A stretch of DNA of 48,677 nt, taken from positions 1-48,677 of the forward strand of contig JARLIG010000003.1 of assembly GCA_031291825.1 (NCBI GenBank), read 5' to 3'. Under the pieces are notes generated by a model. That model saw nothing but the letters and a program-made list of their open reading frames with translations. It made no database searches and had not been told where the DNA came from. This document shows positions 1 through 48,677 of this stretch, piece by piece. The translations under genes and the position numbers were made by a program. The stretch comes from Minisyncoccota bacterium (GTDB lineage Bacteria; Patescibacteriota; Minisyncoccia; Phycocordibacterales; UBA9973). Within the stretch, counting starts at the first letter, position 1. Each line of letters starts with the position of its first letter.

Positions 1-21
1 AAAATCTAAAAAAAATATACT

Positions 22-61
22 CAGTTTCGAGGTCTGTAAGCTACCTCCCGACCAACGTCTG
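22..61 (-). repeat. Degenerate copy of the dispersed bipartite GACGT palindromic element
   Basis: Reverse complement reads CAGACGTTGGTCGGGAGGTAGCTTACAGACCTCGAAACTG. This is collinear with the copy at 18812-18855 (CAGACGTTGGACGTCTGGAAGCTTACAGACGTGGAGCGTCTG), including the shared spacer AGCTTACAGAC. Lies just 3' of the tRNA-Tyr gene. Confidence 0.55.
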
Positions 62-68
62 TAGAGTG

Positions 69-151
69 TGCGTCGGGAAGGATTCGAACCTTCGGAGCCC
101 TAAGGCGACAGATTTACAGTCTGTTGTAATTGACCACTCTACCACCGACGC
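69..151 (-). tRNA. tRNA-Tyr (anticodon GTA), class II with long variable arm, CCA not encoded
   Basis: Reverse complement begins GCGTCGG (acceptor 5') and ends CCGACGC-A (acceptor 3' plus discriminator). Anticodon stem ACAGA/TCTGT with loop CTGTAAA gives anticodon GTA. About 14-nt variable arm (CGCCTTAGGGCTCC). T-arm GAAGG-TTCGAAT-CCTTC. Confidence 0.9.
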
Positions 152-312
152 TTGTCCCGCCAACTAGGCGTACGTTCACTTAAAATACCACAAAATTATA
201 TTTTTTGCATCTTTTTTAATAAAAAACTTGTTGTTATTCAGAAACTATGTTATTATAAAGTATCTTCAAAAACGGCCTTAGGGCTTTTTTGTTTGATTAA
301 GAAAAATTATTT

Positions 313-2121
313 ATGGAAATTAGAAATATAGCAATTATAGCTCACGTGGACCACGGTAAAACGACCTTGACTGACTGGCTGATGAAGCAAAATGGTGGTC
401 TGCAAGATGAGGGAATTTCAATGGACTCAAACGACCTAGAAAAGGAGCGTGGTATTACTATTTATTCCAAAAATACTTCCATCACTTATAAAGGAACAAA
501 AATAAACATTGTGGACACTCCAGGTCACGCGGATTTCGGTTCAGAAGTCGAACGTGTTTTGCGCGCCATTGACTCCGTGCTTTTATTGGTGGATGCAGTG
601 GAAGGACCGATGCCACAAACCAGATTCGTTTTAAAGAAATCTTTAGAGTTGGGATTAAAGCCAATCGTGGTCATAAATAAAATAGATAAACCAGCTTCCG
701 ACCCGCATCGTGTGCATGAAGAAATTTTAGATTTATTTTTTGAGTTGGGTGCGAACGAAGAGCAAGCAAATTTTGAAACTATTTATGCGATTGGACGTGA
801 AGGTAAAGCATTTAAACATCTCGGAGACAAGTCAGAAGATTTGTCACCATTACTTGATTTAATTTTAGAAAAAGTTCCACCAGCTTCGAAGAATGGTGAT
901 GGTTTGATGTCTGCGCAAGTTTTCAATTTAGGTTACGATAATTTCTTAGGCAGAATGGCCGTGGCCAGAATTTATTCCGGAGTATTAAAAGCTAGCAATC
1001 CAGTTTTTATTAAAGGAGAAAACGGAACACGCAAAGGAAAAATTACCAAGTTGTTTGTCTTTGAAGGTATCACTAGAAAGGAAGTAGAGAGCGCCGATTC
1101 TGGAGATATTGTTCTTTTGGCGGGTATTCCAGATATTTATATTGGAGAGACATTGTGTGAGAACGAGAATGTCGAACCACTTCCTCATATCGCGATAGAT
1201 GAACCGACTTTGTCGCTTAATTTTTTAGTAAACGATTCTCCATTTGCCGGCAAAGAAGGGAAGTATGTGACTTCCAGACAAATCAAAGAAAGATTGGAAA
1301 AAGAATTAGAAATAAACGTCGGGTTAAAAGTAGATTTTACTCCAGACCAAGGTGAAAAAAATATGGGCCCAAGTTTTTTCAAAGTATATGGACGTGGAGA
1401 GTTGCACATCGCTATTTTGCTCGAAAATATGCGCCGAGAAGGTTTTGAAATGCAAGTCTCACAGCCAGAAGTTATCATTAAAGAAGTTGATGGTCATAAG
1501 ACCGAGCCATACGAAGAATTAGTTATTGATGTGCCGATGGAGTCAAGTGGAAGTGTGATTGAAAAGATTGGCAAGCGACGTGGCATTATGAAAGATATGG
1601 TAGAAAAAGAAGGTATTGCAAGGATTATTTTCGATATACCGACTCGTGGATTGCTCGGTTATCGAGGTGAATTTATTATTGACACGAAAGGGGAAGGCAT
1701 AATGAGTTCTCGGGTGACTGGCTTTAAAGACTACGCGGGGGAAATAAAAAGACGAGAGTATGGGTCTATGACTTCGATGGTTTCTGGTAAGGCAGTAGCC
1801 TTTTCCCTTGCAAATTTACAGGAACGTGGTATATTGTATGTAGGTCATGGTGCGGAAGTTTACGAAGGTATGGTGGTTGGAAATGTCCTCAAGGGAGATG
1901 ATATGGCAGTGAACCCGACGAAAGGAAAACAACTTACCAACATGCGTGCTTCTGGTACAGATGAAGCCATCACCTTGAACCCTGTTTTTACTTTGAGTAT
2001 CGAACGAGGGTTAGAAGTGATGAACGAAGATGATTACCTGGAAGTTACTCCAAAATCAGTCAGGCTTCGAAAAAAATATCTGACAGAACTTGACCGCAAA
2101 AAACATTTTGCACAATCTTAA
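313..2121 (+). CDS. typA: Translational GTPase TypA/BipA
   Basis: G-domain motifs [21 protein letters not shown]. The 602-aa length and C-terminal region are typical of BipA rather than EF-G or LepA. Confidence 0.92.
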
Positions 2122-2150
2122 AAAATCTTATAACTTTCAATAAAAAAAAT

Positions 2151-3179
2151 ATGTCAACAATAACTTTCAAACCAAAAAAAGTAACCAAGAAAATAACTTC
2201 ACATTTACAAGACCGTGCGTCTGACGTGATCATGAATCGTTTTGGTTTGACAGTTGATGGTAAGAGAAAAACTTTGGAAGAAATCGGCAAAAAATATAAT
2301 ATCACTCGAGAGCGTGTTCGCCAAGTGGAGGATGTTGCTTTGAATTTAATAAAAAAATCTGAAGCTTACAAAAGCGAGCAAGCAGTTTTTGAAGAATTAA
2401 AGCAATTGATGCACAAGCTCGGTTCTATTGTTTCAGAAAACGAATTACTTTCTTATATTTCCAAAGACGAAGCCACTCAAAATCACATTCACTTTTTCCT
2501 AGTGCTTTCCGATGCTTTCAAAAAATATCGTGAGGATGACCATTTTCATACTCGCTGGAGTGTGGATGATGCGATGGCGGATAAAATTCACGAGAGTTTG
2601 CGTAAGCTTTATGCAACGCTCAAAGACGAAGATTTGATTCCAGAAACTGAAATGATTAAAAAGTTTTTTGACCAGATGAAAGATGTTGCGGAAGAATATC
2701 GTGATGAAGAGATGGCTAAGCGCTGGCTTTCGATGTCCAAAGCAGTGGCAAAGAATGGTTTAGGGGAATGGGGTAAGGCCTCTTCTCCAAATATCCGCAC
2801 GCGCGGAGTAAAAGATTATGCTTTTCTAGTTATGCGACGTCATGGTTCACCGATGCACTTCAAAGAAGTAGCTGATTCTATTTCTAAAACTTTCGGTAAA
2901 AAGACTCATTATGCTACTTGTCACAATGAACTCATTAAAGATAGCCGTTTTGTGCTAGTTGGCCGCGGAATGTATGCGCTTGCTGAATGGGGCTACAAGG
3001 TAGGTATTGCTCGTGAAGTGATTGAAGATATTCTGAAGAGAGAAGGCGCGCTCTCTAAAGACGAAGTTGTCGAGAAAGTTATGAAAGAAAGATATTTCAA
3101 GAAAAATACTATCTTAGTAAATCTAGCAAATCCAAAATACTTCAAGAAAAATAAAAACGGACTTTATACTCTAGCTTAG
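2151..3179 (+). CDS. Sigma-70 region 4-like HTH protein with C-terminal HARE-HTH-like domain
   Basis: N-terminal LTVDGKRKTLEEIGKKYNITRERVRQVEDVAL resembles sigma-70 region 4.2. C-terminal YAFLVMRRHGSPMHFKEVADSI...GRGMYALAEWGY resembles the HARE-HTH of the RNAP delta subunit. No region 2 is visible. Confidence 0.6.
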   Translation: MSTITFKPKKVTKKITSHLQDRASDVIMNRFGLTVDGKRKTLEEIGKKYNITRERVRQVEDVALNLIKKSEAYKSEQAVFEELKQLMHKLGSIVSENELLSYISKDEATQNHIHFFLVLSDAFKKYREDDHFHTRWSVDDAMADKIHESLRKLYATLKDEDLIPETEMIKKFFDQMKDVAEEYRDEEMAKRWLSMSKAVAKNGLGEWGKASSPNIRTRGVKDYAFLVMRRHGSPMHFKEVADSISKTFGKKTHYATCHNELIKDSRFVLVGRGMYALAEWGYKVGIAREVIEDILKREGALSKDEVVEKVMKERYFKKNTILVNLANPKYFKKNKNGLYTLA

Positions 3180-3188
3180 TTTTTTATG

Positions 3189-3230
3189 AAAAGACTCTTC
3201 CTTTACGAGGAAGAGTCTTTTTGCTGTATT
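3189..3230 (+). terminator. Rho-independent terminator
   Basis: Perfect 14-bp stem AAAAGACTCTTCCT / AGGAAGAGTCTTTT with loop TTACG, followed by a T-rich tract. Confidence 0.75.
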
Positions 3231-3247
3231 TTTTTACGTATTTGTAT

Positions 3248-3253
3248 TAAAAT
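3248..3253 (+). promoter_or_regulatory. -10 box TAAAAT, 6 nt upstream of ATG 3260 (leaderless candidate)
   Basis: TAAAAT-actagt-ATG, immediately after the terminator at 3189-3230. Confidence 0.4.
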
Positions 3254-3259
3254 ACTAGT

Positions 3260-4648
3260 ATGACTGGGGATGAATTTATTGAATCTGTTCTGGCCGTTTT
3301 TACGGAAATTTGGCCGATGCTTTTGATTATACTCATTGGTTTTTTGGCTATTGAGTTTCATCTAGTTACAGAGCTTTTGTCTTTGATTGGAGTTATTATT
3401 TTGGGTCGCATTACTTGGGCAATGTGGGTTCATTATGTTCAGCAAGATTTTATTTCTGGTATTGATTTTGTTTTATTGGAAATCATTCCTCCACGTGAAG
3501 TTTTACGTAGTCCAAAAGCCATGGAACTTTTTATTACCAATGCTCTGTACCATTGGAGCACAAAGGGAGGCCGAGAAGAATTTTGGCAGGGAGCTGTGTG
3601 GTTTTGGTTTTCGTTAGAAATCGCCTCAATCGACGGACAGGTGCATTTTTATATTAGGACACCGACACGTATCAGGGGATTAATTGAGACTCAAATGTAT
3701 GCGCAATATCCTCAGGCGCAGGTGAAGGCAGTAGAAGATTATACTTTAGCTGTGGATGAGATAACCCCTACGAGTGCTTGGAATGGCTGGGGATGTGAGT
3801 TTGCTTTAAAAAAACCAGAAGCATATCCACTTAAGACTTATGTTGATTTTGGACTCGATAAGGACCCGAAAGAAGAATTTAAGGTTGACCCTATTTCTCC
3901 AGTAGTGGAGCTTTTTGGTTCACTTAAAAAAGGTGAGCAGATGTGGATGCAAATTGTAGTTGCACCTTCAAAAAAAATGTATCACACCAAGGGAACTATT
4001 TTTGGTAAACATGATTGGGTAAAAGAAGCTGGTATACAAATGGCCAAGCTCTTAGCCCCATATAGTAGTTATAAAGAAGTTAAAACTGTCGAAGAGTTGG
4101 GGGTAGGAAGAGCTAGGATAGAAGTCCGTGTTCCACCACACCTAGACGAGGTGATGAAAAAAATGAGAGCAAAACCAGGGAAACTTGGTTTTGATACTGG
4201 CATTAGGGTTATGTATATAGCCAAAAAAGAAGCATTTGACATGAGCAGTCGCAGAAATTTACGTCTTGTTTTTCGGCAATATGCAGACCCTAACTCAAAT
4301 GAATTACTGCGCGTTAATTCAACTCAGGCAGATGCTTTTAATAGTTCATTTTTTGGACTTTCTCCAAAAAAGGTAATGGTTTTAGCAAACAGAATGCTCC
4401 ATGAATATCGTGAAAGAGGATTTTTTCATCTGCCAATGAGACACATATTTAACAATCATACTATTACTGGACCTATGGCAGTTATTGTTAAGCAATTTTG
4501 GTTGCCATATTTTCATCCGACAACTTTTGTCTTAAGTACAGAAGAGATAGCGACTATGTGGCACTTTCCTGGTCAGATTATGCGTGTGCCTACGCTGGAA
4601 CGTATTGAGTCGAAAGAAGCTTCTCCACCTACAAACTTACCAACTTAA
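3260..4648 (+). CDS. Hypothetical membrane protein (two N-terminal TM helices, large soluble domain)
   Basis: Long ORF in the operon frame. Hydrophobic stretches IWPMLLIILIGFLAIEF and LLSLIGVIILGRITWAMWV. No catalytic motif recognised. Confidence 0.6.
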   Translation: MTGDEFIESVLAVFTEIWPMLLIILIGFLAIEFHLVTELLSLIGVIILGRITWAMWVHYVQQDFISGIDFVLLEIIPPREVLRSPKAMELFITNALYHWSTKGGREEFWQGAVWFWFSLEIASIDGQVHFYIRTPTRIRGLIETQMYAQYPQAQVKAVEDYTLAVDEITPTSAWNGWGCEFALKKPEAYPLKTYVDFGLDKDPKEEFKVDPISPVVELFGSLKKGEQMWMQIVVAPSKKMYHTKGTIFGKHDWVKEAGIQMAKLLAPYSSYKEVKTVEELGVGRARIEVRVPPHLDEVMKKMRAKPGKLGFDTGIRVMYIAKKEAFDMSSRRNLRLVFRQYADPNSNELLRVNSTQADAFNSSFFGLSPKKVMVLANRMLHEYRERGFFHLPMRHIFNNHTITGPMAVIVKQFWLPYFHPTTFVLSTEEIATMWHFPGQIMRVPTLERIESKEASPPTNLPT

Positions 4649-4654
4649 TTTTTT

Positions 4655-5599
4655 ATGGAAAACTTCTTTTCATCAGAGGGTTTTAAACATTTCGTTCTAG
4701 ACCTAGTATTTAGTATTAAAAAACATGAGAAAATTATTTCTTATGTTTTTGGTGCGATTATATTTTTAGTACTTTCTTATTTTTTTTTATTAAGCGCGCC
4801 GGTAAATTTTCCAAAATCTTCTGTGATAGGAATAGATTCAGGAATGAGTCTGCGTAGTGTTTCAGCTCTCTTGAAAAATGACCAAGTCATACGTTCTCGG
4901 GTAATGTTCGAATATTCAGTAATAATATTGGGTGGAGAAAAACACATAGTTTCAGCTGATTATTCTTTCCCAAGTAGTCTATCAGTTTGGCAAGTTGCGA
5001 TGAGTATCATGAAGGGTGAGCATAAATCACCAGCTGTTTTGGTGACCATTCCAGAAGGTTTTAATTTAAATCAGATAGCAGATGTTTGTAAATTAAAATT
5101 AATTAATTTTAATGAGACTCAATTCTTAACAGAGACTGAGAACATGGAAGGATATCTTTTTCCGGATACTTATTTTTTCTTAAGTAATGCAAACGAGGAA
5201 GATGTTGTAAAATCCATGAATGAAAATTTTCAGAAAAAAATCACACCACTTTTACCACAAATAAATGCTTCTGGTCATTCAGAAAAAGACATCATAACGA
5301 TGGCATCTATTTTAGAAGGAGAAGCTCAGGGTGATACTGACATAGGAATTATTTCTGGAATTTTATGGAAAAGAATTAAAATTGGTATGCCGCTGGAGGT
5401 TGATTCTGCGCCGGAGACTTATAAAACCAAAGGTTTGCCGGAAAACCCCATTAACAATCCAGGATTGGAAGCTATTTTAGCCGCGATTAATCCGCAAAGT
5501 TCGCCTTATCTTTATTATTTGCATGATAAAAATGGTAATATTCACTATGCTACGACTTTTGCACAGCATCAGGCAAACATTAGAGAATATTTAAAATGA
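4655..5599 (+). CDS. mltG: Endolytic murein transglycosylase MltG (YceG-like)
   Basis: Single N-terminal TM helix, EGYLFPDTYFF signature, ASILEGEA catalytic region. Confidence 0.85.
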   Translation: MENFFSSEGFKHFVLDLVFSIKKHEKIISYVFGAIIFLVLSYFFLLSAPVNFPKSSVIGIDSGMSLRSVSALLKNDQVIRSRVMFEYSVIILGGEKHIVSADYSFPSSLSVWQVAMSIMKGEHKSPAVLVTIPEGFNLNQIADVCKLKLINFNETQFLTETENMEGYLFPDTYFFLSNANEEDVVKSMNENFQKKITPLLPQINASGHSEKDIITMASILEGEAQGDTDIGIISGILWKRIKIGMPLEVDSAPETYKTKGLPENPINNPGLEAILAAINPQSSPYLYYLHDKNGNIHYATTFAQHQANIREYLK

Positions 5600-5604
5600 A
5601 AAAG

Positions 5605-5650
5605 ATACAGACGTTGGACGTCTGGGGAACCGAGACGTCCAACGTCTATA
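5605..5650. repeat. GACGT palindromic element copy (inverted pair)
   Basis: CAGACGTTGGACGTCTGG, then GGAACCG, then AGACGTCCAACGTCT. The arms are reverse complements and each arm is itself a hairpin. Starts 6 nt after the mltG stop. Confidence 0.8.
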
Positions 5651-5660
5651 TCAAAATTAT

Positions 5661-6188
5661 ATGAAAAAACACAATTTTGCTTTTATTGATATAGAAACTA
5701 CAGGCTTAAACTTATTAAAGAATGAGATTATTGAAATTGGCTGTGTTCTCACAACACCTGACTTAAAAGTAATCGAAGAATTTGAATTGAAAATAAAACC
5801 AGAACATATAGAAACAGCTAACCAAATTGCTCTCAAGGTAAATCATTACAATAGAGAAGATTGGGAATCAGCTCTTAGTTTAGAAAAAGCTATTAAAATA
5901 TTTTCTAAAAAAGTTAGAGACTGTATTATGGTTGGACACAATGTATCTTTTGACTCTGGGTTTTTAGAATATACTTTTAATCAATTTAAAATAAAAAATC
6001 CGATGCATTATCACAAGTTAGATACTATTTCTATTGCTTGGGCAAAATTTCACAACGATCCAAGCTTCGAGCATTTCTCTTTACATGAAATGTGTTTGCA
6101 TTTTGGTATAAAAAACGAGCGTGCACATTCTGCTTTGCCTGATGCTCGTGCCACATATGAGCTTTACAAAAAACTCATGTCTCTGTAG
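5661..6188 (+). CDS. DEDDh 3'-5' exonuclease (DnaQ / Pol III epsilon-like)
   Basis: Exo motifs FIDIETTGL, VGHNVSFDSGFL, HSALPDA. Confidence 0.8.
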   Translation: MKKHNFAFIDIETTGLNLLKNEIIEIGCVLTTPDLKVIEEFELKIKPEHIETANQIALKVNHYNREDWESALSLEKAIKIFSKKVRDCIMVGHNVSFDSGFLEYTFNQFKIKNPMHYHKLDTISIAWAKFHNDPSFEHFSLHEMCLHFGIKNERAHSALPDARATYELYKKLMSL

Positions 6189-6293
6189 AATCAAAATATT
6201 CTCTAAAAAGCCCGCATAATTTTCTGCTGAAAATTTGCTTAGACTTCGGCCCGTCGGCCTACGTAAGACTTTTTATAGAACATTTTGATTCTA
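6186..6293. mobile_element. MITE-like element with 25-nt terminal inverted repeats filling the whole intergenic spacer
   Basis: Left TIR is TAGAATCAAAATATTCTCTAAAAAG (6186-6210). Reverse complement of 6269-6293 is TAGAATCAAAATGTTCTATAAAAAG (2 mismatches in 25). The left end is the TAG stop of the upstream gene and the right end is the A of the mnmA ATG. The GC-rich interior contains AATTTTCTGCTGAAAATT. Confidence 0.6.
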
Positions 6294-7453
6294 TGAGTAA
6301 CACAAAGAAGAAAATTGTATTCGTTGGACTTTCGGGAGGTGTAGACTCTGCGGTTTCTGCTGCGCTTCTGAAAAAACAAAATTATGAAGTTGTCGGAGTT
6401 TTTATCAAAACTTGGCATCCGGAGTTTTTAGTGTGCAACGAAGAAGAAGAACGTATGGACGCGATGCGCGTGGCAGCTCATTTAGATATCCCTTTTTTAA
6501 CTTTTGATTTTAGCGACGTTTACAAAAAAGAAGTTGCAGACTATATGATAAATGAGTATAAAACTGGAAGAACTCCAAATCCAGATGTGATGTGCAATAA
6601 AGAAGTGAAGTTTGGAGCATTTCTCAAAAAAGCACTTTCAATGGGTGCTGACTTTGTGGCGACTGGACATTATGCACAAGAGTTTTCAGAGCAGAATTTT
6701 AAAGGCGGAAGGTTCCGCCCGAAGGGTGGAGTAATGCCGAAAAATTCTGCTCTGAAAACGTTTTTAGTTAAAGGAATAGACCCCTCAAAAGATCAAAGTT
6801 ATTTTTTGTGGACATTAAAACAAGAACAATTAAGCAAAATTTTATTTCCAATTGGATATTTAAAAAAGACCGAAGTAAGAATTTTGGCGAAGAAATTTAA
6901 ATTACCAGTTGCGGAAAAGAAAGACAGTCAAGGGATTTGCTTTTTAGGCGCGGTAGATTTAAAAGAATTTTTGAAGCATTATATTAAATCAAAAAAAGGG
7001 AAAGTTGTTAATGAAAAAGGGGAGGATGTTGGCTATCATGATGGAGTAGTTTTCCACACATTAGGGGAGAGACATGGATTTACAATTACTAAAAAAGGTT
7101 CAACGGATGGCGCGTATTATGTCATTGGTAAGGATATTAAAAAAAATATTTTAGTTGTTTCGCAATCCCCAGACGTTGGACTGACGTTGGACACCCGCCA
7201 AGGGCGGATGTCCAACGTCGACCCAGACGTCCAACGTCTGGAACAAACTAATTGGATTTTAAAAATTCCAAAACCAAATAAAAATTATACAGCGCAAATC
7301 CGTTACCATGGAGAATTTTTTCCTTGTCAGATATTAATCAAATCAAAAACGGAGGTAGAAGTTTTATTCAAAAAACCAGTCATTATTGCCTCTGGTCAAT
7401 CCATTGTTGTTTATGACAAAGATGTTTGCCTGGGCGGCGGAGTGGTTGTATAA
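6293..7453 (+). CDS. mnmA: tRNA 2-thiouridine(34) synthase MnmA, carrying two in-frame palindromic insertions
   Basis: PP-loop SGGVDSAV, ATGHYA, KDQSYFL, DSQGICFLG, C-terminal barrel ending CLGGG. Confidence 0.9.
   Translation: MSNTKKKIVFVGLSGGVDSAVSAALLKKQNYEVVGVFIKTWHPEFLVCNEEEERMDAMRVAAHLDIPFLTFDFSDVYKKEVADYMINEYKTGRTPNPDVMCNKEVKFGAFLKKALSMGADFVATGHYAQEFSEQNFKGGRFRPKGGVMPKNSALKTFLVKGIDPSKDQSYFLWTLKQEQLSKILFPIGYLKKTEVRILAKKFKLPVAEKKDSQGICFLGAVDLKEFLKHYIKSKKGKVVNEKGEDVGYHDGVVFHTLGERHGFTITKKGSTDGAYYVIGKDIKKNILVVSQSPDVGLTLDTRQGRMSNVDPDVQRLEQTNWILKIPKPNKNYTAQIRYHGEFFPCQILIKSKTEVEVLFKKPVIIASGQSIVVYDKDVCLGGGVVV
6683..6758. repeat. Intragenic palindromic element (18-nt perfect inverted repeat, 40-nt GC-rich core)
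   Basis: TTTTCAGAGCAGAATTTT (6683-6700) is the exact reverse complement of AAAATTCTGCTCTGAAAA (6741-6758). The core contains the hairpin GGCGGAAGGTTCCGCC. Translated in frame as FSEQNFKGGRFRPKGGVMPKNSALKT. Confidence 0.8.
7169..7241. repeat. Intragenic copy of the GACGT palindromic element (long imperfect inverted repeat)
   Basis: CCAGACGTTGGACTGACGTTGGACACCCGCC, then AAG, then GGCGGATGTCCAACGTCGACCCAGACGTCCAACGTCTGG. Translated in frame as PDVGLTLDTRQGRMSNVDPDVQRLE. Confidence 0.8.
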
Positions 7454-7460
7454 TGGATAA

Positions 7461-7919
7461 ATGCAACAATTTTTTACACAAAACTATGATGTTATATTAA
7501 GATTAGTAACAGCAGTTTTTCTTGGTTTACTGGTTGGGGCAGAGAGAGTTTTAGTGCATAAAGAGGCTGGAATGAAAACGCATGCTTTAGTAGCAATGGG
7601 TGCGGCAGTTTTTGCTTTAGTGTCTGAACAATTAATACAAAAATATGCATATCTACCAGGGCTTAATCCAACTATGATTCCAGCTCAAATAGTACTAGGT
7701 ATTGGATTTTTAGGTGCTGGGTCAATAATGTTACAAGGCTCACGGCTCAAAGGTTTGACTACCGCGAGTGGACTTTGGGTTGTTGCCGGTATTGGTATGG
7801 CTTCTGGGTTAGGGTTTTATGGTTTGGCTTTTATTGCAACCGTTTTAATACTTTTGATTTTTACCTTGGTATATATACTTGAAAAACCTATTAGAAAAAT
7901 TTCTGGGGAGACAGAATAA
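7461..7919 (+). CDS. MgtC/SapB family membrane protein
   Basis: VGAERVLVHKEAGMKTHALVAMGAA signature and 4-5 TM helices. Confidence 0.8.
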   Translation: MQQFFTQNYDVILRLVTAVFLGLLVGAERVLVHKEAGMKTHALVAMGAAVFALVSEQLIQKYAYLPGLNPTMIPAQIVLGIGFLGAGSIMLQGSRLKGLTTASGLWVVAGIGMASGLGFYGLAFIATVLILLIFTLVYILEKPIRKISGETE

Positions 7920-7935
7920 ATAATTTAGAATCAAT

Positions 7936-9681
7936 ATGCAGTCAGATGAAATCAGGTCAAGATTTTTAAAATTTTTTGAGAAGCGAGGACATAAAATAAT
8001 TCCTTCGTCTTCGTTGGTACCTGACAATGATCCTTCGGTGCTTTTCACGACGGCTGGAATGCATCCGCTCATACCGTATTTATTAGGAGAAGCCCATCCG
8101 ATGGGTATTCGTTTAGCAGATGTGCAGAAATGTGTTCGCACGCAAGACATCGACGAAGTCGGTGACAAAACTCATGACACTTTTTTTGAAATGATGGGTA
8201 ACTGGTCGCTCGGAGATTATTTTAAAAAAGACGCGATTAAATGGAGTTATGAATTTTTAACTTCCAAAGAAGAAGGATTGGGTCTTGATGCAGAAAGACT
8301 TTACTTTACATGTTTTGAAGGAGATGAAAATGCGCCAAAAGATACAGAGTCTGCAGAAGTTTGGGAATCTCTAGGCATATCAAAAGATAGAATTTATTTT
8401 TTAGGCGCTGGAGATAATTGGTGGAGTCCTGGAGACAATGGACCATGTGGACCAGATTCAGAGATGTTTTATGATTTAACAGGAGAACTCGGAGATTTAA
8501 CTAAAGAAGAATTTGAGAGTGGATGTGATGAACAAAAAATTGTTGAAATTTGGAACGATGTTTTCATGGAATACGAAAAGAAAGATGCAAAGATAATTGG
8601 TAAATTAAAAAAGCAAAATGTTGATACGGGTGCAGGCTTAGAAAGAATCTCTATGGTTATGCAAGAAACAGATAGTGTCTTCGAGACAGATTTATTTGTT
8701 CCGATAATGAATAAAATCAACGAGCTTACAGAATCTAGAGATGAAAGACCGAAAAGAATTGTTGCTGACCATATTCGTACAGCTGTTTTTATGATTAGTC
8801 ACGGAGTTATACCGTCAAATACTCATCGAGGTTATATTTTACGTAGATTACTTCGTCGCGCCGTTCGATATTCCGACATTTTGGATTTTAAGCATAACTC
8901 TCTTTTTTTTATAGCTGAAATAGTTATAGAAAAATACAAGAATATTTATCCTGAATTAAGTCAGCATTCCGAAGTTGTTAAAAAAGAAATAGATAAGGAA
9001 GAAAAAAGATTTAGAGAAACTCTAGCGAAAGGCATGAAAGAATTTGAAAGGGGGATAGACCCATTTGTTCTTTTTACAACCTATGGTTTTCCCATCGAAC
9101 TCACTATTGAATTGGCAAACGAAAAAGGAAAAAAAATAGATTTAGAAAATTTTAAAGAGAAAATGGCAGAACACCAAAAACTTTCCCAGACTTCTTCCGT
9201 GGGGATGTTTAAGGGTGGTTTGGCAAATCATAGCGAAAAAACAATTCGCTTACACACGGCGCATCATCTGCTTTTGGCTGGTCTTCAAGCGATTGTTGAT
9301 AAAAACATAAAACAGCGAGGCAGTAACATCACCGAGGAACGCTTGCGTATGGATTTTCTTTGCGACCACAAGCTGACAGATGAGGAAAAGCAAAAAGTTG
9401 AGGCTTGGGTGAATGATAAAATTAAACAAGGTCTTAATGTCATACGCAAGGAGATGCCTTTAATGGAAGCGGAAAAGATTGGCGCGGAAATGGAATTTGG
9501 TGCTAAATATCCAGCAGTCGTGTCTCTTTATTTTATAGAAGATAAGAATGGTAATCCTATTTCAAAGGAATTTTGCGGTGGTCCACACGTGAAAAACACC
9601 AGCGAGCTTGGTATTTTTAAAATTCAAAAAGAAGAAGCTGTAGCGCAAGGAATTAGACGTATAAAGGCCGTGCTTTTGTAA
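7936..9681 (+). CDS. alaS: Alanine--tRNA ligase, compact form (581 aa)
   Basis: FTTAGM, WSLGDYFK, GPCGPDSEMFYD, DTGAGLERI, then HTAHHLL and CGGPHV of the editing core. No C-Ala domain. Confidence 0.88.
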   Translation: MQSDEIRSRFLKFFEKRGHKIIPSSSLVPDNDPSVLFTTAGMHPLIPYLLGEAHPMGIRLADVQKCVRTQDIDEVGDKTHDTFFEMMGNWSLGDYFKKDAIKWSYEFLTSKEEGLGLDAERLYFTCFEGDENAPKDTESAEVWESLGISKDRIYFLGAGDNWWSPGDNGPCGPDSEMFYDLTGELGDLTKEEFESGCDEQKIVEIWNDVFMEYEKKDAKIIGKLKKQNVDTGAGLERISMVMQETDSVFETDLFVPIMNKINELTESRDERPKRIVADHIRTAVFMISHGVIPSNTHRGYILRRLLRRAVRYSDILDFKHNSLFFIAEIVIEKYKNIYPELSQHSEVVKKEIDKEEKRFRETLAKGMKEFERGIDPFVLFTTYGFPIELTIELANEKGKKIDLENFKEKMAEHQKLSQTSSVGMFKGGLANHSEKTIRLHTAHHLLLAGLQAIVDKNIKQRGSNITEERLRMDFLCDHKLTDEEKQKVEAWVNDKIKQGLNVIRKEMPLMEAEKIGAEMEFGAKYPAVVSLYFIEDKNGNPISKEFCGGPHVKNTSELGIFKIQKEEAVAQGIRRIKAVLL

Positions 9682-9699
9682 CCCTTTTTGTATTTTTTG

Positions 9700-9708
9700 T
9701 GATACAAT
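9700..9708 (+). promoter_or_regulatory. Extended -10 TGaTACAAT, 7 nt upstream of ATG 9716
   Basis: TGATACAAT-tagccaa-ATG. Confidence 0.45.
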
Positions 9709-9715
9709 TAGCCAA

Positions 9716-10909
9716 ATGGGAATTTTTTCAAAAAATAAAAATAAATTAATTTTAGTTTTTAATGTTGGTTCCTCAAATATTAGCGGAGCTCTTTTTTGGG
9801 CGCAAAATTCTGGTATTCCAAAAATAATTTTTTCCGACATTGAACCGATTCACATAGAAGACAAGCTTGATATTAATAAGTTTTTATCTTCAGCAATGCA
9901 ATCCTTAGATGCGGTGGCTGGTCGGATTCGCAAGGCTAATATGGGCACCCCACAAGAAGTTTTTTGTGTTTTATCTTCACCTTGGCATGTTTCTCAAACA
10001 CGCATAATTAATTTCAAGAAAAACACGCCCTTTATTTTTACAGCAAGGTTGGCTGAGAGTTTAGTGCAAAAAGAAATCAGTCTCTTTGAAGAAGAAAATT
10101 TAAAGAAAGACTCAAACGCGGATACTGCTAATCGCACGATTGAAGTTAAAAATATAAAAACCATTTTAAATGGCTACGAAACATCCGAGCCTTTAAATCA
10201 AAAAACTAAAGAATTAGAAATGACGGTTTTTATTTCTTTTGGTGAGGAAAAATTTCTAAAAACAATAGAAGATAATATTGCAAAATATTTTCACTTTAAC
10301 CAAATAAGATTCTCTTCTTTTTCCTTGGCATTTTTTACTATTGTAAGAGATATGTATATTCAAAAAGAAAATTTTCTTCTGCTTGATATTGGTGGGGAAG
10401 TTACAAGTATTTCTATGGTAAAAAAGAATATTCTCCGTGAAGGCATAACCTTTCCGATTGGGCGTAACTTTTTTACCCGTGGTGTTGCCAGAGATTTAGG
10501 ATGCACCTTGAGTGAAGCTGGGTCCCTAATTTCTCTTTTTAAAGATGGTCACGCAGAAGAATCTGTAGCAGCGAAGATGACTATAACTATGGGTCAGCTC
10601 AGAACCGAGTGGTTAAAAAGTTTTCAGGAATCTCTAGCAAATCTTTCCAATGACATCTCTATTCCTGCGACTATCTACCTATCCACTGATAAAGATTTAG
10701 CAGATTTTTTCTGTCAAACCATAAAGTCTGAACAGTTTAATCAATACACTTTAACTGAGTCAAAATTTGAAATTATTTTTTTAGACACCTCAGTATTTCA
10801 TGGAATTGCAGTCTTTGCTGAACCAGCAATTCGTGAACCAACACTTATCATCAATTCTGTTTATATTAATCGTTTTTTAATTTACCCCGCCACAATGGGG
10901 CGAGTATAA
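9716..10909 (+). CDS. Actin-fold ATPase-like protein (FtsA/PilM-like, divergent)
   Basis: LLLDIGGEVTSISMV resembles the phosphate-2 DxGG motif, and the N-terminal LVFNVGSSNISGA is phosphate-1-like. Otherwise divergent. Confidence 0.4.
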   Translation: MGIFSKNKNKLILVFNVGSSNISGALFWAQNSGIPKIIFSDIEPIHIEDKLDINKFLSSAMQSLDAVAGRIRKANMGTPQEVFCVLSSPWHVSQTRIINFKKNTPFIFTARLAESLVQKEISLFEEENLKKDSNADTANRTIEVKNIKTILNGYETSEPLNQKTKELEMTVFISFGEEKFLKTIEDNIAKYFHFNQIRFSSFSLAFFTIVRDMYIQKENFLLLDIGGEVTSISMVKKNILREGITFPIGRNFFTRGVARDLGCTLSEAGSLISLFKDGHAEESVAAKMTITMGQLRTEWLKSFQESLANLSNDISIPATIYLSTDKDLADFFCQTIKSEQFNQYTLTESKFEIIFLDTSVFHGIAVFAEPAIREPTLIINSVYINRFLIYPATMGRV

Positions 10910-10912
10910 ATT

Positions 10913-12283
10913 ATGCCAAAACATTTTTTAGAAGATATGGTTAAAAATAAGCGTGCTAAGGAAGATTTCAGGGAAGAACCTGAACCTAAAAGAGAAATAC
11001 AATACGTTGATACCATGGAAATAGAAACTAATTATAATCCGCAAAAATCACGTTACTTGCTTTGGTTCGTGGCGCTTGTTTCGGTTATTTTTTGCTTCTT
11101 TGCTGTTTCTTTTTTGTTCTCTAAAGCACAGATTGTTGTTAATCCAAAAACTGAAAGTGTTGTTTTAAACGAAAGTGTATTAGCCGACAAGGATTCAGAC
11201 GCCAATGGAATGTCTTTTGATTTAGTGGTTATTCCCGGACAAGAAAGTAAAACTATTCAAGTGAGTGGCGAAAAAAGTGTTTCCACTGCCGCTACTGGGT
11301 CAGTTTTAATTTTTAATGCTTATAGCGCTTCTCCGCAAAGGCTTGATATTGATACTAGACTGGTTGGTTCCAACGGAAAACTTTATAAAACGCAAGTAGC
11401 CACTATTGTTCCAGGAATGAACAAAAACGGCACTCCGGGACAAGTTTCTGTGGGTATTTATGCAGCCGAGCCTGGACCAGATTATAATAGTTCATCAACA
11501 ATCAGTTTTACAATTTTTGGTTTTAAAGGAACTCCAAAATATTCTAAATTTATGGCAGTGTCCGAAAAAGGAACTGTCATATCTGGCGGCTTCATTGGTC
11601 AAGCTCCGGATATTTCTCCGACCGACCAAAGCACGGCCTTGAGTGATATGAAAACTATCTTGCAAACAGATTTGGTCAATAAAGCTACTGCTCAGATTCC
11701 CGACGGGTTTATTCTTTTCAATAATGCTGTTGTTGTAAATACCGATGATGCAAACATGTCCTCAGTTTACAATCCAAACAATACGGCAACGATGACACTT
11801 ACTGGAACTTTATATGGCATTATTTTAAGTGAAGCAGAATTAACAAAAAAAATCGCGACAGATAATATTCAAAATTATGATGGTAGTGATGTTTACATAC
11901 CAGATATAAAAAATCTTACTTTCTCTTTATCTCCTGCCAGCGCAAGTGGGACGCAGACAGGTTCAACACCAGTAACTTCAACTACTGTAATTACTCCAAC
12001 AACCAATGCACCAGTAGTTTTGCCAAACACAACCGCCAATTCTTTAGTCGATGCGCAAAGTATAAATTTCAACTTATCTGGTACAGCCACAATCGTTTGG
12101 AAGCTTGATGAAAATAAATTTATTAATGATTTATTGGGTAAATCAAAAAAGGATTTTACGCAGATATTGTCTCAATATCCAAACATCAATTCTGCCACCT
12201 TAAATCTAAGCCCTTTTTGGAAGATGTCTATTCCAAATCAAGCTAAGGACGTAAAAGTAATTGTGAATTACCCGCAGTCTTGA
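10913..12283 (+). CDS. Hypothetical membrane-anchored protein with Ser/Thr-rich extracytoplasmic region
   Basis: Single TM helix YLLWFVALVSVIFCFFAVSFLF after a charged N-terminus. Thr/Ser/Pro-rich stretch near residue 340. Starts 3 nt after the upstream gene. Confidence 0.55.
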   Translation: MPKHFLEDMVKNKRAKEDFREEPEPKREIQYVDTMEIETNYNPQKSRYLLWFVALVSVIFCFFAVSFLFSKAQIVVNPKTESVVLNESVLADKDSDANGMSFDLVVIPGQESKTIQVSGEKSVSTAATGSVLIFNAYSASPQRLDIDTRLVGSNGKLYKTQVATIVPGMNKNGTPGQVSVGIYAAEPGPDYNSSSTISFTIFGFKGTPKYSKFMAVSEKGTVISGGFIGQAPDISPTDQSTALSDMKTILQTDLVNKATAQIPDGFILFNNAVVVNTDDANMSSVYNPNNTATMTLTGTLYGIILSEAELTKKIATDNIQNYDGSDVYIPDIKNLTFSLSPASASGTQTGSTPVTSTTVITPTTNAPVVLPNTTANSLVDAQSINFNLSGTATIVWKLDENKFINDLLGKSKKDFTQILSQYPNINSATLNLSPFWKMSIPNQAKDVKVIVNYPQS

Positions 12284-12320
12284 CGTCAGCATTTAATTTT
12301 ATTATAATTGCATTCTATAC

Positions 12321-12554
12321 ATGAGTGATTCAAAAAATGAAAAAATTGTGACGGCAAGAGGAGTAGTCACTGAAGCGCTTCCTTCCACTTTATTTAGAGT
12401 GAAAATTGAAGATAAGGTAGAGGATGGAAAAGAAATTTTGGCTTACTTGGGTGGTAAGATGCGGATGCACAGAATTAAGGTTTTAATCGGAGATTCAGTT
12501 GAAGTCGTGCTAGATCCTTATGGTGGAAAGGGAAGAATAGTGAAAAGATTATAA
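12321..12554 (+). CDS. infA: Translation initiation factor IF-1
   Basis: S1-like OB fold: GVVTEALPSTLFRVKIED...GKMRMHRIKVLIGDSVEV. Confidence 0.9.
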   Translation: MSDSKNEKIVTARGVVTEALPSTLFRVKIEDKVEDGKEILAYLGGKMRMHRIKVLIGDSVEVVLDPYGGKGRIVKRL

Positions 12555-12709
12555 AGGACTTGTTATTTTTAAAGGAATAGTGTATTATAGTGCTTACTGT
12601 TCAATTGGAATTTTAAAAAGTTATAGCATTGATAAATAAGGGTTTTTTCCTTGTTTTTCTTTATGTTATGGCTAAACGTTGTATTTGAAAATATATTTGA
12701 AAAATTTTT

Positions 12710-12820
12710 ATGAAAATAAAATCAGCTGTAAAAAAAATTTGTGATAATTGTAAAATGGTCAAACGGGCCAGGCATTTAAGAATAATTTGTACTAATCCTA
12801 AGCACAAACAAAAACAATAA
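12710..12820 (+). CDS. rpmJ: 50S ribosomal protein L36 (absent from the supplied ORF track, 36 aa)
   Basis: Hand translation [36 protein letters not shown] with the CxxC...C...H zinc-ribbon pattern. Ends 3 nt before rpsM, the canonical position. Confidence 0.9.
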
Positions 12821-12823
12821 TTT

Positions 12824-13204
12824 ATGAGAATATTAGGAATCACTGTACCAAATGAAAAAAGACTGGAGATAGGACTGACTTGCCTATATGGTATTGGTAT
12901 TCCTCGAGCTAGAAAAATTTTAGACCAAGTTGGCATCGATCGTGGTAAGAAAGCGAAAGACTTAACTCTAGATGAAGAGAATATTATTCGTGGAGTTGTC
13001 GAAAAAATCTTAATTGAAGGAAATCTAAGACGTGAAATAGCTTCTAATATTAAACGTCTGAAAGATATCAAAAGTTACCGAGGTGTTCGCCACATGAAGA
13101 GATTACCAGTTCGAGGACAACGCACCAAGACAAACTCACGCACTGTTCGAGGCAATGTCAGAAAGACAATGGCGTCTGGTAAGAGAAAGGAAAGTAAGAC
13201 ATAA
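12824..13204 (+). CDS. rpsM: 30S ribosomal protein S13
   Basis: MRILGITVPNEKRLEIGLTCLYGIG and a basic C-terminus. Confidence 0.95.
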   Translation: MRILGITVPNEKRLEIGLTCLYGIGIPRARKILDQVGIDRGKKAKDLTLDEENIIRGVVEKILIEGNLRREIASNIKRLKDIKSYRGVRHMKRLPVRGQRTKTNSRTVRGNVRKTMASGKRKESKT

Positions 13205-13210
13205 AAAATA

Positions 13211-13236
13211 AATTACGAATTATCAATTACGAATTA
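13211..13236 (+). repeat. AATTACGAATTA repeat pair (ATTACGA-type heptamer repeat)
   Basis: AATTACGAATTA at 13211-13222 and 13225-13236, between rpsM and rpsK. Confidence 0.7.
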
Positions 13237-13239
13237 AGA

Positions 13240-13677
13240 ATGCCTAAAACAAAAATTACAACCGAAGAAGTTAAGAAAGAAGAGAATGGAGAGGAAATCA
13301 AAAAGGCTCCATCGAAAACACCAAAGAAAAAAATTACTTCTGGTGTTTTACACGTTGAGGCTACCTTCAACAACACGAAGGTTCTTTTCTCTGATAAATT
13401 AGGTAACACTTTGTTTTGGGGAAGTGCTGGAGCGATGGGTTTCAGAGGAGCTAAGAAAGGAACTCCATTTGCCGCTTCAAAAGTTGGCGATGTGATTGGT
13501 AGTAAGGCATCAATTCTTGGAGTTAAAGATGCAGATGTGGTTGTTTTAGGAGTTGGTTCTGGACGTGAACCAGCTATTCGAGCCTTTATGGCCCATGGGA
13601 TTGACATTACTTCCATTTTAGATGCTACACCTGTACCACACAACGGACCAAAAGCTAAAAAGCCAAGACGAGTATAA
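13240..13677 (+). CDS. rpsK: 30S ribosomal protein S11 with Lys/Glu-rich N-terminal extension
   Basis: VLHVEATFNNT...GFRGAKKGTPFAA...PHNGPKAKKPRRV. Confidence 0.95.
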   Translation: MPKTKITTEEVKKEENGEEIKKAPSKTPKKKITSGVLHVEATFNNTKVLFSDKLGNTLFWGSAGAMGFRGAKKGTPFAASKVGDVIGSKASILGVKDADVVVLGVGSGREPAIRAFMAHGIDITSILDATPVPHNGPKAKKPRRV

Positions 13678-13681
13678 AAAT

Positions 13682-13710
13682 AATTACGAATTATTAATTA
13701 CGAATTACGA
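13682..13710 (+). repeat. AATTACGAATTA / (ATTACGA)n repeat
   Basis: AATTACGAATTA at 13682-13693 and AATTACGAATTACGA at 13696-13710, between rpsK and rpsD. Confidence 0.7.
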
Positions 13711-13716
13711 AAAAAC

Positions 13717-14319
13717 ATGATATCCAAGCCAAAATTTAAAATTTGTAGAAGACTAGGTCCAGGAGTTTATGACAAATGTCAAACTGCTAAGTTTGCTTCG
13801 TCCGCTACAAAGACTCTTCCTGGAGGTAAGCGTCCAAAAGCTCCTACTGAATACGGCACACAGCTTATTGAAAAACAAAAAATTCGTTTTTCTTATGGTA
13901 TCTCTGAACGTCAACTTTCCAACTATGTAAAAAAGGCTTCTAGTACAAAAGGCACTGGTACAGCAGAAAAACTTTATGAAAGTTTGGAATCTCGCCTAGA
14001 CAACGTAGTTTATAAAATGGGCTTGGGCGCAAGCCGACGTGCTACCAGACAAATGGTTTCTCATGGACACTTTATCGTAAATAATCACCGAGTTACTATC
14101 CCTTCCTATGAATTAAAGACTGGTGATGTTATAAAAATCCGTGAAGGTTCTAAGAGCAGTAAACTTTTTACAAACTTGTCCGACCGCTTAAAAGATTACA
14201 ACGGTCCAGCTTGGGTAAGGTTTGATGTTGGAACCCTGGAAGGCAAAGTTTTAGATAAACCAAAAAACATTGAAACATTTTTAGATATTAACGCGGTGCT
14301 CGAATTTTATAGTCGATAA
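13717..14319 (+). CDS. rpsD: 30S ribosomal protein S4
   Basis: S4 RNA-binding domain RLDNVVYKMGLGASRRATRQMVSHGHFIVNN. Confidence 0.95.
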   Translation: MISKPKFKICRRLGPGVYDKCQTAKFASSATKTLPGGKRPKAPTEYGTQLIEKQKIRFSYGISERQLSNYVKKASSTKGTGTAEKLYESLESRLDNVVYKMGLGASRRATRQMVSHGHFIVNNHRVTIPSYELKTGDVIKIREGSKSSKLFTNLSDRLKDYNGPAWVRFDVGTLEGKVLDKPKNIETFLDINAVLEFYSR

Positions 14320-14329
14320 TTTTATTATT

Positions 14330-14348
14330 TTTTCGCCCTTGGCGAAAA
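14330..14348 (+). other. Short hairpin between rpsD and rpoA (function unclear)
   Basis: TTTTCGCC-CTT-GGCGAAAA, an 8-bp stem. No downstream T-tract, so not a classical terminator. Confidence 0.3.
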
Positions 14349-14381
14349 GTTGTTATATTAAAAGTTTAAAATATAAAAAAT

Positions 14382-15350
14382 ATGCCTGAATATAAAATAA
14401 TTATGCCTTCTAAACCTCGTGTAGTTGTGGAAGAAGGAAATAAGGGAGTATTTGAAATCGATGGTTTGTCGCCTGGATATGGGCACACACTCGGAAACAG
14501 CTTGAGAAGAATAATCCTTTCTTCTTTGCCAGGTGCGAGCGTTACCTCTATTAAGATTGATGGTATCTCACATGAATTTCAGACAATGGATGGCATTAAA
14601 GAAGATGTCATTGTGATGATTTTAAATTTAAAGAAGACTCGTTTTAAAATGCTTTCTGATGAACCACAGACGGTGATGCTTTCTGTGAAGGGCCCGAAAG
14701 AAATTTTAGCTTCTGATATCAAGACCGGCGGACAGGTTGAAATTTTAAATCCTGAATTACACATTGCGGAAGTTACTGGCAAAGTAAATTTGAATATTGA
14801 AATGAAGATTGAAAAAGGCCTAGGCTTTATTCCAAAAGAAATTTTTCAAAAAGATAAAGTAGACGTCGGCACGATTGCTGTGGATGCTATCTTTACTCCG
14901 ATTCGTCGAGTATCTTACGAAGTTGAAAATATGCGTGTTGGCGATAAGACCAACCACAATCGTCTACGTATCTCGATTGAGACAGATGGCACTTTAACTG
15001 CTCGTGAAGCCCTCTCTCGTTCTATAGAAATCATGATTAATCAGTTGAAGGCGATTATTGATTTCAAGGAACCCGAAGAAGAAGTTAAGACTGAAAAAGA
15101 TTCTGACAAAAATGAGGATAAAAAAGATGAAAAGAAAGGTGACTTTGCAGATGTTTTAAAGACCCGCACTGATAGCCTAGACCTTTCCACTCGCACATTA
15201 AATGCTTTAACTGGCGCAAATATTCGAACTCTTGGTGGGCTCGCTCGCAAGAAGAGAGAAGACCTGCTTGAAGTCGAAGGCATTGGCGAGAAGGGAATTA
15301 CAGAGATTAAAAAAGTTTTAAACAAATTCGGTTTGAATTTGAAAGAATAA
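14382..15350 (+). CDS. rpoA: DNA-directed RNA polymerase alpha subunit
   Basis: The N-terminal domain includes GHTLGNSLRR. The C-terminal HhH region reads LDLSTRTLNALTGANIRTLGGL. The linker is acidic and Lys-rich. Confidence 0.93.
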   Translation: MPEYKIIMPSKPRVVVEEGNKGVFEIDGLSPGYGHTLGNSLRRIILSSLPGASVTSIKIDGISHEFQTMDGIKEDVIVMILNLKKTRFKMLSDEPQTVMLSVKGPKEILASDIKTGGQVEILNPELHIAEVTGKVNLNIEMKIEKGLGFIPKEIFQKDKVDVGTIAVDAIFTPIRRVSYEVENMRVGDKTNHNRLRISIETDGTLTAREALSRSIEIMINQLKAIIDFKEPEEEVKTEKDSDKNEDKKDEKKGDFADVLKTRTDSLDLSTRTLNALTGANIRTLGGLARKKREDLLEVEGIGEKGITEIKKVLNKFGLNLKE

Positions 15351-15353
15351 TTT

Positions 15354-15707
15354 ATGCGACACCACAATAACGTAAGAAAATTCGGACGAGATAAATCACA
15401 AAAGAAAGCGTTGCTTAACTCTTTAGCGCTCAATTTGATTGTACGAGAAAAAATCAAGACCACTGAACCAAAAGCAAAAGAACTAAGACCATTTATTGAA
15501 AAGCTTATTACTGCTGCCAAGAAGGGTGACCTAGCGACTCGCCGAGTAGTTATTTCCAAACTTTCAAACCGCAAACCAGAAGTCAAGAAACTTTTTGAAG
15601 TTTTAGCGCCAAAATATAAGGATATTAAAGGAGGATATACCCGAGTTTTAAAATTAGGAGCCAGAAAGTCGGACGGCGCCAAAATGGCAATTATTGAATT
15701 TGTATAA
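15354..15707 (+). CDS. rplQ: 50S ribosomal protein L17
   Basis: MRHHNNVRKFGRDKSQKKALL...IKTTEPKAKELRPFIEKLIT. Confidence 0.93.
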   Translation: MRHHNNVRKFGRDKSQKKALLNSLALNLIVREKIKTTEPKAKELRPFIEKLITAAKKGDLATRRVVISKLSNRKPEVKKLFEVLAPKYKDIKGGYTRVLKLGARKSDGAKMAIIEFV

Positions 15708-16084
15708 TGAAAACAGAAAAAAACAAAACTAAAGATGTAGCTATTAAAACCATTGATGCCAGTGGACGAACCTTAGGCAGAGTTGCCAGCGAAGCTGCGA
15801 TGACGCTCATGGGCAAGACCAAGCCAACTTTCGAACGCAACGTTTACTCTGGTTTTCCAGTAAAAATAATCAATGCTTCCAAGCTCAGTATTACTGCGAA
15901 AAAATTGGAAGAAATTTATCACACCAGATATTCCGGCATTCCAGGCGGTTTGCGTATTTTGAAAGGTACTGAAACAGCTGAGAAGCGAGGATTAAAAGAA
16001 TTGATTCGTATGGCTACTACTCAGATGCTTCCAGGTAATAAATTGCGCCGAGTTATGGTTAAACATTTAACAATAGAAGATTAA
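15707..16084 (+). CDS. rplM: 50S ribosomal protein L13 (short form)
   Basis: IDASGRTLGRVASEAAMTLMGKTKPTF...VKIINASK...HTRYSGIPGG. Confidence 0.9.
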   Translation: MKTEKNKTKDVAIKTIDASGRTLGRVASEAAMTLMGKTKPTFERNVYSGFPVKIINASKLSITAKKLEEIYHTRYSGIPGGLRILKGTETAEKRGLKELIRMATTQMLPGNKLRRVMVKHLTIED

Positions 16085-16087
16085 TAT

Positions 16088-16516
16088 ATGGATAAAGAAC
16101 TAAAAGAAGGAAAATATATTGAGGCTGTAGGAAGACGCAAAACTTCTACTGCTCGAGTACGTATTTCGAAAAGTGCTAAGGCGCATTTTATCGTAAATGG
16201 AGTAGATGCTAAGGAATATTTCAAGACCGAAGATCAACGCCGTTTAATTTTAGACCCGATGGTCAAAGGAATACCAGCTGGCGAGGGAAAGGCAGATACA
16301 AAGTGGAGTGTTGATGTACGTGTTTCTGGTGGAGGAATTCACTCTCAGTCTGAAGCAGTTCGTCATGGATTGTCTCGTGCACTCGTTGAATCAGATATAA
16401 CTCTTCGTGGAGAATTGAAATCATTAGGATTTTTGAAACGAGATCCTAGAGCTAAGGAACGCCGTAAGTTCGGTCTCAAAAAAGCAAGAAAGGCGCCGCA
16501 ATGGTCAAAACGTTAA
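16088..16516 (+). CDS. rpsI: 30S ribosomal protein S9
   Basis: GGGIHSQSEAVRHGLSRAL...LKRDPRAKERRKFGLKKARKAPQWSKR. Confidence 0.95.
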   Translation: MDKELKEGKYIEAVGRRKTSTARVRISKSAKAHFIVNGVDAKEYFKTEDQRRLILDPMVKGIPAGEGKADTKWSVDVRVSGGGIHSQSEAVRHGLSRALVESDITLRGELKSLGFLKRDPRAKERRKFGLKKARKAPQWSKR

Positions 16517-16522
16517 TTATTC

Positions 16523-16555
16523 AAAACACCCCTTTAAGAAGGGGTGTTTTTATGT
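16523..16555 (+). terminator. Rho-independent terminator after rpsI
   Basis: AAAACACCCC-TTTAAGAA-GGGGTGTTTT followed by T. Confidence 0.7.
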
Positions 16556-16561
16556 TATATT
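16553..16561 (+). promoter_or_regulatory. Extended -10 TGtTATATT, 6 nt upstream of grpE ATG 16568
   Basis: TGTTATATT-gtctat-ATG. Confidence 0.5.
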
Positions 16562-16567
16562 GTCTAT

Positions 16568-17158
16568 ATGGCGGACGATGAAATTAAAAAAGAACCTGAA
16601 GTTACTGAGCCCGAAGAAGAGGTTGTTGAATTTGAATTCAACGAAGACGGCGAAGAAGATTTAAAGAAAACTCTCAAGAAATTCAGGGCTGATTTAAAGC
16701 AGTTAAAAGCTGAAAAGGAAGAATATTTAAATGGCTGGCAAAAAGAGAGAGCAGAATTTGCCAATTATCGCAAACAAGAAGACGAACGCAGAGCGGTCTT
16801 TTCGGAAGCAATGCGCGAGAGAATTTTGACTCGCTTTTTGTCGGTCATGGATAGTTTCAATATGGCTTTTTCAAATCGTGAGGCTTGGGAAAAAGTAGAT
16901 GAGAATTGGCGTAAAGGTGTGGAATATATTTATTCGCAATTAAATACAATTTTTGAAGAATACGGAGTAAAAGGAGTTGGCGAAGTGGGAGACACTTTTG
17001 ACCCAAATGTTTATGAATCGATTGATGTAGTAGAAACTGATAAAAAAGAAATGGACCACACAGTGGCCACGGTTATTCAGAAAGGATACAAACTAGGCGA
17101 ACGAGTGGTTCGCCCAGCTCGGGTAAATGTCTATGAATACAAAGGTGGAGCTCAATAA
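16568..17158 (+). CDS. grpE: Nucleotide exchange factor GrpE
   Basis: Coiled-coil N-terminal part and C-terminal FDPNVYESI...VIQKGYKLGERVVRPARV. The start is moved to ATG 16568 because the track's GTG 16544 lies inside the terminator stem. Confidence 0.88.
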   Translation: MADDEIKKEPEVTEPEEEVVEFEFNEDGEEDLKKTLKKFRADLKQLKAEKEEYLNGWQKERAEFANYRKQEDERRAVFSEAMRERILTRFLSVMDSFNMAFSNREAWEKVDENWRKGVEYIYSQLNTIFEEYGVKGVGEVGDTFDPNVYESIDVVETDKKEMDHTVATVIQKGYKLGERVVRPARVNVYEYKGGAQ

Positions 17159-18800
17159 AATTTGCATTGATTGTAAAAAAGAATTTGTTGTAGAGACAGG
17201 TGATTTGATTTTGTACGAAAAAGTTGGTTTAAAAATTCACGACCAGTGTTTTTTCTGTCGCCTAAAACAATATGCAGCTTTTTGGGTTTTTGGAAAATTT
17301 CGTAAAGGAGTATCGGATTTAACTGGTGAAAGTTTAATAACTGTATTACCAAATAATTCAAGGTATTCTATTTATAAATCACACGAATGGTATAGTGATG
17401 ATTGGGATCCAATGTCTTTCGGACAGAACTATGATTCTAGTAGATCGTTTTTTGATCAGTTACAAGAACTTCAAGAGAAAATTCCTCGTCCACATCAAAC
17501 AGGGAAAGACAATACTAATTGTGATTGGTGTGATGATGTTTGGTATTCAAAAAATTGCTATCTTTCACGTTCTGTCTTTAAAAGTGAGAATATAAGTTAT
17601 GGCTACAGAGCAATTGAATGCAAAGATTCTTTTGATATTGTAAATTCTTTCAATCTACAAAATTCTTATAATTGTTTTGCTTGTCATAATTCTTTTAATT
17701 TAAATTTTTCTGAAAATTCAAAAGATTGCATTGATTCATACTTCCTTTTTGATTGTCGTAATTGTCAGAATTGTTTTATGTCCTGGAATTTACGCAATAA
17801 GCAGTATTGCATCAAGAATAAACAATATGGGAAAGTTGAATATGAGAAAGAATTAAAAAATATTAAGCTAGATTCATATAAAAACCTTGAAGCCCTTAAG
17901 ACTGAATTAGAAACACATATCAAAGATGAAGCTGTTCATCGTGAGAATTTTAACCTAAAAACAACAAGCTCGGTTGGAAATTACCTGACTAATTGCGATA
18001 AATGTTACAACGTTTTTTCTTATGAAGATTCGCAAAATTGTCGTAATCAACTTCGAGGCTTAGGTAATAAAGATTGCATTGATGGAATGGGTATATTTGG
18101 AACGGTTGAATTATCTGGAAATAATAGTTGTGTTTTTTACTCATATAATGTAAAACATTCATCTTGGTCTATGGGAAAATATTCTGAATATCTTGATATT
18201 TGTGATGATGTTGAATATTGTTTTGGTTGTGTTGGTCTAAAGAAAAAGAAGTATTGTATTTTAAATAAGCAATACAGTAAAGAAGAGTATGAAAAGTTAA
18301 AATCAAAAATTGTGGCTGATATGGAAAAAAGAGGGGAATATGGAAAATTTTTGCCGTATTCAATGGGGATTTGCGGATACAATTTATCTACAGCGACGGT
18401 TTATTTTCCAGAAGTCACAAAGGAAGAAATAATAAATAAAGGTGGTTATTGGTCAGAGGAAGACTTGTCTTCTCAAGACGGTATTTCTTCACTAGAATTA
18501 CCAGATAGTATTTTAGATACTAAACCAGAAATTTCCAATCAACCTTTGATTTGTCCAGAAACAAAATATAGATTTAATATTTCTACAGCTGAATATGAGT
18601 TTCATCAAAGGAAAAATTTTGCTTTACCTCGAATTCATTTTGACTTACGGACCCTAAAAAAGACTCGAAAAACCGTTGTATTAAAGGGCTATCCTTACAA
18701 GTGTTTTTACTGTAAAAAAGATATAATGGCTTATTATCCACCGGAGTGGAATTATCAGAATATATCTTGCGAAGAATGTTATAAGCAAAATATAGCTTAA
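17127..18800 (+). CDS. Cysteine-rich repeat protein of unknown function (about 30 Cys, terminal zinc-ribbon-like CxxC pairs)
   Basis: N-terminal CIDC...CFFC and C-terminal CFYC...CEEC. Internal duplication: CRNCQNCFMSWNLRNKQYCIKNKQYGKVEYEKELKNI versus YCFGCVGLKKKKYCILNKQYSKEEYEKLKSKI. The start overlaps the grpE end by about 26-32 nt. Confidence 0.6.
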   Translation: MSMNTKVELNKICIDCKKEFVVETGDLILYEKVGLKIHDQCFFCRLKQYAAFWVFGKFRKGVSDLTGESLITVLPNNSRYSIYKSHEWYSDDWDPMSFGQNYDSSRSFFDQLQELQEKIPRPHQTGKDNTNCDWCDDVWYSKNCYLSRSVFKSENISYGYRAIECKDSFDIVNSFNLQNSYNCFACHNSFNLNFSENSKDCIDSYFLFDCRNCQNCFMSWNLRNKQYCIKNKQYGKVEYEKELKNIKLDSYKNLEALKTELETHIKDEAVHRENFNLKTTSSVGNYLTNCDKCYNVFSYEDSQNCRNQLRGLGNKDCIDGMGIFGTVELSGNNSCVFYSYNVKHSSWSMGKYSEYLDICDDVEYCFGCVGLKKKKYCILNKQYSKEEYEKLKSKIVADMEKRGEYGKFLPYSMGICGYNLSTATVYFPEVTKEEIINKGGYWSEEDLSSQDGISSLELPDSILDTKPEISNQPLICPETKYRFNISTAEYEFHQRKNFALPRIHFDLRTLKKTRKTVVLKGYPYKCFYCKKDIMAYYPPEWNYQNISCEECYKQNIA

Positions 18801-18811
18801 AATAAGGAGTT

Positions 18812-18855
18812 CCAGACGTTGGACGTCTGGAAGCTTACAGACGTGGAGCGTCTGG
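18812..18855. repeat. GACGT palindromic element copy (bipartite)
   Basis: The perfect palindrome CCAGACGTTGGACGTCTGG is followed by AAGCTTA and then the hairpin CAGACG-TGGAG-CGTCTG. Lies between convergent genes. Confidence 0.8.
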
Positions 18856-18868
18856 AGGGTTATCCACT

Positions 18869-19408
18869 TTACTTTCCGAAAGTTTCAAAGAGAACTTTTT
18901 TGCTTTCTTCGTCGATATGTTCGGTGACGATTATCATCATTTCTGTCGTCAGACCTAAATCTTTTTTTATATTCGTAAATAAATGTTCAAAAGGGAATGG
19001 AGAAATCCAGGCGGAATTTTTTAGACAAACGAAGCCTGCTTTTTTGAGCAAGTAGCGCAAGCTCTCTCGTTCGCTTTTTCTATTTTCTGGTAAATCCAAT
19101 AAAATAATTCTCCATAATCCATCCCAAGAGGTATTTACGAGAGTCGTCTCGCTATCTAATTCCAAACTATGCGCTTTCTTTTTACCTTCTTTAGTTAGGC
19201 GGGCATATTCGTTTTGTGGAGAGGGAATTTGCTCTATTAGTCCAGCATCTCGTAGTCCTTTTAATGAGCGTGTAATGGCATATTTGCCTTGTACGTCTAC
19301 TTTATTAGTGTGAGAAGGATTATTTAGACTTTTAACTATTTCAGGTAGGGAAATAGCGTTTTTTTTGCCCAAAATATTAAGAATTTTATTTGAATAGTCT
19401 TTTTTCAT
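18869..19408 (-). CDS. PaaX-like transcriptional regulator (N-terminal winged helix plus C-terminal Cas2-fold-like domain)
   Basis: The N-terminal wHTH region reads ILNILGKKNAISLPEIVKSL...ITRSLKGLRDAGLIE. C-terminal WDGLWRIILLDLPENRKSERESLRYLLKKAGFVCLKNSAWISP matches the PaaX-type pattern. Confidence 0.55.
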   Translation of the reverse strand: MKKDYSNKILNILGKKNAISLPEIVKSLNNPSHTNKVDVQGKYAITRSLKGLRDAGLIEQIPSPQNEYARLTKEGKKKAHSLELDSETTLVNTSWDGLWRIILLDLPENRKSERESLRYLLKKAGFVCLKNSAWISPFPFEHLFTNIKKDLGLTTEMMIIVTEHIDEESKKVLFETFGK

Positions 19409-19422
19409 GTTTTTTTTTGGGC

Positions 19423-19480
19423 TTGACCCCGTCGCTCACGAGCGACGGGGTTGACATACATATAGGCTATCATATATACT
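19423..19480 (+). promoter_or_regulatory. GC palindrome (candidate operator) abutting the dnaK promoter TTGACA-N18-TATACT
   Basis: TTGAC-CCCCGTCGCTCACGAGCGACGGGG-TTGACA. Palindrome at 19427-19450 with 10-11 bp arms; -35 at 19451-19456; -10 TATACT at 19475-19480. Sits between divergent genes. Confidence 0.55.
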
Positions 19481-19566
19481 CTAATTATACAAGTTTTTAG
19501 TGGTCGCGAAATATTAGTAAAATATAAAATTATCATTTAATTATAAGGTTAATTTAACAAAAATAT

Positions 19567-21477
19567 ATGTCAAAAATAATAGGTATAGATTTGGGTACAA
19601 CAAATTCGGCAGTCGCTATCATTGAAGGTGGCGTGCCAAAAATTATTGAGAACGTCGAAGGAAATCGCACGACTTCTTCTGTCGTGGCTGTCGCAAAAAA
19701 TGGCGACCGTATTGTCGGCTTACTAGCTCGCAGACAAGCGGTGACGAATTCAGAAAATACCATCTATGGTATTAAGCGTTTTATGGGCCACAATTTTGAC
19801 GACCCAGAAGTTCAGCAAGATTTAAAAAATTCTTCCTTCAAAATTCAGAAAGGTCCGACTGGCGGAGTGGAAATAAAACTTGGCGACAAGTGGATGCGTC
19901 CAGAAGAAATTTCTGCGATGATTTTGTCTAAAATTAAAACAGATGTGGAGACAAAGCTTGGAGAAAAGATTACCGAAGCTGTTATCACTGTGCCTGCATA
20001 CTTCAACGATGCGCAAAGAAAAGCAACCAAAGATGCTGGAGCTATCGCTGGGCTTGATGTAAAAAGAATCATCAACGAACCGACGGCGGCTGCACTTGCT
20101 TATGGTTTTAATAAAAAGAAAAATGAAAAAATAGTTGTTTACGATTTCGGTGGCGGAACTTTCGATGTTTCTATTTTGGAAATTGGCGATGATGTCGTCG
20201 AAGTGAAGTCTACAGATGGCGACAGCCACTTGGGTGGACGTGATATTGATTTCAAAATCATCAATTGGATTGCCGAAGAGTTTAAAAAGACTTCTGGCGT
20301 AGATGTTCGCAGTGACAAGCTGGCTCTGCAACGTCTCGACGAAGCCGCAGAAAAAGCTAAAATTGAACTTTCCACCGCTGTTGAAAGTGAAATCAATATT
20401 CCATTTATCACTTCTACCGCGCAAGGACCTCAACATCTTCTATTAAAAATGACTCGTGCTCAGCTTGAAGCAATTGCCGACGAATACATTACTCGTTCGA
20501 TTGATATCACCAAGCGCGCTCTGGCTGCTTCTGGTATTAAGATTGAAGACATCAATGAAATCGTGATGGTTGGCGGACAGACTAGAATGCCAAAGATTGT
20601 CGACGAAGTGAAGAAAGTTTTCGGCAAGAATCCAAACCTTTCAATCAATCCTGATGAAGTCGTTGCTCTCGGCGCAGCCGTGCAAGCAGGCGTATTACAA
20701 GGAGATGTGCGTGACGTGTTGCTGCTTGATGTGATTCCGCTTTCTCTCGGTATTGAGACTTTGGGCGGAGTGGCAACTAAATTAGTTGAACGTAATACCA
20801 CCATCCCATCTTCTAAGTCACAAGTATTCTCCACCGCTGCTGATAACCAGACTTCCGTAGAAATCCATATCGTGCAAGGTGAACGCCCAATGGCTTCCGA
20901 CAACAAATCTCTCGGACGATTTATTTTGGATGGAGTTCCACCAGCTCCTCGTGGTATGCCGCAGATTGAAGTTTCTTTTGATGTGGATGTGAACGGAATT
21001 TTAAATGTCACTGCAAAAGATAAAGCTTCGGGCAAGACGCAATCAATCAAGATTGAAGCTAGCTCTGGACTCAAAGATGAAGATATTAAAAAGATGCAAG
21101 CCGACGCGGAACTGCATGCGGAAGAAGATAAAAAGAAAAAAGAAGTTGTGGATATCAAGAACACCGCGGAGATGATAATTTACACTGCTGAAAAAGCAAT
21201 CAAAGACAACGAAGCAAAAATTGAGGCAACATTGAAAGACAGCGTGAATGCAAAAATTACTGCGCTCCGTGGCGTGAAAGACGGCACCGATGGCGAAGCT
21301 ATCAAAAAAGCAACCGAAGAACTTTCTAACGAAATGTCCAAAATCGGCGAAGCGTTAAATAAAGCCACCGCAGATGCGGGGCAAGCTGGAGCCGAAACTA
21401 AGACTACAGAGGAACAGGGTCCAGAAGTCAAAGATGCTGAATTCAAAGAAAAGGGTCCAGAAGGAGAAGCGAAATAA
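19567..21477 (+). CDS. dnaK: Molecular chaperone DnaK (Hsp70)
   Basis: [43 protein letters not shown]. Confidence 0.97.
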
Positions 21478-21500
21478 TTAATAACATAACTAATAAATAT

Positions 21501-21785
21501 ATGATTGACACAACAAAAATAGATATTAATCAACTGCCAAAAAAATTCTGTGACGGTGCTTTTGGTGCCTTTGGAAAAGAATTTTTTACTTTCGCTATGA
21601 CATCAGGTAATAGTCTTGATTCCTTTGCGACCACACCTCAAGTTATGAAAAGCATAGCAATATGGATTAACGGACAAGTTCAAAACTACGAAAAACAGTT
21701 TGGTGAGATTGACATGACTCCACCGCAAATACAAAGTCCTATTCAAATGGCAGACTTAAAAAAATCTGGAGAAGATAATAAATAA
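21501..21785 (+). CDS. Small conserved hypothetical protein (possibly DUF3467-like)
   Basis: 94-aa ORF 23 nt after dnaK and followed by a terminator. The family guess comes from remembered pattern only. Confidence 0.5.
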   Translation: MIDTTKIDINQLPKKFCDGAFGAFGKEFFTFAMTSGNSLDSFATTPQVMKSIAIWINGQVQNYEKQFGEIDMTPPQIQSPIQMADLKKSGEDNK

Positions 21786-21792
21786 TTCAGCA

Positions 21793-21824
21793 AACCAAAA
21801 GCCCTTTAAGGGCTTTTGGTTTTA
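21793..21824 (+). terminator. Rho-independent terminator
   Basis: AACCAAAAGCCC-TTTAA-GGGCTTTTGGTT followed by TT. Confidence 0.7.
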
Positions 21825-21851
21825 GTTAAATTGTTGTAAAATATAACATAT

Positions 21852-23897
21852 ATGGAACTGCCAGAAATACCCATAAATAAAGACGTTACCTATTTAGGTC
21901 TGACGACTTTTCGCGACAAAAATCAACTCTTCGGCATCAAGCGCAAAGACAGGCGTCAGCATGTTTATATTCTCGGAAAGTCCGGTACCGGTAAATCCGT
22001 GCTGATGTTCAACATGATTATTCAGAACATTCAAAATGGCGAAGGAGTCTGCGTTGTAGACCCGCACGGAGAACTAGTGGAGGGTGTCTTGTCGGCGATT
22101 CCGCCAGATAGAATCAAAGATGTCGTTTACTTCAATCCTGCCGATGCAGACCATCATATTGGTTTTAACGTCTTGGAATTGATTGACCCGCAATATAAAC
22201 ATCTCGTAGCTTCAGGGCTGATGGGCATTTTCACGAAAATTTGGGCGAATGCTTGGAGCGCCCGAATGGAATATATTTTGAATAATTGTATTTTGGCATT
22301 GCTCGATACTCCGGGCACGACCTTGCTCGGTATTCCGCGAATGCTCGTAGACAAAGATTATCGACAGAAAATAATCGGAAATTTAAAAGACCCAGTCATC
22401 AAGGCTTTTTGGGTGCACGAATACGAAGCGTGGCAAGATAAATTCCGAAACGAAGCGATTGCGCCGATTCAAAACAAAGTCGGACAGTTTCTCTCGACTT
22501 CAATCATCCGTAACGTCGTCGGTCAGTCTACGAGTACCATCAATATTTTTGACATCATGAACGATGGCAAAATTTTCTTGGTGAACGTTTCTAAGGGACG
22601 CATCGGTGAAGACAACTCCGGGTTACTTGGAGGAATGATTATTACCAAGATTCAGTTGGCGGCGATGGAACGTGTGCGTATTCCCGAAGAACACCGCAAA
22701 GACTTTTACCTTTATGTAGACGAATTCCAAAACTTCGTAACCGATGCTTTTGCGGGTATTTTGTCCGAAGCTCGAAAATATCGACTCAATCTTACCGTCG
22801 CGCACCAGTACACCGCGCAGCTCGTGGTAGATAAAAGTTCGGCGGTGCGTGACGCAGTTTTCGGCAACGTCGGAACGATGATTGTTTTCCGTGTCGGTTC
22901 CGATGACGCAGACTTTTTGGAAAAAGAATTTGACCCAGAGTTCACGCCAGGAGATATCGTAAACCTGCCGAACTATAAAATTTATATCAAGCTAATGATT
23001 GACGGTGTGACTTCTCGTCCATTTTCTGCCAAAACTTTGCCTCCGATGGTGAAGTCGGGGAATAAAGAGATTGAAGATGAGGTTATTGAATCTTCGCGCA
23101 AATTATATTGTCGACCAAGAACTGTTGTGGAAAGAGAAATCAACGATTGGAGTGGAATGTCACTCGGAGATGAAGCTGGTTCTGGTACTGGAATTTTAGA
23201 AAAATTTCCAGCGATTTGTTCGCTTTGCGGGAAAAACACTACCGTGCCTTTCAAGCCAGAACCAGGAAGACCAGTTTACTGTAAAGATTGTGTTGCTAAA
23301 ATAAAATCTGGAGAAGTGAAAGTAGAAAAAAAGGGGCAAGACCAGATTCGTTTTGATGAAACGACTTTTTATAAACCCTTGGCTGATTTAGGAATAGAAT
23401 TTAAACAAAAAAACAATAAAGATGGAGTAGATGAAAATTATGTTGAGAGTACGGAGAGAAGTGTCCTTGCTGCAAAGAAGCCAGGAATAATAAGCTCTTT
23501 CAAAAAAGTATTTACCAAACCAAAGCCAGTAAATAATTATCAATCAAAACCGCCAGTTGTAAAAAACGCAGGCTTGAAAGAAGTTTTAAGTAAAGCTTTA
23601 TCAGAACCTATTACACCCAAGCCCACAACTCCGCCAGTAGTCACTCCAGCTCCAATTCCAGAACCAGTTTCACTCAATACTCTGAAAGATAAAATAAAAA
23701 CAGTTACACAGACTCCAATCACATCCAAAGACCGTGCGGCTAGTGCTGAGGATATGAATAAGTTGAAAGATTTGATTGCCGCGAAGTCAACAGGGCAAGC
23801 AACCTCAGAACTCACTTCAACTTCTCCCAAAGAAGAAGTTCCAAAAAGTAAAACTAAAGAAGTCCCTGAAGATGTATTGAAAAAAATCTTAGAATAA
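21852..23897 (+). CDS. TraD/VirD4 (T4CP)-like FtsK-HerA superfamily ATPase, no TM anchor, with C-terminal CxxC-x17-CxxC zinc ribbon and Pro/Thr-rich tail
   Basis: Walker A ILGKSGTGKS, Walker B FYLYVDEFQNF, LNLTVAHQY. Zinc ribbon CSLCGKNTTVPFKPEPGRPVYCKDC. No hydrophobic N-terminal helices. Confidence 0.7.
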   Translation: MELPEIPINKDVTYLGLTTFRDKNQLFGIKRKDRRQHVYILGKSGTGKSVLMFNMIIQNIQNGEGVCVVDPHGELVEGVLSAIPPDRIKDVVYFNPADADHHIGFNVLELIDPQYKHLVASGLMGIFTKIWANAWSARMEYILNNCILALLDTPGTTLLGIPRMLVDKDYRQKIIGNLKDPVIKAFWVHEYEAWQDKFRNEAIAPIQNKVGQFLSTSIIRNVVGQSTSTINIFDIMNDGKIFLVNVSKGRIGEDNSGLLGGMIITKIQLAAMERVRIPEEHRKDFYLYVDEFQNFVTDAFAGILSEARKYRLNLTVAHQYTAQLVVDKSSAVRDAVFGNVGTMIVFRVGSDDADFLEKEFDPEFTPGDIVNLPNYKIYIKLMIDGVTSRPFSAKTLPPMVKSGNKEIEDEVIESSRKLYCRPRTVVEREINDWSGMSLGDEAGSGTGILEKFPAICSLCGKNTTVPFKPEPGRPVYCKDCVAKIKSGEVKVEKKGQDQIRFDETTFYKPLADLGIEFKQKNNKDGVDENYVESTERSVLAAKKPGIISSFKKVFTKPKPVNNYQSKPPVVKNAGLKEVLSKALSEPITPKPTTPPVVTPAPIPEPVSLNTLKDKIKTVTQTPITSKDRAASAEDMNKLKDLIAAKSTGQATSELTSTSPKEEVPKSKTKEVPEDVLKKILE

Positions 23898-23904
23898 AAA
23901 ATAT

Positions 23905-25428
23905 ATGCCAAAGGCAAATCGAGTTCAAATAATCAAATATGGTCCGCCACCGCCAGAATTGCCTGTCTTCGGCAAGGTGAAACCCGAGGAGGTTTCTTTT
24001 ATTGGGCGGACTAATTATGTCGCTTCTTTAGAAGAAAAGAAATTCGTTTTCGGAATCAAAAGAATTGACCGACGCCGACATCTTTATATTATCGGAAAGT
24101 CTGGCGTTGGAAAGACTAAGCTACTGGAACTTTTCTTGCGACAAGATATCACTTATGGTCATGGTGTTTGTTTGATTGACCCGCACGGAGATGTCATCGA
24201 TGCAATGTTGGATTATATTCCAAAAGAAAGAATTGATGATGTTTGTATTATTGACCCAACTGATTTAGATTTTCCAGCGTCTTTCAATCCGCTGGCGAAT
24301 GTCGACCCACTTTTTAAATTTCAGTTGACGCAGGGCTTGATTGAAGTTTTTCAAAAACAATTCGGAGCAAATTGGACGCCTCGTTTGGAGCACGTTTTTC
24401 GTTTTACTTGTTTGGCCCTCTTGGATTATCCACATGCGACAATGCGTGGAATGATTTCGATGTTGACTGATAGAAATTATAGACAGAAAGTCGTGGAATA
24501 TATTACGGACGACATGGTGAAAAGATTCTTCGCGATTGAATTTGCCGATTGGTCGGAAAAATTTGATACAGATGCAATTATTCCACTCGTCAACAAACTC
24601 GGACAATTTCTTTCTGACCCGTTACTACGAAATATTTTTGGGCAGAAGCAAAATAAAATTGATATCAGTCAGTTGATGAATGAAGAAAAGATAATTTTAA
24701 TCAATCTTTCCAAAGGACGTCTGGGAGAAGAGAATTCATCTTTTTTGGGTTCGATGTTTTTGACAAAAATAAAACAAGCGGGGATGGAACGAGCTGCTAT
24801 TCCAGAAGCAGAACGTAAAGATTTTTATCTATATGTGGACGAGTTTCAAAATGTTGTGACGCAGACTTTTGAGAATATTTTATCGGAAGCTAGAAAATAT
24901 GGACTGAATCTAACGATGGCTCATCAATACGTCGGGCAAATTCTTCCGAAGGTACATCAGGCGGTGCTTGGTAATTGTGGAAGTATTATTTGCTTCCGTG
25001 TTGGCGGAGAGGATGCAGTAAAAATGAAGCCAGAGTTTGCTCCCTTGTTTGATGTGAAAGATATGATTAATCTGGCTGTCACAGAATTTTACATTAAAAT
25101 GACAATTGATGGAGAATCCTATGACCCATTTTCTGCAGAGACCTTAAAAGTTCTTCCACCCACTCATCCTTCTTATAAAGAAGAAATTATCGCAGCTTCT
25201 AGGGCAAAATATTCTATATCAAAAGACGATGCGCAGAAGTTGATTACCGAAGAAGAGTCTACAATTATTCGTAGTGCCGAAGAGAAGGCGATTATTGAAG
25301 GTAGGGCTAAAAGAAAAGAAAAAGAAAAAAATAAAGATAAAAATGTTGACGAGGAATCGGAAGAAAATGAAGTAAAGAATGAAACACCAAAAACAAAATC
25401 TTCACAAGAAGCTGAACCTATGATATAA
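23905..25428 (+). CDS. Paralogous TraD/VirD4-like ATPase (no TM anchor, Lys/Glu-rich tail)
   Basis: Collinear with the upstream ORF: FGIKRIDRRRHLYIIGKSGVGKT, FYLYVDEFQNV, LNLTMAHQY. Confidence 0.7.
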   Translation: MPKANRVQIIKYGPPPPELPVFGKVKPEEVSFIGRTNYVASLEEKKFVFGIKRIDRRRHLYIIGKSGVGKTKLLELFLRQDITYGHGVCLIDPHGDVIDAMLDYIPKERIDDVCIIDPTDLDFPASFNPLANVDPLFKFQLTQGLIEVFQKQFGANWTPRLEHVFRFTCLALLDYPHATMRGMISMLTDRNYRQKVVEYITDDMVKRFFAIEFADWSEKFDTDAIIPLVNKLGQFLSDPLLRNIFGQKQNKIDISQLMNEEKIILINLSKGRLGEENSSFLGSMFLTKIKQAGMERAAIPEAERKDFYLYVDEFQNVVTQTFENILSEARKYGLNLTMAHQYVGQILPKVHQAVLGNCGSIICFRVGGEDAVKMKPEFAPLFDVKDMINLAVTEFYIKMTIDGESYDPFSAETLKVLPPTHPSYKEEIIAASRAKYSISKDDAQKLITEEESTIIRSAEEKAIIEGRAKRKEKEKNKDKNVDEESEENEVKNETPKTKSSQEAEPMI

Positions 25429-25435
25429 ATAAAAC

Positions 25436-26533
25436 ATGTCTAAAGATTATTACGAAACCTTAGGAATAAATAAAGGTGCGTCAAAAGACGAAATAAAAAA
25501 AGCTTTTTATAAGTTGGCGCAAAAATATCATCCTGATAAAAAGGGTGGTAATGAAGCCAAATTTAAACAGGTAAATGAGGCTTATCAAGTTCTCTCAGAT
25601 GACGCTAAACGTTCAAAATACGACCAGTTTGGCTCGGGATTTGAGAATGCGGGTGCTGGTAACTATGGAGATGCGCAAGGCGGTTTTGGAGGTTTTAACG
25701 CTTCAGACTTTGGAGGTTTTCAGGGCGCAGGTGCTGACTTTGATTTTGGAAACTTAAATGATATCTTTAGTGATTTTTTTGGTGGCGGTATGGGTGGAGG
25801 AAGACCACAAGCACGCCGTGGACGAGATATCTCGACTGAAATTCAAATTTCTTTTTCTGAATCAATTTTTGGCGTCGCTAGAAAAATTTTAATTACTAAA
25901 ACTTCTACTTGTTTGACCTGCCATGGCTCTGGCGCGAAAGCTGGAACAAAGATGGAAACTTGTAAACATTGCAATGGGCAAGGACAGATTCACGAACAAA
26001 AGAGAACAATCTTTGGAAACATTGCCAGTACAAAAATTTGTGAGGTTTGTTTGGGTACTGGAGAAGTTCCCAGAGAAATTTGTGAACATTGCAAAGGCAA
26101 AGGAGTTCTCCGTCGTGAAGAAGAAATTTCAATTAATATCCCAGTCGGAATACGCGACGGGGAAATGATTCGAATGACAGGAATGGGTGAAGCAGTCTTT
26201 AAAGGTACCGCTGGAGACCTTTATATAAAAATAAATGTGATACCACATTCAGTCTTTAAACGTGACGGTAATGACTTGGTAATGAATCTAAATTTGAAAC
26301 TCTCGGACGCGCTCTTGGGAACAAAATATCCGATCCAAACCTTGGATGGAAACATCGAAGTGACGATTCCAGAGGGAGTTTCTATAAATGAAATTTTACG
26401 TGTTAAAGGCAAAGGTGTGCCAACAAAAAATAAAAGAGGAGACTTGCTAATCAAGCTTAACATTAAACTTCCGGAAAAATTATCGCATCAATCTCGAAAG
26501 CTTATTGAGGAGCTCAAAAAAGAAGGAATTTAA
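25436..26533 (+). CDS. dnaJ: Molecular chaperone DnaJ
   Basis: J domain with the HPD motif (KYHPDK). G/F-rich linker. Four Cys motifs: [32 protein letters not shown]. Confidence 0.95.
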
Positions 26534-26548
26534 CCTGTGGAAACCCCT

Positions 26549-26592
26549 CCAGACGTTGGACGTCTGTATGTATACAGACGTCCAACGTCTGG
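26549..26592. repeat. GACGT palindromic element, best-preserved copy (21-nt perfect arms)
   Basis: CCAGACGTTGGACGTCTGTAT-GT-ATACAGACGTCCAACGTCTGG, 15 nt after the dnaJ stop. Confidence 0.85.
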
Positions 26593-26604
26593 GATTAAAA
26601 AATA

Positions 26605-27195
26605 ATGACATTTGAAATAATAATTTTTTTCTCAGTAATAATACAATTGATCGGAGTTTCTTTTTATATAAGAGATATGCTTCGTGGCACCACAAAGCCA
26701 AACCTGGTCACATGGTCTATTTGGGCATTGGCACCACTAATCGGTTCTTGGCTCGAGTGGAAAGCAGGAGCGAGACTTTCCATTTTCCCAGTTTTTATGG
26801 CGGGTTTCAATCCACTTTTAGTTATAGCCGTTGCTTTTGTAATAAAAAAGGGATATTGGAAAATCAAAAAATTTGACGTTTTTTGTGGAGCTCTCGCAAT
26901 ATTTGCATTGATACTTTGGTTGATAACAAAAAATATTTCCATATCAGTATTGTTTGCAATTTTAAGCGATGCTTTAGCGTCTTTGCCTACACTGGCAAAA
27001 TCTTGGACAAACCCAGAGACGGAAACATTCACAGCTTATCTCGGAGGAATAATTGCAAACATCCTAGGATTGGTTGTTATAAAAAATTGGATATTTCCAG
27101 TGTATTCTCTAGGAGTATATTTTATCCTAATGAATACTCTGATTATTGCTTTTATTTTCAGGAAAAAAGTGTTATATTTCAGGAATGAAAAATAA
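26605..27195 (+). CDS. Hypothetical polytopic membrane protein (about 6 TM helices)
   Basis: Hydrophobic throughout. The two halves show a loosely similar layout. No family recognised. Confidence 0.55.
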   Translation: MTFEIIIFFSVIIQLIGVSFYIRDMLRGTTKPNLVTWSIWALAPLIGSWLEWKAGARLSIFPVFMAGFNPLLVIAVAFVIKKGYWKIKKFDVFCGALAIFALILWLITKNISISVLFAILSDALASLPTLAKSWTNPETETFTAYLGGIIANILGLVVIKNWIFPVYSLGVYFILMNTLIIAFIFRKKVLYFRNEK

Positions 27196-28126
27196 ATTTG
27201 TCACCGTGGCGGCGATTCAAAGTGCCGTGTCGGAAGACATGAATAAAAATTTAATAAAAACAGCAAAAATGGTGGAACAAGCAGCAAAAAAGGGCGCGCA
27301 GATTATTTGTCTGCAAGAGCTTTACAACACACCTTATTTTCCTCAATACCAAAAAATGAACAAAGATAAGTTTACGGAATCCATCCCTGGAAATTCTACA
27401 ACCGTGTTTAAAAAAATTGCCAAAGATTATGGAGTAGTCGTTATTGTGCCAATTTACGAAAAAGCTAAAAACAAAAAAGGCCAGTGGGAATATCACAATT
27501 CTGCAGCGGTGATTGATGAAAAAGGAAATTTACTTGATACTTATCGTAAGGTTCACATTCCACAAGACCCTGGCTTTTACGAAAAAGAATATTTCAAAGA
27601 GTCAGACATGGGTTATAAAATATATAAAACAAAATTTGCTACCTTTGCAGTATTGATTTGTTATGACCAATGGTTTCCGGAAGCAGCTCGTGCAGTCAGG
27701 CTGGAGGGCGCAGAATTAATTTTTTATCCGACAGCCATCGGAAATATTATCGGCTATAATGCCGAAGGGGATTGGCATGATGCTTGGGAAGTTTCCCAGC
27801 GGGCACATGCGATTGCTAATAGTCTTTATGTCGTGGGGGTTAATCGCATAGGCAAAGAAGGCAAAATGCAATTTTTTGGACAATCTTTTGTTTCTGACCC
27901 ATTTGGAAAAATACTGAAACGAGCTAGTAAAAATAAAGACGAAATTCTAGTTGTCAAAATAGATTTGGAAAGAAATAAATTTTATTCCGAAGGCTGGGGA
28001 TTTTTACGCAATCGCCGTCCAGAAACTTATAAAACTCTGACATCTAATAAATTTATAGAAAAATCAAAAGCTTTGAAAAAAGTGGAACACTATACACAGA
28101 TGAAAAAGGCTCTAGGCGAGAAATAA
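27185..28126 (+). CDS. aguB: N-carbamoylputrescine amidase (carbon-nitrogen hydrolase)
   Basis: VAAIQ, catalytic Cys context VLICYDQWFPEAAR, YPTAIG. The start is moved to ATG 27185 (MKNKFVTVAAIQ). Confidence 0.8.
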   Translation: MKNKFVTVAAIQSAVSEDMNKNLIKTAKMVEQAAKKGAQIICLQELYNTPYFPQYQKMNKDKFTESIPGNSTTVFKKIAKDYGVVVIVPIYEKAKNKKGQWEYHNSAAVIDEKGNLLDTYRKVHIPQDPGFYEKEYFKESDMGYKIYKTKFATFAVLICYDQWFPEAARAVRLEGAELIFYPTAIGNIIGYNAEGDWHDAWEVSQRAHAIANSLYVVGVNRIGKEGKMQFFGQSFVSDPFGKILKRASKNKDEILVVKIDLERNKFYSEGWGFLRNRRPETYKTLTSNKFIEKSKALKKVEHYTQMKKALGEK

Positions 28127-28142
28127 AAAATATAAATAAAAA

Positions 28143-29129
28143 ATGGACGATACTTCTAAAAAAATAAATCGGATGCCGGCTGAGTGGGAAGCTCACAATG
28201 CAGTCTGGCTCGCTTGGCCTTACGACCAGGTTACTTTTGGCTCTCTAAATCAGAAAGATGACAAGCTAGACGAAGGAAGGCTCAAAAGAGTCGAGGAAAC
28301 TTTTTCTAAAATACTTTCTGCCTTAGAAACTAGCGAGAAAGTAAAATTGATTACCAAAGATATGGCTGATTATGCCGATGTTTGGACTAGGGATTATATG
28401 CCTTCTTTCATTAAAGACGCAGATGGAAAACTTAAAGCTGTAAAATGGATTTACAATGCTTATGGGGAAAAATTTAGCGACCTCTTAAAAGATAATGATG
28501 TCTGGACTGAAATCAATAAAGATTTAAATATTGAAACTGTTAATCCAAATATAATTATGGAGTCTGGCGCGATTGATGTGAATGGTGCTGGAATGCTTTT
28601 GACGACTGAGCAATGTTTGTTAAAAAGAAATCCTAACTTAAGTAAAGCAGAAATTGAAAAATTTTTCTCTGAATATTTAGGTGTTAATAAAGTTATTTGG
28701 CTAAAAGCTGGTTTAGTAAATGACCACACCGATGGGCATATTGATGAGATAGCTAGATTTGTGGCGCCGAATAAAATAGTTTGTGCTTATGAAGAAAATC
28801 CAAACGAAGAAAATTTCAAAATTCTTGATGATAATTACCAAATGTTAAAGAATGCAACTGATATAAATGGTAAAAACTTTGAAGTCATTAAACTTCCAAT
28901 GCCGCATATGGTTTACGACAATGGTGTGGCATCTCCAGCTTCTTATGCCAATTTTTATATTGGTAACAAAGTTGTATTAGCGTCTATTTTTAATGACCCG
29001 AATGACGCCAAGGCTCTAGAAATTATTCAATCTTGTTTTCCAGACCACAAAATTATCGGAATTAATTGCAGTGAAATAATTTACGGCGGTGGAGCGATTC
29101 ATTGCATCACCCAGCAAGAGCCTAGTTAA
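28143..29129 (+). CDS. aguA: Agmatine deiminase
   Basis: MPAEWEAHNAVWLAWP, DHTDGHID, GGGAIHCITQQEP. Confidence 0.85.
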   Translation: MDDTSKKINRMPAEWEAHNAVWLAWPYDQVTFGSLNQKDDKLDEGRLKRVEETFSKILSALETSEKVKLITKDMADYADVWTRDYMPSFIKDADGKLKAVKWIYNAYGEKFSDLLKDNDVWTEINKDLNIETVNPNIIMESGAIDVNGAGMLLTTEQCLLKRNPNLSKAEIEKFFSEYLGVNKVIWLKAGLVNDHTDGHIDEIARFVAPNKIVCAYEENPNEENFKILDDNYQMLKNATDINGKNFEVIKLPMPHMVYDNGVASPASYANFYIGNKVVLASIFNDPNDAKALEIIQSCFPDHKIIGINCSEIIYGGGAIHCITQQEPS

Positions 29130-30508
29130 ATCTTTTTAAAAAAGTTGGAAGATTCTATTTTTGTTATTTTATATCCATTTTCGTCATCTCTTATCAAATA
29201 TCCCAATAGAGATATCTCGTTTCGTAGTTCATCTGATTTTTTGAAATCTTTATTTTTACGAGCCTGTTCGCGCTCTTCGGCAAGTTTAGTGACTTCGTGG
29301 GGAATAACATCCTTTTTTAAATTATCAAATCCAAGTCCTAGAACTTTATCAAAATCAAGAACTGTCGCTCTTTTATCACCGTTCGACATATTTTCATCTT
29401 TCATTACATCCCATAACAAAGTTAATGCACGGGGAGTATCTAAGTCGTCTTCCAAATATTCTTTGAACTTATTTTGATATTCTTTGTGGATGTGCCCATA
29501 TTCATTTCCGAGCTCTAAATAAAGCCCATAGAGGCGTTTTAAGGCTGTTTCTGCGCCTTCTACAGCTTCCCATACAAAGTTTATTCTAGTGCGGTAATTT
29601 GCCATTAAAAGCCAAAATCTATATGCGAGTGGATTTATGTCTTTAGCTATTAAGTCTCTCAAGGTATAAAAATTTTGTGCCGACTTAGACATTTTTTTTT
29701 GGTCAACTAAAACCCATTCGTTGTGCATCCAGTATTTTACAAATTGTTTTCCTGTTGATCCTTCCGATTGGGCTATTTCGTTTTCATGATGTGGAAATAT
29801 ATTATCTACTCCACCAGTATGTATATCTATCTGTTCTCCTAAATTAGCCATGGACATTGCAGAACATTCAATATGCCAACCAGGTCTTCCTTTACCAAGT
29901 TCTGTCTCCCAAAAAACATCACCATCTTTTTCATCCCAAGCTTTCCAAAGAGCGAAATCTTGAGCATTATCTTTTTCATATTCATCTGTCTTTATTCTGC
30001 CAGACGCATTTTCTTTTTGTTCTTCAATTACTAAATGCGAAAGTTTCCCATAATTTTTAAATTTTTTAATATCAAAATAAATAGAGCCATCGGCGCTTTT
30101 GTAAGCTAGACGATTGTCTAAAAGTTTTTTGATGATTGCCACCATTTCGTTTATATAACTAGTAGCCTTGGTAAGTTTTGTTGGAAGTTCTATATTTAAA
30201 GATTTTATGTCTTTTAAAAATTCTGCCGTGTAAAATTCTGTAAAATCTTTTAGTGTTTTATGTTCCTTTTGTGAGTCACGAATGGTTTTATCATCAATAT
30301 CAGTAATATTCATTATATGGTTAACTTTATAACCTTCATATTGTAAAACTCTTTTTAAAGTATCAGCAAAAATATAGGCTCTATAGTTTCCAATATGCGG
30401 GTAATTGTAAACTGTCGGTCCGCAAGAATAAAAGCCTACATTCGGAGGATTGATTGGAACAAAAATTTCTTTTTCTCGGCTTAGGGTATTGTAAAATTTT
30501 AAAGCCAT
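29126..30508 (-). CDS. cysS: Cysteine--tRNA ligase
   Basis: CGPTVYNYPHIGN (HIGH-type), KMSKS, and WHIECS in the zinc-binding region. Confidence 0.93.
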   Translation of the reverse strand: MALKFYNTLSREKEIFVPINPPNVGFYSCGPTVYNYPHIGNYRAYIFADTLKRVLQYEGYKVNHIMNITDIDDKTIRDSQKEHKTLKDFTEFYTAEFLKDIKSLNIELPTKLTKATSYINEMVAIIKKLLDNRLAYKSADGSIYFDIKKFKNYGKLSHLVIEEQKENASGRIKTDEYEKDNAQDFALWKAWDEKDGDVFWETELGKGRPGWHIECSAMSMANLGEQIDIHTGGVDNIFPHHENEIAQSEGSTGKQFVKYWMHNEWVLVDQKKMSKSAQNFYTLRDLIAKDINPLAYRFWLLMANYRTRINFVWEAVEGAETALKRLYGLYLELGNEYGHIHKEYQNKFKEYLEDDLDTPRALTLLWDVMKDENMSNGDKRATVLDFDKVLGLGFDNLKKDVIPHEVTKLAEEREQARKNKDFKKSDELRNEISLLGYLIRDDENGYKITKIESSNFFKKI

Positions 30509-30509
30509 G

Positions 30510-31517
30510 TTATTTAAATTCTTTCTGATATATTTCGGTCAAAGTATAAAGCAAGCTGACAGTTAGGGGTCCGATTAAAATACCAAGAGGTCCCAATAAG
30601 GATATACCTCCCAAGACAGAAAAGAGAATCAAAAATGGAGGAACATCTATCCTGTGTCCTACGATGTATGGATTTAACACATTGTCTCCAGTTCCGACGA
30701 TTAAGATTGCCCAAATCAAGAAGCCAATCGCGAGGCCTGTGTGTCCAGAAAAGAAAAGGAAAAACACTGCGGGTACGGAAACGACGGCTGTGCCGAGTGG
30801 GGGGATGATGGCCGCGATTCCAGCGATAACTGCCCAAATTGCCGGATTGGGCACACGGAAAATAGTTAGCCCAACGCCCATCAAAGTTCCTTGGATGAAA
30901 GCAATCAAAAGATATCCCTTCAAGACACCGTTGATGGTGTGAGAAAGTTTTGTAAGAATTTTTTCGTCCGCACTACTAGAAAGGGGACTCAGGCGAAGCA
31001 ATGTTTCTTTCCAACTTTCTCCATCTTTTAAAAAATAAAAAATACTAAGAAGCAACAAGATAAATGAGAATAAGGTAGAAATAGTCGTACTAAAGATCGT
31101 GGCGATATTGTCTGTGATAAATGAAACAAAAGCTGAGAGTTTTTCATTGATATCAAAAGAGACACCGTTTGGTAAAAATTGATTAATTTTTATTCCAATA
31201 GAATTTACAAAAGGAGTCACGTTACCGTTACCGATGACTGAATGATAAAGATTTTGTGATTGATTGAAAACGATAGAGCCAATTGCAAAAAGTGGAATAC
31301 ACAAAACAATTATAAAAAATAATACAGACAATAGTGATGCGAGCCAGTTAGGAAAATGTTTTTTCTCGAACCATTTAAAGACAGGGTAAAGTACGATGGA
31401 AAAAGAAGCTCCAAGTATTAATACTATCCAAAAAGGACGAAAAATAAAAAAAGCAAAAATAAGGGTAATAGACAACAAGCTAAAGAAAAAATACTTCTCA
31501 ATAATTTTTGGTTGCAT
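30510..31517 (-). CDS. AI-2E family (PerM-like) transporter
   Basis: Polytopic membrane protein with the typical C-terminal GPLGILIGPL region. The start is moved to ATG 31517 (MQPKIIEKY) because the longer ORF overlaps rplU and its promoter. Confidence 0.7.
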   Translation of the reverse strand: MQPKIIEKYFFFSLLSITLIFAFFIFRPFWIVLILGASFSIVLYPVFKWFEKKHFPNWLASLLSVLFFIIVLCIPLFAIGSIVFNQSQNLYHSVIGNGNVTPFVNSIGIKINQFLPNGVSFDINEKLSAFVSFITDNIATIFSTTISTLFSFILLLLSIFYFLKDGESWKETLLRLSPLSSSADEKILTKLSHTINGVLKGYLLIAFIQGTLMGVGLTIFRVPNPAIWAVIAGIAAIIPPLGTAVVSVPAVFFLFFSGHTGLAIGFLIWAILIVGTGDNVLNPYIVGHRIDVPPFLILFSVLGGISLLGPLGILIGPLTVSLLYTLTEIYQKEFK

Positions 31518-31577
31518 ATGCCTATAAGTATAACTTATCCTTGCATTTTTGTGAAATATCGTATAATATAAGCCTAT

Positions 31578-31904
31578 ATGAATAAAGAGGAATTTGCGGT
31601 CATTTTTACAGGCGGAAAACAATACAAAGTCTCGGAAGGAGGCCTTGTTTCTATTGAGAAAATTATCGGAGAATACAAGAAAGGCGACAAACTTTCATTT
31701 GATAAGGTTTTATTGGTTGATGACGGTAAAGATACTACCATCGGAACTCCTTACATCAAAGGCGCTAAAGTTGACGCAGAAATCGTAGAAATCGGCCGTG
31801 CTCGCAAAGTTATGGTTGTTAAATATAAACAAAAGTCTCGATACCTAAAACGCAACGGTCATCGCCAGCCCTTCTTTCAAGTAAAAATTACTTCTATAAA
31901 ATAA
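31578..31904 (+). CDS. rplU: 50S ribosomal protein L21
   Basis: FAVIFTGGKQYKVSEG...GHRQPFFQVKI. Confidence 0.92.
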   Translation: MNKEEFAVIFTGGKQYKVSEGGLVSIEKIIGEYKKGDKLSFDKVLLVDDGKDTTIGTPYIKGAKVDAEIVEIGRARKVMVVKYKQKSRYLKRNGHRQPFFQVKITSIK

Positions 31905-31909
31905 AAAAT

Positions 31910-31935
31910 TCCCCGACTAAAATCGGGGATTTTTT
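31910..31935 (+). terminator. Rho-independent terminator after rplU
   Basis: TCCCCGA-CTAAAA-TCGGGGA followed by TTTTTT. Confidence 0.8.
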
Positions 31936-31936
31936 G

Positions 31937-31945
31937 TGCTAGTAT
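31937..31945 (+). promoter_or_regulatory. Extended -10 TGcTAGTAT, 6 nt upstream of ATG 31952
   Basis: TGCTAGTAT-atattt-ATG. Confidence 0.5.
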
Positions 31946-31951
31946 ATATTT

Positions 31952-32320
31952 ATGAAAATAATTTTTATTGCAGGAGCATATATTGGAGACGGTAAAAGTG
32001 AAACGATTGAGCACAATATAAGAGAAGCGGAAAAATACGCGATAGCTTTAGCGAATGAGAGAATTGGATTTTTCTGTCCACACAAACATACAGAACATTT
32101 CAGTAGCGAAGGGAAAGCCACAGCTCCTGAGGAATTTTATTATGATCTAGATTTTCATTTTCTAACACATATTGCTGATGCTGTTTTGGTTGTGCCAGGT
32201 TGGGAAAACTCAAATGGAACAAAAAGGGAATTAGCGTGGGTCAACGAAAAAGGAATGAAAATTTTCTATCCCAAAGACCCGACTGATATTGAAGATGTGG
32301 TGAATTGGGCGAAAGAATAA
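31952..32320 (+). CDS. Nucleoside 2-deoxyribosyltransferase-like small protein (DUF4406/DUF1937-type)
   Basis: MKIIFIAGAY...ADAVLVVPGWENSNGTKRELAW pattern. Confidence 0.45.
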   Translation: MKIIFIAGAYIGDGKSETIEHNIREAEKYAIALANERIGFFCPHKHTEHFSSEGKATAPEEFYYDLDFHFLTHIADAVLVVPGWENSNGTKRELAWVNEKGMKIFYPKDPTDIEDVVNWAKE

Positions 32321-32322
32321 AT

Positions 32323-32931
32323 TTACTGTCTATTTTTCAGGGCATTTTTAAGAGTGTCGTTGTCCGAATATTCGAGTTCCGTGCCAGTGGAAAGTCCTTT
32401 GCCGAGAGAAGAAATTTTTACATTTTGTTTTTCAGCTAATTCTTTGAGTTCATTGCGTACGTATGTGTCGGTGTGGTCTCCTTGTGGACTCAATGAGAAA
32501 GCTAGGATGATTTCTTGCAAGTGATTTTTTTTGACTCTTTCTTTTAATTCCTCAATTCGAACTCGGCTTTTAGTATTTTTTTCCACGATTGGTACAAGTC
32601 CGCCTAAGATAAAATATTTTCCGCCGTAAACCCTGCTTTTGCGAATACTTTCCAAATCGGAATCTTTTTCCACAATCATCAATACAGAAGAATCAATGTT
32701 CGTGTTAGCGCAGATGTCGCAAAGTTTTTCTTTGTTTTTGTTTAAAATAAAGAACCGAAAGCATTCTTTACACTGCGCAACTTCTTTTTTTAAATCCAAA
32801 ATCAGAGCAGACAAGTTTTCGTTATAAGCTCCATTTCGAGACATCAGGAAATACACAAAACGTCTAGCTTGTCTTTCACCGATGCCAGGGAATTCTTTAA
32901 AAACTTCAGTTAATTTATCGATTATATCCAT
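32323..32931 (-). CDS. recR: Recombination protein RecR
   Basis: HhH FPGIGERQARRF, Cys4 finger CKECFRF...CDIC, Toprim domain. Confidence 0.9.
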   Translation of the reverse strand: MDIIDKLTEVFKEFPGIGERQARRFVYFLMSRNGAYNENLSALILDLKKEVAQCKECFRFFILNKNKEKLCDICANTNIDSSVLMIVEKDSDLESIRKSRVYGGKYFILGGLVPIVEKNTKSRVRIEELKERVKKNHLQEIILAFSLSPQGDHTDTYVRNELKELAEKQNVKISSLGKGLSTGTELEYSDNDTLKNALKNRQ

Positions 32932-32939
32932 GGTTGGTT

Positions 32940-32948
32940 ATTATACCA
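32940..32948 (-). promoter_or_regulatory. Extended -10 TGgTATAAT, 8 nt upstream of recR ATG
   Basis: Minus strand reads TGGTATAAT-aaccaacc-ATG. Confidence 0.5.
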
Positions 32949-33001
32949 CCCCCTCCGCCTTTGGCACCTCCCCCTTAATAAGGGGGAGGAAGGGTGGGGG
33001 T
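32946..33001. repeat. Nested G/C-tract palindrome between dnaB and recR (likely dnaB terminator hairpin)
   Basis: Inner stem CCTCCCCC-TTAATAA-GGGGGAGG (32966-32988). The outer arms are imperfect: CACCCCCTCC and GGGTGGGGGTG. Confidence 0.6.
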
Positions 33002-33004
33002 GAA

Positions 33005-34399
33005 CTAGAACTCGTCTAGTTCACCGCTTATCTTCGATGGAGCGAAGTCGCTTAGACTACTTTTTTCCAGATTTAAGAAAGTAGTGGTTTTTTCATCAAA
33101 GTACAGGTCAACTTTTCCAGTCGGTCCGTTGCGGTGCTTTTCAATCAAGATTTCCGCGATGTTTGTCCTTTCAGATTCATCTTTTCCTTTATCTTCACGG
33201 TGAATAAACATAACGACGTCGGCGTCCTGTTCGATAGAGCCTGAATCGCGGAGGTCGGAAAGGCGAGGCTTACCACCGCGAGATTCCACGGCACGGGAGA
33301 GCTGTGAAAGAGCAAGCACAGGAACATCTAATTCTTTTGCTAAACTTTTTAGAGACCTGGAAATTTCGGTCACTTGGTTGACCATTGAGTCATAATTTTT
33401 AGAAGTGGTCATGAGCTGTAGGTAGTCGACGACGATAAGGTCGACACCTTTTTCGGCTTTTAGTCTACGAGCCAAAGCTTTCATGCGTACGATAGAATTT
33501 CCAGCTTGGTCATCAATAAAAATTTTAGCCTTAGCGAGTTTATCTAGTGAATCTCGAAGTTGAGAGAATTCTCGGTCTGAAGAAAGATTGCCGGTACGTA
33601 GATTCCAAGCATTTACGCGAGATTGCGCAGAGAGCATTCTGTCGACAAGTTGCTGGGAAGACATTTCCAAAGAAAATATTAAAACAGACTTGTCGTGATT
33701 CACGGCAGCCAATCGGGAGATATCAAGTGCTAAGGTGGTTTTACCCATACTTGGTCTGGCCGCCAAAATAATTAAATCAGAATTTTGTAAACCAGAGAGC
33801 ATAGTGTCTAATTCTTTAAATCCGGTCGGCAGACCACGAAGCATTCCTTTGTGTTCGTGTAATTTTTCCATACGCTCATAAGCTTCCGGCAGGGCATCTT
33901 TCAGGTTTACATACTTTTGATTTTTTGGACTAGAGACAACACCGAAAATTTTCTTTTCTGCCATGTCTAAAATATCATCCATGTGGTCATCGCCTTCTTC
34001 AAAGGCAAGTTCGGAAACATAATCTGCTGCTTCAATCAAACTTCGCAACACATATTTTTTTTGTACGATGTCAGCATAGTGTTTGACGTTAGTGGAAGAG
34101 GGAACAATGTTTACAATCTCTGCGAGATATTGATTTCCACCAACTGATTCCAGAAACTTTTGTTCACTTAATTTTGTAGAAAGCGAAAGCATGTCTATCG
34201 GTTCATTTTTGACAGACAAGTCTAACATCGCTTGAAAAATCTTTTTATGCTTTTCAACATAGAAAGAATCTGCGGTAATAGCATCTTCCACTTCGTGCAT
34301 AGCGTCCTTACGTAGCATAATAGAGCCCAAAACTGCTTGTTCGGAAGGGATGCTTTGGGGTGGAATGCGCAAGTTACTATTTTTATTTGTCTTTACCAT
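33005..34399 (-). CDS. dnaB: Replicative DNA helicase DnaB
   Basis: N-terminal PPQSIPSEQAVLGSIM, Walker A AARPSMGKTT, and the RecA-like C-terminal domain. Confidence 0.95.
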   Translation of the reverse strand: MVKTNKNSNLRIPPQSIPSEQAVLGSIMLRKDAMHEVEDAITADSFYVEKHKKIFQAMLDLSVKNEPIDMLSLSTKLSEQKFLESVGGNQYLAEIVNIVPSSTNVKHYADIVQKKYVLRSLIEAADYVSELAFEEGDDHMDDILDMAEKKIFGVVSSPKNQKYVNLKDALPEAYERMEKLHEHKGMLRGLPTGFKELDTMLSGLQNSDLIILAARPSMGKTTLALDISRLAAVNHDKSVLIFSLEMSSQQLVDRMLSAQSRVNAWNLRTGNLSSDREFSQLRDSLDKLAKAKIFIDDQAGNSIVRMKALARRLKAEKGVDLIVVDYLQLMTTSKNYDSMVNQVTEISRSLKSLAKELDVPVLALSQLSRAVESRGGKPRLSDLRDSGSIEQDADVVMFIHREDKGKDESERTNIAEILIEKHRNGPTGKVDLYFDEKTTTFLNLEKSSLSDFAPSKISGELDEF

Positions 34400-34405
34400 G
34401 AAGCC

Positions 34406-34432
34406 ATTCTAGCATAATGAAATAATTGTCAA
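34406..34432 (-). promoter_or_regulatory. dnaB promoter: TTGACA-N15-TAGAAT (extended TGc), 6 nt upstream of ATG
   Basis: Minus strand reads TTGACAattatttcattaTGcTAGAAT-ggcttc-ATG. Confidence 0.55.
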
Positions 34433-34477
34433 AGCTGAAAAGTGAGCAAAGATGTTCTTAATATGGGGATAAAAATA

Positions 34478-34486
34478 TGCTATTAT
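34478..34486 (+). promoter_or_regulatory. Extended -10 TGcTATTAT, 6 nt upstream of trpS ATG 34493
   Basis: TGCTATTAT-ataaat-ATG. Confidence 0.5.
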
Positions 34487-34492
34487 ATAAAT

Positions 34493-35443
34493 ATGTCTAA
34501 AAAGTTATTTTTGTCAGGATTGCAACCTTCTGGAAAACCACATATTGGCAACTATTTTGGGGCCATGAAGCAATTCGTCGATTTACAGAATGAGCATGAC
34601 GGTTTTGTTTTTATCGCTGATTATCATGCTTTGCATTCCTTGAGAAATCCGAAGGAAATGAATGAAAATATTAAGGGTGTCTTGCTTGATTATTTAGCAA
34701 TCGGCTTAGATCCTAAAAAAGTTACACTATTCAAACAGAGTGATATTTCTGAACATACCGAGCTTACTTGGATTTTTGACACTGTCACAACTATGCCGTT
34801 CTTAATGCGAGCACATGCTTTTAAAGATGCTGAAGCGAAGAATAAAGAAATTGATGTTGGAACTTTTAATTATCCCGTATTAATGGCTGCGGATATTTTA
34901 CTTTATGCTCCAGATTTAGTACCCGTTGGAGCTGACCAAAAACAACACGTAGAAATAGCTCGCGATATAGCAGAAAAATTTAATAATACTTATGGAGCAA
35001 CTTTTAAGTTGCCAGAGCCAATGATATTAAAAGAGGTGGCGGTGGTGCCTGGAACTGATGGCAGAAAAATGAGTAAGAGTTACGGAAACACTATTCCACT
35101 TTTTGCTGAATACGAAGAAATAAAAAAATGCGTGATGAGTATCGTTACCGATTCAAGTGGTGGAATTCCACAAAATGTTTATGCGATTCACAAACTTGTA
35201 CGTTCCGAGGCTGAATTGAAAAAAATTTATGAAGAAAAAGCAGGGAAGTATAAAGAACTCAAAGAATTATTGGTTGAAGATTTGGAAAAATTTATCGCTC
35301 CACTTCGAGAAAAAAGAAAAGAGTTTGCAAAAGATATTCCTAAAGCACTTACGATACTGAAAGAGGGTGGTGAAAAAGCAAAATTAATCGCTTCGAAAAA
35401 AATGGACGAAGTTCGTGAAAAAATTGGCGTAAAAGTTTATTAA
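34493..35443 (+). CDS. trpS: Tryptophan--tRNA ligase
   Basis: SGLQPSGKPHIGNYFG (HIGH-type), GADQKQH, KMSKS. The start is moved to ATG 34493. Confidence 0.92.
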   Translation: MSKKLFLSGLQPSGKPHIGNYFGAMKQFVDLQNEHDGFVFIADYHALHSLRNPKEMNENIKGVLLDYLAIGLDPKKVTLFKQSDISEHTELTWIFDTVTTMPFLMRAHAFKDAEAKNKEIDVGTFNYPVLMAADILLYAPDLVPVGADQKQHVEIARDIAEKFNNTYGATFKLPEPMILKEVAVVPGTDGRKMSKSYGNTIPLFAEYEEIKKCVMSIVTDSSGGIPQNVYAIHKLVRSEAELKKIYEEKAGKYKELKELLVEDLEKFIAPLREKRKEFAKDIPKALTILKEGGEKAKLIASKKMDEVREKIGVKVY

Positions 35444-35452
35444 TGTTATAAT
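35444..35452 (+). promoter_or_regulatory. Extended -10 TGtTATAAT directly after the trpS stop (candidate promoter of the downstream RNA)
   Basis: Consensus TGTTATAAT. No credible ORF follows. Confidence 0.4.
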
Positions 35453-35558
35453 AATTACGTGAACAAAATACAGCAAAATTATTGGAATAATTTCTTTTTC
35501 TTTAGCCCCAACCATGGAAGGCTGATATTTGCGCTGTAAGAAATCTATTAAACAAAAC

Positions 35559-35852
35559 ATTACAACTTAAATACCAACCTTCCAAGGTTGGTATTCTCGT
35601 TTACGAGAATAATCTTGTTCTTTCGGAGGAAAAAAGTGCACATTACTACTACATTTGAGTTGTGGTTTGCAAGAGAAGGAAGTAATACAGAGAGAGAGCA
35701 TCTTACTGTTCCTCCGCGTGTGACTAAACTTCCCTGCGGGTGTATTAGGAACCCACAAGACGCACCCTTTGCGTTAAGGAGAACTAAGGAGGGATGGATT
35801 CATCCCTACGCAAGATGCGAAACACCAGTAGTTGTACATCAGTGTGTCTAAT
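35559..35852 (+). ncRNA. rnpB: Candidate RNase P RNA (bacterial type A-like, reduced); ends uncertain
   Basis: A 490-bp noncoding gap contains blocks resembling CR-I to CR-V in the correct order. CR-I: GGAGGAAAAAAGTGCAC (compare GAGGAAAGUCCGGGC). CR-II: ACAGAGAGAGAGCA (compare ACAGAGAGCA). CR-III: GGGTGTATTAGGAACCCACAAGACGCACC (compare GGGUGAAAGGGUGCGGUAAGAGCGCACC). CR-IV: AAGATGCGAAAC (compare AGAUGAAUGAC). CR-V: ACATCAGTGTGTCTAAT (compare ACAGAACCCGGCUUAU). P2-like pairing TACAACT (35561-35567) with AGTTGTA (35830-35836). P4-like pairing AGTGCAC with GTGTGTCT. The comparison sequences are recalled from the E. coli M1 RNA. Confidence 0.5.
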
Positions 35853-35866
35853 TTGGCACCATAACT

Positions 35867-35909
35867 ATGGCGACCGTTCTCTAAAAGAGACCGGTCGCCA
35901 TTATTTTTT
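35867..35909 (+). terminator. Strong rho-independent terminator
   Basis: ATGGCGACCG-TTCTC...GAGA-C-CGGTCGCCAT (10 + 4 bp stem) followed by TATTTTTT. Confidence 0.8.
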
Positions 35910-35914
35910 ATTTG

Positions 35915-35923
35915 TGATAAAAT
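35915..35923 (+). promoter_or_regulatory. Extended -10 TGaTAAAAT, 8 nt upstream of aspS ATG
   Basis: TGATAAAAT-aaaaatct-ATG. Confidence 0.45.
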
Positions 35924-35931
35924 AAAAATCT

Positions 35932-37308
35932 ATGAAAAACAGAGTTTATCTAAAAGATTTAAAAGACCATGTCGGCAAAGAGGTCATTGTTGCTGGGTGG
36001 GTAGATGTGCGTCGCGACCAAGGCAAAATGGTGTTTTTTGAAATGCGTGATATGACTGGGAAAATACAATGTGTTACCTTACCTGCTCATGGAGAAGCGA
36101 TAGAAAAAGCTAAAGAAATTCGTCCAGAATGGGTTGTTAAAGTTAAAGGGCTAGTTAATAAACGTACAGACAAAAATGCAAATGGCAATGTTGAAATTGA
36201 AGTTTTAAATATTGAAGTTTTAAACAAAGCGGAAACTTTACCCTTTGATATTACAACTGATACAAGTGGAGTTAATGAAGAAACACGTTTAGCCTACCGT
36301 TATCTAGATTTGCGTTCCGACCGAATGCAAAAAAATATCAGAATGAGAAGTGAGTTTGTGAAAAAAGTCCGAGAATTTTTATTTTCCAAAATGTTTACCG
36401 AGATTGAAACTCCACTTTTGACGGAATCAACACCAGAAGGTTCGCGAGACTTCGTCGTACCTTCTAGATTGAACCCAGGTAGCTTTTATGCATTGCCTCA
36501 ATCTCCACAGCAATACAAACAGCTTTTAATGGTAGCTGGCATGGAAAAATATTTCCAAATTGCTCGTGCGATGAGAGATGAGGATTTGCGAGCGGATAGA
36601 GGTTTTGAACATACTCAAGTAGACATAGAGATGTCATTTGTGGAAATGGAGGATGTGATGAATACAGTAGAAGAAATGGTGACAACTGTTGTCGAGTCCA
36701 TGGGCTTTACAATTAAACAAAAACCTTTTCCAAGGATTACTTACAAAGATTCAATGGAAAAATATGGTGCTGATAAGTTTGATATGCGAACAGAAGAAGA
36801 TAAGAAAAATAATATACTGGCATACGCATGGGTGATTAATTTTCCATTCTTCGAAAAAACGGATGACGGCAAATGGACATTTACACACAATCCATTTTCT
36901 ATGCCAATCCCAGAACATTTGGAATGGCTCATGAAAGGGGAGAACATAGAGAATATTTTAACCACCCAATATGATTTAGTGTGCAATGGATATGAAGCTG
37001 GCGGGGGTTCAATTCGTGCCAATAAGCCAGAAATCTTAAAAGCTACTTATCAAGTTATGGGATATTCTGAAGAGGAAATTGAAGATAGAATTGGGCATAT
37101 GCTTAAAGCTTTCAAGTTTGGCGTACCACCACACGGAGGTATCGCATTGGGTGTAGAACGCAATCTTATGAATCTCACGAATGAAACTTATCTACGTGAA
37201 GTTGTAGCTTTTCCTATGACGAGAGGCGGAAAGACATCTGTTATGAATGCGCCGAAACCGCTAGAAGAAAAACAACTCAAAGAATTAAATATAAAAATTA
37301 GTAAGTAA
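35932..37308 (+). CDS. aspS: Aspartate--tRNA ligase, bacterial-type sequence lacking the GAD insertion domain (458 aa)
   Basis: FYALPQSPQQYKQLLMVAG, RDEDLRADRGFEHTQVDIEMSF, GGGSIR, PPHGGIALGVER. Confidence 0.92.
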   Translation: MKNRVYLKDLKDHVGKEVIVAGWVDVRRDQGKMVFFEMRDMTGKIQCVTLPAHGEAIEKAKEIRPEWVVKVKGLVNKRTDKNANGNVEIEVLNIEVLNKAETLPFDITTDTSGVNEETRLAYRYLDLRSDRMQKNIRMRSEFVKKVREFLFSKMFTEIETPLLTESTPEGSRDFVVPSRLNPGSFYALPQSPQQYKQLLMVAGMEKYFQIARAMRDEDLRADRGFEHTQVDIEMSFVEMEDVMNTVEEMVTTVVESMGFTIKQKPFPRITYKDSMEKYGADKFDMRTEEDKKNNILAYAWVINFPFFEKTDDGKWTFTHNPFSMPIPEHLEWLMKGENIENILTTQYDLVCNGYEAGGGSIRANKPEILKATYQVMGYSEEEIEDRIGHMLKAFKFGVPPHGGIALGVERNLMNLTNETYLREVVAFPMTRGGKTSVMNAPKPLEEKQLKELNIKISK

Positions 37309-37314
37309 TTTTAA

Positions 37315-37680
37315 ATGCAATACAAAATTTCTGGCAAGGTTATCAAGGGCGATGGATATGGCAACAAGATTGGTTTCCCAACGTTGAACCTTGATAGAAA
37401 AAAATTTCTTGCCTTAGATAAAAAACCAAGTTTCGGAGTTTACGTTGGGCTAGCTACCTTAAACAAGAAACAATACAAGGCGGGAATTGTGATTGGTCCA
37501 TTAGATAAAAAAAGTTTGCCAAAAATTGAAGCGCATTTGATAGGGTACAAAGGCAATGCCTATAGCAAGAAAGCAACTTTAGAGCTAAATAAATTTATAA
37601 GAAAATTTAAAAGCTTCAAGACGGAAAAAGAATTAATTGCGCAGATCAAAAAAGATATAAAAATATGTTCACAGGCATAA
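37315..37680 (+). CDS. Riboflavin kinase (stand-alone kinase domain)
   Basis: GKVIKGDGYGNKIGFPTLNL...IEAHLIGYKGNAYSK...FIRKFKSFKTEKELIAQIKKDI matches the C-terminal kinase domain of RibF. No FAD synthetase domain. Confidence 0.8.
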   Translation: MQYKISGKVIKGDGYGNKIGFPTLNLDRKKFLALDKKPSFGVYVGLATLNKKQYKAGIVIGPLDKKSLPKIEAHLIGYKGNAYSKKATLELNKFIRKFKSFKTEKELIAQIKKDIKICSQA

Positions 37681-38237
37681 TCAAAAAAACTTCAAATTTA
37701 AAAAATACTAAGTCAAAAAATGACAGTTTTGAAATTGAAATTCTAAATAATTTAGGAAAAGTAAAATTAGGAGAAAGCATCAGTATCAATGGTGTCTGTT
37801 CAACGGTAAAAAAAATCGGTAAAGATATTGCTTTTGAATATATGCCAGAGACCTTAAAGCTTTCAAATATAGGTCTTCTTAAAAAAGGCGAAAAGGTCAA
37901 CATAGAACAATCAATGCGTTTAAATGATAGACTGGATGGGCACATTGTTTTAGGGCATATTGACGGTAAGGGTAAAATACTTAAGATTACGAAAGAAGGG
38001 AATTCCAGAGTTTTTGAAATAAAAATACCTGATAAAAAGTTCGCAAAATTTTTAGTTTACAAGGGTTCAGTGGCGATGGAGGGGATTAGTCTCACAGTGG
38101 CTAAGGTTTTCAAAGATTTTTTTGTAGTGAAAGTAATTCCTTATACATTTGAAAATACGAATTTGAATTCAAAAAAAGTCGGAGATTTAATAAATTTAGA
38201 GTTTGATATACTTGCTAAATATGCAAATAAAAAATAA
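37665..38237 (+). CDS. ribE: Riboflavin synthase alpha chain
   Basis: MFTGII...SISINGVCSTV...DGHIVLGHIDG...GSVAMEGISLTV (two lumazine-binding repeats). Confidence 0.9.
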   Translation: MFTGIIKKTSNLKNTKSKNDSFEIEILNNLGKVKLGESISINGVCSTVKKIGKDIAFEYMPETLKLSNIGLLKKGEKVNIEQSMRLNDRLDGHIVLGHIDGKGKILKITKEGNSRVFEIKIPDKKFAKFLVYKGSVAMEGISLTVAKVFKDFFVVKVIPYTFENTNLNSKKVGDLINLEFDILAKYANKK

Positions 38238-38679
38238 ACAAAAAAAAGTATCAGCCGAATATTTAGACGGTACAAAAGTAAAAGTTGGTATTGTCTTGAC
38301 TAGATGGAATAGTGATATTACAGATAAACTTTTAGAAAATGCGCTGGAAGCCCTTAAAAAATCTAAAGTTAATTCAAGAAATATTAGAGTTGCGCATGTA
38401 TCCGGAGCAGTAGAAATTCCTTTTGCATTACATAAACTAGCTAAGTCTAGAGAATTTGATTTTTTAGTGGCACTTGGTTGTGTGATAAAGGGAGATACTC
38501 CACATTTTGATTATGTTTGCAAGATGGCGCAAGAAGGAGCATTAAAAGTTATGATTGAAGATAATATTCCGGTAGGTTTTGGAGTATTGACTGTAAATAA
38601 TTTAGAACAAACTAAAGAAAGAATTCATGTTGGAGGCGAAGCAGCTTTGGCGGCGTTGGAACTTGCTCTGTTGAAATAA
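38221..38679 (+). CDS. ribH: 6,7-dimethyl-8-ribityllumazine synthase
   Basis: VGIVLTRWNSDIT...VSGAVEIP...ALGCVIKGDTPHFDYV...GVLT. The start is moved to ATG 38221. Confidence 0.9.
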   Translation: MQIKNKQKKVSAEYLDGTKVKVGIVLTRWNSDITDKLLENALEALKKSKVNSRNIRVAHVSGAVEIPFALHKLAKSREFDFLVALGCVIKGDTPHFDYVCKMAQEGALKVMIEDNIPVGFGVLTVNNLEQTKERIHVGGEAALAALELALLK

Positions 38680-38694
38680 ATTTTTATAGGTAGT

Positions 38695-39930
38695 ATGAAG
38701 AAAAATAAAAAAACTAAATTAGGGAATAAATTAGACACTATCGACGAGGCAATTTCTGATATTAAATCAGGAAAGATTGTTATTGTTGTGGATGATGAGA
38801 ATCGAGAAAATGAAGGCGATTTTATTACTGCTGCCAGAAATGTGACTCCAGAAATAATAAATTTTATGACGACGTATGGTCGCGGGCTGCTTTGTGTGGC
38901 AATAACAGAGGAAATATCTAAGACGCTCAATTTTCCAATGATGACTCCTAAAAACACTTCTTTTCATTCAACTGCCTTTACTGTTTCCGTTGATTTACTT
39001 GGTTATGGTTGTACGACTGGCATCTCTGCACAAGACAGATCTAAAACCATTCAGGCATTGGTTGACCCTAGAATGAAACCAGAAAATTTTGGTTGTCCAG
39101 GACATGTTTTTCCGATTCAGGCAAAGAATGGTGGAGTTTTGCGTAGAGCCGGACATACGGAAGCTGTGGTAGACCTAGCGCGCATCTCTCACTTTGAGCC
39201 AGCGGGAGTTTTGGTGGAAATTATGAATAAAGATGGCAGTATGGCGCGTTTACCAGATTTATTTAAAATCGCTAAAAAATTTAATTTAAAAATTATCAGT
39301 ATTGCTGATTTGATAAGTTACCGATTAAAAAACGAAACGCTAATAAAAAGAGAAGTGCAAGTAAAAATGCCCACTAAGTTTGGGAATTTTGATTTATACG
39401 CTTATCGTCGGGAAGACACTGGCGAAGAACATCTTGCTTTAGTAAAAGGTAAATTTAGCAAAGACGAAGCAGTTTTAGTTCGTGTACACTCATCATGCAT
39501 CACTGGAGATATTTTTGGTTCACTGCGTTGTGATTGCGGACCTCAGTTAGAAAGAGCGATGGAATTAATAAATACCGAAGGCAAAGGTGTCATTGTTTAC
39601 ATGAATCAGGAAGGTCGCGGAATAGGACTTTTAAATAAATTAAAAGCATATAAACTTCAAGAACAAGGTCTGGATACTGTAGAAGCGAATTTGAAACTTG
39701 GTTTTAAAATGGATGAACGTGACTATGGCATTGGTGCGCAAATTTTACGTGACTTAGGTATTTCTAAGATGCGTTTAATGACGAACAATCCAAGCAAACG
39801 TGCTGGACTCATCGGCTATGGTTTAGAAATTGTAGAAAATATTCCGATCGAAATAAAATCAAACGAACACAATAAAGCTTATCTTTCAACCAAGCGTAGT
39901 AAGATGGGGCATATTTTAAAATTGGAATAA
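38695..39930 (+). CDS. ribBA: Bifunctional 3,4-dihydroxy-2-butanone-4-phosphate synthase / GTP cyclohydrolase II
   Basis: [16 protein letters not shown], and [22 protein letters not shown] in the GCH II zinc site. Confidence 0.92.
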
Positions 39931-39935
39931 CCTCT

Positions 39936-42437
39936 CTAGTTCCTTGATTCTAGGAATTTTTGGATAACTTTTTTGTCTCGTTTGAGCCAAGAGATATTGC
40001 CTTCGAGTCGTTCTATGACTTGCTCAATAGATCTTTTAGCGCCAGGAGCTTCGTGGGTGGCAAAAAATTTTTTGAAGGATTTTAAATGATGTTCTTCTGC
40101 ACTACCGTTGAGAGCTTTAACTGCGCGTCCTAAGGTGAGTCCGCCTTCGCCATAGCGTGTTACAAGCACTTTCCAATTCTTCTCTACAAAATTCCACCAA
40201 ATATCACGACCCAAAGGATTCATTCCCACGCCTGACAAAATACCAACTGTGTCTTGGGTGCGGACTTCTTTGGACATTGCAAATAGGCAGACCTTTTCTA
40301 GGATTTTTGGATCAGTGAAGTCACCCAAGGCATTTCCGATGCGATTTTTTTCTTCATGTAATGTTTCATTTTTATATAGTTTTATAAACATTTCATATTC
40401 TTTTTTATTTCCATAAGTCGCGACGATAGAGTAGATAGCACCTCTAATATCTGGAGTTATTTTTTCGCCTCTTTGCACTAATAAAAATTTATTCTGCGCG
40501 TCTTTAATTATTTTTTTATCTCCAGCTCTTCCAGCACGAGAAATAGCCAGCGATCTAAGAAGTGTGTCTGTGTGATTTTCGCCCTCTACTTTATTCCAAT
40601 CCAATCTTTCTGCAATGGGGGAAAATATTTCTCTGGTTATATTTCTAAAAGCTTTTTCTTCTGGGAGGAGTTGCTCTAGACGAGCTAGTCCCATAGCAAG
40701 TTCAAGCAAAACTGTGTAAGTATCTTCATTTTTAAAAGCTTTTAGAAATTCTAATGCATCAGTCGTGGGTATTGTTCCAGCCTCAGATAAAGCAAAAAGA
40801 TCTCTGACGATACCTAGTCTATCTATTTCTGGCAAAGTCTTTTCCAAGACTGGCTTAACTAATTTTTCTAAAAGTTCAGGAGAGTATGCTGTACGATAGA
40901 ATCCAGTTTCGCCTATGTTTATTTTTGTCCAAGAATTATTGGTATCTACCAAGATTGGTACTTCCCATTTTGTTTTTTCTTTATTATTTTGTTTTGAAAA
41001 AGGATTAGCAAAAAATCTCTCTTGGGTTAAGAATAAATAATTATTTTTTATTTCAGCTTTAATAACGGGGTAGCCAGGTTTAGAGGTCCAGTTTTTCATC
41101 ATTTTTGTGACTGGTTTTTTGGAAACTTTTTCAAATGCCTTCCATAGATGTATGGTCTCTGTATTTTTATAACTATGTTTTTTAAGATAATAACGCAAAC
41201 CATTGCGAAAATTTTCTTCACCTAGATAATTTGCAAGCATTCTAATAATCGAAGCACCCTTAGAATAAGATATCTCATCAAATATTTCTCCAATTTCATC
41301 GGGGTGGTGAACTTCAACTTCGATGGGGTGGGTTTTTGTTAATGCATCTAAGCGCAAAGCTATACCAAGGTCGCTCGTTGCAAATTGTGTCCAAATATTC
41401 CATTTTGGAAAAAGTTTATCTACTGCTAAGTATTCTATATAAGAAGCAAAACCCTCGTTTAACCATAAATGTGTCCACCATTCCATTGTGACTAGATTTC
41501 CAAACCACTGATGTGCAAGCTCATGAGCAATAACAAGAGCCACCCACTGTTTATTTGAAGTAGAAGAATTTTCTCCATCAACCAAAAGAGCACTTTCTCT
41601 ATAAGTGATAGCACCCCAATTTTCCATTGCGCCGGAAGAAAAGTCTGGAACAGCAATCATGTCGAGTACTGGCAGGGGATAATTTATGTCAAAGTATTTT
41701 TCGTAAAATTCCAAAGTTTTAACTGCGCATCCAAGAGCAAATTTTGCTTGATGCTTTTTGTTTGGAACTGTGTATACACGGACTCGTATATTTCTTTTTG
41801 TTTTAGCTTCTAAATATTCAAAATCTCCAACAATGAAAGCAAGTAGGTAGGTGGACATCTTTGGTGTTGGAGAAAATTTTACGATTTCGTATCCAGCTTC
41901 GTGTTCTAAAACAGAAACAGGCAGTGTGTTGGAAATTGCTGTTTTACCTTTTGGTATCACAAGTGAGACATTAAAAATTGCTTTGTGCGCTGGCTCATCA
42001 AAACAGGGAAAAGCACGGCGTGCATCAGTGGCCTCAAATTGTGTAGTGGCCATGTGATATTCTTTTTTTCCGATACTATAACGGCTGCGATAAAAACCTC
42101 GCATTTTATCATTTAGTATTCCTTTAAAAACCAAGGTGAGTTTTGTTTTTGAGGGCAGAATAAGTTTAGGAAATGAAAAAGTAGCGGTTTCCTTTTTAGA
42201 ATCATAAGAAATTTTTGCAAACACTTTTTCTTTTCCAATCGATGCATCAGCTGTGATTATCTCAATTTCCTTAGAGTGCAGGGTGATAGTTTTGGTTTTT
42301 TTAAAAACAGAAAGAGTGATTGTTTCCGTGCCTTCAAAAGTAAAATTTTCTAAATCAGGCTTTAGTTGTATGTCATATTCTTTGGGAATAATGTCTTTGG
42401 AAAGTCGCACATTTTTTGCAATATTTTTCTTTGGCAT
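39936..42437 (-). CDS. pepN: M1 family aminopeptidase (aminopeptidase N-like with ERAP1-like C-terminal domain)
   Basis: GAMEN exopeptidase motif and HELAHQWFGNLVTMEWWTHLWLNEGFA (HEXXH-x18-E). Confidence 0.9.
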   Translation of the reverse strand: MPKKNIAKNVRLSKDIIPKEYDIQLKPDLENFTFEGTETITLSVFKKTKTITLHSKEIEIITADASIGKEKVFAKISYDSKKETATFSFPKLILPSKTKLTLVFKGILNDKMRGFYRSRYSIGKKEYHMATTQFEATDARRAFPCFDEPAHKAIFNVSLVIPKGKTAISNTLPVSVLEHEAGYEIVKFSPTPKMSTYLLAFIVGDFEYLEAKTKRNIRVRVYTVPNKKHQAKFALGCAVKTLEFYEKYFDINYPLPVLDMIAVPDFSSGAMENWGAITYRESALLVDGENSSTSNKQWVALVIAHELAHQWFGNLVTMEWWTHLWLNEGFASYIEYLAVDKLFPKWNIWTQFATSDLGIALRLDALTKTHPIEVEVHHPDEIGEIFDEISYSKGASIIRMLANYLGEENFRNGLRYYLKKHSYKNTETIHLWKAFEKVSKKPVTKMMKNWTSKPGYPVIKAEIKNNYLFLTQERFFANPFSKQNNKEKTKWEVPILVDTNNSWTKINIGETGFYRTAYSPELLEKLVKPVLEKTLPEIDRLGIVRDLFALSEAGTIPTTDALEFLKAFKNEDTYTVLLELAMGLARLEQLLPEEKAFRNITREIFSPIAERLDWNKVEGENHTDTLLRSLAISRAGRAGDKKIIKDAQNKFLLVQRGEKITPDIRGAIYSIVATYGNKKEYEMFIKLYKNETLHEEKNRIGNALGDFTDPKILEKVCLFAMSKEVRTQDTVGILSGVGMNPLGRDIWWNFVEKNWKVLVTRYGEGGLTLGRAVKALNGSAEEHHLKSFKKFFATHEAPGAKRSIEQVIERLEGNISWLKRDKKVIQKFLESRN

Positions 42438-42443
42438 GTTTTC

Positions 42444-42449
42444 AGTATA
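42444..42449 (-). promoter_or_regulatory. -10 box TATACT, 6 nt upstream of pepN ATG
   Basis: Minus strand reads TATACT-gaaaac-ATG. Confidence 0.45.
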
Positions 42450-42466
42450 TCTTTTTTAGCAAAAAA

Positions 42467-42475
42467 TGCTAATAT
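42467..42475 (+). promoter_or_regulatory. Extended -10 TGcTAATAT, 6 nt upstream of scpA GTG 42482
   Basis: TGCTAATAT-acaaag-GTG. Confidence 0.45.
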
Positions 42476-42481
42476 ACAAAG

Positions 42482-43228
42482 GTGGAAAATGATGATTTTA
42501 AAATAAAAACGGTGGGATTTGAGGGGCCTTTTGGACTGCTTTTAAACTTAATAGAAAAGCGAAAGCTTTTTATTAATGATGTTTCTCTTTCGGCAGTGAC
42601 AGAAGATTATTTGAGTTATATGAATTCATTGGGAGGACTTTCCCCTGCAGAGGTTTCCAGTTTTGTCTTGATTGCTTCTACTTTACTTTTAATTAAATCA
42701 AAATCTCTTTTGCCAAACTTAGATTTGACCACAGAGGAAGAAGGTGACATAAAAAATCTAGAAGAAAGATTGCGTCTTTACGAAATATTTACAAAATTGG
42801 GAGGTACTATAAAAAATAATTTTGGAAAGAAAATAATTTTTGCTCCACTAGAAAGAAAAAATAATATTTTAATTTTTTTGCCTGACAGCCAAATCACAAA
42901 AGATTCAATGATGACTTTTGCGAGAGATGTGTTGGGTGCATTGCCTAAGAAAATTTTCATGCCGGAAGTGGAAGTGAAAACTGTCATAAGTATCGAGGAA
43001 ATGATAGATAAATTAACCGAACGCATTAAAACCAGCATGAAAATGAGTTTCAGAGATTTTAACGGAAAATCAGCGACGCGAGAAGAGAAGGTAGTTGTAA
43101 TTGTCGGATTTCTTGCTATGCTGGAAATGGTCAGGCAGGGAATGATTGATGCTATTCAAGAAATTGATGGAGGAGATATAACACTTGAAAAATTAGAAGA
43201 GAATTACGAATTACGAATTACGAATTAA
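42482..43228 (+). CDS. scpA: Segregation and condensation protein A (kleisin)
   Basis: FEGPFGLLLNLIEKRKLFINDVSLSAVTEDYLSYM and a C-terminal winged helix. GTG start. Confidence 0.85.
   Translation: MENDDFKIKTVGFEGPFGLLLNLIEKRKLFINDVSLSAVTEDYLSYMNSLGGLSPAEVSSFVLIASTLLLIKSKSLLPNLDLTTEEEGDIKNLEERLRLYEIFTKLGGTIKNNFGKKIIFAPLERKNNILIFLPDSQITKDSMMTFARDVLGALPKKIFMPEVEVKTVISIEEMIDKLTERIKTSMKMSFRDFNGKSATREEKVVVIVGFLAMLEMVRQGMIDAIQEIDGGDITLEKLEENYELRITN
43202..43227 (+). repeat. (ATTACGA)3 tandem heptamer repeat forming the scpA C-terminus and stop codon
   Basis: AATTACGAATTACGAATTACGAATTA encodes ...ELRITN-stop. Confidence 0.75.
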
Positions 43229-43232
43229 ATTT

Positions 43233-43799
43233 ATGCATTTAGAACAAAAAATAGAAGCAATACTTTTTTTTAAAGGCGAACCAGTCTCTTTGAAAAAACT
43301 TGAGGATATTTTAAAAGTTTCAAAAGAACAAATTGATGAGGCTATTTTAAATTTAAAAAATAATCTTACAAATAGAGGAATAGCGTTGATGGAAAAAGAT
43401 ACAGAAATTACTCTGGGCACGACTCCGGAATTAAGTAAATTGATTGAAGATTTACAAAAAGAAGAATTAAATAAAGAACTTTCCAAGGCTAGTTTAGAAA
43501 CTTTATCAATTATTCTTTATAAAAACGGCGCTAGTCGAGCAGAGATTGATTACATTCGAGGCGTAAATTCTAGTTTTACCTTACGTGCTTTGTCTGTTCG
43601 AGGACTCGTAGAAAAAACGGTAGACACTAAAGATAATCGCCGATACATTTACAAACCAAGCTTTGAACTACTAGCTTTCATGGGCGTCGCTTCAATTGAA
43701 GAGTTGCCGGACTATGCGGAAGTAAGTGGTTCTCTTAACGTAGCTGCAAAAAGTTTAGAAGAAGAAACTACAAAAGAATCAGACGTTGGACAACTGTAA
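43233..43799 (+). CDS. scpB: Segregation and condensation protein B
   Basis: IEAILFFKGEPVSLKKL...SLETLSIILYKNGASRAEIDYIRGVNS...LVEK. Confidence 0.88.
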   Translation: MHLEQKIEAILFFKGEPVSLKKLEDILKVSKEQIDEAILNLKNNLTNRGIALMEKDTEITLGTTPELSKLIEDLQKEELNKELSKASLETLSIILYKNGASRAEIDYIRGVNSSFTLRALSVRGLVEKTVDTKDNRRYIYKPSFELLAFMGVASIEELPDYAEVSGSLNVAAKSLEEETTKESDVGQL

Positions 43800-43821
43800 A
43801 CAGGTGTACAACGTCTGATTC
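43776..43821. repeat. GACGT palindromic element copy overlapping the scpB C-terminus and stop
   Basis: The left arm GAATCAGACGTTGGACAACTG pairs with the right arm CAGGTGTACAACGTCTGATTC. The element encodes SDVGQL-stop. Lies between convergent genes. Confidence 0.75.
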
Positions 43822-43825
43822 TAAT

Positions 43826-44623
43826 TTAAAGGCACTTTGGATTAATACCAAGTACATAATTTTGGATTAAATTTGCTTGGGCGACAAATTGGTCACCATC
43901 AAAGCCTTTTATGTCTGCTTCAGTTACTAAGTTTTTATAATCTTCTGTGAAGCCGATAGAAAGTGGCAAGTAAGACCAGTGCCATTTTTCTTCATCATAG
44001 CCAGTCGGTCTATCGGGACCCTTGGCAGTATAAGTCTGACAGAAGCCATATTCCCAAGCATTCTGCGACATCCAATTGTATACTTCTTTGCCTTCTTCTG
44101 TATTGAAGTATTGAGGATTAGCATTATTAAAATCTATTTCTGTACCCCAGTGATGACGGGAAGTTCCAGGCACCGCACTGTATTCTAATACGTTTTGAAA
44201 TTTTTCTAAATCACTCATCGATTTTGGTAGAGCGTTCCATTTATTGTTCCAAAGATTTTTCTGATAATCAAAATTTCTGGTTGCGGAAGCTATTTTTAAA
44301 TCCACGCCGTCTTTTTGCGCCGCCGCCGCCATTTCCAAGAATGCGCTCAAAGTTTCTTGTCTTAAATACATTGTGTATCCACCGATGTCGTAATTTGCTG
44401 GCACCACAGTAAAGTCGGACCTTTGTGAGGGGTCGAATTGTCCGAGTAAATAAATTTTTTCTGCTGCCTTTGCTTCAGCTTGTTGTTGTGCTAAAAGTTG
44501 TGCAGCAATTATTTCATTTTCTTGTCTTTGTCTTAAATCTAAAAGTGAGGAAGTGACAGCAGGTATCAAAAAAAGAATAAAAACAGCAGCTGGTAATATT
44601 TTTTTGAGAGTATTTTTTTCCAC
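43826..44623 (-). CDS. M15 family D-Ala-D-Ala carboxypeptidase-like peptidase (VanY-type), membrane anchored
   Basis: An N-terminal TM helix is present. ATRNFDYQ and SRHHWGTEIDF form the zinc-binding region. GTG start. Confidence 0.75.
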   Translation of the reverse strand: MEKNTLKKILPAAVFILFLIPAVTSSLLDLRQRQENEIIAAQLLAQQQAEAKAAEKIYLLGQFDPSQRSDFTVVPANYDIGGYTMYLRQETLSAFLEMAAAAQKDGVDLKIASATRNFDYQKNLWNNKWNALPKSMSDLEKFQNVLEYSAVPGTSRHHWGTEIDFNNANPQYFNTEEGKEVYNWMSQNAWEYGFCQTYTAKGPDRPTGYDEEKWHWSYLPLSIGFTEDYKNLVTEADIKGFDGDQFVAQANLIQNYVLGINPKCL

Positions 44624-44629
44624 CTAAAG

Positions 44630-44638
44630 ACAATAACA
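44630..44638 (-). promoter_or_regulatory. Extended -10 TGtTATTGT, 6 nt upstream of GTG 44623
   Basis: Minus strand reads TGTTATTGT-ctttag-GTG. Confidence 0.4.
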
Positions 44639-44662
44639 TACAGATGCGTTTTAATCAAAATC

Positions 44663-44671
44663 TGTTATAAT
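44663..44671 (+). promoter_or_regulatory. Extended -10 TGtTATAAT, 6 nt upstream of mraY ATG 44678
   Basis: TGTTATAAT-ttataa-ATG. Confidence 0.55.
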
Positions 44672-44677
44672 TTATAA

Positions 44678-45733
44678 ATGTTTTTAAATTTACTTAAAAT
44701 TTCTTTGCCCACGACTTTTGCTTTTTTCTTGGCTCTTTTGGTAACTCCAATTGCTACTCATTTTTTCTATAAATATAAAATGTGGAAAAGATACTCACGT
44801 AGTACAACAACAGCCAATTCAACTTTTGCAAAAATTCATAACGGACAAGAAGAACTTAAAACACCTCGTGTTGGTGGCATAATTATTTGGTTGTCAGCTT
44901 TGCTGACGACGCTAGTTTTTTATTTACTATCAATATTATTTCCATCTGCTGGTACAGAAAAAATGAATTTTTTGAGCCGTAATCAAACCTTGATACCATT
45001 TTTTACACTTCTGCTTGGTTCATTGATTGGGCTTTGGGATGATTTAATGCAAATTTACGGAACGGGAAAATTTGCGCACGACGATAAGGCTTGGCGTAAA
45101 TGGAAAGTTTTTTTAGTAACTTCGATTTCATTTCTTATTGGATGCTGGTTTTTTTATAAACTAGGAATGACAACGCTCCATATTCCATTTGGCGGAGAAC
45201 TTTATTTTGGTATTTTTATTATTCCATTTTTTATAATTGTAGCCTTGGCAACTTTTTCTGGTGGAGTGATAGATGGTATTGATGGACTTTCAGGTGGGGT
45301 TTTAGGTTGTATTTTTGCCGCGTATTCTGTCATTGCTTATGCAAATCATCAGGTAAACCTAGCAGCTTTTTCTGGAGTAATTGCCGGAGTTATATTAGCT
45401 TTTCTTTGGTTTAATATTCCACCAGCTAGATTTTACATGGGAGAAACTGGCATCATGGGACTGACCATTACTTTAGCCACCTTTGCATTTTTAACTAACT
45501 CAGTTTTTATTCTGCCAATTATTGCGTTGCCGTTAGTTATCACTTCAGGTTCGGTTATTTTACAATTGCTTTCTAAAAAATTCAGAAATGGAAAAAAAAT
45601 ATTTAAACTAGCTCCCATCCATCACCACTTTGAAGCTATCGGTTGGTCTCCCGCCAAAGTAACAATGCGTTTCTGGATTCTTTCAATTGTATTTTCGATT
45701 ATTGGCGTAATTTTAGTTGTGATTAGTAGATAA
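44678..45733 (+). CDS. mraY: Phospho-N-acetylmuramoyl-pentapeptide transferase
   Basis: It is a polytopic membrane protein. Motifs: PRVGGII, VIDGIDGLSGG, APIHHHFE. Confidence 0.92.
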   Translation: MFLNLLKISLPTTFAFFLALLVTPIATHFFYKYKMWKRYSRSTTTANSTFAKIHNGQEELKTPRVGGIIIWLSALLTTLVFYLLSILFPSAGTEKMNFLSRNQTLIPFFTLLLGSLIGLWDDLMQIYGTGKFAHDDKAWRKWKVFLVTSISFLIGCWFFYKLGMTTLHIPFGGELYFGIFIIPFFIIVALATFSGGVIDGIDGLSGGVLGCIFAAYSVIAYANHQVNLAAFSGVIAGVILAFLWFNIPPARFYMGETGIMGLTITLATFAFLTNSVFILPIIALPLVITSGSVILQLLSKKFRNGKKIFKLAPIHHHFEAIGWSPAKVTMRFWILSIVFSIIGVILVVISR

Positions 45734-45734
45734 A

Positions 45735-46838
45735 ATGAAAGAAAAAAAAGTAGATAAATTTTTTTTTATAATTGTGTTTCTGCTACTTTTTATTGGAGTT
45801 GCGATGTTTATTTCCGCTTCGCTTGGAATTTTAGCTAGAAGCGAGTCAACCTTTTATTCTGTGCTTTTTAGTCAGTTGGTTCTTGGGCTTTGTTTAGGCA
45901 TTGTCGCTATGTTCATCTGCTTAAGAATAAATTATAAATTTTGGCGTAACTATTCTTTTATAATTTTTATCGGCTCAATTCTTTTAACGGCGGCAGTTTT
46001 TATCCCTCACCTTGGGTGGAATCATGGAGGTGCTGAAAGATGGATTCAGATTGGGCGAATACAATTTCAGCCGGTAGAATTTTTAAAATTTGCTTTTGTG
46101 ATTTACTTTGCAGCACTGCTGTCTTGGGCAAAAAACAAAGTGCAAGATTTTAGATTTGGAATGTTGCCTTTCGGTATAATGATTACCATAATTGCCATTG
46201 TTTTATTAAAGCAGCCAGATACAAAAAGTTTTATTTTGATTACTCTGACCGGCATATCAATGCTTTTTGTCTCTGGGGTTCCAATAAAATATATTTTAGG
46301 TACTGGGGTGGGTTTGGTAATTTTATTTGGCTCGTTGGTTTATACTACTCCATATCTACAGCAACGGGTGAAAACTTTTATCGACCCTTCGCAAGATGGA
46401 CAAGGTTCTTCTTATCAAATTCAACAGTCATTGATTGCGATTGGTTCTGGTGGCATATTTGGCCGAGGATATGGTCAAAGTATTCAAAAATTTAACTATC
46501 TTCCAGAACCGCAAGGGGATTCTATTTTTGCTGTATTAGGTGAAGAGTTGGGATTTATCGGCGCTGCCGGAGTAATCTTTCTTTATATACTTTTTTTACT
46601 ACGTGGATTTTATATTGCGAATAGGTCGCCAGATCTTTTTAGTGGACTTTTGGTGCACGGAATTGTTATACTCATTACATTACAGTCGTTTATGCATATT
46701 GCTTCTGTAACTGGAGTTTTTCCTCTTACTGGAGTGCCCTTAGTCTTTATGAGCCAAGGAGGCACTTCACTCATGGTGTATCTCGCTGCAATGGGTATTG
46801 TGCTTAATATTTCAAAATTTCAGAAGAAAAGCACATGA
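45735..46838 (+). CDS. ftsW: SEDS family peptidoglycan polymerase FtsW
   Basis: QPVEFLKF, YQIQQSLIAIGSGGIFGRG, PEPQGDSIFAVLGEELGFIG. Position between mraY and murG. Confidence 0.88.
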   Translation: MKEKKVDKFFFIIVFLLLFIGVAMFISASLGILARSESTFYSVLFSQLVLGLCLGIVAMFICLRINYKFWRNYSFIIFIGSILLTAAVFIPHLGWNHGGAERWIQIGRIQFQPVEFLKFAFVIYFAALLSWAKNKVQDFRFGMLPFGIMITIIAIVLLKQPDTKSFILITLTGISMLFVSGVPIKYILGTGVGLVILFGSLVYTTPYLQQRVKTFIDPSQDGQGSSYQIQQSLIAIGSGGIFGRGYGQSIQKFNYLPEPQGDSIFAVLGEELGFIGAAGVIFLYILFLLRGFYIANRSPDLFSGLLVHGIVILITLQSFMHIASVTGVFPLTGVPLVFMSQGGTSLMVYLAAMGIVLNISKFQKKST

Positions 46839-46964
46839 ATCCCGTTAAAAGCCGCGATCGCAATTTAAAAAAACATAATTAAAAATATGATGTTAAATTT
46901 CAAAAAAATTATTAACCTAACATATCAGACGCGCGAGTTGATCGCGATCTGCTTCTAACGGGAT
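46839..46964. mobile_element. MITE-like element with imperfect ~23-nt terminal inverted repeats filling the ftsW-murG spacer
   Basis: Left end is ATCCCGTTAAAAGCCGCGATCGC. Reverse complement of the right end is ATCCCGTTAGAAGCAGATCGCGATC. The interior is AT-rich. It starts right after the ftsW TGA and its right end overlaps the murG ATG. Confidence 0.55.
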
Positions 46965-48093
46965 GAAAATAGTTTTTACAGGTGGAGGAACGGGAGGACA
47001 TTTTTATCCGATTATCGCTGTTGCCGAAAAAGTCAATCAAATTATTGACAGGGAACACGTAATAAAATCCAAACTTTATTATTTTTCTGACAGTCCCTAT
47101 GACAAAGAATTATTGGTTCAAAATGGTATGTTCTATGAAGAGGTAAATTCTGGGAAAATGCGTACATACTTTTCCTTGAAAAATTTTTCAGATATTATTA
47201 AAATAATTTTTGGAACAATTAATGCAGTTTATAAAGTTTTTTCCATTTATCCAGATGTGGTATTTGGAAAAGGAGGATATGCTTCTTTCCCGACAATTTT
47301 TGCCGCGAGGTTCCTCGGTATTCCTGTGGTTATTCATGAATCAGACTCGGCGCCAGGAAGAGTTAATAAATGGGCTGGGCATTTTGCAAAAAGAATCGCT
47401 GTGTCTTTTCCAGAGGCTGTAGATTATTTTCCAAAGAAGAATGTAGCTTGGACAGGTCAACCTATTAGGGCCGAAATAGAACATCCAGCCCCTAAAAAAG
47501 AAGCGCTCAACTATTTTAAATTAGAAGAAAGTATTCCAACTATTTTTGTTTTAGGAGGCTCTCAGGGGGCAGAATTAATCAATAACACTATTTTGGATGC
47601 GTTGCCAAATTTAACAAAAAAATATCAAATTATTCATCAAACTGGTATTAAAAATTTTAAAAATGTTTCTGCTCAGGCTAAAGTAGTTTTAGCAAAAAGT
47701 AAACAGGATTCAAGATACATGCCGATGCCTTTCTTGAATTCTTTGCAGATGAAAATGGCGGCTGGAGCAGCTACAATTATTGTTTCTCGCGCGGGGTCAA
47801 CTATTTTTGAAATAGCTTCTTGGGGTGTACCCTCGATTTTAATTCCTTTCACTAATTCTAATGCTGATCATTCCAGAAAGAATGCTTTTAGCTATGCCCG
47901 TGCTGGCGCCTGTAGTGTGATTGAAGAAGCAAATATGACAGCTAATATTCTAGATTCAGAAATTGATAGAATATTGGGCAATAAAGCTGAATATGACTTT
48001 ATGGTAAAAAATACGAAATCTTTCAACAAGCCTGGCGCAGCCGAAAAAATAGCCCAAGAATTGGTATATATCGCTTTGAGCCACGAGAGATAA
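46963..48093 (+). CDS. murG: UDP-N-acetylglucosamine--LPS/lipid I N-acetylglucosamine transferase MurG
   Basis: FTGGGTGGHFYP, HESDSAPG, VSRAGSTIFEIA. Confidence 0.92.
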   Translation: MKIVFTGGGTGGHFYPIIAVAEKVNQIIDREHVIKSKLYYFSDSPYDKELLVQNGMFYEEVNSGKMRTYFSLKNFSDIIKIIFGTINAVYKVFSIYPDVVFGKGGYASFPTIFAARFLGIPVVIHESDSAPGRVNKWAGHFAKRIAVSFPEAVDYFPKKNVAWTGQPIRAEIEHPAPKKEALNYFKLEESIPTIFVLGGSQGAELINNTILDALPNLTKKYQIIHQTGIKNFKNVSAQAKVVLAKSKQDSRYMPMPFLNSLQMKMAAGAATIIVSRAGSTIFEIASWGVPSILIPFTNSNADHSRKNAFSYARAGACSVIEEANMTANILDSEIDRILGNKAEYDFMVKNTKSFNKPGAAEKIAQELVYIALSHER

Positions 48094-48159
48094 ATGCTAA
48101 AATGTTCTAGAGAGATAGAAATTCAAAATGGAAAGGGTAGAAGTTGCCGCAGTTTTATT

Positions 48160-48677
48160 ATGAAAAAAATTACTATATTTATATTTATAATTGGTTTCTT
48201 TTTTTGTCATTCCATATTTGTATTTGCGGATATTGGCGATATGACAACTTATACTGGTACGGGGTCTTTTCCTGCTGCTATCGCTTTTGATGGCACTAAT
48301 ATGTGGACGGCGAACGAAAATGATAACGGAAATCTCGGTAGTGCTACAAAAATTTCACCGACGGGCGTCGTATCGACCTATACAGGAACAGATTATCGCC
48401 CCGATGGCATCGCCTTTGATGGTATTAATATGTGGACAGCAAACAACTGGGGTTCTGGTGCAACAAAGATCTCATCGACCGGTGTCACGACAAGCTATCG
48501 TGACCCAGCAGGTACCGCTGATCCTGCCGGTATAGCTTTTGATGGCACCAATATGTGGACAGTGGATACACAGGATGGTAGTGTGATGAAAATCTTGCCG
48601 ACCGGCATCATGACGAAATACTCCATGCCATCGGGTGCTCGTCCGATTGCCATCGCTTTTGATGGTATTAATATGTG
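48160..48677 (+). CDS. Secreted beta-propeller-type repeat protein (NHL / Vgb-lyase-like repeats), 3' partial at window end
   Basis: Not in the ORF track because it runs off the window. Hand translation MKKITIFIFIIGFFFCHSIFVFA (signal peptide), then about 40-aa repeats containing P.(A/G)IAFDG.NMWT...(G)(S).(T/M)KI..TG...... Confidence 0.7.
   Translation, partial: MKKITIFIFIIGFFFCHSIFVFADIGDMTTYTGTGSFPAAIAFDGTNMWTANENDNGNLGSATKISPTGVVSTYTGTDYRPDGIAFDGINMWTANNWGSGATKISSTGVTTSYRDPAGTADPAGIAFDGTNMWTVDTQDGSVMKILPTGIMTKYSMPSGARPIAIAFDGINM

Follow-up and report, generated by a model that had tools for sequence, protein, structure and literature searches.

The mnmA locus and its hairpin

By analyzing the window, i.e. 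the whole stretch of 48,677 nucleotides considered here, we found that its gene for tRNA 2-thiouridine(34) synthase, mnmA, carries a long palindrome within the reading frame (Table 1). The gene product scores 373.8 bits on the NCBIfam MnmA equivalog NF001138 (cut-off 284) and 350 on TIGR00420 (cut-off 237), matches solved PDB MnmA chains with E = 1e-82 and aligns over its full length to 2hma and 2der, while the best Foldseek matches of its structure model are 2hma and 2deu. The PP-loop SGGVDS (S14-S19) and, from the catalytic region, D98, C101 and C216 are invariant in an alignment of 121 MnmA sequences. Judging by its sequence, the open reading frame (ORF) is a bona fide mnmA. Its closest matches are named Candidatus Nomurabacteria or Paceibacterota, and the host is accordingly described here as Nomurabacteria-like. 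The site of the palindrome is one of two hot spots in the gene, and two further palindromes, at 6682-6759 and 6186-6293, lie in or beside it.

Table 1. Genes and palindromic features of the window
Feature	Position	Strand	Remarks
mnmA, tRNA 2-thiouridine(34) synthase, 386 aa	6293..7453	+	ORF, NCBIfam, PDB and Foldseek matches
GACGT nested palindrome, 73 nt	7169..7241	+	in mnmA hot spot 2, linker from central domain to C-terminal barrel
Left outer arm CCAGACGTTGGAC	7169..7181	+	encodes PDVG; common to L001, L002, L003 and L005
Central 47 nt	7182..7228	+	17 nt in relatives; net gain 30 nt = 10 aa
Right outer arm GTCCAACGTCTGG	7229..7241	+	encodes VQRL-E; replaces native y-R-I-E strand start
Second in-frame palindrome, other family	6682..6759	+	mnmA hot spot 1; perfect 19-nt arms; -49.1 kcal/mol
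Palindromic element, 108 nt, 25-nt arms, 58-nt asymmetric core	6186..6293	.	fills spacer from upstream stop codon to mnmA ATG
Degenerate GACGT-like copy adjoining tRNA-Tyr	30..60	-	motif search
GACGT head-to-head dimer, intergenic, mltG / DEDD exonuclease gene	5604..5652	.	syntenic copy in L005 at 3262-3300
GACGT unit + variant unit, intergenic, convergent genes	18812..18857	.	motif search, fold
GACGT dimer, perfect 21-nt arms, intergenic, dnaJ / next gene	26549..26592	.	inverted-repeat search
GACGT-type dimer over scpB 3' end, neighboring gene convergent	43775..43822	.	motif and inverted-repeat search

The 73-nt element has the sequence CCAGACGTTGGACTGACGTTGGACACCCGCCAAGGGCGGATGTCCAACGTCGACCCAGACGTCCAACGTCTGG and folds into a single long nested hairpin. 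Within the outer arms, the central part holds a second GACGTTGGAC / GTCCAACGTC hairpin (7183-7219) with 17-nt arms (94%; 7183-7199 and 7203-7219) and the tip CCGCC-AAG-GGCGG, followed on the 3' side by a bulge of 8 nt, GACCCAGAC. The minimum free energy (MFE) of the RNA is -53.3 kcal/mol as compared to -24.3 +/- 3.2 in dinucleotide shuffles (z = -9.05), none out of 200 of which reached the same stability. When the window was folded in sliding segments of 110 nt (mean -18.7, sd 6.2), the element scored -55.5, and only a single site, an intergenic double hairpin at 32951-33060, scored lower. The U-run that comes right after the GC-rich hairpin of an intrinsic terminator, on the transcribed strand, is absent both at the mnmA copy, which is followed by AACAAACTAATTGG, and at the copy at 26549, followed by GATTAAAAAAT.

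An earlier sequence-only reading of this DNA had described an imperfect inverted repeat of 73 nt that is read through in frame, and this was borne out: the element is translated as P293-E317 (PDVGLTLDTRQGRMSNVDPDVQRLE) with neither a frameshift nor a stop codon. Five of its six frames are free of stops, so the openness is by itself unremarkable, and the constraint is rather that the length difference be divisible by three. The same reading had suggested a surface loop. An AlphaFold2 model, of moderate quality (mean pLDDT 72.7, pTM 0.59) and with poor domain packing (TM about 0.5 to 2hma and 2deu), was used for local confidence alone; in it, pLDDT drops under 50 for residues 297-322, which separate strand 286-290 from the C-terminal barrel, and is low at residues 131-150 as well, with hot spot 1 placed at the tip of a beta-hairpin. 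Solved MnmA structures show alignment gaps exactly at both hot spots. The predicted disorder thus fits a flexible loop as the linker that holds the element.

The linker was compared with those of about 200 Nomurabacteria orthologues. Repeat-free orthologues (e.g. loci L004, L057 and L067; proteins P0003, P0053 and P0095) have a 19-residue segment of the ancestral type, SQ-NRSISHSNILTNIRIEN, of about the same length as the linker in Streptococcus pneumoniae MnmA, and its DNA is AT-rich (GC 0.23-0.40) and folds weakly (-5 to -13 kcal/mol). The window's linker, on the other hand, comprises 29 residues, ten more than this baseline, to which its sequence is unrelated. The linker had been claimed to be longer than in orthologues, which holds, as no homologous peptide of the same length was found in the repeat-free orthologues. 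It had also been left open whether the element was inserted into the linker or replaced it, and both turned out to be true: the nearest relatives (L001, L002, L003 and L005) have a 43-nt GACGT hairpin in place of 14 native codons, leaving the length unchanged, while the window has 30 nt (10 aa) extra, with the same motif, at the center of that outer hairpin. The nested form with the extra central hairpin was seen in the window alone among the roughly 200 orthologues. In L005, TGG and CCA are exchanged in both arms, and in L002 the central loop is inverted, flips that were read straight from the sequences and not from formal pair counts. A MAFFT alignment of the hot-spot-2 DNA was set aside, since the window became misaligned owing to its internal repeats.

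At the nucleotide level, the outer arms are 92-100% identical among the window, L001, L002 and L003, whereas same-amino-acid codons in the flanks agree at only 0.40-0.64 of their third positions between the window and L001-L003. Independent assemblies from different projects share the outer hairpin at the same codons (L003 = L008, L005 = L011 and L002 = L018 = L152), and the protein P0046 was seen on 21 contigs. One ancient insertion could account for the hot-spot-2 GACGT copy; a neighbor-joining tree of MnmA from which both hot spots had been masked was star-like and supports neither monophyly of the GACGT-insert carriers nor its opposite.

Repeat families in the window and in related genomes

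Allowing at most one mismatch, GACGTTGGAC occurs 12 times in the window as compared to 1.3 expected, a number reached in none of 100 shuffles, and all matches fall within the six GACGT loci of Table 1. The membership of the mnmA element in a repeat family, proposed in the sequence-only reading, is therefore real. The family unit is 19 nt long, with an 8-bp stem (CCAGACGT/ACGTCTGG) and the loop TGG or CCA. Usually, two units are joined head-to-head into a hairpin of about 44 nt (the dimers span 44-49 nt), and there is about one such locus per 8 kb; no single dispersed copies of the motif were found in the window. Of the six loci, four are intergenic, some 5-20 nt from a stop codon; the other two overlap the 3' end of scpB and lie inside mnmA, respectively. 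In scpB, the left arm supplies the C-terminal residues ESDVGQL, and the stop codon falls within the hairpin loop. The earlier claim that this copy uses the same frame of the element as mnmA holds for the outer mnmA arms, which share the phase GAC GTT GGA, but not for the inner mnmA copy, which is read in another phase (ACG TTG GAC = TLD), and at scpB the left arm alone is translated. No direct repeats indicative of target-site duplication were identified at the edges of the GACGT copies; those flanks that are related are instead inverted, e.g. GATA/TATC and AGAAT/ATTCT. An Rfam scan of the whole window returned tRNA-Tyr as its sole match, with no family fitting the hairpins.

Among related genomes, the GACGT family was found in five only. 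Dimers of its unit also occur in the low-GC metagenome contigs L127, L128 and L198, some of them in frame in other proteins. The underlying metagenome scan, with a 15-mer, gave 120 hits, mostly single matches in high-GC contigs, which were rejected as chance; only low-GC contigs with paired units were used. Three matches to a 17-mer in viral contigs, all single units in contigs of 56-66% GC, were likewise judged to be chance. A HIP1-like or restriction-site role was considered for GACGTC, which occurs 11 times in the window against 3.6 expected, yet six of the 11 are inside the elements and there is no general enrichment. The DnaA-box-like TGTGGATAAC is striking beside the units in the metagenome contigs; in the window, however, the 10-mer shows no enrichment, with 5 occurrences against 2.2 expected.

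Palindromes fill the two hot spots in most of the related loci: hot spot 1 is occupied in 74 out of 86 and hot spot 2 in at least 61 out of 86, with 12 and about 25 empty alleles, respectively. At least 8-10 unrelated palindromic families were found at both sites, in either orientation and as single, tandem or nested copies, and for families other than GACGT 237 BLAST matches connect inserts of hot spot 1 with those of hot spot 2. The same families are also present in intergenic DNA and in loops of BipA. The GC content of the inserts (0.40-0.60) is unlike that of the surrounding AT-rich sequence. Through inserts that lengthen the gene by 0 to about 165 nt, the frame stays open without exception, both in the 87 loci and in the 120 orthologues from the database; among 132 insert-bearing segments, the used frame is open in 100% and the other five frames in 9-41%. 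In L005, the GACGT family itself is additionally found in hot spot 1 and in intergenic DNA 1 kb upstream. The empty alleles of both hot spots have an A5T5-type mini-palindrome on CAAAAYAAAAATTTT.

Hairpins are also concentrated at this gene. In a census of 1.47 Mb of related loci, based on an energy-density cut-off, 26 energy-dense hairpins were found in 0.10 Mb of mnmA and 27 in the other 1.37 Mb, i.e. they are about 13 times denser in mnmA, and in the window 4 of about 13 compact hairpins fall within 1.7 kb around the gene. A first version of the census (MFE <= -30, span <= 260 nt) was discarded as too permissive, most of its matches in other ORFs being long ordinary coding stretches.

As for the other two palindromes at the window's mnmA, the one in hot spot 1 encodes part of FSEQNFKGGRFRPKGGVMPKNSALKT, a segment of 38 aa where the baseline has 15, and L006 has its core, GGCGGAAGGTTCCGCCC, in reverse orientation at hot spot 2. 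The element before the start codon has copies of 92-95% identity at the same site in L001, L004, L054 and L006, with both core orientations represented, and its core is 78-81% identical to the in-frame hot-spot-2 inserts of L029, L050, L058, L076 and L084. In L013, this spacer contains the arms only. In non-GACGT families, the cores are conserved while the arms co-vary between species and differ by site, the right arm being an inverted copy of the conserved left flank. Similarity within genomes (0.68-0.90) as compared to between genomes (mean 0.72) gave a weak signal of concerted evolution for the HGSHS family.

Origin and persistence of the element

Taken together, the 73-nt sequence is probably a translated, selfish palindrome of the REP/RPE kind, belonging to a lineage-specific family and tolerated in a disordered surface loop of MnmA. 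A head-to-head GACGT copy occupies this structurally permissive inter-domain linker, and the replacement of 14 codons by the outer pair appears to predate the window's lineage, which would then have gained its 30 nt at the hairpin center by nested insertion or partial duplication. As selection on the reading frame suggests, the element would be kept in the mRNA and translated, so that MnmA would carry about 25 additional, disordered residues at its surface and tolerate them. Its persistence would be owed to a loop that accepts almost any sequence, and not to a useful peptide. The symmetry of the palindromes may be upheld at the DNA level by hairpin processes, i.e. template switching or arm-to-arm conversion, which would account for the perfect arms, the paired TGG/CCA flips and the arms that copy inverted coding flanks. 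Since the family consensus is conserved between species, presumably either something recognizes the sequence or the family spreads actively. No transposase or RAYT gene was identified when the 26 ORFs of the window were scanned for domains, and mobility is something we infer solely from distribution.

The strong enrichment at mnmA is unlike random selfish insertion, and leaves room for site-specific targeting or a function tied to the gene; a nucleotide conservation this high might just as well reflect a DNA or RNA motif with a function. The hairpins might accordingly be selected cis-acting elements of the locus, acting in translation pausing or attenuation at domain boundaries, as protein binding sites or as tRNA-stem-like decoys for MnmA autoregulation, with the peptide as a by-product. 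Such a role would agree with the density of compact hairpins in and around mnmA, both in the related loci and in the window, with the occupancy of the two hot spots, with the position of hot spot 2 at a domain boundary and with a conservation that far exceeds that of synonymous sites and extends to the non-coding element upstream. We nevertheless consider it improbable, as so many unrelated families in both orientations at the same sites speak against one specific RNA- or protein-binding function, and as there are empty alleles at both hot spots, copies of the same families in intergenic DNA and BipA loops, and no matching Rfam family. Still less probable is a local origin, in which fold-back or template-switch replication errors in a mutation-prone, AT-rich mini-palindrome produce the hairpin without any mobile element, and similarity elsewhere results from convergence or gene conversion. 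The mini-palindrome of the empty alleles would provide the substrate, the arms often include the native left flank in inverted form, the GACGTTGGAC motif of the outer arms comes back in the window's extra 30 nt, as expected from a partial duplication, and both a transposase and target-site duplications are missing. The same 19-nt unit, however, and in other families the same asymmetric cores of 50-60 nt, turn up again in different genomes and at sites, intergenic as well as genic, that are unlinked, so that local errors are ruled out as their source, and the GC content of the inserts is foreign to their AT-rich surroundings.

CPR genomes are known for unusual insertions in their rRNA genes, and together with so stable a hairpin (-53 kcal/mol) in a coding region this could indicate that the element is absent from the mature product, being excised from the mRNA or bypassed by the ribosome as in T4 gene 60 or the mitochondrial byp elements. 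This is hard to credit, as the constraints on length and stop codons would then be lifted, yet 132 out of 132 insert-bearing segments are in frame and stop-free with the other frames mostly closed, and inspection of the element's edges revealed neither a take-off/landing codon pair nor a stop codon. That the palindrome, or its inner 30 nt, is an artefact of assembly or amplification is scarcely believable. Hairpins are indeed hard for assemblers and MDA, the nested form is found in this window alone and the window's MnmA protein is absent from the protein collection; the outer hairpin, however, sits at the same codons in the independent assemblies listed above, and the extra 30 nt preserve both the reading frame and the two-fold symmetry.

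A more novel reading, which we regard as unlikely but worth stating, is that the transposase-less hairpin elements of Nomurabacteria integrate site-specifically at the center of palindromes or in hairpin loops, that housekeeping loops (two in mnmA and two in bipA) serve as reusable landing pads, and that the cores are recognized by a host or mobile factor. Pointers to integration at the center of palindromes are the A5T5 in both empty mnmA hot spots, the arms-only spacer of L013 and the window's hairpin within a hairpin loop. With 92-100% identity where the flanks are saturated, the cores may be recognized by e.g. a hairpin-specific recombinase or nuclease, a DNA-uptake system or a defence system. 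Ultra-small genomes would then, if this is true, possess a new mode of DNA mobility that is compatible with coding.

Despite the view of CPR bacteria as extremely streamlined, selfish palindromic DNA would in this gene neighborhood have been written repeatedly into housekeeping coding sequence. If the selfish-palindrome reading is true, the 'protein-coding palindrome' phenomenon of Rickettsia extends to a very distant phylum with a similarly reduced, host-dependent lifestyle, and the inserts amount to a natural saturation map of the permissive loops of MnmA and BipA. The approximately 130 independent insert alleles at two homologous sites would furthermore constitute a data set on the movement of transposase-less hairpin repeats and on how palindromes stay perfect. 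It would also raise the matter of what preserves the repeat sequences while the surrounding synonymous sites are saturated, and hypervariable, laterally similar segments of this type could distort CPR gene alignments, trees and protein clustering.

Comparison with known palindromic repeats

Several types of short palindromic repeats resemble the elements described here. Fungal mitochondrial GC clusters and double-hairpin elements are GC-richer palindromic mobile elements in AT-rich genomes, found in frame in protein genes and recurring at hot spots; they differ in belonging to organelle genomes, in their sequences and in that some of them are bypassed in translation, of which there is no sign in mnmA. 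The DNA uptake sequences of Neisseria (DUS) and Pasteurellaceae (USS) are short motifs conserved across relatives; arranged as inverted pairs, they often form terminator-like hairpins behind genes, and they occur at tolerant positions within coding regions too. CPR bacteria are believed to rely on the uptake of DNA, although we know of no uptake specificity in this group. The GACGT motif is likewise conserved between related species beyond neutral expectation and placed as inverted pairs after genes, but it is roughly ten times less dense than DUS/USS, lacks dispersed single copies and shows no enrichment of GACGTC beyond the elements.

Bacterial MITEs (e.g. Correia/NEMIS, ERIC, RUP and Nezha) are small non-autonomous hairpin repeats with inverted ends, sometimes co-transcribed or read in frame. 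The 80-110-nt elements of hot spot 1 and upstream of mnmA are MITE-like in their size and in having a conserved core between inverted arms. To our knowledge, there is no parent IS for the palindromic elements of this locus. Constant terminal inverted repeats with direct target-site duplication, which define MITEs, were found neither for the GACGT copies nor for the other families, whose arms instead vary by site and species and take in flank sequence. Enterobacterial RU elements have also been found intragenically (PMC2759123).

The GACGT family also resembles the REPs. Using the description in PMC12306157, a REP is a short stem-loop unit of about 14-40 nt, mostly extragenic near gene ends, with a common consensus and multiple copies; correspondingly, the GACGT unit CCAGACGT-TGG-ACGTCTGG has 19 nt, and most of its loci in the window are intergenic. 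Regarding consensus and copy number, the window has six loci that share the 10-mer within 48.7 kb. Similar to REPs, especially the CGTC superfamily (Di Nocera et al. 2013, PMC3733652), the units have stems of about 8 bp with short loops (3 nt, as compared to 4-5 nt in REPs) and pair head-to-head into larger hairpins. Both are found near gene 3' ends between unidirectional or convergent genes, sometimes providing the stop codon, and occasional intragenic dimers encode 20-30 aa, as here. According to the same paper, a RAYT (IS200/IS605-type tyrosine transposase) is expected for GTAG REPs and absent for CGTC REPs, which have no dedicated transposase; CPR or Patescibacteria are not listed there among the phyla with REPs. 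Units of the REP superfamilies carry the tetranucleotide GTAG or CGTC at one end and a short CCA-like tail. The last letters of the GACGT unit, ACGTC-TGG, whose complement is CCA-GACGT, may recall this CGTC head and CCA tail at the level of the motif.

The sequence-only reading had held the RPE family of Rickettsia to be the only well-known precedent for in-frame palindromes in housekeeping genes. It is not the only one: REPs inside genes, and dimers of REPs that encode 20-30 aa, are reported from several phyla, tRNA-modifying enzymes included (PMC3733652). A full-text literature search turned up no paper describing palindromic repeats in frame in genes of CPR, Patescibacteria or Nomurabacteria, and the GACGT element joins this known kind of translated palindrome in a phylum for which the search found none.

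A close parallel is RPE itself (RPE-1 and the shorter RPE-4 and RPE-6, the 'protein-coding palindromes' of Ogata and colleagues, summarized in PMC3733652). In both cases, palindromic families are present between genes as well as in frame in housekeeping genes, and in both there is no associated transposase (here, none in the window). RPE inserts occupy surface-exposed, tolerant positions and are translated while their host genes remain functional, and one of the hosts is the tRNA-modifying enzyme TruB. Homology is not expected, the host being Alphaproteobacteria in one case and CPR/Nomurabacteria in the other. Unlike in RPE, many families here share the same two loops of a single gene, which are filled in most species, and their copies lie in both orientations, in tandem or nested; the Nomurabacteria element can also replace native codons at constant length, with arms that absorb the flanking coding sequence.

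An in-frame nested hairpin in mnmA

The 73-nt element at 7169-7241, CCAGACGTTGGAC-TGACGTTGGACA-CCCGCCAAGGGCGG-ATGTCCAACGTCGA-CCCAGAC-GTCCAACGTCTGG, is predicted to fold into a single long nested hairpin, with 13 outer base pairs around a second helix (both built on the GACGTTGGAC/GTCCAACGTC motif), a CCGCC-AAG-GGCGG tip capping the inner helix and, on the 3' side, a bulge of 8 nt. Its RNA minimum free energy is -53.3 kcal/mol, where dinucleotide shuffles average -24.3 +/- 3.2 (z = -9.05). When the whole window is folded in sliding 110-nt segments, the element ranks second in stability, and first among intragenic places. The ORF that contains it, 6293..7453 (+), clearly encodes MnmA to judge from its sequence: it scores 374 bits against the NCBIfam MnmA equivalog (cut-off 284), matches solved MnmA structures at E = 1e-82, and has catalytic motifs that are invariant in alignment with orthologues. 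Its reading in the mnmA frame is PDVGLTLDTRQGRMSNVDPDVQRLE.

By searching for the 10-mer GACGTTGGAC with at most one mismatch, we found 12 matches in the window (1.3 expected), all confined to six loci (see table). The fold, the read-through in mnmA and this six-locus family thus confirm as written the observation of a sequence-only reading, namely that an in-frame palindrome at this position belongs to a family found elsewhere in the window. Outside the elements of the window, GACGTC was not enriched. The hairpin at the 3' end of scpB is shared with a convergent VanY-like gene, and as the scpB stop codon lies in its loop, the final 5-6 ScpB residues are repeat-encoded.

Palindromic elements and other features in the window and, where an L-number is given, in loci of related genomes
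Feature	Position	Remarks
GACGT hairpin	5604-5652	intergenic, at gene end
GACGT hairpin	18812-18857	intergenic, at gene end
GACGT hairpin	26549-26592	intergenic, at gene end
GACGT hairpin, degenerate	near tRNA-Tyr	intergenic, at gene end
GACGT-type hairpin	43775-43822	over 3' end of scpB, stop codon in loop
GACGT copy in mnmA	7169-7241	hot spot 2
Second palindromic element	6682-6759	mnmA hot spot 1, in frame, unrelated to the GACGT element; 19-nt perfect arms, -49 kcal/mol
Third palindromic element	6186-6293	whole 108-nt spacer from exonuclease stop codon to mnmA start codon; 25-nt arms, 58-nt core
BipA gene of the window	313-2121	empty type
BipA hot-spot inserts	L045 624-667; L055 5312-5363; L057 4631-4678; L067 5296-5343; L084 4504-4551	
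BipA hot-spot inserts, further loci	L014, L023, L027, L044, L054, L073	
Two adjacent GC-rich hairpins	32951-33025	very stable (-56 kcal/mol, 110-nt window); between two minus-strand genes, recR-like and 33005-34399; not members of the GACGT family
Perfect GC-rich hairpin TTGACCCCGTCGCTCACGAGCGACGGGGTTGAC	19410-19460	between PaaX-like gene and dnaK; may be a further repeat family or a terminator
Two adjacent TrwB/VirD4-like coupling ATPase genes	21852-25428	between dnaK and dnaJ; treble-clef zinc finger in the first
Perfect inverted repeat of 16 nt with a 77-nt gap	40641-40749	inside 833-aa ORF 39936-42437 (-)

Two variable segments of MnmA and their repeat families

A protein search with the window MnmA returned 120 orthologues (67-75% identity, 358-428 aa), those with names being Candidatus Nomurabacteria or Paceibacterota. 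Their alignment is well conserved except in two hypervariable segments, here called hot spots, which were bounded by alignment in the DNA of 6 orthologues and 80 species-representative genomes. Hot spot 1, between ATGHY and KDQSYFL, has a baseline of 15 aa and a maximum of 70 aa, while hot spot 2, between NIL.V and TNWI, ranges from a shortest common form of 19 aa (e.g. SQNRSISHSNILTNIRIEN), about the length in S. pneumoniae MnmA, to 44 aa. Baseline alleles of both are AT-rich, with a GC content of 0.23-0.40 and weak folds of -5 to -13 kcal/mol, whereas longer alleles have a GC content of 0.40-0.57 and folds of -30 to -78 kcal/mol.

At 29 aa, the hot-spot-2 linker of the window is indeed longer than the shortest common form, as had been proposed, and the comparison yielded no homologous peptide of the same length where the repeat is absent. 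In four related loci, L001, L002, L003 (= L008) and L005 (= L011), codon-level comparison revealed CCAGACGTTGGACGTC-loop-GACGTCCAACGTCTGG, coding for PDVGRRGNFDVQRLE, in a linker of exact baseline length, so that the hairpin replaces 14 native codons. The window has the outer 13 + 13 nt in common with these loci but holds 47 instead of 17 nt between them, which lengthens the segment by 30 nt (10 aa) and brings in a second hairpin of the same motif as the outer one; this nested form is absent from every other orthologue compared. The element had been suggested to have inserted into or replaced the linker, and both apply: a 14-codon replacement in relatives and a 30-nt gain in the window. The TGG / CCA loop triplets are swapped in both arms in L005, and the central loop is inverted in L002, changes that would be expected of hairpin-templated DNA events, not of independent point mutations.

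Hot spot 1 was filled (at least 25 aa) in 74 out of 86 loci, and hot spot 2 exceeded 22 aa in 52 of the 86, at least nine further loci being of baseline length yet hairpin-replaced. At least 8-10 recognisable families recur, among them, named by the peptide encoded, HGSHS..NM.DRALVA, FGAFALGD.GQGTH, GGRFRPKGG / LLHPAGGTF, KSTDIFLLKNSS / SPRKILLNFRS, SSLRPSPEYRGGTLGK, LDKEGVGGGNSK and PPDKGGLRGVE, along with the GACGT family. They occur in either orientation, single, tandem or nested, and 237 cross-site BLAST hits show that the two sites have DNA families in common; one gene may even hold one family at both, as in L079, where the copies are 90% identical. Empty alleles of the two hot spots have an A5T5-type mini-palindrome in common, seen in the DNA of L033, L043, L057, L064 and L070 as CAAAAYAAAAATTTT encoding Q-N-K-N-F-S, which is either a common target sequence or the footprint of earlier elements.

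The element at 6682-6759, at a beta-hairpin tip after ATGHY in the predicted model, brings the hot-spot-1 segment of the window to 38 aa, and its core has an inverted copy in hot spot 2 of L006. L001, L004, L054 and L006 have copies of the upstream element (6186-6293) at the corresponding site that are 92-95% identical, their cores pointing one way or the other, while L013 has the arms alone there. The same core lies in frame in mnmA hot spot 2 of L029, L050, L058, L076 and L084, which is direct evidence that one family can be non-coding here and coding in another genome.

Of the 87 loci, only the window, L001, L002/L018, L003/L008 and L005/L011 have the GACGT family, all with a copy in hot spot 2. 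In L005 the family is present in hot spot 1 as well, and again between mltG and the exonuclease gene, as in the window. A metagenome scan identified paired GACGT units in further low-GC contigs, many adjoining a TGTGGATAAC-like motif and some lying in frame within unrelated proteins (L127, L128, L198); matches in viral contigs were judged to be chance. Intergenic units frequently have TGTGGATAAC / GTTATCCACAG beside them (window 18859-18868 and 26535-26548; L097, L099, L108, L121, L135, L153, L162). This motif resembles a DnaA box and may bind a protein or belong to a longer composite element; the 10-mer is not enriched over the whole window (5 vs 2.2 expected).

Smaller hot spots were also observed in BipA/TypA of relatives, one after AFKNL and one after VPPAS, filled in about 20% of species with inserts that include GTCAAGGGGCATCCTTGACA head-to-head dimers.

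Probable translation of the inserts, their conservation and maintenance

A single open frame runs through inserts of widely varying length in 87 of 87 loci and 120 of 120 database proteins, and in 132 insert-bearing segments the used frame was open in 100%, compared to 9-41% for the other five. As excision from mRNA or bypass would lift this constraint, we infer that the inserts are translated and that frame-breaking alleles are purged. The GACGT element is stop-free in five of six frames, and the effective constraint for its family is therefore length. In an AlphaFold2 model of the window MnmA, built with a 121-sequence alignment, pLDDT falls below 50 at residues 297-322 and is low at 131-150. 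In it, hot spot 2 links the central domain to the C-terminal barrel, and hot spot 1 is the beta-hairpin tip. Low pLDDT and interdomain position fit the proposed surface linker, but since the model, which retrieves MnmA structures at E = 5e-31, has poor domain packing (TM about 0.5), a disordered surface loop is considered no more than likely.

The 26 nt of the outer arms are 92-100% identical among the window, L001, L002 and L003, and those of L005 differ solely by the flipped triplets, whereas in the flanking 120 codons third positions of same-amino-acid codons are saturated (0.40-0.64 identical between window and relatives). The same contrast with synonymous sites holds for the non-coding upstream element. 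Consequently, the repeat consensus is under nucleotide-level constraint, homogenised against other copies, or recently spread. Longer families have conserved asymmetric cores and arms that vary between species yet remain complementary, the outermost right arm repeating the conserved left flank (CAA-GAY-AAA-AA., coding Q-[ND]-K-N) in inverted form. This pattern probably reflects arm-to-arm correction and outward growth of the palindromes by template switching, a process well established as a source of mutations in quasi-palindromes. No transposase was detected in the 26 ORFs of the window that were scanned, and the elements match no Rfam family.

At a threshold of -0.45 kcal/mol per nt or below, there were 26 energy-dense hairpins in 0.10 Mb of mnmA versus 27 in the remaining 1.37 Mb of these loci, 10 of the latter in other ORFs. 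The main rival explanation, a gene-specific regulatory role of the hairpins, is regarded as improbable. The orthologue comparison supports the interpretation of the sequence-only reading, and the GACGT element is probably a translated palindromic repeat of REP/RPE-like type, tolerated in a permissive MnmA linker.

Relation to known palindromic repeats

Of the systems described so far, the Rickettsia palindromic elements come closest and, more broadly, so do intragenic REPs and REP dimers. REPs have 8-9 bp stems, form head-to-head dimers, and are found at 3' ends of genes, at times supplying the stop codon; intragenic REPs code for 20-30 aa, with tRNA-modifying enzymes among their hosts, and CGTC-tagged REPs are without an associated transposase (Di Nocera et al., PMC3733652). 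The GACGT family matches this description in anatomy and placement, and is at most a candidate for the CGTC superfamily. No target-site duplications were found at the elements, which also lack constant terminal repeats and so differ from MITEs. Full-text literature searches turned up no description of elements of this kind in CPR or Patescibacteria; the GACGT insert is an in-frame palindromic repeat of known type, in a phylum for which those searches gave no earlier example. Two features are striking: how strongly mnmA is preferred, and how well the repeat sequences are conserved across species. Peculiar in comparison with known cases are the recurrent filling of the same two loops by many families across species, the nesting, the replacement at unchanged length, and the uptake of flank sequence into the arms.

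What the first reader, a model, noticed from the sequence alone, without database searches (positions are those of the whole stretch)
6683..6758. Second in-frame palindromic insertion in mnmA (18-nt perfect inverted repeat)
TTTTCAGAGCAGAATTTT (6683-6700) and its exact reverse complement (6741-6758) flank a 40-nt GC-rich core containing the hairpin GGCGGAAGGTTCCGCC. All of it is translated as FSEQNFKGGRFRPKGGVMPKNSALKT. In MnmA proteins I recall, GHY(A/V) is separated from L.(K/R)G.D..KDQSYFL by about 10 residues; here the gap is 29. An 18-bp perfect inverted repeat inside a CDS is very unlikely by chance. The arm sequence resembles AATTTTCTGCTGAAAATT inside the intergenic element at 6186-6293, so the two may belong to one family.
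Basis: partly seen in the sequence, partly recalled or inferred. Interest (0 to 1): 0.7.

Follow-up and report, generated by a model that had tools for sequence, protein, structure and literature searches.

The report
Translated palindromic repeat inside mnmA
A 78-base hairpin-forming repeat sits in frame inside the tRNA-thiolation gene mnmA of an ultra-small (Nomurabacteria-like) bacterium; it belongs to a dispersed family of such repeats that sit, translated, in loops of many housekeeping proteins of this lineage, much as Rickettsia palindromic elements do.

Summary
A perfect 19-nt inverted repeat (6682-6700 / 6741-6759) flanks a 40-nt GC-rich core in frame in mnmA; no shuffle reaches that length.

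It is one copy of a dispersed repeat, called family A here. The core GGAAGGTTCCGCCCGAAGGGTGGAGTAA occurs 36 times in reference genomes and about 66 more times in metagenomes, only in Nomurabacteria/Paceibacteria, and about 95% of copies are in frame in unrelated housekeeping genes.

Each copy has:
- a locus-specific but complementary outer stem;
- a palindromic AGAATTYT box;
- a covarying 3-bp helix;
- a conserved hairpin with fixed G·U wobbles.

Seven of 79 orthologous mnmA alleles lack any insert. The rest carry at least a dozen different palindrome families at the same loop, and a second mnmA loop (7169-7241 here) behaves the same way.

Best reading: a selfish, RPE-like coding palindromic element, translated as a tolerated 23-aa loop extension. 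Its arms are probably kept complementary by intrastrand template switching or gene conversion.

I found no target-site duplication, transposase, Rfam match or prior description in the papers searched.

The parts
6293..7453 (+). Host gene mnmA (tRNA 2-thiouridine synthase), 386 aa, carrying two in-frame palindromic inserts
   Evidence: ORF. Pfam tRNA_Me_trans HUP, PRC-barrel and beta-barrel domains. PDB MnmA E = 1e-82. 70-75% identity to Nomurabacteria/Paceibacterota MnmA.
6682..6759 (+). The whole family-A palindromic element (78 nt = 26 codons; net +69 nt relative to the empty allele). The '+' strand is the wobble-compatible top strand.
   Evidence: (covariance model hit 95.1 bits, E = 1.4e-17).
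6682..6691 (+). Outer stem, 5' half. The sequence is locus-specific and only the pairing is conserved.
   Evidence: Alignment columns 4-13 of A2: every pair shows double-sided changes; G·T and A·C mismatches are equally frequent, 24 vs 23.
6692..6700 (+). 5' palindromic box (CAGAATTTT; family consensus AGAATTYT)
   Evidence: AATT nearly invariant in 37 copies.
6704..6706 (+). Helix P2, 5' half (GGC), pairs with 6736-6738
   Evidence: Pair types GC/CG/AU/UA; all 3 pairs covary.
6707..6734 (+). Conserved core GGAAGGTTCCGCCCGAAGGGTGGAGTAA. Unpaired GGAAGG (6707-6712), hairpin P3 6713-6720 / 6724-6731 with loop GAA, unpaired TAA (6732-6734).
   Evidence: Found 36 times in genome contigs and in 66 metagenome stretches. 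U·G and G·U wobbles are fixed; pair 6718/6726 covaries as CG/GC/UA.
6736..6738 (+). Helix P2, 3' half (GCC)
6741..6749 (+). 3' palindromic box (AAAATTCTG)
6750..6759 (+). Outer stem, 3' half (locus-specific)
7169..7241 (+). Context: the second mnmA hot spot (between KNILVVSQ and TNWI), occupied here by a palindrome of another family (GACGTTGGAC, family F). In other genomes this loop holds family A, B, C and other elements.
   Evidence: Family-A copies at this loop in L084, L109 and L113.

Best explanation
The 78-nt segment is one copy of a non-autonomous, selfish palindromic DNA repeat (family A) that has colonised Nomurabacteria/Paceibacteria genomes. It works like the Rickettsia palindromic elements.

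Shown:
- It is a dispersed repeat with a conserved, strand-asymmetric GC-rich core and locus-specific complementary stems.
- It sits in frame in unrelated housekeeping genes.
- It is absent from some mnmA orthologues.
- The same mnmA loop holds many other palindrome families.

Inferred:
- It arrived by insertion into a permissive loop. In the PDB alignment this loop is the turn of a beta-hairpin in the PP-loop domain; the AF2 model itself puts a short helix at 133-136 before the coil. In empty alleles the DNA there is a short AT-rich quasi-palindrome.
- It is transcribed and translated with the gene as about 23 extra residues, tolerated rather than useful.
- Its arms stay perfectly complementary through DNA-level intrastrand template switching or gene conversion (quasi-palindrome correction), not through selection on the mRNA.
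- Copies within a genome are homogenised by conversion or recent copying.
- The core can be inverted in situ between the arms.

The enzyme or process that moves it is unknown.
For: - Repeat family: the core pattern is found 36 times in one-genome-per-species contigs, all Nomurabacteria/Paceibacteria, up to 4 copies per genome, and in 66 metagenome stretches; there are none in viral contigs.
- Coding position: 70 of 73 non-redundant copies lie in ORFs of 100 aa or more. Hosts are LeuRS, PheRS-beta, LigA, Dus, Tgt, UvrA, UvrC, CCA-adding enzyme, a methyltransferase and an FAD oxidase.
- Presence and absence: 7 of 79 mnmA alleles are empty. The others carry at least 12 palindrome families at the same loop, some in tandem.
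- Structure: 91.5% of cells are paired, 24 of 32 pairs have double-sided changes, and 0/500 shuffles do as well.
- DNA-level arm maintenance: outer-stem mismatches are symmetric (G·T 24, A·C 23) and are not enriched for G·U on the mRNA strand. Loop-less perfect palindromes exist at the same site (L076).
- Concerted evolution: in L073 the copies at site 1 and site 2 are 103/107 identical across exactly the palindrome, and the 4 differences form 2 compensated pairs. In L022 the cores are identical while the outer arms differ.
- Translation: every allele at the site whose sequence could be read (78 loci plus the window, plus L029; L012 is masked by N there) is stop-free and a multiple of 3.
- Location: the insert falls in alignment gaps at a beta-hairpin turn of solved MnmA structures. 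In the AF2 model it has pLDDT below 50 between strands 127-132 and 156-160.
- Inversion: + and - alleles at the same site share outer-arm sequence and length (LeuRS L173 vs L119/L086; LigA L159 vs L101). The two frames used have the same phase measured from the palindrome end.
- Template switching as a maintainer of coding palindromes is discussed in PMC6649704. The RPE precedent is summarised in PMC10969869.
Against: - No target-site duplication, no associated transposase identified, and no recent burst: copies in one genome have unrelated arms.
- Copy number per genome is low.
- The core is far better conserved than expected for a decaying selfish insert. Window vs L106 is 56/58 identical against 79.4% for the gene (P = 2e-4). 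By contrast, RPEs are reported to lose repeat identity (PMC6649704 discussion).
- Fixed wobble pairs work on one strand only (75 G·T vs 2 A·C in P3), which points to a single-stranded functional form.
- Strong frame bias: all 26 antisense-oriented coding copies in the reference-genome set use one frame, although two others are open in 34 and 29 of the 37 copies analysed. A few metagenome copies do sit in another frame.
- mnmA takes 9 of 36 exact-core copies, and 9 of 9 covariance-model hits in 592 kb. This is more than permissiveness alone obviously predicts.
Confidence: 0.68

Rival explanations
1. The core is a functional single-stranded nucleic-acid module, either DNA on one strand or an RNA transcribed independently of the host gene. 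It would be recognised by a dedicated protein, for example a Y1/HUH-type ssDNA transposase, a recombinase, or a nucleoid or replication factor. Its conservation in situ would then reflect that function, not just recent copying.
For: Fixed, strand-specific wobbles and conserved unpaired GGAAGG/UAA. Core 56/58 identical between orthologous copies whose arms are about 33% diverged. The inner stem shows 20 G·T vs 2 A·C. The palindromic AGAATTYT boxes look like a dimer-binding site (sequence reading only).
Against: No partner gene was found or searched for genome-wide. The element is absent from many orthologues and replaced there by unrelated families. The top strand lies on either strand relative to gene and GC skew (about 78:22). 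Within-genome homogenisation can explain the conservation without function. No Rfam family matches.
Confidence: 0.14
2. It is a cis-acting mRNA structure selected for the host, for example to pause ribosomes between MnmA sub-domains or to set mRNA half-life through an RNase.
For: A very stable hairpin (-44 kcal/mol, z = -8.6) with compensatory changes in the stem.
Against: The same element occurs in both orientations in coding regions, 54 antisense vs 16 sense. Stem mismatches are not biased to G·U on the mRNA strand: in antisense copies there are 25 G·U-type vs 40 A·C-type mismatches in mRNA sense. Seven orthologues have no hairpin of this size, and others have unrelated cores or loop-less palindromes.
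Confidence: 0.05
3. The extra 23 residues are an adaptive protein loop, for example a new tRNA or partner contact (Gly/Arg/Lys-rich GGRFRPKGG). The DNA palindrome is incidental.
For: Only two of the open frames are used among coding copies, and the peptides are Gly/Pro/Arg-rich.
Against: The two orientations give unrelated peptides (GGRFRPKGG vs LLHPSGGTF) at the same loop. At least 12 unrelated peptide families and empty alleles occur among 70-75% identical orthologues. Conservation is at nucleotide level, including synonymous positions and paired columns. The same peptide is found in about 15 unrelated enzymes.
Confidence: 0.05
4. The element is removed before or during translation, either as an intron-like excision or by translational bypassing, as with the 'byp' palindromes of Magnusiomyces mitochondria.
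For: GC-rich palindromes inside genes of an AT-rich genome resemble byp elements and mitochondrial GC clusters (PMC6649704 discussion).
Against: Every readable allele at the site, and 70 of 73 family-A copies, keep the frame and lack stops. That is unnecessary if the segment were not translated. No ribozyme or intron family matches.
Confidence: 0.03
5. It is an assembly or chimera artefact.
For: Palindromes can arise from library or assembly artefacts.
Against: The same element, in frame, at the same loop, appears in dozens of independent assemblies from different projects.
Confidence: 0.01

Closest known systems
Rickettsia palindromic elements (RPE; Ogata et al. 2000; summarised in PMC10969869)
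   Same: Palindromic repeats inserted in frame into many unrelated housekeeping genes of a small AT-rich genome. They are read in one preferred frame and tolerated as extra loops. Several families exist, and no transposase is known.
   Different: Not in Rickettsia, and no sequence relation was tested. Shorter (about 58-84 nt vs about 100-150 bp). GC-rich core with locus-specific outer stems kept nearly perfect, whereas RPEs are reported to lose repeat identity (PMC6649704). Both orientations and at least 12 families share the same two loops of one protein. The core is conserved in situ.
Bacterial MITEs (Correia/NEMIS, ERIC, Nezha, QMITE; PMC10969869, PMC2229807)
   Same: Small, non-autonomous, hairpin-forming, multicopy; sometimes intragenic and in frame.
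   Different: No target-site duplication. The terminal sequences are not conserved between copies; the conserved part is internal. No parent IS is known.
Coding palindromes of Nematomorpha mitochondrial genes (PMC6649704)
   Same: Perfect inverted repeats inside translated genes, gained and lost between species. The arms appear actively kept identical, with template switching or conversion proposed.
   Different: Those are not a dispersed family with a shared core. Their arms encode conserved protein regions. Here the arms encode a dispensable loop and flank a conserved repeat core.
REP/BIME elements with RAYT transposases, and IS200/IS605-type hairpin ends (PMC3733652)
   Same: Imperfect hairpins with conserved mismatches, strand asymmetry, and no target duplication.
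   Different: REPs are extragenic, 20-40 nt and tagged by GTAG or CGTC at one end. No such tag or RAYT gene is shown here, and the copies are overwhelmingly intragenic.
Mitochondrial GC clusters, double-hairpin elements and byp elements
   Same: GC-rich mobile palindromes in AT-rich genomes, sometimes inside coding regions.
   Different: byp elements are bypassed and need not keep the frame. Here the frame is always kept.

Membership tests
Rickettsia palindromic elements (RPE) | Dispersed palindromic repeat present in many copies per lineage | tested here: met
   36 genome and 66 metagenome stretches hold the core; up to 4 copies per genome.
Rickettsia palindromic elements (RPE) | Inserted in frame in unrelated protein-coding genes and read in a preferred frame | tested here: met
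   70 of 73 copies lie in ORFs of 100 aa or more. Only the GGRFRPKGG and LLHPSGGTF readings are used, with rare exceptions. At least 10 unrelated host families.
Rickettsia palindromic elements (RPE) | Sequence homology to RPE-1 to RPE-10, and occurrence in Rickettsia | not tested
   No RPE consensus was available in the tools. All hits are in Patescibacteria, so this is an analogue, not a member.
Rickettsia palindromic elements (RPE) | Copies deteriorate after insertion (loss of repeat identity) | tested here: not met
   Stems are 88-99% paired with compensated changes. The core is 56/58 identical between diverged orthologous copies.
MITE | Conserved terminal inverted repeats shared by all copies | tested here: not met
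   The outermost stems differ at every locus. Only the internal AGAATTYT boxes are shared.
MITE | Target-site duplication flanking the element | tested here: not met
   Direct repeats of 3-6 nt at the palindrome borders: 1, 0, 0 and 0 of 75, no more than the control. The borders are fuzzy, so very short duplications cannot be excluded.
MITE | A parent IS or transposase with matching ends | not tested
   Whole genomes were not scanned. No transposase was identified among the five genes annotated at 4.7-9.7 kb; the rest of the window was not annotated.
REP / RAYT | Extragenic 20-40 nt imperfect palindrome with a GTAG or CGTC tag | tested here: not met
   About 95% of copies are intragenic, the unit is 58-84 nt, and no terminal tag is seen.
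Known structured RNA families (Rfam 15, including ribozymes, introns, riboswitches) | Covariance-model match at or near the gathering score | tested here: not met
   The best overlapping hit is RtT at 16 bits, E = 8.8, against a gathering score of 45.
Translationally bypassed or spliced intragenic palindromes (byp elements, introns) | No constraint on frame or stops inside the element | tested here: not met
   All readable alleles at the site and 70 of 73 copies are stop-free and in frame.
Quasi-palindrome / coding-palindrome maintenance by template switching | Arms near-perfect with paired (compensated) differences; mismatches symmetric between strands | tested here: met
   Outer stem G·T 24 vs A·C 23. 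L073 shows 2 compensated pairs among 4 differences. Perfect loop-less palindromes occur at the site. The mechanism itself is not testable with these tools.

The most novel reading that the evidence does not exclude
Family A and its sister families are a previously undescribed kind of mobile hairpin in candidate-phyla-radiation bacteria. In this reading a conserved, strand-specific apical module (GGAAGG / wobble-containing hairpin / UAA between palindromic AGAATTYT boxes) is recognised as single-stranded DNA by an unidentified enzyme, or spreads without a transposase by template switching between hairpins. It homes to AT-rich quasi-palindromes at the tips of protein loops, leaves no target duplication, can flip in place between its self-correcting arms, and is kept intact in situ rather than decaying. 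That would make two MnmA loops (and loops of LigA, LeuRS and others) a continuously rewritten 'landing pad' that generates protein-loop diversity.
Probability: 0.2. Interest if true: 0.8.

Novelty: new variant of a known kind. Interest (0 to 1): 0.6.

Why it matters
Selfish DNA that lives inside protein-coding genes and is translated is known mainly from Rickettsia. Finding an independent, multi-family system in the streamlined genomes of Patescibacteria has several consequences.
- In-frame palindromic insertions may be a recurrent route by which reduced genomes tolerate mobile DNA.
- It explains part of the puzzling length variation and 'CPR-specific insertions' in conserved proteins.
- It warns annotators and phylogeneticists that such loops are not homologous protein characters.
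- The same two MnmA loops are hit by at least a dozen families in both orientations, and the stems appear to correct themselves. This gives a natural system for studying quasi-palindrome template switching, in-situ inversion and loop permissiveness.
- If the core has a partner enzyme, that would be a new mobility mechanism.

Tried and rejected
The arm is locus-specific, so this was the wrong probe.
- An Rfam scan at E up to 10 over 5500-7600 gave only noise.
- No copy of the core was found in viral contigs.
- The idea that one arm is simply the native host flank (an inverted target duplication) was rejected for LigA site 1. There the filled allele's arms (GAGCAGGATGTAG) lie between the host flank and the element box and have no counterpart in the empty allele. 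It remains possible that AT-rich box-like host sequence contributes.
- The target-site duplication test was negative.
- Hammerhead, K-turn and loop-E readings of the conserved unpaired bases were tried by eye. They did not fit the register fixed by the covarying helices.
- Replication-strand bias could not be separated from gene orientation, because the two are fully confounded.
- The AF2 model built from 56 homologues was poor (mean pLDDT 66.8). I used it only to note that both inserts have low confidence, and ran no fold search.
- Four metagenome hits (L140, L142, L144, L182) match the pattern by chance in an unrelated gene without arms, and were set aside.
- Literature searches for such elements in CPR, Patescibacteria or Nomurabacteria returned nothing relevant.
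Full report
**Observation.** The window is AT-rich (about 37% GC). ORF 6293-7453 is mnmA: Pfam HUP, PRC-barrel and beta-barrel domains, solved MnmA structures at E = 1e-82, and 70-75% identity to Candidatus Nomurabacteria/Paceibacterota MnmA.

Inside it, 6682-6700 and 6741-6759 form a perfect 19-nt inverted repeat around a 40-nt GC-rich core. No dinucleotide shuffle of the window reaches 19 nt (0/200, maximum 18). The window holds 7 inverted repeats of 14 nt or more against 0.15 expected. The strand folds at -44.1 kcal/mol as RNA (z = -8.6) and -24.6 as DNA (z = -7.8). The segment is in frame and reads FSEQNFKGGRFRPKGGVMPKNSALKT.

**Orthologue comparison.** I examined 120 protein homologues and 80 genomic loci, one per GTDB species. 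The stretch between ATGHY and KDQSYF is hypervariable.
- Seven loci have a 26-aa 'empty' form (ATGHYAQNKNFSLVKG.D.SKDQSYF).
- Five have 4-5 extra residues that form short hairpins.
- The remaining 67 carry 11-55 extra residues.
- Nearly all inserts are nucleotide-level hairpins, with perfect arms up to 28 nt, an AT-rich stem and a GC-rich core.
- At least a dozen core families recur (labelled A-Q), and some loci carry two in tandem.
- Every allele at the site whose sequence could be read is stop-free and in frame; the two loci that first escaped the anchor search were a masked stretch (L012, unreadable at the site) and a KNQ variant (L029).
- In solved MnmA structures the insert falls in gaps at the turn of a beta-hairpin of the PP-loop domain.
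- In an admittedly poor AF2 model (mean pLDDT 66.8) residues 135-154 have pLDDT below 50 between strands 127-132 and 156-160.

A second loop (KNILVVSQ...TNWI; window 7169-7241) behaves identically and hosts the same families.

**The family.** The window's core (family A) read on the opposite strand translates to LLHPSGGTF, which is the peptide seen at the same loop in other orthologues. The pattern GGAAGRTTCYGNCCNNNGGNNGRAGTAA occurs as follows:
- 36 times in genome contigs, all Nomurabacteria/Paceibacteria-type MAGs, up to 4 copies per genome;
- in 66 metagenome stretches, 4 of them chance matches without arms;
- never in viral contigs.

Of 73 non-redundant bona fide copies, 70 lie in ORFs of 100 aa or more: 16 with the top strand as sense (N-F/S-x-GGRFRPKGGVMPKN) and 54 as antisense (KNFSxLLHPSGGTFRxQN). 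Hosts include LeuRS, PheRS alpha and beta, IleRS, LigA (two sites), Dus, Tgt, UvrA, UvrC, CCA-adding enzyme, a SAM methyltransferase and an FAD-linked oxidase with three copies in one protein. Ten of these were confirmed by Pfam. PheRS alpha, IleRS and DNA polymerase III delta' were recognised from motifs only.

mnmA is a marked hot spot. It holds 9 of the 36 genome hits. It also holds all 9 strong hits of a family-A covariance model in 592 kb of mnmA loci plus flanks.

**Anatomy.** An ungapped alignment of 37 copies (A1/A2) gives an RNAalifold consensus that I tested by pair counting. 91.5% of cells are paired against 67% in shuffles and 42-57% when the partner is slid. 24 of 32 pairs have double-sided changes, and 0/500 shuffles do as well. 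From outside to inside the parts are:
- an outer stem whose sequence differs at every locus;
- a palindromic box AGAATTYT on each side;
- a 3-bp helix P2 that covaries freely (GGC:GCC, CGG:CCG, CGC:GCG, GAC:GUC and others);
- conserved unpaired GGAAGG and UAA;
- an 8-bp hairpin P3 with fixed U·G and G·U wobbles and one covarying pair (CG/GC/UA).

No Rfam family matches.

**What maintains it.** The outer stem shows G·T and A·C mismatches equally (24 vs 23). The inner stem and P3 are strongly one-sided (20 vs 2, and 75 vs 2). The outer stem therefore behaves like double-stranded, strand-symmetric DNA, while the core pairs on one strand only.

Oriented to the mRNA, stem mismatches are not enriched for G·U: in antisense copies there are 25 G·U-type vs 40 A·C-type. 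This argues against selection on an mRNA hairpin, as do the two orientations.

Perfect palindromes with 0-3 nt loops at the same site (L076, L041) also point to a DNA-level process. Intrastrand template switching or conversion of quasi-palindromes, as discussed for the coding palindromes of Nematomorpha mitochondria (PMC6649704), explains perfect yet fast-drifting arms without invoking function.

**Movement and homogenisation.** In several genomes the same family occupies both mnmA loops, and the two copies resemble each other more than orthologous copies do.
- L073: 103/107 identical over exactly the palindrome, and the 4 differences form 2 compensated pairs.
- L022: identical cores with differently compensated outer arms.

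This shows recent copying or gene conversion, and in L073 the arms travel with the core.

Empty alleles carry small AT-rich quasi-palindromes: CAAAATAAAAA|TTTTAGTTTG at mnmA site 1, and TAAAAT-N7-ATTTTA at LigA site 1. The net gain is 69 nt both at mnmA site 1 (window, L106, L002, L004, L033) and at LigA site 1 (L159, L101 against empty L085). There is no target-site duplication.

At the LeuRS site and LigA site 1, + and - oriented alleles share outer-arm sequence and total length. The two reading frames used have the same phase from the palindrome end. This is what inversion of the core between its own arms predicts. Tandem + and - copies (L101 LigA) show that independent insertions also occur.

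**Points that do not fit a simple decaying selfish insert.**
- The window and L106 share the insertion, with homologous arms about 33% diverged. Yet the 58-nt box-to-box unit is 56/58 identical against 79.4% for the gene (P = 2e-4).
- Frames -1 and -2 are open in 34 and 29 of 37 copies, but almost never used.
- Copy number per genome is low.
- No mobilising gene was identified.

Within-genome conversion can account for the first point and peptide-level filtering for the second. They still leave room for a functional or enzyme-recognised core.

**The intergenic hairpin at 6186-6293** is a separate family with its own homologues: L048, 94.5%, also just upstream of mnmA; and L084, L038, L073, L023.

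**Comparison and novelty.** The closest known system is the Rickettsia palindromic elements: in-frame, single preferred frame, unrelated housekeeping genes, several families (PMC10969869). This is an analogue, not a member. It occurs in a different phylum, is shorter, has a GC-rich conserved core with locus-specific self-correcting stems, shows no decay of pairing, appears in both orientations, and shows extreme reuse of the same loops by many families. It fails MITE criteria (no shared termini, no target-site duplication) and REP criteria (intragenic, no tag).

My literature searches found no description of such elements in CPR/Patescibacteria. That covers only the open-access library searched.

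**Verdict.** It is best described as a new, Patescibacteria-specific variant of translated palindromic repeat elements. Mechanism of spread and in-situ inversion are inferred, not shown.

Noticed in passing
window 7169-7241: A second in-frame palindrome in mnmA (family F, built from GACGTTGGAC units). It sits at a second hypervariable loop (KNILVVSQ...TNWI) that hosts families A, B, C, N, Q and others in other genomes.
   Followed up: partly
window 5604-5652, 26549-26592, 43775-43822: Three intergenic copies of the same GACGTTGGACGTC palindrome family. One is a 44-nt palindrome perfect except for a 2-nt centre. They may double as terminators.
   Followed up: partly
window 6186-6293: A 108-nt intergenic hairpin upstream of mnmA with 25-nt arms. 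Its core has its own homologues (L048 2907-2961 at the same position, 94.5%; L084, L038, L073, L023) and shares TCGGCCCGTCGGCCT with family E, which sits inside mnmA in L016, L020 and L060.
   Followed up: partly
window 40641-40749: A 16-nt perfect inverted repeat with a 77-nt spacer inside an 839-aa minus-strand ORF. It may be another coding palindrome.
   Followed up: no
L076 about 3360-3460 (mnmA site 1); L041: Perfect 48-nt palindrome with no spacer (L076), and 21-nt arms with a 3-nt loop (L041), inside mnmA. These are hairpins without a recognisable core, either footprints or proto-elements.
   Followed up: no
L087/L132 (FAD-linked oxidase); L101 (LigA Zn-finger loop): Three family-A copies within one ORF, and a tandem pair of family-A copies in opposite orientations within one protein loop.
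   Followed up: no
L173 vs L119/L086 (LeuRS); L159 vs L101 (LigA site 1): Alleles with the core in opposite orientations share outer-arm sequence and total length, suggesting the core flips in place between its arms.
   Followed up: partly
mnmA site 1 and site 2 empty alleles (e.g. L058 about 3356-3376; L061 site 2): Both hot spots start with nearly the same native sequence, (G/T)CGCAAAATAARAAY (A/S-Q-N-K-N). This could be a shared target motif, or a remnant of an older AT-rich element.
   Followed up: no
window, whole: Cumulative GC skew rises almost monotonically across the 48.7 kb and most genes are on the + strand, so the window lies within one replichore. No origin or terminus signal was seen.
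   Followed up: no

Follow-up and report, generated by a model that had tools for sequence, protein, structure and literature searches.

Orthologues of the two ATPases considered here (KKS50157.1, KKQ27394.1 and others) have been catalogued as T4CP homologues in a 2025 survey (PMC12102498), under the entry 'VirB4 proximity: No'. According to this survey, T4CP genes are frequently remote from virB4, with 148 of 5,713 T4CP homologues near it, and the same Nomurabacteria genomes hold clusters of VirB3, TrsD, VirB4, VirB6 and VirB2 (PMC12102498, Tables S1 and S3); exaptation of T4CP homologues was not ruled out by its authors. A t4cp homologue of S. epibionticum, a designation by which either paralogue may be meant, is reported there as non-essential. 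This dispensability fits poorly with the extreme conservation of the proteins described below. In TM7x, an ftsK gene has been annotated (bioRxiv 10.1101/2022.03.25.485537), and the CxxC-x17-CxxC domain has been described as zinc-binding in small proteins of Methanosarcina (PMC12704099).

In this study, we have analysed a stretch of 48,677 nucleotides (the window) from contig JARLIG010000003.1 of a Minisyncoccota bacterium, in which two ATPase genes, A1 and A2, lie in tandem between dnaK and dnaJ. A sequence-only reading had taken the two proteins for a membrane-less, cytosolic translocating or remodelling pair on account of this chaperone neighbourhood.

Results

The ORF coordinates (Table 1) agree with the gene order of that reading, that is, dnaK, a 94-aa ORF, a strong hairpin, A1, A2 and dnaJ, and the terminator placed by it after the 94-aa ORF was recovered as a 14-bp hairpin with UUUUAGUU directly 3' of it. 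The 94-aa ORF itself, counted as an element of the arrangement, has a detectable homologue in only 5 of ~160 related loci and is a sporadic accessory gene rather than a conserved component. No CIRCE element was found within the window, and no relaxase, VirB4 or integrase among its scanned ORFs of at least ~150 aa, which are housekeeping genes, in line with the view that this is no conjugative module. The region 9716-12283 contains one FtsA/PilM-like ORF and one ORF without an assigned family. The composition of A1 and A2 resembles that of the remainder of the window. Of the neighbouring genes, the PaaX-like regulator keeps its position divergent from dnaK in nearly all related loci, and the 196-aa membrane protein (Kyte-Doolittle peak 2.3; no match in a family search) is kept after dnaJ across the clade. 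The Cys-rich protein cys557, without a match in Pfam, NCBIfam, PHROG or PDB, is one of a family of paralogues that accompany the ATPase/DUF8128 genes: relatives have 0-5 copies per locus, and family members also adjoin these genes in 14 loci that lack dnaK.

Table 1. Features of the window, with the evidence for each
Feature	Position	Strand	Basis
sigma70-region-4/HARE-HTH gene (sigHARE, 342 aa)	2151..3179	+	Pfam Sigma70_r4 E 2e-11, HARE-HTH E 6e-10
DUF8128 homologue (462 aa)	3260..4648	+	tblastn with L084-L086 DUF8128 proteins, E 1e-31 to 3e-40
grpE	16544..17158	+	Pfam GrpE E 3e-36
cys557, Cys-rich 557-aa protein	17127..18800	+	three zinc-ribbon-like CxxC...CxxC units
PaaX-like regulator (179 aa), divergent from dnaK	18869..19408	-	PaaX_M E 1e-19
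dnaK promoter-like site TTGACA-18-TATACT	19451-19480	+	11/12 positions matched
Leader block upstream of dnaK	~19485-19521	+	TTATACAAGTTTTTAGTGGTCGCGAAATATTAGTAAA found again in ~40 loci
dnaK	19567..21477	+	HSP70, E 1e-239
94-aa ORF, weakly DUF3467-like	21501..21785	+	DUF3467 E 6e-4, under gathering score
Intrinsic-terminator-like hairpin and U-tract	21792..21830	+	14-bp stem at 21792-21822, dG -20.5 kcal/mol, z -4.4
A1 (681 aa)	21852..23897	+	ORF, Pfam
A1 ATPase module, aa 1-440	21852..23171	+	Pfam, AlphaFold model
A1 Walker A	21975-21998	+	
A1 Walker B	22704-22733	+	
A1 treble-clef zinc ribbon CxxC-x17-CxxC, aa 451-484	23202..23303	+	TIGR04272, PF23477
A1 Lys/Pro/Thr-rich tail	23304..23897	+	composition, low pLDDT, 18-sequence alignment
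A2 ATPase (507 aa)	23905..25428	+	Pfam, paralogy with A1
dnaJ, 7 nt 3' of A2	25436..26533	+	Pfam: J domain, Zn-finger domain, C-terminal domain
196-aa polytopic membrane protein, 3' of dnaJ	26605..27195	+	hydropathy, synteny

A1 and A2 are 46% identical across 428 aa (E 1e-132) and both exceed the Pfam gathering scores for TrwB_AAD_bind, DUF87, T4SS-DNA_transf and TraG-D_C, which establishes them as tandem paralogues and as P-loop ATPases of the TraD/VirD4/HerA type, as proposed before. The motifs quoted for them were all located in both proteins, namely Walker A (GKSGTGKS at aa 42 of A1, GKSGVGKT at aa 64 of A2), FYLYVDEFQN (aa 285 and 307, respectively) and AHQY (aa 317 and 339), and neither paralogue shows any variation in its Walker A and B residues. 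Neither protein matches the FtsK_SpoIIIE Pfam family, and their scores against the NCBIfam T4CP equivalog models are far under the cutoffs; PADLOC mad8 is matched with E values of 6e-14 and 9e-13, and HerA weakly. An AlphaFold model of A1 (pLDDT 88.4, pTM 0.89) retrieved TrwB as the top Foldseek match (E 1e-13, TM 0.60-0.65 over 411-461 columns), followed among PDB structures by HerA, Cag-beta, DotL and VirB4; as modelled, the ATPase module is a TrwB-type nucleotide-binding domain with an all-alpha insertion. Since all 19-residue Kyte-Doolittle windows are at or below 1.15, neither A1 nor A2 has a TM helix of its own.

The zinc ribbon attributed to A1 (CxxC-x17-CxxC, aa 456-480) was recovered with TIGR04272 (E 1e-14) and PF23477 zf_Tbcl_2 (E 8e-14), both over cutoffs, and the composition of the tails is as described earlier. 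That of A1 is mostly disordered, with conserved islands and a conserved C-terminus, KEVPEDVLKKILE, while that of A2 is rich in Glu and Lys, acidic, and ends in EAEPMI; A2-like proteins have a C-terminal F-x-E-P-x-I consensus in common.

Our clade sample comprised 60-67 species-level Nomurabacteria/Paceibacteria genomes, in ~90% of which the order dnaK-A1-(0-3 inserted genes)-A2-dnaJ recurs, so that it is not unique to this genome: dnaK is 5' of A1 in 63 of 67 loci, A2 is 3' of A1 in 59 of 63, dnaJ follows A2 directly in 54 of 59, and this placement has persisted across at least 50 species. Identity within the clade is 91.5% for the A1 domain and 92.0% for A2, against 85.2% for DnaK and 79.2% for DnaJ, and in 46/46 genomes the A1 domain exceeds DnaK in conservation. 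In 45 of 46 genomes, dnaJ begins 7-149 nt after the A2 stop codon; dnaK and A1 lie between 27 nt and 7 kb apart (< 170 nt in ~26 of 69 loci). The short spacings argue that the genes are co-transcribed from the conserved dnaK promoter and leader. As the locus is an insertion hot spot, with cys557 copies and variable small ORFs, adjacency to the chaperone genes is weak evidence.

Beyond the clade, dnaK was found near the ATPase in only 6 of 84 loci (80 metagenome loci and four contigs from other CPR classes), all of them close relatives. Across the other CPR classes and the broad metagenome sample, it precedes the ATPase solely in close relatives, whose A2 is at least 84% identical, and no chaperone genes were seen beside the ATPase in four other CPR lineages. 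Relatives with an A2 71-79% identical (L094, L095, L102, L136) keep the order sigHARE-DUF8128-(cys557)-A2. In contigs from Doudnabacteria, Kerfeldbacteria, Kuenenbacteria and another CPR lineage, an A1-like gene lies 3-71 nt 3' of DUF8128 (3-9 nt in three of the four), and the Kerfeldbacteria contig (L085) has the gene surroundings of the window with the ATPase still 3' of DUF8128. Among the 75 ATPase genes of the broad sample that have enough upstream sequence, DUF8128 is directly 5' in 32 and in the same ORF in 14 (together 46). Homologues of sigHARE are located upstream of DUF8128 in L084-L086 and ~30 metagenome loci, so the usual cassette in other CPR lineages is typically sigma70_r4/HARE-HTH - DUF8128 - ATPase(-ATPase), although the sigHARE adjacency may be plain conserved synteny.

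The window retains sigHARE and DUF8128 at 2151-4648, without an adjoining ATPase and followed by yceG ... mnmA, alaS, ribosomal genes and rpoA, and therefore the ATPase genes have been displaced from that cassette: in this Nomurabacteria-like clade, both moved ~17 kb downstream to the dnaK-dnaJ interval. As the usual partner in relatives is DUF8128, the dnaK/dnaJ neighbourhood is a lineage-specific rearrangement and no clue to function, and the argument from chaperone embedding to a cytosolic remodelling pair does not hold. Nor do the ATPases elsewhere always lie next to T4SS or competence genes; it is DUF8128 that adjoins them. Another dnaJ adjacency, dnaJ-DUF8128-x-A2, occurs in L098, and thus some functional connection of ATPase/DUF8128 to DnaJ may exist.

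DUF8128, for which PDB and NCBIfam searches gave no match, has in the window a hydrophobic N-terminus (aa 6-58, hydropathy <= 2.3), from which one or two TM helices are predicted by hydropathy alone, and then a soluble domain of ~400 aa. Many representatives of the ATPase family carry an N-terminal extension of 280-490 aa that is homologous to it (E to 1e-82). The profile phrog_5156 matches the window DUF8128 with its N-terminal half and A1 and A2 with its C-terminal half, and gp156 of phage G has both halves (hhalign probability 97%). Traces of the junction are also visible: fused relatives read KKGEPPxNLP, to be compared with PPTNLPT at the DUF8128 C-terminus (...SPPTNLPT), PPPPELP in the short N-terminal remnant of A2 (...GPPPPELP) and the A1 start, MELPEIP. 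Since the ATPase of relatives is fused to, or encoded 3' of, an anchored DUF8128, the "membrane-less" state of A1 and A2 reflects a split gene; the term is correct for the two proteins themselves, but the window also contains the gene of a membrane-anchored DUF8128 homologue. Extrapolated from the fusions elsewhere, DUF8128 is the putative membrane partner of A1 and A2 here.

Discussion

We consider it reasonably probable that A1 and A2 are a vertically inherited, T4CP-derived motor pair with DUF8128 as partner, relocated in one lineage, which would form a membrane-docked ring translocating or passing on a substrate. Its DUF8128 partner, its relocation and its extreme conservation seem not to have been described before.

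It is possible, though not probable, that the two are genuine T4CPs of a Patescibacterial (MPF-FATA-like) T4SS, remote from virB4 and recruiting effectors or DNA. Their fold and Pfam families are T4CP-type, the same genomes have the T4SS clusters mentioned above, remoteness from virB4 is frequent among such genes, L086 has a VirB4-like gene 7 kb upstream, and gp155 of phage G, annotated 'VirB-like', precedes gp156. However, few T4CP homologues are near virB4, the orthologues are flagged as not near it, and the homologues occur in 2,918 of 3,035 genomes versus 2,417 for VirB4 (PMC12102498). A1 and A2 match t4cp2 at 62-66% coverage, and the extra t4cp1 (VirD4-type) matches of the same genomes, with 75-88% coverage, are better candidates; the missing relaxase, the low equivalog scores and a conserved partner that is no known T4SS component point the same way. 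A T4SS-independent, membrane-anchored DNA translocase, acting in FtsK-like segregation or as a DNA uptake/export motor in competent CPR cells, seems doubtful. The architecture of FtsK (TM anchor, long cytoplasmic region, C-terminal ring motor) is paralleled by DUF8128 plus ATPase, the proteins belong to the HerA/FtsK/T4CP superfamily, and their homologues occur in large Bacillus phages; sigHARE has two DNA-binding HTH domains, A1 a zinc ribbon and basic tail, one relative an S1 domain, and a core cell-cycle role would suit the very high conservation. This is countered by the unmatched FtsK_SpoIIIE family and absent gamma domain, by the annotated ftsK of TM7x at least, by the non-lethal comEC deletion and by the dispensable t4cp homologue in S. 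epibionticum.

T4CPs handle unfolded protein substrates, and a cytosolic pair working with DnaK/DnaJ as disaggregase, unfoldase or feeder of unfolded protein to a translocon would be in keeping with this, with the absence of TM segments, with the kept gene order and short spacings in the clade and with the separate arrangement of L098. We regard such a chaperone-linked remodeller as unlikely, given that dnaK accompanies the ATPase in close relatives only, that four other CPR lineages lack the association, that a TM-anchored domain fused in many relatives speaks against a free cytosolic machine, that the locus is a hot spot for insertions, and that in the window a strong terminator-like hairpin separates dnaK from A1. 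Most improbable of all is that an ATPase of anti-phage defence or of a mobile element (HerA-type, MADS mad8-like) came to be inserted at the dnaK locus: the mad8 and HerA matches and the phage homologues are set against core housekeeping surroundings without partner defence genes, vertical inheritance with ~92% conservation, a composition like the rest of the window and the presence of the pair at the same site in essentially every clade genome, and relatives showed neither a patchy distribution nor integrases or repeats at the flanks, nor any association with Sir2, a nuclease or a methylase.

The motor pair that we favour would thus be composed of soluble halves of TrwB/VirD4 type (nucleotide-binding plus all-alpha domain), derived from coupling proteins and probably inherited vertically in several CPR classes, with DUF8128 (a predicted cytoplasmic domain of ~400 aa and one or two predicted TM helices) fused to the ATPase or encoded directly 5'. 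On the assembly of the pair, its place at the membrane, its substrate and its role, we infer that A1 and A2, their Walker A and B motifs intact, would assemble as TrwB-like hexameric ring(s), possibly mixed, dock onto DUF8128 at the cytoplasmic membrane and spend ATP to translocate or pass on a polymer. The zinc ribbon and basic disordered tail of A1, with its conserved short motifs, may serve as a recruiting arm, much as TraD, VirD4 and DotL use their C-terminal tails. In the clade, the pair is probably co-transcribed with dnaK and dnaJ because of its location, which does not in itself point to a chaperone mechanism. We lean towards a nucleic acid as the substrate, since the neighbour has DNA-binding domains, A1 a zinc ribbon and one relative a fused S1 domain; protein cargo is the alternative, for which the adjacent arrays of cys557 paralogues would be candidates.

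An ATPase pair of coupling-protein type

The two ATPases that the sequence-only reading had placed, together with a small ORF, between dnaK and dnaJ are found in that order by the ORF listing and by profile searches (see table). The two proteins, A1 (681 aa) and A2 (507 aa), share 46% identity across 428 residues (E 1e-132). All the motifs quoted for them lie at the expected places: Walker A reads GKSGTGKS in A1 and GKSGVGKT in A2, Walker B is FYLYVDEFQN in both, and the Walker A/B residues are invariant across 52-75 homologues. The HMM searches proposed as a check place both proteins above the Pfam gathering scores of T4SS-DNA_transf, TraG-D_C, TrwB_AAD_bind and DUF87, the HerA central P-loop domain (32.7 and 24.4 bits for A1 and A2, gathering score 23.2). 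The CxxC-x17-CxxC treble-clef zinc ribbon of A1 is over the cutoffs of TIGR04272 and PF23477; this domain binds zinc in small proteins of Methanosarcina (PMC12704099). The NCBIfam equivalog and subfamily models for T4CPs are not reached, with best scores of 49-52 bits for A1/A2 against cutoffs of 250-647.

The fold of A1 was taken from a domain-only AlphaFold model (aa 1-440, diverse 75-sequence alignment; pLDDT 88.4, pTM 0.89), which replaced a poor full-length model built from a shallow 52-sequence alignment (pLDDT 59). In the model, a helical block (aa 113-237) separates the Walker A strand from that of Walker B. The top Foldseek match in the PDB is TrwB (E 1e-13, TM 0.60-0.65 over 411-461 columns), at only 16-18% sequence identity to the ATPase module, followed by HerA, Cag-beta, DotL, DndH-C and VirB4. 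Because TrwB is the top match and the all-alpha insertion is present, the ATPase module, as modeled, is a T4CP-type fold including that insertion.

With TrwB, VirD4 and TraD (the TrwB reference being that of plasmid R388, PDB 1e9r/1e9s/1gki), A1 and A2 share a RecA-like NBD carrying Walker A/B and an inserted all-alpha domain, and the C-terminal extension of A1 could, by analogy with TraD and DotL, recruit partners. Unlike T4CPs, they have no TM anchor in their own polypeptide, as had been claimed for them: neither is hydrophobic enough anywhere to form a TM helix (maximum hydropathy 1.13 in A1 and 1.15 in A2). They also differ in being a chromosomal, vertically inherited and extremely conserved paralogous pair with no relaxase or T4SS genes nearby, and in having DUF8128 as partner instead of a short two-helix TM domain. 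HerA and FtsK-SpoIIIE belong to the same ASCE P-loop superfamily, in keeping with the DUF87 match, and HerA structures are the second-best fold matches of A1; however, A1/A2 have no HAS-barrel or NurA partner, and the TM-scores to HerA are below those to TrwB. In the case of FtsK, the likeness is that of layout, since DUF8128 plus ATPase amounts to a TM anchor, a linker and a motor; FtsK_SpoIIIE (PF01580) is absent from the Pfam matches of A1/A2 at E<=0.01, and there is no gamma domain.

The tail of A1 contains two conserved islands, KPLADLGIEF and DRAASxEDMNKLKDLI, and A1 orthologues share the C-terminus KEVPEDVLRKILE. A2-like proteins end family-wide in F-x-E-P-x-I-COOH, the window copy ending in EAEPMI. 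Both C-terminal peptides look like docking peptides.

Gene order around dnaK and dnaJ

A1 is separated from A2, and A2 from dnaJ, by 7 nt each. The 94-aa ORF, which has a DUF3467 match below threshold only, is followed by a 14-bp hairpin and a U-tract (dG -20.5 kcal/mol, z -4.4). The other genes of the window are housekeeping ones (bipA, yceG, mnmA, alaS, ribosomal proteins, rpoA, grpE, cysS, dnaB, tRNA synthetases, ftsW and murG). Among the scanned window ORFs there is no relaxase, VirB4 or integrase, in agreement with the claim that this is not a conjugative module.

Coordinates of the features discussed (window unless a locus of a relative, metagenome or phage is named)
Feature	Position	Strand	Basis or remark
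Sigma70_r4/HARE-HTH gene, before DUF8128	2151-3179	+	
DUF8128 homologue	3260-4648	+	tblastn with DUF8128 proteins, E up to 3e-40
ORF tried as DUF8128 gene, rejected	10913-12283		synteny candidate; no similarity
grpE	16544-17158		GTG start; overlaps cys557 by 32 nt
cys557, single window copy	17127-18800	+	
PaaX-like regulator (wHTH + PaaX_M)	18869-19408	-	divergent from dnaK
Perfect 12-bp GC-rich inverted repeat	19426-19451		ACCCCGTCGCTC-AC-GAGCGACGGGGT; abuts dnaK -35 box
dnaK leader/promoter-like site	19451-19521		TTGACA-18-TATACT, then block TTATACAAGTTTTTAGTGGTCGCGAAATATTAGTAAA
dnaK	19567-21477	+	ORF listing, profile search
94-aa ORF	21501-21785	+	ORF listing
14-bp hairpin	21792-21822		
A1, 681 aa	21852-23897	+	ORF listing, Pfam
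A1 C-terminus	23859-23897		
A2, 507 aa	23905-25428	+	ORF listing, Pfam
A2 C-terminus	25408-25428		
dnaJ	25436-26533	+	ORF listing, profile search
196-aa polytopic membrane protein	26605-27195	+	directly 3' of dnaJ
cys557 copies, locus L001	150-5336, 10219-11943, 14688-16436		
Locus L098	3295-8197		dnaJ, DUF8128, 238-aa ORF, A2-like
Bacillus phage SP8 phrog_5156 gene (L168)	4747-7467		
Bacillus phage G gp155-gp156 (L169)	2196-6338		

As in the canonical hrcA-grpE-dnaK-dnaJ operon, grpE, dnaK and dnaJ share one orientation within a 10-kb stretch, and a strong promoter-like site and a conserved leader element precede dnaK. The window differs in that hrcA is missing, with the divergent PaaX-like regulator in its place, and in that the genes are not contiguous, both junctions being broken: cys557, a gene for a Cys-rich protein, and the PaaX-like gene stand between grpE and dnaK, and the small ORF, A1 and A2 between dnaK and dnaJ. 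No match to the CIRCE operator was found in the window when up to 3 mismatches were allowed. Nearly every related locus has the PaaX-like gene in divergent orientation to dnaK, and the leader block is kept 3' of TTGACA-18-TATACT in about 40 loci; the two are candidates for a non-HrcA heat-shock regulator and operator pair of this CPR clade. At the position of the GC-rich inverted repeat upstream of dnaK, other loci carry different GC-rich hairpins. The gene for the 196-aa membrane protein, which has no family match, comes next after dnaJ across the whole clade.

For each paralogue the homologue search scored over 8,000 candidates; the best 120 (72-86% identical to A1, 84-92% to A2) all belong to Patescibacteria, in most cases under the name Nomurabacteria or Paceibacterota. 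Synteny was examined in 80 loci, obtained by scanning a single genome of each GTDB species and annotated by tblastn. In this sample A1 has dnaK upstream in 63 of the 67 loci whose flank is long enough, and A2 downstream in 59 of 63, with 0 to 3 cys557 copies inserted between the two ATPase genes in clade loci; dnaJ comes directly after A2 in 54 of 59. In related loci dnaK and A1 stand 27 nt to 7 kb apart, with small genes between them that vary from locus to locus; the 94-aa ORF, found again in no more than a handful of these loci, is therefore outside the conserved arrangement. Thus, the part of the proposed arrangement that holds in the clade is dnaK-ATPase-ATPase-dnaJ, and the part that falls away is the small ORF.

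Conservation was compared in 46 genomes carrying all four genes. The median identity to the window proteins is 91.5% for the A1 domain and 92.0% for the A2 domain, against 85.2% for DnaK and 79.2% for DnaJ, and in conservation the A1 domain exceeds DnaK in every genome, A2 in 45 of them. In 45/46 genomes dnaJ starts 7-149 nt after the A2 stop. As judged from these identities, A1 and A2 are evidently under exceptional purifying selection in the clade.

A membrane-anchored partner outside the clade

Among 1.84 billion cluster representatives, 8,441 (50% clusters) matched the profile at E<1e-30; of the best 150, 148 are 41-92% identical to A1. Many representatives of the family carry an N-terminal extension of 280-490 aa, often including an N-terminal hydrophobic segment, and in fused relatives these extensions are homologous to DUF8128 (PF26449) proteins (best E 1e-82). 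With a diverse profile, A1-like proteins (57-67% identical) were found in Doudnabacteria, Kerfeldbacteria, Kuenenbacteria and others. On the four contigs examined from these other classes there are no chaperone genes near the ATPase. In three of them the ATPase starts 3-9 nt 3' of a DUF8128 gene of 440-475 aa, and in the fourth (L087), where that gene is truncated at the edge of the contig, 71 nt lie between the two. A gene with Sigma70_r4 and HARE-HTH precedes the DUF8128 gene on non-clade CPR contigs; its product, with sigma-70 region 4 at the N-terminus and HARE-HTH at the C-terminus, is kept immediately upstream of DUF8128 in several CPR classes.

A metagenome scan with an A2-centered alignment added 80 further loci (40-89% identity). 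Of the ATPase genes, 75 have 1.6 kb or more of upstream sequence; DUF8128 lies directly upstream in 32 of these and in the same reading frame in 14, so that 46/75 are adjacent or fused, whereas dnaK takes the upstream place in close relatives only (A2 identity of 84% or more). This result takes away the clue to function that had been seen in the placement within a chaperone operon, and points instead to a Rosetta-stone link between the ATPase and membrane-anchored DUF8128 that the fusions make evident. The conserved partner of the ATPases is membrane-anchored DUF8128, often fused, and not a T4SS or chaperones. The homology of DUF8128 rests on tblastn/BLASTP, PHROGs and hhalign, the domain having no NCBIfam or PDB-sequence match.

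Tandem ATPase pairs also follow DUF8128 outside the clade, as A1-A2 in L103 and as A2-A1 in L106, L107 and L113; both paralogues are therefore older than the clade, and the comparisons show A1 and A2 to be an ancient pair. On four CPR contigs (L119, L123, L129 and L145) the DUF8128-ATPase module itself is doubled, in tandem copies of about 41% and about 55% identity to A1, in place of one DUF8128 followed by two ATPases. One family representative of 1080 aa (P0362) is a DUF8128-ATPase protein with a C-terminal S1 RNA-binding domain.

Split, relocation and phage homologues

In the window, DUF8128 is neither fused to the ATPase nor immediately upstream of it, lying 17 kb upstream. The genes around it (on one side the Sigma70_r4/HARE-HTH gene, on the other yceG, an RNase T-like gene, mnmA, mgtC, alaS and the ribosomal/rpoA cluster) form the same backbone in the Kerfeldbacteria locus L085, where the ATPase is still 3' of DUF8128. 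The N-terminus of the window protein is hydrophobic (aa 6-58, hydropathy up to 2.3), and the anchor that resides on it alone is part of the same polypeptide in fused relatives. It ends in ...SPPTNLPT, fusion junctions read KKGEPPxNLP, A2 starts with ...GPPPPELP and A1 with MELPEIP. The simplest history would be that an ancestral gene, with DUF8128 and ATPase fused or adjacent, was split at the linker. The ATPase genes of the clade would then have moved about 17 kb, past the ribosomal cluster, into the dnaK-dnaJ interval. Loci with A2 71-79% identical (L094, L095, L102 and L136) still have the order Sigma70_r4/HARE-HTH gene, DUF8128, (cys557), A2, and gene order shows that the relocation happened in one lineage.

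A phage protein family, phrog_5156, contains both parts. Its C-terminal half is matched by A1 (E 2.5e-62, profile 386-805) and A2 (E 8e-55), and its N-terminal half (profile 63-362) by the window DUF8128; these matches give independent support to the split history. Members are gp156 of Bacillus phage G (825 aa) and the "VirD4 component-like protein" of SPO1-like Herelleviridae (about 906 aa). The N-terminus of gp156 matches DUF8128 with an hhalign probability of 97%, and the match of the SP8 protein is weak (40%). Like the fused CPR proteins, those of the phages have the DUF8128-like and ATPase parts on a single polypeptide, the ATPase being 22-29% identical over 81-89% of its length; they differ from A1/A2 in being viral, fused and much more divergent, and in having neither zinc ribbon nor paralogue pair. 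In phage G, gp156 is preceded by gp155, annotated as "VirB-like". A published function of the SPO1 and phage G homologues was not found in the literature searched.

A Cys-rich family accompanying the module

The cys557 proteins, about 555-590 aa long and cytoplasmic-looking, contain some 40 Cys and three units of the form CxxC...CxxC that resemble zinc ribbons; they have no Pfam, NCBIfam, PHROG or PDB match. The window, 48.7 kb long, has a single copy; related loci have 0-5 co-oriented paralogues, about 30% identical, among grpE, dnaK, A1, A2 and dnaJ. In 14 loci without dnaK, cys557 adjoins DUF8128/ATPase genes. Homology between the zinc ribbon of A1 and cys557 was considered and rejected (hhalign probability 18%, not significant).

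Discussion

A1 and A2 are ATPases derived from coupling proteins; their partner domain is a new one, and in this genome they have been split from it and relocated. Orthologues of the pair have been tabulated before, in a survey of 3,035 Patescibacteria genomes (Quinonero-Coronel et al. 2025, PMC12102498). The survey found VirB4 in 2,417 genomes and 5,713 T4CP homologues in 2,918, only 148 of them near virB4. Its Table S3 lists accessions of A1/A2 orthologues as T4CP, t4cp2, at 62-66% coverage, with "VirB4 proximity: No"; these proteins are therefore already known as orphan T4CP homologues, the same proteins being pooled in the tally with others of t4cp1 type. The A1 and A2 orthologues lie 3-5 genes apart in that table, which fits the order A1-cys557-A2. 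A t4cp homologue is non-essential in S. epibionticum, and the authors consider exaptation possible (PMC12102498). The survey text does not contain the word "dnaK", and the parts searched do not describe the DUF8128 partnership, the split and fused architectures or the level of conservation (PMC12102498). In the literature searched we found no mention of DUF8128 and no link between dnaK and a T4CP in Nomurabacteria.

The reading that A1 and A2 serve as coupling proteins of a T4SS is weakened because the same genomes have full VirB clusters with better candidates, t4cp1-type hits at 75-88% coverage, and because T4CP homologues occur in more genomes than VirB4 (PMC12102498). A function tied to DnaK and DnaJ keeps some life: the arrangement in the clade implies co-transcription with dnaK/dnaJ, and L098 combines a complete dnaJ, DUF8128, a 238-aa ORF and an A2-like gene (77%) in a different order. 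However, the wider ATPase family does not support it. Thus, of the earlier interpretation, the T4CP-type ATPase pair is borne out, and the chaperone link is for the most part accidental, a matter of gene order. Replacement of FtsK is retained only as a minor alternative, as TM7x has an annotated ftsK. Anti-phage defense (HerA/mad8, MADS), to which weak PADLOC matches at the level of the ATPase might point, was rejected because there are no effector or methylase partner genes and the neighbors are housekeeping genes of the core genome.

In the mechanism that we favor for the coupling-protein-derived pair, A1 and A2 would form one or more rings docking on DUF8128 at the membrane, which might translocate or hand over a substrate, with the zinc ribbon and tail of A1 acting as a recruiting arm. 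The HTH neighbor, the zinc ribbon and the S1 fusion in one relative hint at a nucleic acid substrate; the cys557 arrays, which accompany the module even without dnaK, hint at protein substrates or adaptors. A far-reaching and, in our judgment, rather improbable extension is that DUF8128 and A1/A2 make up an unrecognized, T4SS-independent membrane translocation machine, widespread in CPR and borrowed by large Bacillus phages, with cys557 proteins as cargo or adaptors, and that in the Nomurabacteria clade it has been wired into the DnaK/DnaJ regulon, the chaperones preparing its substrates.

The dnaK-X-X-dnaJ order is a rearrangement of one clade, and it illustrates how the gene order of one genome can mislead on function. 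A large part of the diversity of bacteria falls within CPR/Patescibacteria, most of which are believed to live on other microbes, attached to them. The ATPase pair, which is found in several CPR classes and is in the clade more conserved than Hsp70, may bear on the question of how these bacteria exchange material with their hosts, and its DUF8128 partner, its occurrence in phages and the multi-copy Cys-rich family provide handles for experiments in the few CPR strains that can be cultivated and transformed.

Follow-up and report, generated by a model that had tools for sequence, protein, structure and literature searches.

Probable REPINs in Nomurabacteria-type Paceibacteria: an inverted hairpin repeat tied to a RAYT-like Y1 transposase gene

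Introduction

What are the GC-rich palindromes that recur along a densely coding stretch of DNA with only ~36% G+C, in the short spacers downstream of genes and within the genes themselves? The stretch analysed here (the window, 48,677 nt at its full length) carries one of them immediately after dnaJ. A first-pass annotation, made from the sequence letters alone, had named six places where the motif occurs, likened it to REP/BIME and Rickettsia RPE elements and raised a DNA-uptake signal as an alternative. The closest homologues of the proteins encoded in the window (75% identity for MnmA and 86% for DnaJ) place it in the Nomurabacteria-type Paceibacteria (Patescibacteria/CPR).

Most descriptions of REP/REPIN-RAYT systems come from Proteobacteria and other larger-genome bacteria, and Patescibacteria genomes are generally ~1 Mb. 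The pattern known as the REPtron, or REPIN-RAYT, has been described for Proteobacteria (PMC3116915, PMC5581495, PMC6006769), and in a survey published in 2018 the genomes with non-IS Y1 genes were mainly large ones (PMC6006769). Our literature search returned no paper describing a REP/REPIN-RAYT system in Patescibacteria, nor one containing the unit sequence.

Here, we report that the elements are very probably REPINs, i.e. inverted doublets of a 17-21-nt REP hairpin, of Nomurabacteria-type Paceibacteria, tied in relatives of the window to one RAYT-like Y1 (HUH) gene whose product would act on them. Elements of this kind are already known, the RayT identity of the protein is anticipated by database labels, and the finding opens no new kind of biology. 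It does extend the REP/REPIN-RAYT architecture to a bacterial lineage that is among the most reduced, and there the hairpin families co-vary with the protein.

Results

Copies of the repeat in the window

The repeat unit is CCAGACGT-TGG-ACGTCTGG or, written out with its flanks, (TC)CAGACGT-TGG-ACGTCTG(GA), a hairpin with a stem of 7-10 bp and a loop of 3 nt. It is present at all six of the sites named by the first-pass annotation, and the 8-bp stem with a TGG loop described there is confirmed. Allowing up to three mismatches, AGACGTTGGACGTCT has 19 matches in the window where shuffled sequences lead one to expect 0.65 +/- 0.88, and none of 100 shuffles reached that number. There are 10 exact occurrences of the decamer GACGTTGGAC or its complement in the 48.7 kb, and the density of units is ~0.2 per kb.

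The copies were said to occur usually as inverted pairs, and five of the six are indeed doublets whose extended arms face each other 0-3 nt apart; these five are the top GC-rich inverted repeats of the whole 48-kb window (Table 1). The 21-nt perfect arms attributed to the focal copy are likewise as described. Folded as single-stranded DNA, the five intact copies reach -16.5 to -33.4 kcal/mol (z = -5.4 to -10.4), and the copy at 22-61 is too decayed for folding. The spacer AGCTTACAGAC, which had been reported to be common to this decayed copy (on its reverse strand) and the copy at 18811-18856, is real, and the same spacer (TAAGCTTA) is found in a REPIN adjoining the transposase gene of another genome (L090).

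Three copies (5604-5652, 18811-18856 and 26549-26592) start 5-15 nt past the stop codons of yceG, a 557-aa gene and dnaJ, respectively, and a fourth follows tRNA-Tyr, which agrees with the earlier description of four copies after stops or a tRNA. The two copies placed in coding sequence lie inside mnmA and across the last codons and stop of scpB. As had also been remarked, no T-tract follows any of the six copies on the strand of the upstream gene. An Rfam search of the window returned tRNA only.

Table 1. Copies of the hairpin repeat and adjoining head boxes in the window
Feature	Position	Strand	Setting	Remarks
Degenerate REPIN remnant	22..61	-	7 nt past the 3' end of tRNA-Tyr (68-151, minus)	Minus strand CAGACGTTGGtCGggaGG-TAGCTTA-CAGACctCGaaaCTG; z = 0.06 as ssDNA
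REPIN, two inverted units	5604..5652	.	61-nt spacer between yceG (4655..5599) and an RNase T-like gene (5661..6188)	23-nt arms, 91% complementary; -21 kcal/mol, z = -8.8
Composite nested REPIN	7169..7241	+	In frame in mnmA (6293..7453)	Outer half-units 7169-7181 and 7229-7241, inner palindrome 7183-7219; -33.4 kcal/mol
REPIN	18811..18856	.	Between convergent genes 17127..18800 (plus) and 18869..19408 (minus)	Two separate hairpins, unit 1 perfect (10-bp stem), unit 2 degenerate; -16.5 kcal/mol
Head box AGTGGATAAC (plus strand GTTATCCACT)	18859..18868	-	2 nt outside the second unit of copy 18811..18856	One mismatch to TGTGGATAAC
Head box variant TGTGGAAAC	26538..26546	+	Box end lies 2 nt from the extended stem (26549), 3 nt from the focal 17-nt core unit	Box-spacer-hairpin arrangement also in other genomes
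Focal REPIN	26549..26592	.	71-nt spacer between dnaJ (25436..26533) and a membrane-protein gene (26605..27195)	Both inverted units perfect; perfect 21-nt arms (26549-26569, 26572-26592) separated by 2 nt; -25 kcal/mol, z = -10.4; followed by GATTAAAAAATAATG
Degenerate REPIN	43775..43822	.	Forms the final 8 codons and stop of scpB (43233..43799); ends 3 nt short of a convergent vanY-like gene (43826..44623, minus)	23-nt arms, 91% complementary; -20.8 kcal/mol

Distribution and architecture in related genomes

The exact 17-mer is present in 92 stretches of a species-representative genome collection, in which ~70 matches are expected by chance (596 Gb). High-GC matches are single units, as chance predicts, and those outside Patescibacteria are all single units at chance level. 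Low-GC Paceibacteria MAGs hold many units, mostly as inverted doublets, and the unit is multi-copy in several related genomes. We rejected a spread over all classes of Patescibacteria, the matches in Roizmanbacteria, Peribacteria, KSB1 and Sedimentisphaerales being chance-level single units, and we rejected carriage by phages, for which IMG/VR gave just three matches, each to a single unit. A first scan had suggested such a spread in part through TPA MAGs titled 'uncultured Candidatus Saccharibacteria bacterium' (L093, L177 and other CAZ.../CAY... loci). By their DnaJ (at most 86% identical) they are Nomurabacteria-like and close relatives of the window, so the record titles are misleading on taxonomy.

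The placement of units relative to genes was scored for 142 units in the window and related low-GC loci (539 kb). Intergenic DNA holds 95 of these 142 units (67%), and ~19% of the DNA lies outside ORFs; a mechanical ORF call puts 26-35% of units inside ORFs, and in the set of 142 the share located deep within an ORF is 26%. Doublets are strongly biased in order (33 of type '+-' against 3 of type '-+') and mostly have spacers of 5-8 nt, and single units (n = 49) are as common as doublets. The host spacers are co-directional, convergent and divergent in 34, 8 and 3 cases, compared with 302, 68 and 49 in the background, a mild deficit of divergent spacers only. Since MAG assemblies may collapse or lose repeats, all copy numbers are lower bounds. 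Long forms also occur (L078 3205-3293 and 7832-7980; L092 5466-5614 and 7740-7900), in which units stand 55 nt apart around an AT-rich interior that holds a small hairpin of its own (CTTATnnnATAAG) and is repeated between loci, giving BIME-like mosaics.

A RAYT-like transposase gene flanked by the units

Each locus with a cluster of units (L090, L022, L047 and L030) contains an ORF of ~220 aa that is flanked by GACGT units; in four related Paceibacteria genomes the units stand on both sides of such a gene. Its product matches the Pfam family Y1_Tnp at borderline strength (E ~5e-5; 22.8-24 bits for a cut-off of 23) and has an HFH (HUH) motif together with a conserved tyrosine in PYVNxN. Against the NCBI curated RAYT model NF047646 it scores 16-30 bits, where the cut-off is 80, and it carries ~70 extra C-terminal residues. 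The AlphaFold model has a mean pLDDT of 61, with 70-88 in the core and low confidence in the tyrosine-bearing helix. The best Foldseek matches of this model are the TnpA proteins of IS608 and ISDra2 (E = 3e-5) and the E. coli RAYT-REP complex 4er8 (E = 2.5e-4); searching PDB sequences, whether with the protein or with its profile, gave no match. More than 5,800 homologues are present in public data, and the best-scoring ones that bear a source name are all from Patescibacteria. Some sources label homologues 'REP element-mobilizing transposase RayT' or 'REP-associated tyrosine transposase'.

Within the 48-kb window, tblastn found no RAYT-like gene. Among relatives, the GACGT unit stands at the RAYT-like gene in several loci (L093, L094 on the upstream side only, L095, and L101 on the downstream side), and in the closest relative by DnaJ (86%, CAZKWN01) the gene is flanked by the identical unit. 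We infer that the window's own genome encodes a RAYT-like protein as well. The unit flanking the Y1 gene in relatives supports the first-pass proposal of a dispersed, REP/BIME-like family of common descent.

We fetched 80 loci of relatives of the RAYT-like protein and analysed 58 of them. Most are flanked by hairpins, and the sequence of the flanking hairpin follows the protein clade while the hairpin form is kept. In clade A (56-100% identity) the hairpin is NNNNNGT-TGG-ACNNNNN, with stems that include CAGAC, CGGAC, TAGAC, CAGGT, CGGGT, CAGGG and others; in clade B (48-54% identity) it is CAGATAG...CTATCTG. Among 29 distinct clade A hairpins, nine out of ten stem pairs vary on both sides; the hairpins were selected as palindromes, so the fraction that pairs is partly built in. 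G6, G9, T10 and the first loop base are conserved in at least 90% of clade A hairpins, and TGG is the majority loop. At 32 clade A loci, 110 cognate units lie no more than 300 nt from the genes, 1-7 per gene and mostly on both sides.

Several genomes have two divergent transposase paralogues, each with its own flanking hairpin family. Among the 80 loci fetched, which are of MAG quality, at least 12 genomes have two RAYT-like loci; the paralogues are 52-78% identical and never near-identical, which makes the gene unlike a multi-copy IS.

Insertions at orthologous sites

Presence and absence at orthologous spacers had been proposed as a way of telling a dispersed family from plain terminators. 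Around the orthologues of dnaJ (75-86% identity), downstream spacer included, none of the loci of 80 relatives holds a unit. At many of these loci, where genes were not called, the next gene seemingly begins no more than ~10 nt past the dnaJ stop, and in the window the 71-nt spacer at this place is filled by a head box and the REPIN. The spacer between yceG and rnt is without the element in both of the two syntenic relatives, measuring 3 nt in L173 and 26 nt in L175 compared with 61 nt in the window. No target-site duplication is evident at these two sites with empty orthologous spacers. The window copies are insertions and not conserved terminators: the focal copy is not conserved at the orthologous 3' ends, and the sole copy that is conserved across species lies within mnmA.

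In-frame copies and insertion hot spots in MnmA

The REPIN in mnmA is a 72-nt in-frame insert encoding PDVGLTLDTRQGRMSNVDPDVQRLE within the linker that joins the PRC-barrel and C-terminal domains; Pfam domain coverage of MnmA breaks off at residue 291 and restarts at 315. This in-frame linker insertion gives substance to the likeness to Rickettsia RPE that had been drawn from the window. Homologues of MnmA have at the same site either a short form, PDVGRR..DVQRLE, or unrelated inserts, and the short form is intact in L173 and decaying in L175. The mnmA copy is old.

Similar cases are found in other proteins. We examined 11 in-frame copies in 9 genes of relatives, where the hosts are an ABC transporter, GatB, IscS/NifS (twice), GuaA, a Mur ligase (twice), TopA, TsaD and two further ORFs, and the copies encode peptides such as PDVGRLE..RRPTS.

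MnmA of the window has a second in-frame palindromic insert, at 6682-6759 after the GHYA motif; its perfect inverted arms are 19 nt long and, 40 nt apart, enclose an inner GGCGGAAGGTTCCGCC hairpin. Homologues are hypervariable at this site (30-82 residues), and some of them have GACGT-type peptides there, e.g. ADVQRQKFPDVGRLQ in P0040. Other palindromic insert families occupy the MnmA linker in relatives (L257-L259). One element of ~100 nt (CTTTTTCACGGCTCGCAC...GCGTATRCCGAAAAAAG) is found in the mnmA linker of L258 and in the yceG-rnt and rnt-mnmA spacers of L259, and one of these L259 spacers is the orthologue of the window spacer that holds a GACGT REPIN. The MnmA linker and the neighbouring spacers look like recurrent insertion hot spots.

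A head box next to some of the hairpins

A minority of units have a 10-nt head, TGTGGAWAAC, placed 4-5 nt outside the stem. About a third of transposase-gene flanks also carry it, with one orientation shared by the two sides of a gene, and it is retained next to hairpins of different sequence. The head includes GTGG, and the DnaA-box consensus TTATCCACA is exactly complementary to its form TGTGGATAAC. Two boxes adjoin copies in the window (Table 1), the gap at the focal REPIN being 3 nt to the core unit compared with the usual 4-5 nt. In 'double-foot' forms a box stands on either side of one hairpin (examples of boxes are L068 7403-7445 and L126 3769-4120). We also considered whether the TGTGGAWAA box forms oriC-like clusters, and rejected this: the sole cluster found (L126/L068) consists of REP heads on different hairpins.

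Discussion

Alternative explanations

The most natural rival is that the hairpins are primarily transcription terminators, or stabilisers of mRNA 3' ends, that share their sequence by chance. The placement of five of the six window copies at 3' ends of genes or a tRNA fits this, as do the GC-rich, very stable stems and the two copies flagged by a loose terminator scan (18832-18810 and 5624-5608, both on the minus strand only). E. coli REPs also affect mRNA stability. Against these points, the upstream gene's strand has no T-tract and the focal copy is flagged on neither strand, while ordinary terminators with a stem and a T-tract are found elsewhere in the window (3187-3223, 14329-14349, 16523-16550, 21792-21822 and 31910-31929, the last of which reads as a terminator on both strands), which indicates that the organism uses canonical intrinsic terminators. 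A terminator would also not be expected to be missing from the focal spacer in all 80 relatives, many with the next gene seemingly no more than ~10 nt past dnaJ, to sit in frame within essential genes, or to be spread over spacer types in rough proportion to their background; nor would sequence identity across genomes and linkage to a transposase be expected of it. We regard this explanation as very unlikely, though a side effect of the hairpins on mRNA ends is possible. The uptake signal of the Neisseria DUS or Haemophilus USS type raised by the first-pass annotation, which would favour self DNA, finds some encouragement in the inverted pairs downstream of genes, like many DUS and USS, and in the fact that Patescibacteria are thought to take up DNA. 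It is not supported by the comparative data. DUS and USS are fixed words of 9-12 nt in each lineage, common within genes too, and occur roughly once per kb, compared with ~0.2 units per kb here; the unit sequence differs among close relatives, tracking the transposase paralogues; what is conserved is a hairpin whose stem changes are compensatory, and not a fixed word; the units cluster about the transposase gene; and the 17-mer is at chance level outside Patescibacteria. A literature search found no paper tying Patescibacteria to uptake sequences, and we consider an uptake signal extremely improbable.

Two further readings take the palindromes as parts of other known systems. If they were MITEs of DDE-type IS, the units would be terminal inverted repeats and the Y1 gene a mere neighbour. 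The long forms of L078 and L092, whose units are kept 55 nt apart by an AT-rich interior, have this appearance, and in relatives the same sites also harbour palindromic inserts of other, unrelated families. However, target-site duplications are not evident at the two sites with empty orthologous spacers, and no DDE transposase was seen beside the unit clusters, where the Y1 gene recurs in four genomes; dozens more have Y1 homologues with flanking hairpins of their own, and the 49 single units, as common as doublets, are a REP-like trait. We judge a MITE origin highly improbable. A palindrome selected at each site as the operator of a dimeric regulator or nucleoid protein has one attraction, namely that a symmetric double-stranded site keeps its halves matched and so mimics the covariation of a hairpin, and the DnaA-box-like motif beside some copies would suit it too. 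Copies in coding regions and at 3' ends instead of promoters, sites that are not conserved at orthologous positions, and a 3-nt centre that is asymmetric although the doublet order is strongly fixed all speak against an operator, which would moreover leave the linkage to the transposase unexplained; we hold it to be hardly credible.

Four other candidates were rejected. Integron attC sites were considered on the basis of GTTGGAC/GTCCAAC, which fit GTTRRRY/RYYYAAC, but the dominant doublet order is reversed and the copies stand next to housekeeping genes rather than in cassette arrays. A sequencing adapter or assembly artefact is contradicted by the occurrence of the motif in MAGs of many independent projects, and it is not known to match any common adapter. 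The 72-nt spacings in L078 and L092 suggested a CRISPR- or TIGR-like array, but successive units there point in opposite directions, and the AT-rich interior between them is itself repeated. An effect of the AatII restriction site (GACGTC) was dismissed because sister families lack GACGTC.

Comparison with known systems

The REPIN reading agrees with the REP/REPIN-RAYT systems, of which the E. coli REP/BIME elements with TnpA-REP (4ER8) and the Pseudomonas fluorescens REPINs are examples, in most of its features. These systems have GC-rich hairpins in many dispersed and mostly extragenic copies, inverted doublets and mosaic clusters, and a Y1 HUH gene flanked by its own units (REPtron-like), as in the relatives of the window. 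Each protein lineage has its own REP family, divergent paralogues coexist and near-identical duplicates are not found, again as here. The differences begin with the host, which is here a member of Patescibacteria, whereas the non-IS Y1 genes of the 2018 survey were mainly in large genomes (PMC6006769). The protein falls far below the curated RAYT cut-off and is extended at its C-terminus. In canonical REPs the hairpin foot bears a conserved 5' GT[AG]G tetranucleotide (PMC6006769); this foot is missing from most units here, judged by the consensus flanks of 131 units, and atypical REP types without the GT[AG]G tag are reported in the same survey. A subset of our units has the TGTGGAWAAC head, with a GTGG inside it, 4-5 nt from the stem, and a quarter to a third of copies are inside ORFs by the mechanical call.

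Rickettsia RPEs are palindromic repeats of a reduced genome that lie in frame in housekeeping genes, where they lengthen permissive loops of the protein by a short peptide, all of which is also true here. RPEs are ~100-150 bp long and restricted to Rickettsia, and no transposase is known to be associated with them. The elements described here are 44-73 nt, pair two 17-nt hairpins, are linked to a Y1 gene and belong to Patescibacteria. IS200/IS605 elements such as IS608 and ISDra2 have the transposase fold in common with our protein and subterminal hairpins on either side of the gene, and the uniform orientation of the head box on both sides, where it is present, is a further similarity. They differ in that the gene here is not multi-copy and the hairpins are dispersed without it, as in the window with its six elements and no gene. 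The Neisseria DUS and Haemophilus USS resemble the units in their inverted pairs downstream of genes and differ in the points already given: density, hairpin-constrained and lineage-variable sequence, and transposase linkage.

Proposed mechanism and implications

The RAYT-like transposase probably spreads the hairpin. By analogy with E. coli TnpA-REP and the TnpA of IS200/IS605, we infer that the protein binds and cleaves single-stranded hairpins, which it would recognise, for example, on the lagging-strand template. It may then cut and rejoin the DNA beside the hairpin, so that doublets are copied or moved to new sites, and selection would retain insertions only where they are tolerated, i.e. 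in short intergenic spacers and, in frame, in surface loops and linkers of proteins.

A bolder reading would combine two ideas. Long-lived, lineage-specific partnerships of REPIN and transposase would, in spite of the small genomes, reshape essential proteins through in-frame insertion at recurrent hot spots, of which MnmA has two, and the repeats would be more than passengers and coupled to replication control, if the head is a working DnaA site or the place where the transposase acts at the replication fork. Taken together, we think this unlikely.

The REPIN reading has several practical consequences. It explains odd peptide inserts of the PDVGRLE...RRPTS type in conserved Patescibacteria proteins, inserts which may distort annotation and phylogenies. 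REPIN copies offer markers for strain typing and for the quality of MAG assemblies, and the pairs of hairpin and protein provide a natural series for the question of how Y1 enzymes read hairpins.

Other features of the window

Two observations concern neighbouring sequence. The single-copy palindrome ATGGCGACCGTTCTCT / AGAGACCGGTCGCCAT at 35867-35901 has 16-nt arms that are 94% complementary and no T-tract, is unrelated to the GACGT family and lies between the ORFs 35588..35851 and 35932..37308. The 557-aa ORF at 17127-18800, which has no Pfam match, is cysteine-rich and stands directly upstream of the copy at 18811-18856.
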